Of a stretch of DNA of 54,839 nt, positions 1 through 54,839 are shown in pieces. Positions within the stretch are counted from its first letter, which is position 1. Each line of letters opens with the position of its first letter. The notes below the pieces were generated by a model, which worked only from the letters and a program-made list of their open reading frames with translations, was not told the origin of the DNA and did not search any database. The position numbers and the translations under genes are program-made. The DNA comes from an uncultured Clostridium sp. (GTDB lineage Bacteria; Bacillota; Clostridia; TANB77; CAG-508), in NCBI GenBank assembly GCA_947303785.1, contig CAMYZH010000004.1, positions 1 through 54,839 on the forward strand. The letters are read 5' to 3'.

Positions 1-71
1 TTATTCGTCCCTATGTGGACAATATAACTGTTTTTTTTATTATATATTCAGAGTAGGAGGAGGTATATAAG

Positions 72-1385
72 ATGAAAGAAATATATTTTCAAAATATAAA
101 CGAGTATATTAACAAAGAAGTAACTATTGAGGGATTTGTTGATAATATTCGAGATTTGCAATATGTTCAATTTTTAATTGTGAGAGATAGTTCCGGAAAA
201 TTACAAGTTACCATTGAAAAAAATGAAGAAAATAAAGAACTTAATGAAATAATTTCTAATTTAACAGTTGAAAGTACAGTTAAAATAAAAGGAACAATAC
301 TTGAAAATGAAAAAGTAAAATTAAATGGAAAGGAATTAATACCAACAGAAATTATAGTTACTAGTAAATGTTTAGAAGAATTACCATTAAACTATAGAGA
401 TAGCAAGTCCGCACTATTAGGTACTAGATTAAACTATAGATTTTTAGATTTAAGAAATGAAAAAAATTTGTTAATGTTTAAAGTACAAACTTGTCTTATA
501 AATGCTATGAGAGAATTTGTACTAAGGAAGAATTTTGTGGAAATTCACACACCAAAATTCATAAGTGTTCCAAGTGAATCTGGCTCAAATGTTTTTGAAG
601 TAAAATATTTTGATAGAAAGGCATATTTAGCGCAGAGCCCTCAATTTTATAAGCAAATGGCAATGGCTAGTGGCTTTGAAAAAGTTTTTGAAGTAGCACC
701 TGCATTTAGAGCTGAAAATTCAAATTCATACAGACATGCAACTGAATTTAATTCATTTGACATTGAGATGAGCTATGTAGAGAATTTAGAAGAATTAATA
801 AATTTTGAAGAAGAATTATTGATATATTCATTAAAAAAAGTTAAAGAAGAATATGGAATAAAAATAAAAGAATTATTTAATGTTGACGTTGTTATACCAA
901 CTAGACCTTTTCCAAGAATAAAGTTAGAAGAATTATATGAAGAATTAGAGAAAAAATATGATTTTAAAATGAATTATGAAGATGTTGGAGATATGAATGC
1001 TGAATCAGAGAAACTTGCTTCTGAATATATTAAAGAAAAATATGGACATGAATTTGTTTTTATAACAGATTTTAGCGCTAATAAAAGAGCGTTTTATCAC
1101 AAGAGAAAAAATGGGATTCCTATTGGAGCAGACCTTATTTGGAAAGGGTGCGAAATAACAACTCTTGCACTAAGAGAACATAGATATGAAGAATTGTGCA
1201 AACAGGCTTATGAAAAAGGATTAGGTGAAGATGTAAAATTTTACCTTGAATTTTTTAAATATGGCTGTCCTCCACATGGTGGATTTGCTATTGGAGTAGA
1301 AAGAGTTACTATGTTACTATTAGAAACAGGGTCTTTAAAGGAAACAATGTTTTTATTTAGAGGACCAAGCAGATTGAAACCATAG
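72..1385 (+). CDS. aspS: aspartate--tRNA ligase, type 2 (archaeal-like class IIb AspRS)
   Basis: 437 aa ORF with a GGAGGAGG RBS upstream of the ATG. N-terminal OB fold, then class II motifs FRAENSNSYRHATEF..FDIEMSY and GGFAIGVERV. Length fits short AspRS/AsnRS-type enzymes. Confidence 0.8.
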   Translation: MKEIYFQNINEYINKEVTIEGFVDNIRDLQYVQFLIVRDSSGKLQVTIEKNEENKELNEIISNLTVESTVKIKGTILENEKVKLNGKELIPTEIIVTSKCLEELPLNYRDSKSALLGTRLNYRFLDLRNEKNLLMFKVQTCLINAMREFVLRKNFVEIHTPKFISVPSESGSNVFEVKYFDRKAYLAQSPQFYKQMAMASGFEKVFEVAPAFRAENSNSYRHATEFNSFDIEMSYVENLEELINFEEELLIYSLKKVKEEYGIKIKELFNVDVVIPTRPFPRIKLEELYEELEKKYDFKMNYEDVGDMNAESEKLASEYIKEKYGHEFVFITDFSANKRAFYHKRKNGIPIGADLIWKGCEITTLALREHRYEELCKQAYEKGLGEDVKFYLEFFKYGCPPHGGFAIGVERVTMLLLETGSLKETMFLFRGPSRLKP

Positions 1386-1447
1386 TGAAATTGTTTATTT
1401 CCTGATAATTATAGTAACAAATAAAAATAAAAAAGAAGGTATTGAAG

Positions 1448-2242
1448 ATGAATAAATATGATGAATATCTTAATTTTGCGAAAGATATTGCCCAATATGC
1501 AGGGAAAATAATGTTAAAATATTTTAATCATCCTAATGGTGAAAAATATAAAGACGATAAAACAATTGTGACTTTGGCAGATACAGAAATTAATTCTTAT
1601 TTGATAAAAGAAGTAAAAGAAAAATATCCTGACCATGCCGTAGATGGTGAGGAAGAACAATTTGGAAAAAGTAATTATATGTGGGTATGTGACCCTATTG
1701 ATGGAACTTCTATGTATGCAAGGCATATTCCAGTTGCAGTTTTTTCACTAGCATTGGTAATAGATGGTGAGCCTGTTGTAGGTGTTGTTTATGACCCTTT
1801 TACAGATAATATGTATAGTGCTATAAAAGGAAAAGGTGCATATAAAAATGATGATAAGATGAGTGTTAATTCTATTTTATTAGATGATATGAGAAGTGTT
1901 TCACATTTTGATATGTGGCCAGAAGCGGAATACAATATATTTGATGTAGTAAAAAAATTAGGAGAGAAGACTTATTTTGTCGGAATCGGAAGTGTTATAA
2001 GAGCAAGTATGTGTGTTGCGAGTGGCGAGTTTAATTTAGCTATATATCCTGACACAAAACGTAGAAATTGTGATATTGCTGCTGTTAAAGTAATTGTTGA
2101 AGAAGCGGGTGGAAAAGTTACAAATATATTTGGAGACAAGCAACGATATGATCAAAGTATTAAAGGTGCTGTAATCAGTAATGGATTAGTTCATGATGAA
2201 GTTATAAATGTAATTAAAGATTATATTGGTTTGGAAGAATAA
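1448..2242 (+). CDS. inositol monophosphatase family protein
   Basis: IMPase signature WVCDPIDGT and a C-terminal GSV..A...A.G region. I prefer ATG 1448 (AGAAGG RBS 9 nt upstream) over the TTG at 1442 in the ORF track. Confidence 0.8.
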   Translation: MNKYDEYLNFAKDIAQYAGKIMLKYFNHPNGEKYKDDKTIVTLADTEINSYLIKEVKEKYPDHAVDGEEEQFGKSNYMWVCDPIDGTSMYARHIPVAVFSLALVIDGEPVVGVVYDPFTDNMYSAIKGKGAYKNDDKMSVNSILLDDMRSVSHFDMWPEAEYNIFDVVKKLGEKTYFVGIGSVIRASMCVASGEFNLAIYPDTKRRNCDIAAVKVIVEEAGGKVTNIFGDKQRYDQSIKGAVISNGLVHDEVINVIKDYIGLEE

Positions 2243-2324
2243 TTAGTAGAAGAAGTATGAAATGAAGGCTTTTATTTTTATTGATAATATATTATAATGA
2301 AACAAATTATTAAAAGGAGTAAAG

Positions 2325-4091
2325 ATGAAGAAAAATAATTTATCTAAAGTTTTAAAAAAGATATATAGATTATTAGATAAGAAGCAAAAACTAAGATTTA
2401 TAATAATAGTATTAATAATGATTATTTCAGCTATATTAGCTCAGATGACGCCAAAAGCAATAGGTTGGCTTACTGATGATATTTTATCAAAAAAATTTAT
2501 TTCATTTGATAAAGTAATACCATTTCTTATTTTTATATTAATAGTAAATGTTGTTAATGAAATAATCAAAATCATAAGAAGAGTATTAGTAGAAGATGTA
2601 GCAACAAAAACAGAGAAAAAAGCAAGAGGGATGGTAATAAAGTCTCTTTTAATGGCACCGTTGTCATATTTTAGAAAGAATATGACAGGAAATATTCATG
2701 GAAGATTGAATAGATGTCTTGATGGTACGATAAAATTAGAAAAATTATTATTTATGGATTTTGCACCTGCAATATTTAATAGTATTGCTGCAATTGTTAT
2801 TATATTTATAACACTTCCAATATCTTTAGCTTTACCAATGATGTTAGTAATACCAATTGGAGTGTTTATAGTTTTAAAACAGATTCAGAGCCAAAAGGGT
2901 ATTAGAGTAGAATTATTAAATAGTAAGTCAGAAATGGATGGAACTATTGTTGAATTAATAAATGGAATTGAAGTAATAAGAATCTGTAATAGTTTAGATT
3001 TTGAAACAAATAGATTTGATAATAAATCTGAATTTTTAAGAGCAAAAGAAATGAAACATCATAAGGCGATGGCTTTATATGATTGTTTGAAATTCATAAA
3101 TCAAGCTGTATTTACTGTTTTAGTTATTGGAGTCTCAACTTATTTGGCAACGAAAAACATTATTTCTGTTGGTAGTGTTTTAACAGCATATTTATGTTTT
3201 AATCAACTGCTTAAACCACTAGAAGAATTACATAGAATTTTCGATGAAGTTTCAGAATGTACAGTTCTTGCAACAGATTTCTTTAAAATGACAGAAATAG
3301 AGAACGACTTTTCTTATTTACCGATAAATTCGAAATCAGAAAACAAAATTACTGATGAAATAATAAATATGGAAAATATCACATTTACCTATCCAGAAAA
3401 TGAAGACAAAGTGATACTTGATAATTTTAGTATTGATATAGAAAAAGGAACTTATCTTGGAATAGCCGGACCATCAGGGTGTGGTAAATCATCATTAATA
3501 AAATCAATTTGCAAATTAGAAAAAGCAAATGGAACAATAATTGTTGATAATATTAATTTAAATAATTTATCAAGAAAAGATATTTCTCAAATGATTGCTT
3601 TAGTGCCACAAAGCCCATTTTTAATAGCTGGAACAATTTATGATAATATTACTTATGGTATAGATAGAGAGGTTTCAAAAGAAGAAGTAGAAGAAGCTTC
3701 AAAAAGGGCTTATATATATGATTATATAAATGGATTACCAGAAAAATTTGATACAATGGTTTCTGAAGGCGGAAATAATTTATCTGGTGGCCAAAGACAA
3801 AGAATTGCAATTGCTAGAATTTTTTTGAGAAAGCCTAAAATTCTTATATTAGATGAGGCTACTTCGGCACTAGACAATACTTCAGAAAAGCATATACAAG
3901 CAGAAATAGAAAAGATGAAAGAAGAAAATAATACAACAATAATTGCTATTGCCCATAGATTAACTACTCTAAAGAATTGTGATAGAATTATAGTTCTTAA
4001 TAAGGGACATATAGAAGAGGAAGGAAAGTTTGATGAGTTGATTAATAAGGCAGGAATGTTTAGTGATATGTATTATGGAAAATTGAACTAA
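2325..4091 (+). CDS. ABC exporter, fused permease/ATP-binding protein (MsbA/type I exporter-like)
   Basis: 588 aa with an N-terminal 6-TM region. Walker A GPSGCGKSS, signature LSGGQRQR, Walker B ILILDEATSALD. Confidence 0.85.
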   Translation: MKKNNLSKVLKKIYRLLDKKQKLRFIIIVLIMIISAILAQMTPKAIGWLTDDILSKKFISFDKVIPFLIFILIVNVVNEIIKIIRRVLVEDVATKTEKKARGMVIKSLLMAPLSYFRKNMTGNIHGRLNRCLDGTIKLEKLLFMDFAPAIFNSIAAIVIIFITLPISLALPMMLVIPIGVFIVLKQIQSQKGIRVELLNSKSEMDGTIVELINGIEVIRICNSLDFETNRFDNKSEFLRAKEMKHHKAMALYDCLKFINQAVFTVLVIGVSTYLATKNIISVGSVLTAYLCFNQLLKPLEELHRIFDEVSECTVLATDFFKMTEIENDFSYLPINSKSENKITDEIINMENITFTYPENEDKVILDNFSIDIEKGTYLGIAGPSGCGKSSLIKSICKLEKANGTIIVDNINLNNLSRKDISQMIALVPQSPFLIAGTIYDNITYGIDREVSKEEVEEASKRAYIYDYINGLPEKFDTMVSEGGNNLSGGQRQRIAIARIFLRKPKILILDEATSALDNTSEKHIQAEIEKMKEENNTTIIAIAHRLTTLKNCDRIIVLNKGHIEEEGKFDELINKAGMFSDMYYGKLN

Positions 4092-4104
4092 GGAGGAAAT
4101 TTTA

Positions 4105-4806
4105 ATGAAAACAATTGGAATAATTGGAGGAATGAGTTATGAATCATCAATCCACTATTATGAAAGAATAAATAAACAAGTAAATGATTTAGCAGGAAAT
4201 TTAACTTGTGCAAGAATGATTATTTATAATGTTAATTTTGAAGAAATTAGAAAATTAATGCTAACTAATGAATGGGAAAAAATTGGAGTAGAACTTGCTA
4301 AAATAGCTCGAATATTAGAAAAAGCAGGAGCAGATTATATAGCAATTGCAACAAATACTATGCATAAATTGGCAGATTATGTTCAAAATCAAATTAATAT
4401 ACCACTAATACACATTGCAGATTGTGTTGCAGATAAATGTAAAAAAAGTAAAGTATATAATGTAGGTTTATTAGGAACCAAATATACAATGACAGAGAAT
4501 TTTTTAGTAGATAGGTTAAAGAAAAATGATTTAACTGTTTCGGTACCTCAAAATGAAGAAGAAATTAATGAAATTGATAGAATCATTTTTGATGAATTGT
4601 GTAAGGGTCAAATTAATGAGAATTCTAAAAAATACTTTGTTGATGTAATTAATAATATGGTAAATGAAAAAGGTATTGAGGGAATTATTCTAGGTTGTAC
4701 TGAAATTGAAATGTTAGTTAAACAAAACGATTTAAACATACCAATTTTTGACACTACGCAATCTCATATTGATAGTATTGTTGACTATTCATTAGAGAAA
4801 AAATAA
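4105..4806 (+). CDS. Asp/Glu racemase family protein (YgeA/RacX-like amino-acid racemase)
   Basis: MKTIGIIGGMSYESSIHYYERIN and ATNTMHKLAD..IPLIHIAD closely follow the YgeA pattern. A second catalytic region LGCTEI is present. Confidence 0.8.
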   Translation: MKTIGIIGGMSYESSIHYYERINKQVNDLAGNLTCARMIIYNVNFEEIRKLMLTNEWEKIGVELAKIARILEKAGADYIAIATNTMHKLADYVQNQINIPLIHIADCVADKCKKSKVYNVGLLGTKYTMTENFLVDRLKKNDLTVSVPQNEEEINEIDRIIFDELCKGQINENSKKYFVDVINNMVNEKGIEGIILGCTEIEMLVKQNDLNIPIFDTTQSHIDSIVDYSLEKK

Positions 4807-4840
4807 AAAAATGTATGAAACCAAAAAGGAATAATATATT

Positions 4841-5647
4841 ATGAATGATTTAATAAAAGATATTTATGATACATATATCAGAAGCTTAGTAAATATGAAC
4901 TTTGATGTATATAGAGAAAAAGAATTTGACTTAATACATAACACAATGATAAAAGATGAGTATAGTAATTTTATTTCAAACGTTGCTGCTAGTAATGAAA
5001 AAGAATTCGAAAATATCATAAATATAGCAAGTAAAAAATTTGAAGAGATGAACAGAAAGCTAGTTATATATGTAACTCCAAACATGAAAGAATTATACAA
5101 TAATAGAGATAAATACTTTCCAAAAGAAAAATATCAGTTACTGTCAGAAGAAGTATGGCAAGTTTTTACAGATTTTAATAATTTAGATAAGATTAAAACA
5201 AATTGCGATATGAATGTCGATCTTATCGAAACTTTTGATTATGATAAATTTGGCAAAATTCTAGTAGAAAATTATCAAACAGGTGATAATGATGATCCAT
5301 ATGGAAACCTAGATGATGGTTATAAAAAAGGTTACAAATATAATCAAAAAGATAAAGAAACAAAAGGTGATTTTTATTTTATTAAGGCAGATGGCCAAGT
5401 AGTTGGTACAACTGAAAGTATTTATAATGATCATATTTTAGGTATATTTAGCTTCAGCATAAAAAGCAATTATAGAAAAAAAGGAATAGGTAAAGTTGCT
5501 TTAATAAAACAGCTAGAAAAATGTAGAGAAAAAAATATAGAAGTTGCATTTTTACAAACTGAAAAGGGCTTTTATCCTGCTAAAATGTATAACAAAATGG
5601 GATTTAAAGATATTGCGAATGTTTATTATTACACCAAAATCGTATAA
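4841..5647 (+). CDS. GNAT family N-acetyltransferase (C-terminal GNAT domain)
   Basis: The C-terminal part has an acetyl-CoA binding motif, YRKKGIGKVAL. The N-terminal about 170 aa are not recognisable. Confidence 0.6.
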   Translation: MNDLIKDIYDTYIRSLVNMNFDVYREKEFDLIHNTMIKDEYSNFISNVAASNEKEFENIINIASKKFEEMNRKLVIYVTPNMKELYNNRDKYFPKEKYQLLSEEVWQVFTDFNNLDKIKTNCDMNVDLIETFDYDKFGKILVENYQTGDNDDPYGNLDDGYKKGYKYNQKDKETKGDFYFIKADGQVVGTTESIYNDHILGIFSFSIKSNYRKKGIGKVALIKQLEKCREKNIEVAFLQTEKGFYPAKMYNKMGFKDIANVYYYTKIV

Positions 5648-5672
5648 ATTTTATATTATGAGGAGAATAACC

Positions 5673-5783
5673 ATGAGTTTTTACATTGCTCAGTTTTTTG
5701 GAATACTAGTTATAATATCTAATGTACTTGCTATGCAGATGAAGAAAAATAAAGAAAAGAAATGTTCTATAATTTTAGTTTGA
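5673..5783 (+). pseudogene. truncated YgjV-like inner membrane protein fragment (36 codons)
   Basis: AGGAGA RBS 6 nt before ATG 5673. MSFYIAQFFGILVIISNVLAMQMKK resembles the N-terminus of YgjV family proteins (normally about 160-180 aa), but a stop follows after 36 codons. Confidence 0.35.
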
Positions 5784-5839
5784 GTGCCAAAGTACTTCAT
5801 TTAAAACTATAGAACATTTATTATTGTTATATTTAATAA

Positions 5840-6708
5840 TCAAAATGAGCGATTTACAAAATTTATTATTTTTTGATATTCATTAATTTTATTTAAACTT
5901 GACTTATTAAAGGCCCTTTTGTTTAAATCTTTTTGATTTGAATAAGGTCTTTTTCTATATTTAAAATCTTTAATAATAACATAGTTATCTTTAGATTTTT
6001 GCATTTTTTCTGCAGAAACACTACCAGCATAGTTGGCTACCATATTAGAATTAAACATTGCTTTATATATTGCTAATGCTTCTATATATGAGCCAAGTTG
6101 AGTAGTATGTCTTTCATCTGAAAATAATTCTTGCTTTGTAAGAGTTCCGCGTGGTCTATTCATTTCATCACTTACTTTTTTTAATGCTGTTCCTGAATAA
6201 GCTATTTCGCAATTAGTGTATCCTGAAGCCATTATTGCTTCTTTTGTTAGTTCAAAATTAGAAATTGTAGTATTAATTTCTTCATCTAATAAAGAAGAAT
6301 AACTCCATGTTGAATTAAGTATTATTTTTGTTTCTTCTTTAGAAATCATGTCATATGTATTTAGTATTCTAAGGAATCTGTTTGTTCATTTAAAATATGA
6401 TATTATATTTTTTCACCATTAAAAAGTTTTTTCATTTGTTCAGGGTTATTTTTGATGTAATGGTAATGAAAATTCAAACTCATACTTCCCTTAGCTAATA
6501 CTTTATAATTGTTTTTTTGACCTGATTTAGAAAGCATGTTGCTTAACATTGCCGGCATATTATTATAATAAGTTTTACTATTTCCTATAAATAATATGTT
6601 TATTGTTTTAGTGTTTGAACTAGCAGCATTGGATTTATTCGTTGTAATTGGAATAAATACAACCATCATGCTAAGTATAATAAATAATGATATTATTTTT
6701 TTTATCAT
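5840..6708 (-). pseudogene. secreted SGNH/GDSL-like hydrolase (DUF4886-like), disrupted by an in-frame TAA and a frameshift
   Basis: The N-terminal fragment (6403..6708) has a signal peptide and the ILFIGNSKTYYNNMP motif. It ends at a TAA, after which the same frame reads YHILNEQTD (compare W.YVVLQEQS). The sequence then continues in another frame as RILNTYDMISKEETK..(5840..6349). Confidence 0.6.
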
Positions 6709-6868
6709 TAAAAAAACCTCCTTGTTTATTTTATGTTGACTTCCATTATACCTCGGAATAGTGAATTTGTCAAAATTTATACAATTTTGCTTAGTTAATT
6801 ATTTTATTTTTAATAAAAATATGATATAAGTATATAAATTGTTGTCGGGGAAAGGAATGGAGTTTTTT

Positions 6869-7966
6869 ATGGAAAAGAAATTAGGTTTTGGATGTATGAG
6901 ACTTCCAATGAGTGAAGGAGAAGTTGATTATGATGAATTCAAAAAAATGATTGATTACTATATGGAACAAGGTTTTAATTATTTTGACACAGCACATGGA
7001 TATTTAGGCGGGAAAAGTGAAATTGCAATTAGAGAATGTTTAGCTAAAAGATATCCAAGAGAAAGTTATATATTAACTAATAAATTAACAAAACCCTATT
7101 TTGGGTCACAAGATGAAATAAGAACTTTTTTTAAAAATCAGTTAGAATGGTGTGGTGTTGAATATTTTGATTATTATTTAATGCATGCACAAGATAGAAA
7201 TACTTATCAACATTTTCAAAACACTAATGCTTATCAAGAGTGTTTAAAACTAAAAGAAGAAGAAAAAATAAAACATTTAGGCATTTCATTCCATGATACA
7301 GCAGAAATGCTAGAACAAATATTAACAGAGCATCCAGAAGTTGAAATAGTTCAAATACAGTTTAATTATGCAGATTATGAATCGGCAAGTGTGCAATCTA
7401 AAAAAGTATATGAGGTATGCCGTAAATTTAATAAACCAGTATTGGTTATGGAACCAGTTAAAGGTGGAGGTTTAGTAAACTTACCAGATGAGGCCAAAAA
7501 ATTATTTGATGATTTAAATCAGAATATGAGTTATGCAAGTTATGCAGTAAGATTTGCAGCTAGTTTTGATGGAATGTATAAAGTTTTGTCTGGAATGAGT
7601 AGTTTTGAACAACTTAAAGATAATGTTGGCTATATGAAAGAATTTAAGCCTTTAAATCAAAATGAAATGGAGACTGTGTTAAAAGTTGGAGAATTTTTAA
7701 GAAATATAGGAGGAATTCCATGTACTGCATGTAGATATTGTGTAGATGGTTGTCCAATGAAAATATCAATACCAGATTTATTTTCTTGTTATAATGCAAA
7801 AGTACAATTTAAAGATTGGAATGCAGGATATTATTATAATGTACATACACAAGCAGATCATGGAAAAGCTTCAGATTGTATAAAATGCGGTAAATGTGAA
7901 AGAATTTGCCCACAACATTTGGAAATTAGAAATTTATTAACTAAAGTATCAGAAGTTTTTGAATAA
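6869..7966 (+). CDS. aldo/keto reductase with C-terminal 4Fe-4S ferredoxin-type domain
   Basis: AKR N-terminus LGFGCMRLP..FDTAHGY. C-terminal Cys clusters CTACRYCVDGCP and CIKCGKCERICP. ATG 6869 is preferred because a GGAG lies 7 nt upstream. Confidence 0.8.
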   Translation: MEKKLGFGCMRLPMSEGEVDYDEFKKMIDYYMEQGFNYFDTAHGYLGGKSEIAIRECLAKRYPRESYILTNKLTKPYFGSQDEIRTFFKNQLEWCGVEYFDYYLMHAQDRNTYQHFQNTNAYQECLKLKEEEKIKHLGISFHDTAEMLEQILTEHPEVEIVQIQFNYADYESASVQSKKVYEVCRKFNKPVLVMEPVKGGGLVNLPDEAKKLFDDLNQNMSYASYAVRFAASFDGMYKVLSGMSSFEQLKDNVGYMKEFKPLNQNEMETVLKVGEFLRNIGGIPCTACRYCVDGCPMKISIPDLFSCYNAKVQFKDWNAGYYYNVHTQADHGKASDCIKCGKCERICPQHLEIRNLLTKVSEVFE

Positions 7967-7982
7967 TAAAAGTGAGGGAAAA

Positions 7983-9236
7983 ATGAAAATATTATATTTT
8001 GATTGCTCAAGTGGAATATGTGGTAATATGGTATTAGGTGCATTACTTGATATTATTGATGATGAAAGCTATTTTTTAAATGAAATTAATAAGCTAAATA
8101 TCGATGGATATAAAATTGAAATTTCTAAAAAAGATTCATATGGAATTAATGGTAGATATGTAAATGTTATTATTGATGGTAAAGATGAGTATGGACATAT
8201 TCATCATATACATAATTGTCACAATCAAGACCACGAGTCTGACCAAGACCAAGATCAAGACCATGGCCATGAACATGACCACGAACATGATCATCATCAT
8301 GAACATAGAAACTTGTATGATGTAAATGAAATTATTGATAAAAGTAGCTTAAATGACGAAACTAAAAAACTAGCCAAAGAAATATTTTTAAAAGTGGCTA
8401 AGGCTGAAAGCAAAGTTCATGGAAAGCCAATAGAACAAGTACATTTTCATGAGGTTGGAGCAATAGATTCAATAATAGATATTGTAGGAACAGCAATTTT
8501 AATTAACAAAATTGATCCAGATGCTATTATTTCAAGCGTAGTAAATGAAGGACATGGATTTATAGAATGTGCTCATGGAAAAATGAGTGTTCCAGTACCT
8601 GCTACTTCGCAAATATTTGCTAATGAAAATGTTAAATTTAAACAAATTGATGTTGATACAGAACTTGTTACTCCAACAGGGGCAGCGATAATATCAACAT
8701 TAGCAAAAGATTATACAATGATGCCAGAGATGAAGCTAGAAAAAGTTGGGTATGGCGCAGGTTTTAAGGATATTGGATATTCTAACCTTTTAAAGGTATA
8801 TTATGGTGAGATGATAAGTTCACAGTCTGATATGTATGTAATTGAAACTAATATTGATGATTCTAATGGCGAAGAACTTGGATATACAATGGAAAAACTC
8901 TTTAAAAATAATGCAAATGATGTTTTCTATACTCCTATTTATATGAAGAAAAATAGACCCGCATATAAGCTTGAGGTAATATGTCAAAAAGAAAATTTAG
9001 ATGATTTATTAGAAATAATTTTTAGAGAAACAACGACTATTGGCGCAAGATATTATAAAGTAGATAGGGCTGAACTAAAACGTGAAATAGTTGAAATAGA
9101 TACAAAATATGGGAAAATTTCTGGAAAGAAAATACTAACTCCCAAAGGAAAAGTTTATATATACCCAGAATATGAAAGTATTAAGGAATTAGCTGAAAGA
9201 GAAAATATTCCTTTAAAGGAATTATATAAATTATAA
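7983..9236 (+). CDS. larC: nickel insertion protein LarC (DUF111) with His/Asp-rich metal-binding insert
   Basis: MKILYFDCSSGICGNMVLGALLD N-terminus, HFHEVGAIDSIIDIVG motif, and the His-rich tract HIHHIHNCHNQDHESDQDQDQDHGHEHDHEHDHHHEH. Confidence 0.85.
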   Translation: MKILYFDCSSGICGNMVLGALLDIIDDESYFLNEINKLNIDGYKIEISKKDSYGINGRYVNVIIDGKDEYGHIHHIHNCHNQDHESDQDQDQDHGHEHDHEHDHHHEHRNLYDVNEIIDKSSLNDETKKLAKEIFLKVAKAESKVHGKPIEQVHFHEVGAIDSIIDIVGTAILINKIDPDAIISSVVNEGHGFIECAHGKMSVPVPATSQIFANENVKFKQIDVDTELVTPTGAAIISTLAKDYTMMPEMKLEKVGYGAGFKDIGYSNLLKVYYGEMISSQSDMYVIETNIDDSNGEELGYTMEKLFKNNANDVFYTPIYMKKNRPAYKLEVICQKENLDDLLEIIFRETTTIGARYYKVDRAELKREIVEIDTKYGKISGKKILTPKGKVYIYPEYESIKELAERENIPLKELYKL

Positions 9237-9321
9237 AAAAGGGGCATAAAGTTGGAAAAAATTAGAAGGTATGTTTGAAAATTAAACAGAACATTAAGGA
9301 AAATAAAGGAGAGCTAAGTTT

Positions 9322-9870
9322 ATGGAAGAATATATTGATATTTTAGATGAAAATGGAATTCCAATTAATAAATCAAAAGAAAGAAGTGCTGTTCATAGAG
9401 ATGGAGATTGGCATAAAGTAATACAATTATTTATAATTAATGATGGTAAAATACTATTACAACAAAGAGCATTAACGAAAAAATCTGATCCAGGCAAGTG
9501 GTGCGCTTCAGCATCAGGCCATATTAGTGCTGGGAAAACAAGCTATGATGCAGCAATACAAGAATTTAGCGAAGAACTTGGAATTAATGTTGAGAATGAA
9601 AAAATAAATTTAGTAGATACTTTTAAATCACCTACAATAAGATTTAATAAAGGTGAGAAAATTTATAATAATCATTTTGTTGATTTATATATCAGTACGC
9701 AAAACATTAATTTAGAAAATATAAAATTACAAAAGGAAGAAGTCGAACAAGTAAAATTTTATTCTGTTGATGAATTTGAAGAAATGGTTAAAACAAAAGA
9801 TGAGAGGCTTGCAAATACTCCAATATTATTTGAACACTTATTAAAAGCAATTAAAGATATGGAAGGATAA
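9322..9870 (+). CDS. Nudix hydrolase (182 aa; distant paralogue of the 19606 and 20342 genes)
   Basis: Nudix box region GHISAGKTSYDAAIQEFSEELGI. It has the same length and the same N-terminal pattern (..ID.LDENGI......R...H..G.WH) as the tandem pair. Confidence 0.8.
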   Translation: MEEYIDILDENGIPINKSKERSAVHRDGDWHKVIQLFIINDGKILLQQRALTKKSDPGKWCASASGHISAGKTSYDAAIQEFSEELGINVENEKINLVDTFKSPTIRFNKGEKIYNNHFVDLYISTQNINLENIKLQKEEVEQVKFYSVDEFEEMVKTKDERLANTPILFEHLLKAIKDMEG

Positions 9871-9882
9871 ATCATTTAAGCA

Positions 9883-11040
9883 ATGGAAGAAAAATCAAAA
9901 CAAACTGCTATATTAAAAAAACAAAAAGGATTATACCAAGGAAATTTAAACAAGGAAGATAATAATGGAAATATTGAATTCATAAATATAAGCCAATTAT
10001 CTTATGAAGATTTATCTAAAATGTTTTTTCATTTTTCATTAAAAAAAGATAAGAATTCAATAGATAAAAGAGGTTTAGTTTCACAAATTGGAAGAAATTC
10101 AAAAGGAATTGATGAAAAAAAATCAATTTTCTTTTCTTATAGCATAGAAGGTTTATTAGAAACATGGGACCAATGGCTAAAATGGAGAATGAATAGATTA
10201 TATAACCCATATTTCCAAGAAGAGAATAAAAGTATTAAAGAAAGGATAGCAAATAATACTGCTTCTGAAGAAGAAAAAGGAAAGTATTATTCTAAATGGG
10301 AGCAATGGGTAAATGAATTTACTAGTGGGGAATATAAAGAAGATGTCAAAAAACTTAAGTTCCTTTTTGATTTTCAAATTGATGAAATGTTATCAAGCAA
10401 TTATTATTCATTAGATCTAATAGAAGGAGAGGATTTTTCATTTGACGATATAGATGAACACAAAAGTAAAATCATATCTCGAAAAGACGACAGCCATTTA
10501 AAATCGATAGAATATAAAATGCTTGCTACAAGGTATGGAAAATATAGTGATTTAAATAGCCCTAAGGTTGACAAATGGAATATGCATACAAAAATGAAAG
10601 ATGGTGATGGAGTTAAAATTGACCCAAGTAGAATAAAGCAATTATCATTATCTAATGGGAAAAATAGTGTTTTAGATATAGTTTTGTATTTATATGATAA
10701 ATATAGCGAAATGATACCAAGCGAGCAAAGGGCAGAATTTGATTTATTAGATAAATATATAGAATATGTAAAAGAACAGATTCGAAATAATGGTTTATCA
10801 ACATTTAATAGAGACGATAAAATACATGAAGTAGAATTAGTGAGCCATTTTCATGATCAAAAATCTGATAATTTTTTTCAAGATATGAAAAGTGGAGTTT
10901 ATTCTATACCTTCATATATTATTACTCCAAATCAAATTGCAAGAGCTTCATTAAATGTTCCACTTGGCTTAATAGATGGCGCAACCCAAAGAGTTAGGAA
11001 TGATAGAATCAACACACCAAAATATATAGAACATTGTTAA
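9883..11040 (+). CDS. hypothetical protein, no recognisable domain
   Basis: 385 aa open frame in a stop-rich AT genome. It is soluble and Lys/Glu/Trp-rich, sits 13 nt after the Nudix stop, and ends 20 nt before the ABC ATPase start. Confidence 0.6.
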   Translation: MEEKSKQTAILKKQKGLYQGNLNKEDNNGNIEFINISQLSYEDLSKMFFHFSLKKDKNSIDKRGLVSQIGRNSKGIDEKKSIFFSYSIEGLLETWDQWLKWRMNRLYNPYFQEENKSIKERIANNTASEEEKGKYYSKWEQWVNEFTSGEYKEDVKKLKFLFDFQIDEMLSSNYYSLDLIEGEDFSFDDIDEHKSKIISRKDDSHLKSIEYKMLATRYGKYSDLNSPKVDKWNMHTKMKDGDGVKIDPSRIKQLSLSNGKNSVLDIVLYLYDKYSEMIPSEQRAEFDLLDKYIEYVKEQIRNNGLSTFNRDDKIHEVELVSHFHDQKSDNFFQDMKSGVYSIPSYIITPNQIARASLNVPLGLIDGATQRVRNDRINTPKYIEHC

Positions 11041-11060
11041 AAATCATAGGGGAGATATTA

Positions 11061-12050
11061 ATGGAAAAGGAAATAATAACAGTTAATCATATTTCAAAAA
11101 AATTTAAAGTATCTAAAAGAGAAGCTGGATTAAAGAATGCAATAAAATCCTTTTTTAAAAGAGAATACACAATAATTAATAGTTTAGAAGATATAAGTTT
11201 TTCTATTAAAGAAGGTGAAATAGTGGGATATATCGGACCAAATGGTGCTGGAAAGTCTACCACTCTTAAAATTATGTCAGGTATTTTAGTTCCTACATCT
11301 GGAGAATGTAAAGTTAATGGATATATTCCATGGAAAAACAGAAAAAAATATGTAAAAAATATAGGCGTTGTATTTGGACAAAGATCTGGATTGTGGTGGG
11401 ATGTCCCACCAATTGATTCATTTGAGCTTTTAAAAGATATATATGAAATTCCTCAAAAAGAATACGAAGAGAAATTAAGAGAACTAAAAGAATATTTGAA
11501 ATTAGATGATATTTTAAATATTCCAACAAGGCAATTGAGTTTAGGGCAGAGAATGAGATGCGAAATTGCAAGTGCACTTCTGCACAATCCTAAGATATTA
11601 TTTTTAGATGAGCCAACTATTGGACTTGACGCTGTTTCAAAACTTGCACTTAGAAAGTGTATCAAACAAATTAATGAAAAAACTAAGGTTACAATAATAC
11701 TTACTACACATGATATGCAAGATATTGAAGCATTAACAGAAAGAATTATTCTAATTGGAAAAGGCAAAATATTATATGATGGAAGTTTGAACGAAATTAA
11801 GAGTAAATATAATGAAAATAGAAAAATGAACATAAAGTTTAAGTATACCAATACAAAAATTAGTATTCCTAATATAACTATTTTAGAACAAACGGAAGAA
11901 AGTGCAAGTATTGTTTTAAAACATAATGATGATTCTATGGCAAATATTTTAGAAAAACTTACAAACCAGGTTGAAGTAATAGATATGAACATTGAAGAAA
12001 TGTCTACAGATGATATAATTGCAAAGCTCTATAATGAATTAAAAATATAG
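11061..12050 (+). CDS. ABC transporter ATP-binding protein (COG4586-type, partner of ABC-2/DUF990 permeases)
   Basis: Walker A GPNGAGKST, signature LSLGQRMR, Walker B ILFLDEPTIGLD. AGGGGAG RBS before ATG 11061. Confidence 0.85.
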   Translation: MEKEIITVNHISKKFKVSKREAGLKNAIKSFFKREYTIINSLEDISFSIKEGEIVGYIGPNGAGKSTTLKIMSGILVPTSGECKVNGYIPWKNRKKYVKNIGVVFGQRSGLWWDVPPIDSFELLKDIYEIPQKEYEEKLRELKEYLKLDDILNIPTRQLSLGQRMRCEIASALLHNPKILFLDEPTIGLDAVSKLALRKCIKQINEKTKVTIILTTHDMQDIEALTERIILIGKGKILYDGSLNEIKSKYNENRKMNIKFKYTNTKISIPNITILEQTEESASIVLKHNDDSMANILEKLTNQVEVIDMNIEEMSTDDIIAKLYNELKI

Positions 12051-12056
12051 TGTTTT

Positions 12057-12100
12057 AAAACTCCTTTTTAGCAGTATACCGCTAAAGAGGAGTTTTTATT
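12057..12100 (+). terminator. rho-independent terminator after the ABC ATPase gene
   Basis: aaaactcctttttagc / gctaaagaggagtttt stem with 1 mismatch, followed by a T-run. Confidence 0.75.
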
Positions 12101-12116
12101 TATAAAATTAAAATTC

Positions 12117-12145
12117 TTGAAATAATAAATAAATAATGATAGAAT
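12117..12145 (+). promoter_or_regulatory. sigma-A type promoter of the inserted cassette
   Basis: TTGAAA, 17 nt spacer, TAGAAT, about 35 nt upstream of the AGGAGG RBS of the 12180 gene. Confidence 0.5.
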
Positions 12146-12179
12146 GTTACGCAATAGAAATGATTTTTAGGAGGGATTT

Positions 12180-14468
12180 ATGAGCAAATTTGATTTAGGC
12201 GGTAAAGGAAATTCATTAGTTAAGCTAAATGAAAATCATTATAATGTTCCAAACTTTTTTGTTTTAGATACAAGTTTTTTTGATGAGTTCCTTGAAGCAA
12301 ATAATATTAAAGAAAAAATTGATGATTTACTTAAAGAATTAAATTTTGAAAACTTTATAGAAATATCTAAAAAAATAAGAGATTTGTTCAAAGATACAAA
12401 AGCTACTCCAAGAATAAAACAATTTGTTAAAGATAATTTAACATCATTAAAAGATACAGTATATGCAGTTAGGTCTTCTGCCAATATTGAAGACAGTAGT
12501 GATAACTCTTGGGCAGGTTTATTTGATAGCTTTTTAAATGTTAAAAAAGAAGAGATTGAATCTAAAATAATTGGTTGTATAGAATCCTGTTTTTCTGCAA
12601 GAGTTCTAATATACAAATTAAAAAATAATATTACTATACCAATTAAAATGGCAGTAATTGTACAAGAAATGATTGTTAGTGAGTGTTATGGTACATTGTT
12701 CTCAAAAGATCCAATTACAGGAGAAGATATTATTCAAATAGACATAGGTCTTAATACAGTTACCCACTATGAAATAAAAAATAATACATTATATGATGTT
12801 AAAGGAAATGTAGTAGATAAAAAAATTTTTTTAGAATTAGGGCAAATTGCTAAAAGAATAGAAAAATTATATGAAACTGCAGTAGATATAGAATGGGTTA
12901 TAGATGGAAATGAGATTTATTTAATACAAGCTAGACCTATAACAACAATAAATGAAGAGATTACAAAAATTGTAGAATATGCTAAGAGTGTTAAATGGAA
13001 TTTTCATGTTACACGTTTAGTTTTATATTTTGTTAAATATTCTAATGTTGTGTTAGCAAGACAAAGTAAAAATATATATGATGTTTTAGGATTTGATTTA
13101 AAGCCTGATAATATGCTAATGTTAAATGGTAAAGAATATCATGAAACTACTACCCAAGAAGCGATACATAATTTTTTTGATAAAAAATTTAATGAAGATA
13201 ATCAGTTTTTTATAAAATTGGCTAATAATGAAATTAAGCTTTCAGAACAAATTGAAGATTATATAAAAGATTTATCTTCTAGAAAAAATGATTTAAATTC
13301 TATTGAAGAATTCGAAAGATTTAGAAAATATTTTGTAAAAACCGGAGCTCCTTTTAGCTTAATACCAGATGATTATTTGGAAAGAAGGGTAAAAGAAATT
13401 ATTGCAAAAGTAGTAAATGAACATGAAGATGTTGATACTATTTTTAACATTTTATCAACTTGTCCTAATCCTGAAGAAATCTTTTATAATGAAGAACCAT
13501 TAGATTTACTTAGAATTGCCAAAAAAATAAAAGAAAATGATGAGTTAAGAGAAGAACTTATAAAAAAACATGTAGAAAGATATTCATGGATGAAAGGCCC
13601 AATTCTTATTGAAGAACAAGCTTTTACATATAAAGAATATGAAGATAGAATTAATTATTTAATAACAACAGATATAGATAGAAAGATTGAAGATATACTA
13701 AATGCTAGAGAAAAAAGAGAAAAAGAAGTTACTGAGCTTATTAATAAATATCCATTTACAGAAGATGACAAGAGTATGATTTCTTCAATGAGAAAATTTG
13801 TATTTCTTAGAACTTTTATGGCTACTGTTCAAGATAGGTTGTTTTTCTTAGCTAGACATACTTTATTTTCACAAATAAGCAATGAATATAATATTCCTAA
13901 AAAAGAATTATTAATGTTAACTGCTGATGAAATTAGTGATTTACTAATAAATCATAAGGTTGAAGATTATATAAAAAGAGCTCACGATAGAGAGAAAGAA
14001 TATGCTATTATTACAATAGATGAAAAAGTTACTTCTTTTGTTGGTGATGAAGCTCAAAAAGTTGATAATATTCTTACTAGATATATAGATGTACAAAAAA
14101 GAAGCGAAACAAAGCAAAAAATAGAACCTTCTGATGATGTAGTTACTGGAATGATAGCCAATATGGGTTGTATTGTTGGTAGAGCAAAAATTCTTAATTC
14201 ATATGAAGATATTTCAAATGTTAATATTGGTGATATAATCATTTCAACTATGACATTACCTAATTATATTGCTGCAATGGAAAAAGCAAGAGGTTTTATA
14301 ACTGATGAAGGTGGAATTACTTGTCATGCAGCTATTTTGTCAAGAGAATTTAATGTTCCATGTATAGTTGGAACTTTGAATGCAACAAAAGTGATAAAAG
14401 ACAATGATTTAATAGAACTTGATGCCAATAATGGTATTGTTCGTATTTTAGAAAGGGAGGGTAAATAA
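12180..14468 (+). CDS. PEP-utilising enzyme family phosphotransferase with rifampin-phosphotransferase-like architecture (ATP-grasp N-domain, unknown central domain, C-terminal swivel-His domain)
   Basis: N-terminal PPDK_N motifs LGGKGNSL, VRSSANIEDS..WAGLFDS, AVIVQEM, DIEWVIDGNEIYLIQARPIT. C-terminal mobile domain GGITCHAAILSREFNVPCIVG. No PEP/pyruvate TIM-barrel domain. About 390 aa in the centre are unassigned. Confidence 0.7.
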   Translation: MSKFDLGGKGNSLVKLNENHYNVPNFFVLDTSFFDEFLEANNIKEKIDDLLKELNFENFIEISKKIRDLFKDTKATPRIKQFVKDNLTSLKDTVYAVRSSANIEDSSDNSWAGLFDSFLNVKKEEIESKIIGCIESCFSARVLIYKLKNNITIPIKMAVIVQEMIVSECYGTLFSKDPITGEDIIQIDIGLNTVTHYEIKNNTLYDVKGNVVDKKIFLELGQIAKRIEKLYETAVDIEWVIDGNEIYLIQARPITTINEEITKIVEYAKSVKWNFHVTRLVLYFVKYSNVVLARQSKNIYDVLGFDLKPDNMLMLNGKEYHETTTQEAIHNFFDKKFNEDNQFFIKLANNEIKLSEQIEDYIKDLSSRKNDLNSIEEFERFRKYFVKTGAPFSLIPDDYLERRVKEIIAKVVNEHEDVDTIFNILSTCPNPEEIFYNEEPLDLLRIAKKIKENDELREELIKKHVERYSWMKGPILIEEQAFTYKEYEDRINYLITTDIDRKIEDILNAREKREKEVTELINKYPFTEDDKSMISSMRKFVFLRTFMATVQDRLFFLARHTLFSQISNEYNIPKKELLMLTADEISDLLINHKVEDYIKRAHDREKEYAIITIDEKVTSFVGDEAQKVDNILTRYIDVQKRSETKQKIEPSDDVVTGMIANMGCIVGRAKILNSYEDISNVNIGDIIISTMTLPNYIAAMEKARGFITDEGGITCHAAILSREFNVPCIVGTLNATKVIKDNDLIELDANNGIVRILEREGK

Positions 14469-15602
14469 GTGGAAGTTTATGTTGATAATAATGCTACTAC
14501 AAAAGTTGATGAAGATGTTTTAAACGAAATGTTACCATATTTGAAAGAAAGTTTTGCTAATCCTAGTAGTTTATATGAGTCTGGAAAACAGACAAAAAAA
14601 GCTATTAATAAAGCAAGGTCTAATGTTGCTAAATTATTAAATGCAGAAGATAGTGAAATTATTTTTACAGCCTCTGCTACAGAGAGTAATGTTACAGCTA
14701 TTATGAGTGCTGCGAGAAACAGTAATGGAAAAAAGAGAATTATTACTTCTAAAATGGAACATGCTTCGATTTTAGAAACAATGAATTACCTAGAGACACG
14801 TGGCTTTGAGATCATTTATTTAGAGGTTGATGATAAAGGAAGAATTAATATTGAAGATTTAAAAAATGCTATTAATGAAGATACTTTCTTAATTACAGTA
14901 ATGCTAGCTAATAATGAACTTGGTAATATTTATCCAATTAAAGAATTTTGTAAAATAGCACATGAACATAATATTCTATTTCACTGTGATTGCACACAAG
15001 CTGTTGGAAAAATAAAAGTAGATGTTAAAGAGCTTGGTGTTGATACAGTTTCATTTTCTGGACATAAAATTCATGCACCAAAAGGAGTTGGAATATTATA
15101 TGTTAAAAATGGTACTCCATACACTCCACTATTATTTGGACATCAAGAAAATAACCGAAGAGGTGGAACTGAAAATGTACCTTATATTGTTGGATTAGGG
15201 AAAGCTGTTGAAAAAATAGTTGATGATGACTTAAAAAGCATCGAAAAAGTTAAAGAATTAAGAGATTATTTTGAAGAACAAATTAAGAGTAAATTAGATG
15301 GTATACATATTTATGGAGATATAGAAAATAGAATACCAAATACTTCAAATATTGCTTTTTTAAATGCAGATGGAAATGAGCTTGCAATTATACTTGAGGC
15401 TAATAATATAAATCTTTCAAATGGTTCTGCTTGTAACACATCTGAACCTAAACCTTCAGATGTATTGGTTGCATGTCATGCTAATCTTAAAGAATATTTT
15501 CCTATAAGAGTTAGTTTTGATATTAATAATACTAAAGAACAGGTTGATTATTTTATTAATAAATTAGTATCTAATGTAAATATGTTAAGGAGGAATAAAT
15601 AA
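14469..15602 (+). CDS. cysteine desulfurase, NifS/IscS-like (class V aminotransferase)
   Basis: The GTG start abuts the upstream TAA and follows a GGGAGGG RBS. PLP-Lys motif SFSGHKIHAPKG and active-site Cys region SNGSACNT. Confidence 0.85.
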   Translation: MEVYVDNNATTKVDEDVLNEMLPYLKESFANPSSLYESGKQTKKAINKARSNVAKLLNAEDSEIIFTASATESNVTAIMSAARNSNGKKRIITSKMEHASILETMNYLETRGFEIIYLEVDDKGRINIEDLKNAINEDTFLITVMLANNELGNIYPIKEFCKIAHEHNILFHCDCTQAVGKIKVDVKELGVDTVSFSGHKIHAPKGVGILYVKNGTPYTPLLFGHQENNRRGGTENVPYIVGLGKAVEKIVDDDLKSIEKVKELRDYFEEQIKSKLDGIHIYGDIENRIPNTSNIAFLNADGNELAIILEANNINLSNGSACNTSEPKPSDVLVACHANLKEYFPIRVSFDINNTKEQVDYFINKLVSNVNMLRRNK

Positions 15603-16207
15603 TGGCAATTCTAATTAATTTTAAAATATGTGATAATGCTCCAGAGTGTTTAGCTCCACCTACATGCAAAGCGGGAGCAATAAAGTGGAATGAAGAAAAG
15701 AAAACTTTGGAGATTGACAATAGCAAATGTAATTCATGTGGTCTTTGTATACCAACTTGTCCTATGGAAGCTATATTCTTGGCTAAAACAGATGAAGAAT
15801 ATAATCAAATTAAAAAAGAAATTGATGAAGATAAGAGAACAAGAAAAGATTTGTTTGTTGATCGCTATGGAGCTGTAGCTCTAATGGAAGCTTTTATGGC
15901 AACAGAGGATATGATAGAAGATAAGATTAAAAGAGATAATTTAACATTTATTGAAATATATGATCCTGAAAATGTTGAGTGTTTATTAAAGTCAATTCCT
16001 TTAAAAGAAATAACAGAGGGTATGCCAGATGATACAAAATATTACAAGATTAGTTTTACTGATAGCTTGATGAATAAATATGAAATTAAAAAACTACCTT
16101 CTTTATTATTGTTTAAAAGCGGAAAAATGCTTGGAAAAATTGAAGGATATTATCCAACTGATGAGAAGGAAGAGTTTTTCTCTATGATTAATGGAATAGT
16201 TAAATAA
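15602..16207 (+). CDS. 4Fe-4S ferredoxin domain fused to a thioredoxin-like domain lacking CxxC
   Basis: The ATG overlaps the nifS-like stop (ATAATGG). [12 protein letters not shown] cluster motif plus C10/C16/C22. The C-terminal [19 protein letters not shown] resembles the thioredoxin-fold end. No CxxC redox pair is seen. Confidence 0.6.
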
Positions 16208-16239
16208 AAATAGAATTAAAAAATAAGGAGGAATTTATT

Positions 16240-16536
16240 ATGGAAAGAAAATTTAATAAGGGAGATATTGTAAAACATTTTAAGAGAGAGAAAATGACAG
16301 AAGAACAACTAAGAGAGACACCAACATTATATTTATTTGAAATTATTGGAACTGCAAGACATTCAGAAAACAAAGAAGAATATATAATTTATAAGCCATT
16401 TTACCCAGCTGAATGTGTTAAAGGAGTAGATTTTGCTGCAAGACCTTTAGAGATGTTTATGTCAGAAGTAGATCATCAAAAATATCCAGAAGTTAAACAA
16501 AAATATCGTTTTGAATTATTTGATTTTAAAAATTAG
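16240..16536 (+). CDS. DUF1653 domain protein
   Basis: [23 protein letters not shown]...[22 protein letters not shown]. It is a clear paralogue of the ORF at 48459..48716. Confidence 0.7.
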
Positions 16537-16604
16537 ATGTAAATATCAAAGTAATGGCTACAGATGACATAATTGTGAAATTATATACTGAATTAAAAAA
16601 ATAG
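16530..16604 (+). pseudogene. relic of the 3' end of an ABC ATPase gene (diverged copy of 11976..12050)
   Basis: Reads [23 protein letters not shown], against IDMNIEEMSTDDIIAKLYNELKI* at the end of the intact ATPase (14/23 residues identical by manual alignment). It lies 31 nt before the permease start, as expected for the ancestral operon. Confidence 0.75.
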
Positions 16605-16635
16605 ACATAGAATTTAGAAAGGAATACAGCTATAA

Positions 16636-17433
16636 ATGAAAAAATACATTTCATATTTTAAGCTAAGGTATAATATGGCTTTGCAATATAGAGCATCTGC
16701 AATTGCAGGAATGTTTACACAGCTTTTTTGGGCAATTATGCAAATATTAATATTTATAGCGTTTTATAAAAATGCTTCAGGAAAAAATATATCATTAGAG
16801 CAATTAGTATCATATGTTTGGCTTAGACAAATTTTTTATTCATTAATTAATCATGTTACTGAAGGAGAAATAAAATCATCAATAGAAAATGGAAATGTTG
16901 TATATGAGTTGATTAAGCCAATCAATTTATATTGGATATGGTTCTTTAGAACTATTTCTTCAAGATTGGCTTCATGCTCAATAAAATGTATTCCAATTAT
17001 CCTGATAGCTCCATTTTTGCCAGGTGAGTTAAATTTAAATGGACCTGCAAGCTTAGAAGCATTTTTATTATTTACGATTACTTTGGTTTTTGGAATGTTT
17101 ATAATATCATCTATTATAAATTTATTTTATATTAGTATTTTTTATACAATGTCGTCTAAAGGTACAACATCAATATTTTATGGGACATTAGAATTTTTTG
17201 GAGGTGGATTTGTTCCAATTGCTCTTATGCCAATTAGCTGGCAAAAAGTGTGTTATTTTTTGCCAGCTAGTTTAGTTGCTGATTTACCATCTAGAATTTA
17301 TACTGGAAACATTGTAATTTCTGATGGCCTAAAATATCTTGGGGTTCAGATTATTTGGCTATTTATATTAATTGTATGTGGAAACTTCCTTTTAAATACA
17401 GCCCTAAAAAAAGTTGTTATTCAAGGAGGGTGA
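16636..17433 (+). CDS. ABC-2 family transporter permease (DUF990/COG4587-like)
   Basis: 265 aa multi-TM protein. The N-terminus YFKLRYNMALQYRASAIAGMFTQLFWAIMQI is typical of this permease family. Confidence 0.75.
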   Translation: MKKYISYFKLRYNMALQYRASAIAGMFTQLFWAIMQILIFIAFYKNASGKNISLEQLVSYVWLRQIFYSLINHVTEGEIKSSIENGNVVYELIKPINLYWIWFFRTISSRLASCSIKCIPIILIAPFLPGELNLNGPASLEAFLLFTITLVFGMFIISSIINLFYISIFYTMSSKGTTSIFYGTLEFFGGGFVPIALMPISWQKVCYFLPASLVADLPSRIYTGNIVISDGLKYLGVQIIWLFILIVCGNFLLNTALKKVVIQGG

Positions 17434-17434
17434 A

Positions 17435-18211
17435 ATGAAGGTATATTTTAAAACAATTATAATGAATATAAAATCACAACTTGAATATAGAAAAGCTTTT
17501 TTAATATCAGTATTTGGAAGCTTTTTAGTAACATTTCTTTTAATAGTAGCTGTATATTTTTTATTTTTAGATTTTAATCAAATAGGTGATTGGAACTTTT
17601 ATGAAGTTGCATTTCTATTTGGAATATCATTTTTTAATTTTGCTCTTGCAGAAATGTTTTTAAGAGGATTAGATCATTTTGAAGATACTGTTAGAAAAGG
17701 TGAATTTGACAGGTTAATGATAAGACCACAAAATTTGTTAATTCAAGCTACTAGCATGGAATTTGACATATCTAAAATTGGACGTTTAATTCAGTCGATT
17801 TTAATTATTGTTATCTCATTAATGAATATTAACATAGAATGGTCATTATATAAGGTAATAATATTAATTTTAATAAATATAGGTTGTTTTATTATTTTCT
17901 TTGGAATATTCATATTAAAAGCAGCATTTTGTTTTTGGACAATCAATGGACTTGAATTCATGAATATTCTATCTGAGGGTGGTAAAAAAGTAGCACAATA
18001 TCCAATAGATATTTATGCAAAATGGTTTAGAGTATTTTTTACTTATATAGTTCCATTCGGAATTGTAAACTATTATCCAGTAATGTATTTATTTGGAAAA
18101 TCTAATTTTTGGTTTTATGGTTTAATGCCACTTGGAACTATAGTATTTCTTTTATTTTGTTTATTGGCATGGGAAAAGGGCGTTAAACATTATGAATCTG
18201 TAGGTTCATAA
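17435..18211 (+). CDS. ABC-2 family transporter permease (DUF990/COG3694-like)
   Basis: ATG follows an AAGGAGGG RBS that overlaps the upstream TGA. Multi-TM protein with the LEYRKAFLISVFGSFL pattern. Confidence 0.75.
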   Translation: MKVYFKTIIMNIKSQLEYRKAFLISVFGSFLVTFLLIVAVYFLFLDFNQIGDWNFYEVAFLFGISFFNFALAEMFLRGLDHFEDTVRKGEFDRLMIRPQNLLIQATSMEFDISKIGRLIQSILIIVISLMNINIEWSLYKVIILILINIGCFIIFFGIFILKAAFCFWTINGLEFMNILSEGGKKVAQYPIDIYAKWFRVFFTYIVPFGIVNYYPVMYLFGKSNFWFYGLMPLGTIVFLLFCLLAWEKGVKHYESVGS

Positions 18212-18255
18212 TTGTAATAGGATTTTGTTTTAAATTCATAAATTTTCAAATATTT

Positions 18256-18298
18256 AAAAGATGAATTGTAAAAAAATAATAACAATATCATCTTTTTT
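18256..18298 (+). terminator. rho-independent terminator after the permease genes
   Basis: aaaagatgaattgt / acaatatcatctttt stem with a one-base bulge, followed by a T-run. Confidence 0.6.
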
Positions 18299-18364
18299 GA
18301 TTTTATAATAACCAATAAAGATATATATAAAATTTTAAAAATATAATGAAAATCTGGAAATAAA

Positions 18365-18373
18365 TGTTATAAT
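18365..18373 (+). promoter_or_regulatory. extended -10 element (TGtTATAAT) upstream of the DUF1016 gene
   Basis: tgttataat lies about 45 nt before the start codon. The same element precedes both tandem Nudix genes. Confidence 0.45.
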
Positions 18374-18381
18374 ATGAAAAA

Positions 18382-18410
18382 ACAAATTACGCAACAGGTG
18401 TTGCACGAAT
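18382..18410. repeat. left copy of a palindromic repeat flanking the DUF1016 gene
   Basis: acaaattacgcaacaggtgttgcacgaat. It matches the reverse complement of 19466..19494 at about 25 of 29 positions by manual alignment. Confidence 0.7.
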
Positions 18411-18419
18411 GGAGGTAAA

Positions 18420-19464
18420 ATGAAAAATCAATTATTACCAACTGATTATAAAGAAACATTAAAATTAATAAAACAAAAAATAGAGTTAGCACAACAACAA
18501 GCATTTATTTCAGTTAATACAAATTTACTAAATTTATATTGGGAAGTAGGAAATATTATATTAGGAAAAAAAGAAGTACAAGGCTGGGGAACAAAAGTAA
18601 TAGATAATTTGTCAAAGGATATAACCACAGCATTTCCTGGAATTAAAGGCTTTTCATCAAGAAATTTAGACTATATGACTAAATTTGCTCTTACATATAG
18701 AAACTATTATGACATTCGAGGAGAGTTGGCAAAGGTAAGTTGGTCACATAATATTATTTTGATGAGTAAATTACAAAATGAAGATGAAAGAATTTGGTAT
18801 ATGAATCAATCTATTGAGAATGGTTGGTCTAGAAGTGTTTTAAATCATCAGATTGAATATAGATTATATGACAGAGCTACAGCAGAAGAAAAAACACATA
18901 ATTTCCCAAAAGCTTTACCACCAATTCAATCAGAGTTGGCAATTCAAACATTAAAAGATCCATATATTTTTGATTTTTTAACTTTATCAAAAGATTATAA
19001 AGAAAAGGATTTAGAAGACCAATTAGTAAAGCATATTACTCAATTCTTATTAGAATTAGGTGCTGGATTTGCATTTGTTGGCAGACAATATCATTTAGAT
19101 ATTGGTGGAGATGATTATTATATAGATTTATTATTTTATCATCTAAAGCTAAAATGTTATGTTGTAGTTGAATTAAAAACAGTAGAATTTCAGCCAGAAT
19201 TTGCTCGGAAAATTAAATTTTTATTTATCAGCTGTAGATGATATACTAAAAACAAAAGATGATAATCCATCTATTGGTATATTATTGTGTAATGAAAAAA
19301 ATAAAGTAAAAGCTGAATATGCGTTAAAAGACATAAATAAACCGATTGGAATTTCTGAATATGAATTAATAAAAGCTATTCCAGAAGATTTAAAAGCAAA
19401 TTTACCTACCATTGAGGAAATAGAACAAGAAATAACTGAAAAGATGAAAAATGATGATAATTAA
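18420..19464 (+). pseudogene. YhcG/DUF1016 PD-(D/E)XK nuclease family protein, frame interrupted at CGG 19206
   Basis: The conserved YWEVG and WG..VIDNLSKD region is in frame 1. The conserved GKLNFYLSAVDD..DNPSIGILLC is in the +1 frame. The two join if the C of gctCgga is skipped. Confidence 0.8.
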
Positions 19465-19498
19465 TACAAATTGCGCAACACCTGTTGCGCAATTTGTA
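19465..19498. repeat. right copy of the palindromic repeat: perfect 16-bp hairpin
   Basis: tacaaattgcgcaaca cc tgttgcgcaatttgta starts 1 nt after the stop codon. No T-run follows it. Confidence 0.8.
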
Positions 19499-19560
19499 AA
19501 ATTAATGTGTCAAAATTTTTATAGAGCTTTTTTAAATTTTATTTTGATAAAAAGAAAATC

Positions 19561-20160
19561 TATGTTATAATTCTAGATGTATTAAGTTAATTTTGGAGGA
19601 AATATATGAGAGAAGAACTGATTGATGTTTTGGATGAAGATGGAATAAAAACTGGAGAAGTAATGCCTAGGAGGGAAGTACATAGACTAGGTTTATGGCA
19701 TAGAGCCATAGTTGTAGCTATTATAAATGAAAAAAATGAAATACTTCTTCAACAAAGAAGTATGAAAAAAGAGAAAAATCCAGGCTTGTGGGATATTTCT
19801 GCTGCAGGTCATATTTCATGTGGCCAAGACTCAATATCAGCAGCAACTCGAGAAATAAATGAAGAAGTAAGTGTTAACCTTGGATTCAATGTTGAAGTTA
19901 AAGAATTTAGATTTATGTATTCATTTAGAAAAAAAGAAGTATTTGCAGAAGATTTTATTGAAAATCAATTCTATGATTTCTTTGTTTTGAGACAACAAGG
20001 CTTAAATTTTGAAAGTATTAAGTTTCAAGAAAGTGAAGTTCAAAATATAAAGTTTGTAAATATAACAGAATTAAACGAATTGCGTAAAACTGATAAAATT
20101 GTTCCTAGAGATGAAGTATATGATGTTCTTTCTGAATATTTGTTTAGAATGTAATTTGAT
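19561..20160 (+). repeat. tandem duplication unit A (promoter, RBS and Nudix gene)
   Basis: Homology to unit B starts at tatgttataattctag and ends a few nt after the stop. The unit offset is exactly 736 nt. Confidence 0.85.
19606..20154 (+). CDS. Nudix hydrolase (tandem copy 1)
   Basis: 182 aa with Nudix box GHISCGQDSISAATREINEEVSV. It differs from copy 2 at 13 of 182 residues by manual count. Confidence 0.85.
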   Translation: MREELIDVLDEDGIKTGEVMPRREVHRLGLWHRAIVVAIINEKNEILLQQRSMKKEKNPGLWDISAAGHISCGQDSISAATREINEEVSVNLGFNVEVKEFRFMYSFRKKEVFAEDFIENQFYDFFVLRQQGLNFESIKFQESEVQNIKFVNITELNELRKTDKIVPRDEVYDVLSEYLFRM

Positions 20161-20296
20161 AAGAGAAAAATATCAAAATAAATGATAACATAAGCCTGTG
20201 CTACATAGAGATATGTGACATAGGTTTTTCTTTTTGTGAGAAATAGCATTGTTATAATAAAAAATATTTATTTATACTATGAAAATTAGGTAATTA

Positions 20297-20896
20297 TATG
20301 TTATAATTCTAGCTAGATTAAGTTAATTTGGGAGGAAATATATGAAAGAAGAATTGATTGATGTTTTGAATGAAAACGGAATAAAAACTGGAGAAGTAAT
20401 GCCTAGAAGAGAAGTACACAGACTAGGGTTATGGCATAGAGCCATAGTCGTAGCTATTATAAATGAAAAAAATGAAATACTAATTCAACAAAGAAGTATG
20501 ACAAAAGAGAAAAATCCAGGCTTGTGGGATATTTCTGCTGCAGGTCATATTTCATGTGGCCAAGATTCAATATCAGCAGCAACCAGAGAAATAAACGAAG
20601 AGGTAAGTGTAAACCTTGGATTTAATGTTGAAGTTAAAGAATTTAGATTTATGTATTCATTCAGAAAACAAGAAGTATTTGCAGAAGATTTTATTGAAAA
20701 TCAATTCTATGATTTTTTCATTTTGAGACAACAAGGTCTAAACGTAGAAAGTATTAAGTTTCAAGAAAGTGAGCTACAAGATATAAGATTTGTAAACATA
20801 ACAGAATTAAATGAATTGCGTAAAACCGAAAAAATGGTTCCAAGAGATGAAGTATATGATGTGCTTTCTGAATATTTGTTTAGAATGTAAATTGAC
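20297..20896 (+). repeat. tandem duplication unit B (promoter, RBS and Nudix gene)
   Basis: See unit A. The extended -10 tgttataat is at 20299..20307. Confidence 0.85.
20342..20890 (+). CDS. Nudix hydrolase (tandem copy 2)
   Basis: 182 aa, near-identical to the gene at 19606..20154. Confidence 0.85.
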   Translation: MKEELIDVLNENGIKTGEVMPRREVHRLGLWHRAIVVAIINEKNEILIQQRSMTKEKNPGLWDISAAGHISCGQDSISAATREINEEVSVNLGFNVEVKEFRFMYSFRKQEVFAEDFIENQFYDFFILRQQGLNVESIKFQESELQDIRFVNITELNELRKTEKMVPRDEVYDVLSEYLFRM

Positions 20897-20936
20897 CTGA
20901 TAATAATTGTTTAATAAAATATTCGAAGAGGTAAAA

Positions 20937-21794
20937 ATGGAAAAATTAAAAACTATTTTTGAAAAAGTTAAATTTGAAAATCCAGAAATGTCATTAGATG
21001 AAGTAATATTTAGCGTATATGATTTAGTAAAAACGGAAGTAGACAAACCTTTTTACATATTAAGAAATATGATATTAGAGGCAAATGATATTAATGAATT
21101 AGAATATTACACTAAAAATGTAAAACAAGATTTAAAAGATTATATTGAAGAAAAAATATTTCCAGAATATGATAAAAATGATGGAGGACATAATTTAGCT
21201 CATATTTTAGAAGTTATAAGAAGATGTTTTGCTTTAAATGATACTTTTAAATTACATTTAAATGATAATATGCTTTATGCAATAGCTGCATGTCATGATT
21301 GGGGAAAGTACGAAAATCATGAAACACATCATTTAATTGCAGCTAGAAACTTTATGAATGATGAAAAAATGAAAAACTTCTTTAATGATGAAGAAAGAAA
21401 AATAATTAAAGAAGCAATAGAAGATCATAGATCATCAAAAGAGGATGAGCCAAGAAGTGTTTATGGAAAAATAATTTCATCAGCAGACAGAAATACAAGA
21501 ATAGAAATAGTATTTATAAGAAGTTTCTATGTTGCTCATGAAAGAATGCCTGACACAAATATTGAAGAATACTTAGATTATACATTTAACAGACTTTCAA
21601 AAAGATATAGTGAAGAAAATCCAGAAAATATGTTTTTTGAAGATGAAACATATAAAATTTTTCTTCATGATATGAGAGAACTACTAAAAGACGAAATAGA
21701 ATTTAAAAATAAATATTGTGAGATTAATCATATAAAATTACGCTCAAACAGAGTTAAAGATGAAGCAGGAGAAGTAGCATGGTTGAAGAAATAA
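20937..21794 (+). CDS. HD domain phosphohydrolase
   Basis: H..HD metal motif (GGHNLAHILEV...AACHDWGK) and SSADR. ATG 20937 follows a GAAGAGG RBS. Confidence 0.7.
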   Translation: MEKLKTIFEKVKFENPEMSLDEVIFSVYDLVKTEVDKPFYILRNMILEANDINELEYYTKNVKQDLKDYIEEKIFPEYDKNDGGHNLAHILEVIRRCFALNDTFKLHLNDNMLYAIAACHDWGKYENHETHHLIAARNFMNDEKMKNFFNDEERKIIKEAIEDHRSSKEDEPRSVYGKIISSADRNTRIEIVFIRSFYVAHERMPDTNIEEYLDYTFNRLSKRYSEENPENMFFEDETYKIFLHDMRELLKDEIEFKNKYCEINHIKLRSNRVKDEAGEVAWLKK

Positions 21795-22489
21795 GGCAAG
21801 AACTAATAAATATGTTTGATGAAAAAAATGCTGAACTTACAGTTAAATTATGCCCAAATTACAACATTGAAGAAGTGTTAGGAATTAAAATTCCTGAGCT
21901 TAGAAAAATAGCTAAAAGAATAGTCAAAAATAATGAATTTGAACAATATATAAAAGAATGTAATAAAGCTAAATATAAGAAATATCTTGAAGAGATTATA
22001 TTGGAAGGCTTAGTTATTTCTTACAGTAAAATAGAATTAAAAGATAAATTAGTATATTTAAAAAAATTTATTCCTAAAATTAATAGTTGGCTTATAAATG
22101 ATACAGTTTGTGCAACATTGAAAGTAAAAAAAACAAAAGACCAAGAGATGCTTTGGAATTTTATCATTCCATACTTGAAATCTCAGAAACAATTTGAAGT
22201 ACGATTTGCAGTAGTGATGATGTTGGATAATTTTATAATAGATGAATATGTAGATGAAGTTATTTCTAAATTAAACAGTATAGAAAATAGAGAATATTAT
22301 ACACAAATGGCAGTTGCATGGACTTTAGCTGAAATTGGAATTAAATTTAATGATAAAGCAATGAAATTTTTAAAAGGAAAAAATAATCTTGATGATTTTA
22401 CATATAATAAAACATTGCAGAAAATGAGAGAATCTTATAGAATTTCTCAAAAGTTAAAAGAAGAACTTAAAACTATGAAACGAACATAA
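21779..22489 (+). CDS. DNA alkylation repair protein (AlkD/AlkC-like HEAT repeat)
   Basis: 236 aa. The VLGIKIPELRKIAK and W..DT.C helical-repeat pattern is typical of this family. It overlaps the HD gene by 16 nt. Confidence 0.6.
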   Translation: MVEEIRQELINMFDEKNAELTVKLCPNYNIEEVLGIKIPELRKIAKRIVKNNEFEQYIKECNKAKYKKYLEEIILEGLVISYSKIELKDKLVYLKKFIPKINSWLINDTVCATLKVKKTKDQEMLWNFIIPYLKSQKQFEVRFAVVMMLDNFIIDEYVDEVISKLNSIENREYYTQMAVAWTLAEIGIKFNDKAMKFLKGKNNLDDFTYNKTLQKMRESYRISQKLKEELKTMKRT

Positions 22490-22519
22490 ATCAAATAGAG
22501 AAAACAAGGAGAATACACA

Positions 22520-23306
22520 ATGAAAGTAGGATATTTAGGCCCAAAAGGAACATTTTCATATGAGGTTGCAAAAAAATATAATCAAGAAGCACAATTAGTC
22601 CAGTTTAATACAATTTCAAAATGTATTAAAGCATTAGAAGAAGATAAAATAGATACAGCGATAGTACCTATTGAAAATTCACTTCAAGGTGGTGTAACAG
22701 AGACAATAGATATACTTGTAGAAACTGAAGGAATATATGTAAATGAAGAAATTGTTATAGGAATAAAACATAATCTACTTGCTAAAGAAAATTATAAAAA
22801 AGAGGAAATTAAAGAATTATATTCACATATACAGGCGATTGAACAATGTAGAAAGTACATAGAAAAAAATCTTCCTGATGTTCATATAAATCATGTATCT
22901 AGTACAGCTCTTGCTGCTGAAATTGTAAAAGATAAAGAAAATTGTGCATGTATTGCAAACAAAAGTTGCATAGATGAATATAATTTAAATCTTATAGAAG
23001 AAAACATTCAAGATAATGATACTAATCAAACAAAATTCTGGGTTTTATCTAAAACAAAAAATGAAAATGGAAAGAAAATGTCAATTATTTTTTCATGTAA
23101 AGATAAACCAGGAGCACTTTATCAAATATTACGGAATTTTTAATTGCAATAAAATAAACCTTTGCAAAATTGAATCAAGGCCAGCTAAGACCAAATTAGG
23201 AGACTATATGTTTTTAGTAGATTTAGAAACAAGTAAGTATTTGGATAATGCGATTCAGTTATTATATGAAGATTGTAAATTCTTAAAAATACTTGGAATA
23301 TATTAG
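22520..23306 (+). pseudogene. pheA: prephenate dehydratase, frame interrupted at CGG 23132
   Basis: The PDT domain MKVGYLGPKGTFSYEVA runs to ..KDKPGALYQIL in frame 1. The ACT-domain continuation GIFNCNKINLCKIESRPAKTKLGDYMFLVDLE is in the +1 frame. The frames join if the C of ttaCgga is skipped. Confidence 0.85.
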
Positions 23307-23319
23307 AAGGAGTAGAAAG

Positions 23320-24501
23320 ATGATTTCTAAAAGTATGGAAAAATTAATAAACAATAATTCAGTAATTCGAAAGATGTTTGAAGAAGGAAAAATATTAAAA
23401 GAAAAATATGGTGAAGAAAATGTTTTTGATTTTAGTATTGGAAATCCAAGTGTAGAAGTTCCAGAAGAAGTTAATTTGGCAATAAAAACAGTTACAAGTG
23501 AAAAAGATATTCACTCATATATGAATAATGCAGGTTTTGATGATGTAAGGCAAACTTTGGCAAATAACATAAATGAAAGATTTAAAACAAATTTTGAAAA
23601 GAAAAATATTGTAATGTGTACTGGAGCAGCAGGAGGAATTAATGCAATTCTTAGAACCATTTTAAATCCAGAAGATGAAGTTATTGTGATGGTTCCATAT
23701 TTTATGGAATATAAAAACTATGTAGAAAATTTTTATGCTAAAATTGTTGAGGTCGGCTGTAATGATGATTTTATGCCTAATCTAGATGAATTTGAAAATA
23801 AAATAACTTCAAAAACTAAAGCTGTAATTATTAATAATCCAAATAATCCTTCAGGTGTAGTGTATTCTGAAGATGTAATAAGAAAGATTTCTGAAATTCT
23901 TGTTAAAAAGCAAAAGGAGTTTAATAGTTCGATATATATTATTTCAGATGAACCATATAGAGAAATTGTGTTTGATGAAATAGAGGTTCCTTATATTACT
24001 AAATATTACAATAATTCTTTAGTTGTTTATTCATATAGTAAGAGTTTATCAATTCCAGGAGAAAGAATTGGATATATTGTTATACCAAGCCAAGTTGATG
24101 ATTTTGAAACCTTAGCACAAGGTGTTACAATAGCAATTAGAATCTTAGGTTTTGTTAATGCACCTTCACTAATGCAAAAAGTAATTAAAGAGTGTACTAA
24201 TGTTACAGCAGATATGTCTATTTATGAAAATAATCGTAATATTTTATATAATGGTTTAATTAAAATTGGTTATGAATGTATAAAACCACAAGGAACATTT
24301 TACTTGTTTTTAAAATCTCCAATTGAAGATGAAAAAGAATTTTGCCAAATAGCGAAAAAGTTTAATATATTAATGGTTCCAGGTAGTTCTTTTGCAAAGC
24401 CCGGGTATGTGAGACTCGCTTTTTGTACAAAAACAAAGAAAATAGAAAGTGCACTGCCAAAATTTAAAGAACTTTATGAAATAGTAAAAGAAGGGATTTA
24501 G
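23320..24501 (+). CDS. PLP-dependent aminotransferase class I (aspartate/aromatic)
   Basis: PLP-Lys motif YSYSKSLSIPGERIGY and NNPNNPSG. GAAGGAG RBS before ATG 23320. Confidence 0.8.
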   Translation: MISKSMEKLINNNSVIRKMFEEGKILKEKYGEENVFDFSIGNPSVEVPEEVNLAIKTVTSEKDIHSYMNNAGFDDVRQTLANNINERFKTNFEKKNIVMCTGAAGGINAILRTILNPEDEVIVMVPYFMEYKNYVENFYAKIVEVGCNDDFMPNLDEFENKITSKTKAVIINNPNNPSGVVYSEDVIRKISEILVKKQKEFNSSIYIISDEPYREIVFDEIEVPYITKYYNNSLVVYSYSKSLSIPGERIGYIVIPSQVDDFETLAQGVTIAIRILGFVNAPSLMQKVIKECTNVTADMSIYENNRNILYNGLIKIGYECIKPQGTFYLFLKSPIEDEKEFCQIAKKFNILMVPGSSFAKPGYVRLAFCTKTKKIESALPKFKELYEIVKEGI

Positions 24502-24507
24502 TTTGAA

Positions 24508-25588
24508 ATGTATAATATTGGAATAATAGGTCTTGGTTTTTTAGGAGGATCTTTAGCAAAGAGTTTAAGAAAATCAAAAAAAGTTGATAGCATTATTGCT
24601 TTTGATACAAATGTAAATAGTTTGAAACAAGCAAAAGAAGATGGAGTAATTAATGACTATTCAGAAAGTGTTGATAATAAATTTGAAAATTGTGATATCG
24701 TATTTATTTGTACACCAGTAAAAGCAATTTTCTCAATTGCAAAAGAATTGGAAGAAGTAACTAAAAACAATTGTATTATTACTGATACAGGAAGTACTAA
24801 GAAAAAAATAATACAATCAGCAACTTCATTAAAGAGAGAATTTATTGGTGGGCATCCAATGGTGGGTTCAGAAAGATCTGGTTATCAGACATCAAAAGAT
24901 AATTTATTTGAAAATTCTTATTATATAATAACTAAAAACGAGAATAACAAAGTTACTTCTATAAATACTTTAGAAGAAGTAATAAAAGAAATTAGAGCAA
25001 TACCAATCATAATAGATGAATGTGAACATGATTATATAACTGCGACAATTAGCCATGTTCCACATATTATTGCTTCTTCTTTGACAACAATGGTTCAACA
25101 ATTAGATAGCAAAGATGAAATAATGAGAACACTTGCTGCACGGTGGGTTTAAAGATATTACTAGAATAGCTTCATCAGATCCAACTATGTGGGAAAATAT
25201 TTGTAGTGAAAACAAAGATGAAATATTAAAAGTTTTAAGTAAATTAAAAGTAATTATTGAAACATTTGAAAAAAACATTACAGATAGTGATAAAACATAT
25301 AATTTCTTCAGCAATGCAAAACACTACAGGGATAGTTTTGCAAACAAAAAAATTAATGGAAATACAATGCCTGAAATTGATATTGACATTAAAGATGAAA
25401 ATGGAGCTTTGGCAAGGGTTACTACTATTTTGAGCCAGAATGATATAGGTATTAAAAACTTAGAGGTAATGAATAATAGAGAAAATAATTTTGGAGTTTT
25501 AAAAGTTATTATTGATAATTATGATAATAGAGAAAAAGCCTATAATATAATAAAGGAAAACGGATATGAAGTTAGAAAAGTTGATTAA
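24508..25588 (+). pseudogene. tyrA: prephenate dehydrogenase with C-terminal ACT domain, frame interrupted at CGG 25141
   Basis: Rossmann IGIIGLGFLGGSLA and GGHPMVGSE in frame 1. The conserved GGFKDITRIASSDPTMW is in the +1 frame. The frames join if the C of gcaCggt is skipped. Confidence 0.85.
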
Positions 25589-25617
25589 TTATAAATAATA
25601 ATTAGATGGAGGAAAAA

Positions 25618-26886
25618 ATGGAAGGAAAGGATTTAACTAAAGGTAATCTTTTAAAAAACATGGTAATTCTTTTAATACCATTGATTTTAACTAATTTATT
25701 GAATTCAATTTATAATATTGTAGATAGTATTTGGATAGGAAATTTGGTAGGTGGAACTGGTGTTGCTGCGATTACTAATAGTTATCCAATAACTTTAATT
25801 TTGTCATCAATAATGATAGGATTAGCAACAGCTACTGCTGTATCTGTTTCACAGTATTATGGTGCTAAAAATGAAGAAAAATTGAAATCAACTGTTGGAG
25901 TTTCATATTTACTTTCAATAATACTTGCCATTATAGCGATTGCTATTACTAGAATAACACTAGATTTTTGGCTAAAATTAATGAACACTCCAAAAGACAT
26001 ATATCAAGTAACAGTAGATTATTTAAGCTTTTATTTTATTGGATATTTGTTCAATTTTATTTTTTCTATTATATTGCACGAGTATAGAGCCATTGGAAAT
26101 ACTAGAGCTGCACTGATTTTTGTTGCAATTAGTTCTGGTATTAATATAATACTAGATCCATTATTAATTAAAGCTGGTTTAGGAGTTAAAGGAACAGCCA
26201 TTGCGACAGCAATTTCTATGTTCATTGGATTAGTGATAGCCATTATTCATATAAACAGAAAGAGTAAATTATTAAAGTTTGATTTAAAATACTTAAAGTT
26301 CAATAAGAGCTATATAATTCAATTAATTAAATTAGGAATTCCTATGGTTATCCAAGAATTATTAATTGCAAGTGTATTCTTTATTGAAGTTAATATTTCT
26401 AATGAAACTGGAGTTGTTGGAAGTGCCGGATATGGTGTAGTAAATAAGGTTGAAGAAGTAAAAAAAGTAATAAAAGAAGGATTAAAAATTTCAGTAATTC
26501 CTATTTTAATTACAATTATCATTGCTTTTATTTTTCCAAAATTTTTTATAAGTTTATTTGTTTCATCTGATGATGTGATTTCAATGGCAATGAGTTATAT
26601 AAATGTATTAAGAATCAGTTTTCTTATAATTCCAATTAGACATCTTCTACAAGGATTTGTAATTGGAACGGGTCATACTAGATTTTCAATGGTGCAAACA
26701 CTGCTTGCAATGAGTTCACAGATAATAAGTTTAATTATATTGAGAAGTGCAACGAATTTAAGTGGATTAGTAGCACTTGGAATTTCAATAACTATTTGTG
26801 CATATGTTCAAGTTCTTGTAATTATAGGTTATTATTTTTCAAATAGATGGAAAAAAGTTGTAATTAAAAATAAGTCAATTGCTTAA
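25618..26886 (+). CDS. MATE family efflux transporter
   Basis: Multi-TM protein with the typical N-terminus DLTKGNLLKNMVILLIPLILTNLLNSIYNIVDSIWIGNL. ATG 25618 follows a GGAGG. Confidence 0.75.
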   Translation: MEGKDLTKGNLLKNMVILLIPLILTNLLNSIYNIVDSIWIGNLVGGTGVAAITNSYPITLILSSIMIGLATATAVSVSQYYGAKNEEKLKSTVGVSYLLSIILAIIAIAITRITLDFWLKLMNTPKDIYQVTVDYLSFYFIGYLFNFIFSIILHEYRAIGNTRAALIFVAISSGINIILDPLLIKAGLGVKGTAIATAISMFIGLVIAIIHINRKSKLLKFDLKYLKFNKSYIIQLIKLGIPMVIQELLIASVFFIEVNISNETGVVGSAGYGVVNKVEEVKKVIKEGLKISVIPILITIIIAFIFPKFFISLFVSSDDVISMAMSYINVLRISFLIIPIRHLLQGFVIGTGHTRFSMVQTLLAMSSQIISLIILRSATNLSGLVALGISITICAYVQVLVIIGYYFSNRWKKVVIKNKSIA

Positions 26887-26924
26887 TATTTTTGATTAAA
26901 TGAAATAAAGAGGAGTGAATAGTT

Positions 26925-27662
26925 ATGATTAAAAGAATTACTAAGCCAATAGTTTTAAAATATGAAAACAGATTTCATAACATACCTGATGATGTAAAAA
27001 AAGAAATAGATAGTTTTTGGAAAAACTTAGTTTCTGATAATCCAAGTCTTTTTAATGGAGAAAATCATACAGTAGAAAGTGTTACTGAATTTGACGACCA
27101 TATTGAAATGAAAGTTGTAAGAACAAATTATGCTACATATTTATATAATGAAAGAGTAGGAATAGATGATGAAAAATTTAAAATTATTCATTTATGGAGT
27201 GGTATATTGTTTGAAACAAATGACAATTATTTAGTGCTTGGAGAAATGGGAGATAATACTTCTGTTCCAAAATGGCTACAACTTCCTGGTGGAGGTACAT
27301 CTGATGAAGATATTGTAGGTGACATTATAGATATAGATGGAAATTTAAAAAGAGAAGTAAAAGAGGAATTAAATATTGATTTAGATACTATAAAATATGA
27401 GATGAAATATTTAGAATGTCCTAGTGAAGTAAGAAGTGTATATGGATTTTTGGCGGTTGGAAAAATTAATATGAATAAAGAAGAATTAAATCTACATTTT
27501 GAAAGATATAAAGATTATTTAAGAAAAAACGCCCTAGAACAAGAATTTTCTAAATTAGTGTTCTTACCTAAGAATACTGCATTAGATGAATTTGACAGAT
27601 TGGACAACCCAAAACGTGAGTATTTAAGAGAATTTATAGAAATGGTAGTAAATGATAATTAA
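26925..27662 (+). CDS. Nudix-like hydrolase
   Basis: LPGGGTSDEDIVGD...NLKREVKEELNI resembles a Nudix box with an insertion. Confidence 0.5.
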   Translation: MIKRITKPIVLKYENRFHNIPDDVKKEIDSFWKNLVSDNPSLFNGENHTVESVTEFDDHIEMKVVRTNYATYLYNERVGIDDEKFKIIHLWSGILFETNDNYLVLGEMGDNTSVPKWLQLPGGGTSDEDIVGDIIDIDGNLKREVKEELNIDLDTIKYEMKYLECPSEVRSVYGFLAVGKINMNKEELNLHFERYKDYLRKNALEQEFSKLVFLPKNTALDEFDRLDNPKREYLREFIEMVVNDN

Positions 27663-27770
27663 AGAAAGATAGATAAGTATTTGCAATTAGGAGAGATTAT
27701 AAAAAGATTTTAAAATAGTATATAAAGTGATATAATCAGAAAAATATAATTATTATGAGGAGGATATAAA

Positions 27771-28196
27771 ATGGAAATTTTAAAAAATTGGGCAAATGAT
27801 GAGGTATTAAATGAAAATGTTAAACAAGCTAAGGAAGCTAGACTTCATGCGTATTCACCATATGGACAATTTCAAGTAGGGGCTGCACTTAGAACTAAGA
27901 GCGGAAAAATATATAAAGGATGTAATATAGAAAATCACGGAATACAAGGAATTTGTGCAGAACGTACAGCATTTGCGAAAGCTCTTTCAGAAGGGGAAAG
28001 AGAATTTGAAAGTATTACTGTTGTTGGTAGTGAAATTGGTGAAGAACCTAAAGATGTATGTATGCCATGTGGATATTGCAGACAATTTATGAGTGAATTT
28101 GTAGATAGTAATTTCAAAGTATTTGTAGTAAATAAAGAAAATAGTATTGAAGAATATACTATGGATCAACTTTTACCACACAGTTTTAAATTTTAA
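27771..28196 (+). CDS. cdd: cytidine deaminase (homotetrameric type)
   Basis: Zinc motifs CAERTAF and PCGYCRQFM. 141 aa. Confidence 0.9.
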   Translation: MEILKNWANDEVLNENVKQAKEARLHAYSPYGQFQVGAALRTKSGKIYKGCNIENHGIQGICAERTAFAKALSEGEREFESITVVGSEIGEEPKDVCMPCGYCRQFMSEFVDSNFKVFVVNKENSIEEYTMDQLLPHSFKF

Positions 28197-28282
28197 AAAT
28201 TAATTTAACTAATTGAATATATTGAAATTAGCGGATAAATATTATAAAATAGTTTCCATAAAGTGAGAGGTATGATTTATCT

Positions 28283-28672
28283 ATGGAAAGTGAAATAAAA
28301 AATATTGTTTTATGTGGAAGTATGAAAGTTAAAGATAAAATTGTAGATGTAGCTTCTGAATTAGAAAAAATGGGTTATAATGTTTTGCTTCCTGTTGAAT
28401 GTATGCAAGGATTGGATAAGCTTATTGCTTCAAGAGCTCATTTTAACAGAATTGTTGACCCCGAAAATGATACTATTTTAATAGTAAATTCAACCAAAAA
28501 TGGAATAGAAAATTATATTGGACCAAATAGTTTTGCAGAGATCGCATTTGCGTTTTATTTTAATAAAAGAATTATATTGTTAAATGATATATATAAACCT
28601 TATGAAGATGAACTTATTGGATGGAAAGTAAGGGTTTTGAAGGGAGATTTGACGGAAATTAATAATGTTTAA
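28283..28672 (+). CDS. small Rossmann-like protein, possibly nucleoside 2-deoxyribosyltransferase-like
   Basis: 129 aa. IVLCGSMKV...GYNVLLP and YIGPNSFAEIAFAFYFNKRIILL resemble NDT-like folds. The assignment is weak. Confidence 0.35.
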   Translation: MESEIKNIVLCGSMKVKDKIVDVASELEKMGYNVLLPVECMQGLDKLIASRAHFNRIVDPENDTILIVNSTKNGIENYIGPNSFAEIAFAFYFNKRIILLNDIYKPYEDELIGWKVRVLKGDLTEINNV

Positions 28673-28717
28673 AATCAATATTATGTTAAATAATGTTGTA
28701 GAAAAGGATGTTAAAAA

Positions 28718-29701
28718 ATGATATATGGTAATTCTGATAAACAGCGTGCTAATAATATTTCAAAAGCACTGGAATTTATATCTCAAAATCCAGCTAATTG
28801 GGAAGATAAAGAAATTGAACAACTAAAAGATTATTTGTTAACAGATAAATGGAAAACACCACTGGTTAATGAGTTTTTAGCAGAAATTGGAATTTCAAAA
28901 ATGCCAAGCATTTCAATTTATGATGAAATTTTAAAATATTATCCTCCTGCTGAGTATCGAAATATATTATTATATAATGGAAATAATAAAGGAAGTTTGC
29001 ATCTTCAAGAAGAATCTGAGAGCACAGAAGATTATGATTATTCAGGCATACATCTCCAAAGAAAACTTGCCAAAGCAGGATATAGTGTTGCTTTGAATGG
29101 TAGCATTAGTGACAGAGATGTTGAGCCTGACTTGATTATTGGTCTTAATGTTTCAAGAGAAGCTAAAAAGATTATTAATTCTGGAAAGACATCAGTTTTT
29201 AGTTTGTCGAGCAATCCTGAAGATTATGGATTTGAATTTCATGGAGAGGTTGTGAATGATATTAATGATTTTAAAAGGTTAATCAAAAAACATCATCGAG
29301 ATGTAGAATTCAAAGATGGGCAACTTCCAGAAGTTACTTTGTTTGAAACTTTTGAAAAATTGATAATAGATGAAGAAACACCAAATGATGACACACTATT
29401 TAAGCTTTTAAAACGATTATATAATAATGGAAGTTTTTATTTTGCTGCTTATGTAATATCTGGAATTCAAAATTTTGAAAAAGAAAAGAAGGATAAGGTT
29501 TGCCAATTCTTAACTTTGGTAAGCCAAAAAAGAGGAATTGAAGATGCTAAATATAATACTTTGGATGCGATTGAAGATGTTTTAGGTGAAAAAGTGTTTA
29601 CACTTATTAGAGAAGCATTAGTTCATAGATATAACGAATTAAGGAACCAAAAAGAAGAGACAACAGAACGTACTGATAACATTTTTGAACAACTTAAATA
29701 G
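28718..29701 (+). CDS. hypothetical protein
   Basis: 327 aa open frame with an AAAGGA RBS. No recognisable motif. Confidence 0.55.
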   Translation: MIYGNSDKQRANNISKALEFISQNPANWEDKEIEQLKDYLLTDKWKTPLVNEFLAEIGISKMPSISIYDEILKYYPPAEYRNILLYNGNNKGSLHLQEESESTEDYDYSGIHLQRKLAKAGYSVALNGSISDRDVEPDLIIGLNVSREAKKIINSGKTSVFSLSSNPEDYGFEFHGEVVNDINDFKRLIKKHHRDVEFKDGQLPEVTLFETFEKLIIDEETPNDDTLFKLLKRLYNNGSFYFAAYVISGIQNFEKEKKDKVCQFLTLVSQKRGIEDAKYNTLDAIEDVLGEKVFTLIREALVHRYNELRNQKEETTERTDNIFEQLK

Positions 29702-29727
29702 AAAATTTGAAAATAAAGGAATTATTT

Positions 29728-30612
29728 ATGGAAAAATCAAAAGTATATTTTTGTAAGGAGATTACTCCAGAAAATGTAGTTAAAATGTATGAAACTCTTG
29801 GAAAAAAATTACCAGGAAATGTAGCTGTAAAAGTTCATTCTGGAGAAGAAGGAAATCAAAATTATTTAAGACCAGAATTTATGAGAAAAATGATAGAACA
29901 TGTTAATGGAACAGTAGTTGAATGTAATACTGCATATGCAGGACAAAGAAATACTACTGAAAAACATCTAAAAACAATAGAGAAACATGGGTGGAACGAG
30001 TATTTCGATGTAGACCTATTAGATGAAGAGGGGCCGGACATAAGTGTATCTATACCAAATGGAAAACATTTAAAAGAAGATTTTCTTGGTAAAGACATAG
30101 AAAAATATGATTCAATGCTTGTTTTATCACATTTTAAAGGCCATCCTATGGGCGGATTTGGAGGAACTTTAAAACAACTATCTATTGGATGTGCTTCTTC
30201 AGAAGGAAAAGCTTGGATACATTCAGCAGGTCAAAGTAAAGATCAATATACAATTTGGAATAATTTACCACCACAAAATGATTTCTTAGAAAGTATGGCT
30301 GAAGCTGCCTCTGCAGTTGTAAAATATTTTGATGGAAATATGGCTTTTATTAATGTAATGGCAAATATGAGTGTTGATTGTGATTGCTGTGCAGTGGCTG
30401 AAGATCCATGTATGAAAGACATAGGAATATTAGCTTCATTAGATCCAATTGCAATTGATCAGGCATGTATAGATTTAGTAAAAAAATCAAATGATCCTGG
30501 AAAGGAACATTTCTTAGAAAGAGTAAATTCGCGAAATGGAACACATACTATAGATACTGCAGCAGAGCTTGGATTTGGAAGTAAAGAGTATGAATTAATA
30601 GAAATTGATTAA
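29728..30612 (+). CDS. DUF362 domain protein
   Basis: KVYFCKEITPENVVKMYETLGKKLPGNVAVKVHSGEEGNQNYLRPEF...ECNTAY matches the DUF362 N-terminal pattern. A Cys cluster CDCC is present. Confidence 0.6.
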   Translation: MEKSKVYFCKEITPENVVKMYETLGKKLPGNVAVKVHSGEEGNQNYLRPEFMRKMIEHVNGTVVECNTAYAGQRNTTEKHLKTIEKHGWNEYFDVDLLDEEGPDISVSIPNGKHLKEDFLGKDIEKYDSMLVLSHFKGHPMGGFGGTLKQLSIGCASSEGKAWIHSAGQSKDQYTIWNNLPPQNDFLESMAEAASAVVKYFDGNMAFINVMANMSVDCDCCAVAEDPCMKDIGILASLDPIAIDQACIDLVKKSNDPGKEHFLERVNSRNGTHTIDTAAELGFGSKEYELIEID

Positions 30613-30646
30613 TATTTAAAAATTCAAAACAAAAGGAAGTGATTAT

Positions 30647-31745
30647 TTGTTAGAACTTGAAGAAAATATTAAGTTATTAAATTCTTTAAAGTCTAAACTA
30701 GAAAGTTTAGGTGAATCTCTTTGACATTTCAAATAAAGAGAAAGAACTTAAAGCACTAGAAAATAAAACATTAGAACCTGACTTTTGGAATGATAATAAA
30801 GAGTCAGGAAAAATCTTAGTTAAAATCAAGTCAATTAAAAATATTGTATTAGACTTTAATAAAACAAAAAGCGAACTAGAAAATTTAATTGAAATGACAA
30901 ATTTAGTTTTAGAAGAAAAAGATGAAGGGCTAGTTAAAGATATCTTATCTGGTACAAGTAATATAGAAAAAGAAGTCGAAAGATTAGAACTTTCGACATA
31001 TTTATCTGGAAAGTATGATAAGAATAATGCAATTCTTACAATTCATCCTGGGGCAGGAGGAACTGAATCACAAGACTGGGCTGAAATGTTATATAGAATG
31101 TATTGCAAATGGGCTAGTAAAGCAGAATATACAATAAATGAAGTAGACTTTTTAGAAGGTGATGGAGCTGGAATTAAAAGTGTTACATTTGAAGTTATAG
31201 GGGAAAATGCATATGGATATTTAAAAGGTGAGATGGGAGTTCACAGACTTGTTCGTATTTCTCCATTTGATAGCAATTCAAGAAGACATACATCATTTGC
31301 TTCTGTTGAAGTATTACCAGAAATTACAGATGATATTGAATTAGATATTAATCCAGATGATTTAAGAGTCGATACCTATAGAGCCTCAGGTGCTGGAGGA
31401 CAACATGTAAACAAAACTTCATCTGCTGTCAGAATTACACATATTCCTACCAATATAGTTGCACAATGTCAATCAGAAAGATCTCAAATACAAAATAGAG
31501 AAACAGCAATGAGAATGCTTAAATCTAAATTACTTGATTTAAAAGAAAGAGAACAAAAAGAGAAAATTGAAGATTTAAAAGGTGTTCAAAGAGAAATAGC
31601 ATGGGGAAGCCAAATAAGGTCATATGTTTTTTGTCCATATACTATGGTTAAAGACCATAGAACTAACTGTGAAACTGGAAATGTTCAAGCAGTTATGGAT
31701 GGTGGAATAGATGCATTTATTGAAAGTTATTTAAAAATGTGTTAA
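30647..31745 (+). CDS. prfB: peptide chain release factor 2, with programmed +1 frameshift
   Basis: TTG 30647 after an AAGGAAG RBS opens a 25-codon frame (MLELEENIKLLNSLKSKLESLGESL) that ends at CTT TGA C. The +1 frame continues DISNKEKEL.. to the SPF and GGQHVNKTSSAVR motifs. Confidence 0.9.
30719..30725 (+). promoter_or_regulatory. prfB: prfB autoregulatory +1 frameshift site CTT TGA C
   Basis: Exact classical heptamer. The in-frame TGA is at 30722..30724. Confidence 0.9.
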
Positions 31746-31826
31746 AATAATAACTGATTTTGTTTTTTGAAATATAATAAATAGAGATTTTTATAAAAAT
31801 AATAATAGGAAGAGACGAATTTTCAA

Positions 31827-32867
31827 ATGAAGAAGAGAAAAAGTTATTTAAAAAATTTTATATTTTTTGCACTTTTAATATTTTTAACATTTTATATAAT
31901 GCTTAAAGATCAAGATTTACTTGGAATTTTCAATATATTAAAATCTGCACAGATAAAATTTGTATTAATTGGTATAGGATGTATGTTCATATATTTGGCA
32001 TTAGAGTCATTTAATTTAGGGAGAACTTTAAAAAACTTAAATGAGAAGACAACTCCTATTAAGAATTTGAAATATTCATTTATTGGATTTTTCTTTAGTT
32101 CTATAACTCCAGCTGCAAGTGGTGGTCAGCCAATGCAAGTTTATTATATGCATAGAGATAATATTTCTGTTGCAAACTCTACTTTAGCTTTATTAATAAA
32201 TCTGTCAAGTATGCAAATAGTAACAATTAGTTTTGCACTTATAAGTGTTATTTTTAATTATCAATATTTAACACCAGTTTTAATTGTTTGTTTTATAATT
32301 GGATTAATGCTTAACTTTAGTGCTTTAATGCTTTTATTAATAGGAATTTGTTCTAAAAAAATGTCTAGGGGATTGTTGAATTTTGCTTTGAAAGTTTTGA
32401 GATTTTTTAGAGTTAAAAATATAGAAGAAAAAAGAGAGAAATTTGAAGAAGAACTTGAAAAATATCATCAAAGTGCAATATACATTAGAAATAATAAGAT
32501 TTTAATACTAAGAACATTATTTGTTACATTAATTCAGTTTACATTCTATTATAGTATTACATATTGGGTATATAGAGCTTTAGGATTTAATCAATATAAG
32601 ATTATGCAAATAATTACTATGCAATCAGTGTTATTTGCTACTGTATCAGGAATTCCTTCTCCTGGCGCTGTTGGAGTAAGTGAAGGAGCTTTTATGGAAA
32701 TATTTAAAAAAGTATATCCTAAAAATATGATAAGTAGTGCTGTATTACTAAGTAGAGGAATAAACTTTTATCTATATGTTTTTATAAGTGGAATAGTTAC
32801 AATAATTAATCATTTTGTAAGAAAGAAAATATATAAAGATGAAGGTGAAGAGGGAATAATTATATGA
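31827..32867 (+). CDS. flippase-like / lysylphosphatidylglycerol-synthase TM-domain protein (UPF0104)
   Basis: 346 aa multi-TM protein with ITPAASGGQPMQVYYM and the GIPSPGAVGVSEGAF motif typical of UPF0104. Confidence 0.6.
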   Translation: MKKRKSYLKNFIFFALLIFLTFYIMLKDQDLLGIFNILKSAQIKFVLIGIGCMFIYLALESFNLGRTLKNLNEKTTPIKNLKYSFIGFFFSSITPAASGGQPMQVYYMHRDNISVANSTLALLINLSSMQIVTISFALISVIFNYQYLTPVLIVCFIIGLMLNFSALMLLLIGICSKKMSRGLLNFALKVLRFFRVKNIEEKREKFEEELEKYHQSAIYIRNNKILILRTLFVTLIQFTFYYSITYWVYRALGFNQYKIMQIITMQSVLFATVSGIPSPGAVGVSEGAFMEIFKKVYPKNMISSAVLLSRGINFYLYVFISGIVTIINHFVRKKIYKDEGEEGIII

Positions 32868-33187
32868 AAAATAATCTGTTAAAATTATGTAGTTCTATTT
32901 TATTATTGGTTTCAATATTTATTGCAACACATGTTAAGAGTTTATTTTTATCATTTGGAATTGTAACATGTATACTTTGCTTTATTAAATTTTTAATTGT
33001 AATGATTTTGGAGCCAGATAATTTGTTTGAAATAATAAAGAAATTTATATATTTATTTGTAATGATTGCAATTATTTTAGGTATGATTTTTTCTAATAAA
33101 ATATGTTTTATTATATTAGAAATTATTATTCTAATCGATACATTGCTAGAAATTTTAAGATTTATAAAAAACTCAAAAAATGCTTGA
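32864..33187 (+). CDS. small hydrophobic membrane protein
   Basis: 107 aa with 3 predicted TM helices. It overlaps the upstream stop (ATATGA). Confidence 0.45.
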   Translation: MKNNLLKLCSSILLLVSIFIATHVKSLFLSFGIVTCILCFIKFLIVMILEPDNLFEIIKKFIYLFVMIAIILGMIFSNKICFIILEIIILIDTLLEILRFIKNSKNA

Positions 33188-33299
33188 AAAATTATATGTT
33201 TTCAAGTTTTTTTTATATAATCCCGCTTCTAGATTAGAAAACATTGTAACAAAAAATCCTAGTGCGAATATTATATTTACTAAAAAGGAGGGGGATAGT

Positions 33300-33893
33300 A
33301 TGTTTCAAGATTTTAATAGTTATAATCAATTTTATGGAATAAATAATGGTGGCAATATTATGGCTGATGCCAATTGGCCAAACAATCAAGAAATTAATTT
33401 TCAAAGAAACTTATCTAATGGATTTGATATGAGGCAACAAGTTTCAAATAATAATATAGAGCTTATTTCTATAAATCAAGCGATTAATATGATTAGAAAA
33501 TGTATTAATGATTATGGTAATGAAGAACTTTTTTATAGTGAGCTAATAAAAAACATATCTAATGAAAAGGTTTTATCAATTGTTAAAGATATAAGAGATG
33601 ATGATAGAAGACACAATAGATTATTAAAAGAAGTATATTCAAATTTGACAGGTCAAATGGTTCCTATGGATAATTATCAAAGTAGTTTTGATGATAAAAG
33701 TGACAAAAAAGATAATGACATTTCTGAACAATTAGAAATTTTGTTATTTGATAAGTTAGACAATGTAGAAAAATTTAGAAAAATATTAGGAGTTATGCCA
33801 AGTGGTGAAAATTATACTTTAGTTTTTGCAATTCTAACAGATGAACTTAAAAATTCTTCTAAAATTAATTACTTAATACATATTAATAAATAA
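33300..33893 (+). CDS. ferritin-like / spore-coat-like protein
   Basis: ATG 33300 follows AAGGAGGGGG. The helical region E..FY..L...DIRDDDRRHNRLLKEVYSNLTG resembles a ferritin-like domain. Confidence 0.4.
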   Translation: MFQDFNSYNQFYGINNGGNIMADANWPNNQEINFQRNLSNGFDMRQQVSNNNIELISINQAINMIRKCINDYGNEELFYSELIKNISNEKVLSIVKDIRDDDRRHNRLLKEVYSNLTGQMVPMDNYQSSFDDKSDKKDNDISEQLEILLFDKLDNVEKFRKILGVMPSGENYTLVFAILTDELKNSSKINYLIHINK

Positions 33894-33928
33894 AGGAGTA
33901 CTTTTTAAAAAGTGCCCCTTTATTAGTT

Positions 33929-34603
33929 TTAAACTACATATAATAAAACACATAAAAAATGTAATAGACTTCCTAAAAAAATAAAAATATGAAAAATTGA
34001 ATGTATATATTTTAGTTTTTTTCCTAAGCCATATAGTATTGCCCCGATACTATATATGATTCCGCCACTTAATAATAAACCAAATCCAACAGGGGTTAAA
34101 AGGGGTGGAAGAATACTTGCTTTAACTATTATACACCATCCCATAAGCAGGTAGCATATCATAGATAGTATTTTATATTTTTTTATATCTATAGAATTGA
34201 ATATAATACCAATTATTGCTAAAGTCCAGATTATAGAAAAAATTGTCCATGCAAATTTTGAATTATATTTCATAAGTGTACATAAGCAAAATGGAGTATA
34301 TGAACCTGCAATAAGTAAGAATATTGCACAATGGTCAAATATTTGAAATACTTTTTTAGCTTTTAAATTTGGGCTTAACCCATGATAAATACTTGACATT
34401 GTATATAGAACAATCATTGAAATTCCAAATATTACACCACTAATCACTCCACATGGATTATGATGGATTGCTGCAAAAATAGGAAGTAGTATAACTGCTA
34501 CAATTCCTAGAGCCCCACCACATATATGTGTAACCATATTAAATATTTCTTCACCTTTTGTATATTTAGGCAAAATTCTATCTTTTAATTTTGTCCTTTT
34601 CAT
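33929..34603 (-). CDS. hemolysin III family channel protein (PAQR)
   Basis: 7-TM protein with EEIFNMVTHICGG, SSIYH and HIFIFLGSLLHF motifs. Confidence 0.85.
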   Translation of the reverse strand: MKRTKLKDRILPKYTKGEEIFNMVTHICGGALGIVAVILLPIFAAIHHNPCGVISGVIFGISMIVLYTMSSIYHGLSPNLKAKKVFQIFDHCAIFLLIAGSYTPFCLCTLMKYNSKFAWTIFSIIWTLAIIGIIFNSIDIKKYKILSMICYLLMGWCIIVKASILPPLLTPVGFGLLLSGGIIYSIGAILYGLGKKLKYIHSIFHIFIFLGSLLHFLCVLLYVV

Positions 34604-34791
34604 TTGAGATTACCTCCTTATAATATGTATATTAAATAGTATTTTAATTATTACAATTGATTAAAATGTAACACATACTATATTACCTAGTAATGAATAC
34701 TATATCACAACAAAACTTTAATGTCAAACATAGAAAAAGCAAACCTTTTAATCAGCATAATTGTTAAAGAGTCTGCTTTTGATTGATTTTA

Positions 34792-35700
34792 TTAATAATA
34801 AATTCCTTGATACAAATTCTTTTCTTTTAAGATTTTTTCTATTCCATTTAATACTCTCTTTTTGTGAGTAGTCCAATTTGGTGCAACTAATAAATCTTTT
34901 GGAGGATCTCCTGTTATTCTATGAATTATCAATTCTGGGTTTATATGTGTTATGACATATTCTAGACAATCCATATAGTATTCAAAGGAAATTGGTAAAT
35001 ATTGTCCTTGATTATATAATTTATGTAATTTTGTTCCACTTATTATATATGTTGAATGTATTTTTATTCCATGGAGATTATGTTTATTTATAAAATCTAT
35101 AGTATTTAGTAAATCATCTTTAGTTTCATTTGGTAGACCTATCATAATATGAGCTATAACGTCAATATCATATTTATTAAGTAATAAAACAGCTTTTGTA
35201 AATTCTTCTGATAAATAACCTCTGTTTATGAGTTTTGCCGTTTCATCATTTGAGGTTTGTAAGCCAAGTTCAACACAAACATTTACATTATTTTTATATG
35301 AATGTAGCAGTTTTACGATTTCCTCTGTAATACAATCTGGTCTTGTTGCTATTTGAAGTCCAACAATTCGTTTATCTATTAAACTAGAGTCATATTTTTC
35401 CTTTAATTGGTTAATACTATATCCATAGGTATTTGTAAAATTTTGAAAATATATTATGAACTTATTTGCTCTTTCAGAACGATAACTTGAAAAGAAATTA
35501 TGTATTTGTTCTGGTATAGAAATATTTTGTAGATGTTCTCCAGAGCCTTTTTCACCACAGAATATGCAACCTCCGGTTCCGCAGGTTTTGTCTCTATTTG
35601 GGCATGTAAAATTTCCATCAACACAAATTTTTAGTGTACGCTCACCAAATTTGTTTTTTAAATATTCATTTAAATGATTATATGTTTTTTTATTTTCCAT
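34792..35700 (-). CDS. TIGR01212-family radical SAM protein
   Basis: MENKKTYNHLNEYLKNKFGERTLKICVDGNFTCPNRD...GGCIFCG. The start is uncertain, since the ORF stays open up to TTG 35736. Confidence 0.75.
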   Translation of the reverse strand: MENKKTYNHLNEYLKNKFGERTLKICVDGNFTCPNRDKTCGTGGCIFCGEKGSGEHLQNISIPEQIHNFFSSYRSERANKFIIYFQNFTNTYGYSINQLKEKYDSSLIDKRIVGLQIATRPDCITEEIVKLLHSYKNNVNVCVELGLQTSNDETAKLINRGYLSEEFTKAVLLLNKYDIDVIAHIMIGLPNETKDDLLNTIDFINKHNLHGIKIHSTYIISGTKLHKLYNQGQYLPISFEYYMDCLEYVITHINPELIIHRITGDPPKDLLVAPNWTTHKKRVLNGIEKILKEKNLYQGIYY

Positions 35701-35777
35701 AATAGTAAGTATAGCAAGGTTTTTGAAAATAATCAAATTTCCTTTTTAAATATATATTTTTAATAGGGAAAGATGCC

Positions 35778-35806
35778 TTGAAAAAATTTTTTCGTAATGA
35801 TAATAT
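35778..35806 (+). promoter_or_regulatory. candidate sigma-A promoter of adhE
   Basis: TTGAAA, 17 nt spacer, TAATAT. Confidence 0.4.
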
Positions 35807-35847
35807 ATTTTTGATTTAATATACAAAAGAAAGGAAGTTAATTTTAT

Positions 35848-38457
35848 ATGAACAAAGAATATAAAATTGTTGACAGTATAGAGTCTTTAGAAGAGGCGAT
35901 TACTAATGTTAAAGTAGCTCAAGCTAAATTTGCGACATATACTCAAGAACAAGTAGATAAAATATTTTTAGCAGCTTCTATTGCTGCTAATAAAGCTAGA
36001 ATTCCACTTGCCAAATTGGCTGTTGAAGAGACTGGAATGGGAGTTTTGGAAGATAAGGTAATTAAGAACCACTTTGCTTCAGAATATATTTATAATAAAT
36101 ATAAAGATTCTAAAACTTGTGGGACTATTGAATATAACGGATCTTATGGAATTAGAAAAGTTGCTGAGCCTATTGGATTGATTGCTGCTGTTATCCCTAC
36201 TACAAATCCTACTTCTACAGCTATTTTTAAAGCACTAATTGCATTGAAAACTAGAAATGGAATAATTTTTAGTCCACATCCTAGAGCTAAAAAATCAACT
36301 ATTGAAGCTGCTAAGATTGTTTTAGAAGCTGCTGTTGAAGCAGGTGCACCAGAGGGAATTATTTCATGGATTGATGTTCCATCTTTGGAACTAACTAATA
36401 CTTTAATGCATGAGGCAGATACTATTTTGGCAACAGGTGGACCTGGAATGGTAAAATCTGCTTATTCAAGTGGTAAGCCAGCACTTGGAGTTGGAGCTGG
36501 AAATACTCCTGCTATTATTGATGAATCTGCAGATATTGTATTGGCTGTAAATTCTATAATTCATTCTAAAACTTTTGATAATGGTATGATATGTGCTTCA
36601 GAACAATCTGTTATTGTTTTAGATAGTATTTATGATGCTGTTAAAGAAGAATTTAGAAATAGAGGATGCTACATTTTAAATCAAGAAGAGACTGATAAAC
36701 TTCGCAAAACTATGATTATTAATGGAGCGCTAAATGCAAAAATCGTTGGGCAAAAGGCTCATACTATTGCAAATTTAGCTGGAGTTTGGGTTCCTGAGAA
36801 TACAAAAATTCTTATTGGTGAAGTTGAAAAAACTGATATTTCAGAAGAATTTTCACATGAAAAATTATCTCCAGTTCTTGCTATGTATAGAGCACATGAC
36901 TTTGAAGATGCAATAACAAAAGCTGCTGATATGATTGGACATGGTGGACTTGGACATACTTCATCATTATTTATTGATACAATTAGTCAAAATGATAAAA
37001 TTGAAAAATTCTATGAATCAATGAAAACATGTAGAGTTTTAATTAATACTCCCGCTTCTCAAGGAGGAATTGGAGATTTATATAATTTTAAACTTACTCC
37101 TTCACTTACACTAGGTTGTGGCTCTTGGGGAGGAAACTCAATTTCAGAAAATGTTGGAATAAATAATTTATTAAATATTAAATCAATAGCTGAAAGGAGA
37201 GAGAATATGCTTTGGTTTAGAGCACCTGAAAAGGTTTATATTAAAAGAGGTTGCATACCTGTAGCACTAGAGGAATTAAAAAATGTATTAAATAAACATA
37301 GAGTATTTATAGTTACAGATACATTTTTATTTGAAAATGGTTATACAAGATGTATAACTGATAAATTAAATGAACTTGGAATAGAGCATACAACATTTTC
37401 AAATGTTGCTCCAGATCCTGATTTAGCTTCTGCGATTGAAGGTAAAAAACAAATGGAAGAATTCAAGCCTGATTGCATTATTGCACTTGGTGGTGGTTCT
37501 GCAATGGATGCTGCTAAAATAATGTGGGTTATGTATGAACATCCTGAAGTAGATTTTATGGATATGGCTATGAGATTTATGGATATTAGAAAAAGAGTTT
37601 ATACTTTCCCAAAGATGGGAGAAAAAGCTTATTTTATAGCTATTCCTACATCAGCAGGAACTGGTTCTGAAGTTACTCCTTTTGCAGTTATTACAGATGA
37701 AAAAACTGGTACTAAATATCCACTTGCTGATTATGAATTAATGCCTAAAATGGCTATAGTTGATAGTGATATGATGATGAATGCACCTAAAGGTTTAACA
37801 TCAGCTTCTGGAATTGATGCATTAGTTCATTCTGTTGAAGCTTATGTATCAATGATGGCAACAGATTTTACTGATGGACTTGCATTAGAAGCAATTAAGA
37901 TTATTCTAGAATATTTACCTCGTGCTTATGAAAATGGCGGAAATGATCCTGAAGCTAGAGAGAAAATGGCTAATGCTGCAACAATGGCTGGTATGGCTTT
38001 TGCAAATGCATTTTTGGGTATTTGCCATTCTATGGGACATAAGTTAGGTTCTTTCCATCATTTGCCACATGGAGTTACAGTTGCTTTAGTTTTAAATCAT
38101 GTAATGAGATTTAATAGTAGTCAAGCTCCAGAAAAAATGGGAACTTTCCCTCAATATGATCATCCGAAGACATTAAGAAAATATGCTAAACTTGCTGAAG
38201 GCCTTGGAATTACTGAAGAAAATGATGAGGAAAAATTAGAAAAACTTATTGCTAAATTTGATGAATTAAAAGATAAAATAGGTGTTAAACATTCAATTAG
38301 AGATTATGGAATTTCTGAGGAAGATTTTATGAAGACTCTTGATGAGATGAGCCTTCAAGCATTTGACGATCAATGTACTGGAGCAAATCCACGTTACCCT
38401 CTAGTAGAGGAAATTAAAGAATTGTATTTAAAAGCATATTATGGAGGTGATAGATAA
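35848..38457 (+). CDS. adhE: bifunctional acetaldehyde-CoA/alcohol dehydrogenase
   Basis: 869 aa. N-terminal ALDH domain (catalytic Cys in FDNGMICASEQS) plus a C-terminal iron-ADH domain (GGGSAMDAAK and His cluster). Confidence 0.95.
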   Translation: MNKEYKIVDSIESLEEAITNVKVAQAKFATYTQEQVDKIFLAASIAANKARIPLAKLAVEETGMGVLEDKVIKNHFASEYIYNKYKDSKTCGTIEYNGSYGIRKVAEPIGLIAAVIPTTNPTSTAIFKALIALKTRNGIIFSPHPRAKKSTIEAAKIVLEAAVEAGAPEGIISWIDVPSLELTNTLMHEADTILATGGPGMVKSAYSSGKPALGVGAGNTPAIIDESADIVLAVNSIIHSKTFDNGMICASEQSVIVLDSIYDAVKEEFRNRGCYILNQEETDKLRKTMIINGALNAKIVGQKAHTIANLAGVWVPENTKILIGEVEKTDISEEFSHEKLSPVLAMYRAHDFEDAITKAADMIGHGGLGHTSSLFIDTISQNDKIEKFYESMKTCRVLINTPASQGGIGDLYNFKLTPSLTLGCGSWGGNSISENVGINNLLNIKSIAERRENMLWFRAPEKVYIKRGCIPVALEELKNVLNKHRVFIVTDTFLFENGYTRCITDKLNELGIEHTTFSNVAPDPDLASAIEGKKQMEEFKPDCIIALGGGSAMDAAKIMWVMYEHPEVDFMDMAMRFMDIRKRVYTFPKMGEKAYFIAIPTSAGTGSEVTPFAVITDEKTGTKYPLADYELMPKMAIVDSDMMMNAPKGLTSASGIDALVHSVEAYVSMMATDFTDGLALEAIKIILEYLPRAYENGGNDPEAREKMANAATMAGMAFANAFLGICHSMGHKLGSFHHLPHGVTVALVLNHVMRFNSSQAPEKMGTFPQYDHPKTLRKYAKLAEGLGITEENDEEKLEKLIAKFDELKDKIGVKHSIRDYGISEEDFMKTLDEMSLQAFDDQCTGANPRYPLVEEIKELYLKAYYGGDR

Positions 38458-39218
38458 TGTATTTAAATTTAGATAATCCAATTGCACAAAGAGCTACAAA
38501 GACAGTATATAAAGATGGAGATAAAACGATTAAGCTATTTGTTAAAGACTATTCTAAAGCAAATATTTTAAATGAAGCATTAAATCAAGCTAGAGTTGAA
38601 GAAGGAACAGACCTTAATATTCCTAAATTACTTGAGGTTAGTAAAATTGATGATAGATGGGCACTTGTATTAGAACATATAGAAGGAACACCTTTAGATG
38701 TTTTAATGAGAGAACATCCTGAAAAAATGGAAGAATACTTGAATACATTTGTTGATGTACAACTTAAGATTCAATCTTGTACTGTACCAATGCTTAATAG
38801 AATGAATGAAAAATATTCAAGAAAAATTTCAGAGGCTAACAATATTACAGATAATGCTAAATATGAATTGTTACAAAGATTAGATGGAATGAAAAAACAT
38901 AATAAGGTATGTCATGGAGATTATAATCCAAGTAATGTTATCATAAAAGAAGATGGAACAGTATATGTAATTGACTGGGCACATGTTACGCAAGGAAATG
39001 GCTCAGGAGATGCTGCTAGAACATTTTTACTTTTCTCAATGGAAGGAAAAGATGATATAGCAAAAAGATATCTTGAACTATTTTCACAAAAAAGTGGAAT
39101 CGAATATGAAACAATTCAAAGATGGATTCCAATAGTTGCAGCATCACAAATGTCAAAAGGAAGACCAGAAGAACAAGAATTTCTATCTAAGTGGATAGAT
39201 GTTATTGATTACCAATAA
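38457..39218 (+). CDS. aminoglycoside/choline kinase-fold phosphotransferase family protein
   Basis: Catalytic loop HGDYNPSNVII and VIDW. The ATG overlaps the adhE TAA (TAATG). Confidence 0.7.
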   Translation: MYLNLDNPIAQRATKTVYKDGDKTIKLFVKDYSKANILNEALNQARVEEGTDLNIPKLLEVSKIDDRWALVLEHIEGTPLDVLMREHPEKMEEYLNTFVDVQLKIQSCTVPMLNRMNEKYSRKISEANNITDNAKYELLQRLDGMKKHNKVCHGDYNPSNVIIKEDGTVYVIDWAHVTQGNGSGDAARTFLLFSMEGKDDIAKRYLELFSQKSGIEYETIQRWIPIVAASQMSKGRPEEQEFLSKWIDVIDYQ

Positions 39219-39248
39219 GTGTCAAATGGGACGGAGAATTTTGACACT
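39219..39248. repeat. left arm of a 30-bp inverted repeat
   Basis: gtgtcaaatgggacggagaattttgacact. Its reverse complement matches 39295..39324 at 28/30 positions. It starts 1 nt after the stop codon at 39218. Confidence 0.85.
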
Positions 39249-39294
39249 AAAATTATTAATTATGACTATTTAATAAAATACACATATTAAAAAT

Positions 39295-39324
39295 AGTGTC
39301 AAAATCCTCCGTCCCATTTGACAG
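39295..39324. repeat. right arm of the 30-bp inverted repeat
   Basis: agtgtcaaaatcctccgtcccatttgacag. The arms are separated by a 46-nt AT-only spacer. Confidence 0.85.
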
Positions 39325-39329
39325 CCCCA

Positions 39330-39358
39330 TTGACACTACTATTTTCTTTTGATATAAT
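39330..39358 (+). promoter_or_regulatory. consensus sigma-A promoter (TTGACA, 17 nt spacer, TATAAT)
   Basis: Perfect -35 and -10 hexamers with 17-nt spacing, about 34 nt upstream of the micro-ORF ATG. Confidence 0.7.

Positions 39359-54839: not shown

Follow-up and report, generated by a model that had tools for sequence, protein, structure and literature searches.

A conserved three-gene operon uniting a predicted RPH-fold dikinase with a cysteine desulfurase and a ferredoxin/thioredoxin-fold protein in a cattle-gut bacterium

The rifampin phosphotransferase RPH-Lm (PDB 5HV1/5FBS) is built of an ATP-grasp domain, a helical domain and a His-swivel domain in that order, and the known enzymes with this RPH fold act alone on small molecules (PMC4844700). 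The prodiginine ligases PigC, HapC and RedH also have the RPH fold, and work on PigC and HapC shows that it can phosphorylate an oxygen from a phospho-histidine and so prime it for a nucleophile, which attacks and displaces it (PMC13534948). PEP synthase and pyruvate phosphate dikinase combine PPDK_N and PEP-utilizers mobile domains with a barrel that binds PEP or pyruvate (PEP-utilizers_C, PF02896). Among sulfur-transfer systems, Bacillus subtilis maintains, alongside SUF, extra desulfurases that each sit beside one co-evolving partner, as in NifZ-ThiI, YrvO-MnmA or NifS-NadA (PMC13066941). Minimal Fe-S systems of the NIF/MIS type rely on NifS and NifU. In the ISC system, a ferredoxin component provides the electrons with which persulfide is reduced. 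In YcaO/TfuA thioamidation and in the PP-loop thiolases ThiI, MnmA and LarE, an oxygen is activated by ATP and then receives sulfur from a desulfurase. No described pathway matches the gene set reported here, as an earlier sequence-only reading of the same DNA had supposed.

The locus lies in a 54,839-nt stretch of DNA from an uncultured cattle-gut bacterium (the window), whose contig was compared with other contigs carrying the same cassette. Its features are as follows.

11971-12050, + strand: left copy of an 80-nt direct repeat (family D1), here forming the functional 3' terminus of the ABC ATPase gene at 11034-12050
12057-12096, + strand: terminator hairpin, 16-bp stem and T-run, 3' of the ABC ATPase gene; marks the left border of the insertion
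12117-12145, + strand: cassette promoter, TTGAAA-17-(TG)ATAGAAT, with homologous promoters in L017, L018 and L044
12180-14468, + strand: 762-aa His-swivel dikinase of predicted RPH architecture (profile, structure and alignment evidence; RNA contigs)
14469-15602, + strand: 377-aa class-I NifS/IscS-type cysteine desulfurase, GTG start (Aminotran_5, 284 bits)
15602-16207, + strand: 201-aa fusion of a seven-Cys ferredoxin and a mono-Cys thioredoxin fold (Fer4 and thioredoxin), last gene of the cassette
16240-16536, + strand: DUF1653 gene, 98 aa (PF07866, 49 bits), a local passenger
16525-16604, + strand: right repeat copy, non-coding, left over from the final ~23 codons of an ABC ATPase gene (...VMATDDIIVKLYTELKK, then stop)
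16636-18211, + strand: two ABC2_membrane_6 permease genes severed from their ATPase gene; context, outside the module

Our main reading, to which as a whole we assign a probability of roughly 55%, is that the window holds a horizontally acquired three-gene operon made up of a promoter, the RPH-fold dikinase, NifS and the fusion protein, in which a dikinase was recruited to a sulfur-relay pair. The operon interrupts an ABC-2 transporter operon, separating the ATPase gene from the permease genes, and DUF1653 and the ABC genes are bystanders.

All four open reading frames of the sequence-only reading were recovered at their coordinates, and profile searches returned the domain content that it had described. 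The junctions as read bear out the proposed translational coupling, with TAA at 14466-14468 abutting GTG at 14469 and a 1-nt overlap (ATAATGG) at 15602 between the desulfurase and fusion genes; the gap before the DUF1653 gene measures 32 nt, where 33 had been given. A GGGAGGG Shine-Dalgarno sequence lies 5' of the GTG, and this start is supported by the L017 orthologue, which has ATG at the homologous codon and overlaps the stop as TAATG. Independent bovine-gut contigs cross the left junction (X1 record 3 at 11903-12382 and X4 record 18 at 12050-12620) and the right one (X2 record 14, 16147-16958), so the arrangement is not an assembly chimera. RNA contigs fall in all three cassette genes; they come from a metatranscriptome library in which DNA may also be present.

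The insertion site can be read from the flanks. The two direct repeat copies are 76% identical; the ATPase tail encoded by the left one (...IEEMSTDDIIAKLYNELKI, then stop) matches that of the ATPase in the relative G015, and the right one, which ends about 31 nt upstream of where the permease genes start, is an ATPase 3'-end relic that marks the right junction of the cassette. In G015 and G028 the ATPase-permease-permease operon is unbroken, and these represent empty sites. The hairpin at 12057-12096 is the sole terminator-like site within 11900-18400, none being found between 12096 and 18400, and the permease genes are probably read by read-through from the cassette promoter. Neither an integrase nor flanking repeats were found in the other cassette contexts.

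It is clear from comparison with these contexts that the conserved unit is a self-contained operon of three genes, at 12117-16207 of the window. DNA homology to six other cassette contigs, which represent five further contexts with unrelated flanks (for this count, the sequence immediately downstream in L045 is the same as in L017), is restricted to 12160-16220, with 80-82% identity to L017, L018, L044 and L045; it runs from the ribosome-binding site of the kinase to the stop codon of the ferredoxin/thioredoxin gene and stops at 16207-16220. With the three-gene set also present in L212/L213 and L214, there are six contexts including the window. Of these, the five with called genes or read junctions have overlapping start and stop codons. 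Promoter-like matches are not enriched in the AT-rich stretch (46, against 49.8 in shuffled sequence), but a TTGACAT-17-TGATAATAT promoter is kept before the cassette in L017, L018 and L044 at the same position as the window site. A hairpin and T-run follow the fusion-gene stop in L017, L018, L044 and L045. Synonymous divergence (dS) is 0.6-1.35, about 0.9, and similar among the three genes within each genome pair, and dN/dS of 0.02-0.17 indicates purifying selection on all three. The proposal of an operon with its own promoter in which kinase, desulfurase and Fe-S protein move together is thus borne out in six contexts. The proposed module of four genes is reduced to three: DUF1653, suggested as a partner or target, lies beyond the conserved homology, occurs at the window but in none of the other cassette contexts and in 0 of 80 fusion-gene loci, and contigs of other strains diverge right after 16212.

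The dikinase matches PPDK_N (176 bits) and the PEP-utilizers mobile domain (80 bits), and shares with PEP synthase and pyruvate phosphate dikinase the expected conversion of ATP to AMP and Pi. It differs from them in that PF02896 finds no match in the 762-aa protein and TIGR01418 reaches 237 bits, short of its cut-off of 740. Its predicted layout is an ATP-grasp domain at about 1-257 (GGKG at 7-10), a helical substrate domain at about 258-650, a region to which profile searches assign no domain, and a swivel domain at about 654-760 with the catalytic His716 in TCHAA; 33 homologues keep His716, GGKG and the ATP-grasp residues without exception, and the gene has dN/dS of 0.13-0.17. The best full-length Foldseek match is 5HV1 (E 1e-37), which upholds the RPH three-domain order proposed for the kinase, and the catalytic His and ATP-grasp motifs are common to both proteins. 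The dikinase is nevertheless only 17-20% identical to RPH-Lm and about 100 aa shorter, its central domain has no detectable sequence similarity to that of RPH, and it is encoded alongside a desulfurase and an Fe-S protein in one operon. That it is a genuine rifampin phosphotransferase beside a generic housekeeping nifS, the counter-hypothesis raised earlier, would suit the domain order and structural match but is highly improbable: the NCBIfam RPH models give 190 bits (cut-off 999) and 117.5 bits (cut-off 1700), PEP synthase models score no worse, and the NifS is a third copy, paired with a dedicated partner that co-evolves with it. As judged by these searches, the dikinase has the RPH fold yet is not a rifampin phosphotransferase. 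Nor does it resemble a prodiginine ligase beyond the fold and the logic of oxygen activation that the sequence-only reading had proposed, since the NCBIfam PigC model gives 189 bits against a cut-off of 1300, no prodiginine genes are present and the nucleophile would be sulfur.

The desulfurase has PLP-binding Lys200 in SGHK and catalytic Cys322 in GSAC, is 57-63% identical to the NifS adjoining the fusion gene in other genomes, and shows dN/dS of 0.06-0.10. The same genome has a full SUF operon, SufU, MnmA and another NifS paralogue, so the cassette desulfurase is extra and dedicated, not a housekeeping copy; NifU was not found there. In standing beside one partner alongside SUF the arrangement resembles the B. 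subtilis pairs, but no PP-loop, rhodanese, scaffold or NadA-like domain occurs in the partner, which falls outside the set of described acceptors. Profile searches of the fusion protein give a Fer4 match and a thioredoxin match below threshold; hhalign pairs it with E. coli thioredoxin at 95.7%, with C127 opposite Cys35, and its predicted structure has pLDDT 93. The ferredoxin cysteines are C10, C16, C22 and C43, C46, C49, C53, and the thioredoxin fold has one active-site cysteine, Cys127, in N-V-E-C where C-G-P-C is expected, confirming an Fe-S/thioredoxin-fold protein that lacks CxxC. All eight cysteines are invariant in 38 sequences. The ferredoxin domain is predicted to hold one full [4Fe-4S] site and a three-Cys site ([3Fe-4S], or [4Fe-4S] with an open iron), in contrast to the [2Fe-2S] ferredoxin of ISC, and is fused to a thioredoxin fold.

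The fusion family is large: it comprises more than 600 protein clusters, found in small-genome Bacillota, in CPR bacteria and in DPANN archaea, or 72 clusters when grouped at 50% identity (E <= 1e-30). In 62 of 80 loci NifS adjoins the fusion gene, nearly always directly upstream, and by these comparisons the last two cassette genes are a diverged copy of a widespread, undescribed pair, which is the evolutionary core of the operon. Both the cassette copy and a standard, methyltransferase-linked fusion paralogue (43% identical) are present in L214, which makes the cassette pair a diverged, non-redundant version.

In the mechanism that we somewhat favour for the pair, NifS would convert cysteine to alanine and an enzyme persulfide, whose sulfur would pass to Cys127, while the ferredoxin domain would supply electrons or hold sulfide for delivery. 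An alternative, which we consider unlikely, is that NifS only matures the fusion protein's own clusters and that this protein, once mature, would serve the dikinase or its product as redox partner or regulator, with no sulfur entering a metabolite. The seven invariant cluster-type cysteines, the NifS-NadA precedent for dedicated class-I donor-target pairs in Bacillota and the fusion genes without nearby NifS in DPANN and many CPR loci are in keeping with this, but SUF, present in 35 of 50 genomes carrying the fusion gene and in most Bacillota with the pair, could mature a ferredoxin, and the invariant Cys127 suggests thiol or persulfide chemistry. Less probable again is an auxiliary housekeeping role in NIF/MIS-like Fe-S assembly or tRNA thiolation, the kinase being irrelevant. 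NifS-NifU-fusion-MnmA clusters, some in rearranged order, do occur in four loci (two from Saccharibacteria and one each from Dojkabacteria and an unclassified bacterium), and no SufB/D was found in those genomes or in the other CPR/DPANN genomes searched; the window genome, however, has SUF, SufU and MnmA elsewhere and lacks NifU, and the pair, found in 1 of 21 species of its genus, is absent from 20 sister species and so is accessory here. In 23 of 80 loci the fusion gene has as its neighbour a SAM methyltransferase, which Fe-S assembly does not need; in P0385 the two are fused.

Whether kinase and pair act together is a separate matter, and functional coupling between them is put forward tentatively, at somewhat less than even odds. 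Hints in its favour are the PigC/HapC precedent for activating an oxygen and the diverged, non-redundant cassette pair seen in L214. The dikinase was, on our main reading, recruited to the NifS/fusion pair in one clade of ruminant-gut Bacillota, where it would transfer phosphate from ATP, via phospho-His716, onto an oxygen of an acceptor bound by the helical central domain. Coupling would mean that in this clade the phosphorylated product then receives the sulfur, making kinase and pair one pathway; the likeness to YcaO/TfuA and PP-loop thiolation is one of logic only, since the operon encodes none of the YcaO, TfuA or PP-loop domains and activation would be by a His-swivel dikinase. Co-occurrence of the three families holds within cassettes of one clade (at least 75% amino-acid identity) and fails outside it, so that the absence of co-occurrence named earlier as evidence against the idea is seen in part. 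The kinase central domain is found in three of 50 fusion-gene genomes, one of them a cassette; none of 18 metagenome loci holding that domain has the fusion gene, one having a distant NifS/NifU; and over 90% of the genomes with the pair have it operating without the dikinase. The cassettes may all derive from one gene-joining event, in which case the six contexts do not count as six separate associations, and adjacency is weak evidence in itself since NifS/fusion operons in these genomes also carry seemingly unrelated genes (GNAT, methyltransferase and unknowns). Two unrelated functions may thus share the cassette, a stand-alone phosphotransferase inactivating or modifying a xenobiotic (for example an antibiotic or a rumen plant phenolic) and a co-mobilised general sulfur/Fe-S pair. 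The solitary action of known RPH-fold enzymes, the heterogeneous operons and the sporadic, accessory pair are compatible with this explanation, to which we give slightly less credence than to coupling; against it stand the retention of three genes with overlapping codons as a promoter-to-terminator unit across six contexts at dS of about 0.9, and a diverged cassette pair that coexists with the standard copy in L214.

Kinases related to the cassette enzyme have company of their own. Four species of the same genus have a paralogue of ~800 aa and no fusion gene, which speaks against coupling. Members of this paralogous family are always preceded by an HTH/HAD-like protein and a 136-aa protein; in L042, L057 and L078, NifS and the fusion gene have distant homologues of these two proteins (blastp E 4e-9; hhalign 71%, E 3.6e-5) between them, a further hint of coupling.

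It is clear that the kinase, the NifS-type cysteine desulfurase and the ferredoxin/thioredoxin fusion protein are encoded as a unit of three genes. The unit and its surroundings are laid out as follows.

Features of the cassette and the split ABC-2 operon
11034-12050: ABC ATPase gene, cut off from its permease genes by the 4.5-kb insert
12057-12096: strong hairpin terminator, closing the upstream ABC ATPase gene
12117-12145: promoter-like site, TTGAAA-17-TAGAAT with a TG extension
12180-14468: kinase gene, 762 aa, stop TAA at 14468
14469-15602: NifS gene, start GTG at 14469, with a GGGAGGG ribosome-binding site in front
15602-16207: fusion gene, 201 aa, starting at 15602 with a 1-nt overlap with the NifS gene
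16240-16536: DUF1653 gene, beginning 32 nt after the fusion gene
16525-16604: relic of the ATPase gene
16636-18211: two permease genes

The four open reading frames lie exactly where the sequence-only reading had placed them, and the coupling that it described, TAA abutting GTG at 14468/14469 and a 1-nt overlap at 15602, is read directly in the sequence; the short gap before the fourth gene is there too, although it measures 32 nt and not 33. The domain calls for all four proteins agree with Pfam and NCBIfam. The GTG start of NifS is sound because the orthologue in contig L017, which holds another copy of the cassette, has ATG at the homologous codon, where it overlaps the stop as TAATG. The further claim, that the genes have their own promoter, stands on evidence from other contigs: the site in the window is by itself no better than chance in such AT-rich DNA (46 such sites versus 49.8 in shuffles), but a conserved promoter, TTGACAT-17-TGATAATAT, precedes the cassette at the same position in L017 and in two other cassette-bearing contigs, L018 and L044. 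Directly 3' of the third cassette gene a hairpin with a T-run is read in four contigs. Across the whole window no Rfam family was found, and a riboswitch or RNA leader is thus without a match. Bovine-gut assemblies independent of the window span both junctions of the region, and all three cassette genes are matched by metatranscriptome contigs, the library for which may contain DNA.

The boundaries of the unit are defined by comparison of the window with four other contigs, in which DNA similarity of 80-82% is confined to the stretch from 12160 to 16207-16220, that is, from the kinase ribosome-binding site to just beyond the fusion-gene stop, with unrelated flanks on either side. The same three genes recur in two more contexts (L212/L213 and L214), and distinct contexts are counted as six, since contigs L045 and L017 have the same sequence immediately downstream. 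When cassettes are compared in pairs, dS is 0.6-1.35 and similar in the three genes, and dN/dS is 0.13-0.17 (kinase), 0.06-0.10 (NifS) and 0.02-0.14 (fusion protein); selection therefore keeps all three genes, and their history is shared. The DUF1653 protein (PF07866, 49.4 bits versus a Pfam gathering threshold of 23.5) had been proposed as a fourth member, and this four-gene module is ruled out: DUF1653 accompanies none of the other cassette contexts and none of the 80 fusion-gene loci (0/80), and contigs from other strains part from the window right after 16212. The original interpretation is supported in part: an RPH-fold (rifampin phosphotransferase) kinase does stand beside sulfur genes, but in a unit of three genes and not of four. 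A second DUF1653-like coding stretch is present at 48522-48698, with 51% identity to the copy at 16240-16536 across 59 aa.

In the window the cassette and the DUF1653 gene separate the ABC ATPase gene from the two ABC2_membrane_6 permease genes that belong with it. The insert is bracketed by an 80-nt direct repeat whose copies are 76% identical, the right copy being a non-coding remnant of the final 23 codons of the ATPase gene, and in two relatives' genomes, G015 (same genus) and G028, the ATPase and the two permeases follow one another directly. Because a terminator ends the ATPase gene and none lies downstream, the two permease genes are now probably expressed from the cassette promoter. 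The fusion gene occurs in 1/21 species of the genus, and the codon use and base composition of the cassette agree with those of the host. Neither a recombinase nor flanking repeats were found at the other cassette copies, and the intergenic sequence has no repeat copies elsewhere in the genome. A plasmid or phage origin was rejected because searches of 72,556 plasmids and 50,697 phage records turned up no homologue of the fusion protein. The 385-aa ORF at 9883-11040, which lies upstream of the ABC ATPase gene, matches no Pfam, NCBIfam, PADLOC or PHROGs family and has a single weak relative, in locus L046 (25% over 234 aa).

The kinase carries a PPDK_N domain and a PEP-utilizers mobile domain, with about 390 central residues lacking a Pfam domain that are mainly helical in an AF2 model (pLDDT 84). 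Its best full-length Foldseek match is the RPH structure 5HV1 (E 1e-37, about 890 alignment columns), and weaker matches are to the RPH ATP-binding domain alone (1e-16), PEP synthase (5e-13) and PPDK (about 1e-10). The three-domain order of RPH (ATP-grasp, substrate-binding, swivel His) is present and the PEP/pyruvate TIM barrel PF02896 finds no match, so that Pfam and Foldseek both bear out the architecture first proposed. A profile built from 33 homologues aligns with PEP synthase in the ATP-grasp and swivel domains, and also with Listeria RPH; against RPH chains it covers two stretches only, the best at positions 3-307 (ATP-grasp), and the table of matches holds no central-domain match to RPH. 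Invariant in the family are GGKG, the ATP-grasp residues and His716, together with W273, R279, H464, W470, F540, T545, L580 and R604 of the central domain, where several more arginines are nearly so. By the curated models the kinase is not a rifampin phosphotransferase (NF041857 and NF000283; 190 bits versus 999 and 117.5 bits versus 1700), which makes very unlikely the possibility, raised at the outset, that it belongs among bona fide RPHs. PEP synthase or PPDK identity is ruled out as well, by the missing PF02896 and by scores under the cut-offs (TIGR01418, 237 bits versus 739.75; NF005057, 247 bits versus 598). Close orthologues of the kinase are few, 75-86% identical and 762-764 aa long, and all those examined lie within cassettes.

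Beyond these orthologues, identity drops to about 40% and length rises to about 800-806 aa; in six genomes and loci (G001, G003, G011, L039, L132, L133) such a kinase is preceded by genes for an HTH/HAD-like 347-aa protein and a 136-aa protein. These larger kinases form a conserved three-gene operon of their own (L013 9503-10953; also L014, L015, L039, L132 and L133), with gene boundaries that abut or overlap, a 347-aa protein combining an HTH with a weak HAD/S6PP-like match, and a 136-aa protein without known family. At L015 6076-8452, in genome G011 of a sister species, an in-frame stop around residue 260 apparently interrupts the kinase, making this paralogue either a split gene or a pseudogene.

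The fusion protein belongs to a family of 608 clusters at 90% identity (72 at 50% identity with E <= 1e-30). Neither Pfam nor NCBIfam has a dedicated family for it, no structure of it is solved, and a 2026 review does not mention it. Pfam and NCBIfam recognise a 4Fe-4S domain and, weakly, a thioredoxin domain that lacks CxxC. Across 38 diverse members eight cysteines never vary: C10, C16, C22, C43, C46, C49, C53 and C127. The second ferredoxin motif is complete (C43, C46, C49, C53-P) and the first reads C10-x5-C16-x5-C22, so that the seven cysteines of the ferredoxin part make one full CxxCxxCxxxCP site and one three-Cys site, a pattern that we take to resemble 7Fe ferredoxins and free-iron clusters. 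The linker between the domains is highly conserved (KDLFVDRYG in the window). Foldseek, applied to an AF2 model of pLDDT 93, finds PDB relatives for the C-terminal half only, all of them thioredoxins (TM 0.6-0.7 on target), and hhalign pairs the protein with E. coli TrxA at 95.7%, which places it in the thioredoxin fold. In the profile alignment C127 falls on Cys35 of E. coli thioredoxin and Cys32 is replaced (N-V-E-C127), leaving the second Cys position alone; the sequence-only reading had already described the lack of a CxxC pair. A class-wide search of 400 genomes returned single-domain matches alone; the family is rare among species representatives of this class. Two longer proteins, P0385 (497 aa, a class-I methyltransferase joined to the ferredoxin/thioredoxin protein) and P0275 (468 aa, the ferredoxin half joined to a radical SAM domain), are possible Rosetta-stone proteins but could also be gene-calling fusions.

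NifS has the full-length fold of its class (PF00266, Aminotran_5, 284 bits over 3-362), with the PLP lysine in SGHK (GHK 198-200) and the catalytic Cys in GSAC (SAC 320-322), motifs kept in 54/60 and 59/60 orthologues; at 446 bits versus the 530.75 cut-off of equivalog TIGR03402 it is a distinct NifS-like subfamily. The window genome encodes Rrf2-SufCBDSU-MnmA on another contig and a third, stand-alone NifS paralogue that is 44% identical; NifU was not found in it. Because SUF and the third NifS lie elsewhere, and the PLP lysine and catalytic cysteine are kept, the cassette enzyme is an additional desulfurase whose partner is dedicated to it, and not the generic housekeeping copy that it might have been. 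The pair is encountered far beyond the cassette. Scanning species genomes yielded 80 fusion-gene loci, all from MAGs or uncultured-organism assemblies, in small-genome 'Bacilli', 'Tenericutes', 'Erysipelotrichaceae', several CPR phyla and DPANN archaea. At 62 of the 80, NifS is a neighbour of the fusion gene, nearly always directly upstream, and 5 of the 18 loci without it are cut by a contig end. Relative to the window, identity is mostly 53-63% for NifS (39-44% in CPR and unclassified-bacterium loci) and 44-60% for the fusion protein across the other 78 loci. The two-gene pair of NifS and fusion protein is the evolutionarily conserved core.

Genes intervene between the two members of the pair in 25 loci, always in the same order, NifS, a 297-aa unknown protein, a GNAT protein, a SAM methyltransferase (present in 23/80 loci), proteins of about 320 aa and about 135 aa, and the fusion protein, which hints that the arrangement is not due to random insertion alone. 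Extended operons that begin with NifS, end with the fusion gene and carry optional genes, among them a 240-aa SAM methyltransferase, are seen at L042 3782-7606, L057, L078 and L052. Unknown 328-366-aa genes of the NifS operons show no similarity to the kinase central domain and were rejected as its homologues. Four loci (L058, L062, L101, L114), from two Saccharibacteria, one Dojkabacteria and one unclassified bacterium, group the fusion gene with NifS, NifU and MnmA, either as NifS-NifU-fusion-MnmA or in a rearranged order, and their genomes show no SufB/D. SufB/D is present in most Bacillota carriers and absent in CPR and DPANN carriers.

How the kinase relates to the pair is less evident. 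Functional coupling is our preferred reading, at a probability of about 0.4; that they are separate functions housed in one cassette is only slightly less probable. In favour of separate functions, the kinase central domain occurs in 3/50 fusion-gene genomes and the fusion gene in 0/18 metagenome loci bearing that domain, so that the families travel together in one clade (six contexts) and not elsewhere, and the association is clade-specific. In four sister species the kinase paralogue is found although the pair is missing, the operon of the pair accommodates a variety of other genes, and a single joining event may lie behind all cassettes. Against this stands a promoter-to-terminator unit with overlapping codons, retained in six contexts at near-saturated synonymous divergence. 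In L214 the cassette (7001-11036) coexists, 3.5 kb away, with a standard methyltransferase-CN_hydrolase-fusion module (1366-3498), the two fusion proteins being 43% identical, which argues for a cassette copy that is specialised rather than redundant. A weak link is provided by L042, L057 and L078, where distant homologues of both accessory genes of the ~800-aa kinase are located between NifS and the fusion gene (blastp E 4e-9; hhalign probability 71%). Chemical precedent also counts in favour of coupling, as in PigC/HapC an RPH fold phosphorylates an oxygen, which a nucleophile can then replace (PMC13534948). Other dikinases near the pair, in L047 (a 604-aa relative, 2.6 kb off) and L039 (7 kb off), were discarded as a linkage signal, being at about chance level for 80 loci by a rough estimate.

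For the pair itself, a sulfur relay from NifS to Cys127 appears somewhat better supported than not: NifS would convert the sulfur of cysteine into a persulfide, which the partner would accept on Cys127, and the Fe-S domain would reduce the sulfur or hold it for delivery. The dikinase would spend ATP on phospho-His716 and then phosphorylate an acceptor, and we tentatively suggest, at a little under even odds, that in this clade its phospho-product is the sulfur acceptor. The fullest version, an operon for ATP-dependent thiolation, is unlikely on present evidence; here the dikinase would O-phosphorylate a carbonyl or hydroxyl oxygen of a metabolite or RNA, and NifS-derived sulfur, delivered as Cys127 persulfide or as cluster-bound sulfide from the fusion protein, would displace the phosphate.

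Cysteine desulfurases act through dedicated acceptors, of which few are known, and the fusion protein is a conserved partner in lineages known nearly only from metagenomes, namely small-genome rumen and gut Bacillota, CPR bacteria and DPANN archaea, where its function would fill a gap in the sulfur and Fe-S trafficking of reduced genomes. The window cassette is the one place where the pair is locked to an ATP-driven dikinase in a compact three-protein system. Should kinase and pair share one substrate, this would be a new biological thiolation route, a third way of activating a substrate, next to adenylation by PP-loop enzymes and phosphorylation by YcaO, and a first function for the desulfurase partner family of CPR, DPANN and small-genome Bacillota; should they be unlinked, a real conserved pair has still been told apart from accidental neighbours.

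Each part has known counterparts: dikinases of the RPH fold, class-I desulfurases that serve a dedicated partner, and ferredoxin and thioredoxin folds; for the partner family and the three-gene combination no description was found in the family libraries or literature searched. Several known systems were considered and set aside. PADLOC matches the desulfurase only (generic, IscS-like), with no DndC/D/E or SspB/C/D beside it, which rules out Dnd/Ssp DNA phosphorothioation, and gives no match for the kinase, the fusion protein, DUF1653 or the upstream ORFan. YcaO/TfuA thioamidation fails for want of a YcaO or TfuA domain in the four proteins (Pfam, NCBIfam). A selenium reading, in which the dikinase resembles selenophosphate synthetase and NifS acts as selenocysteine lyase, was rejected with no SelD (searched in the window genome and in genome G436) and no tRNA-Sec. 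Sulfur supply to LarE was likewise dismissed, as no LarE in the assembly scores above cut-off (best 40 bits versus 150); the idea arose from a stand-alone larC that lies nearby in the window, at 7959-9236.
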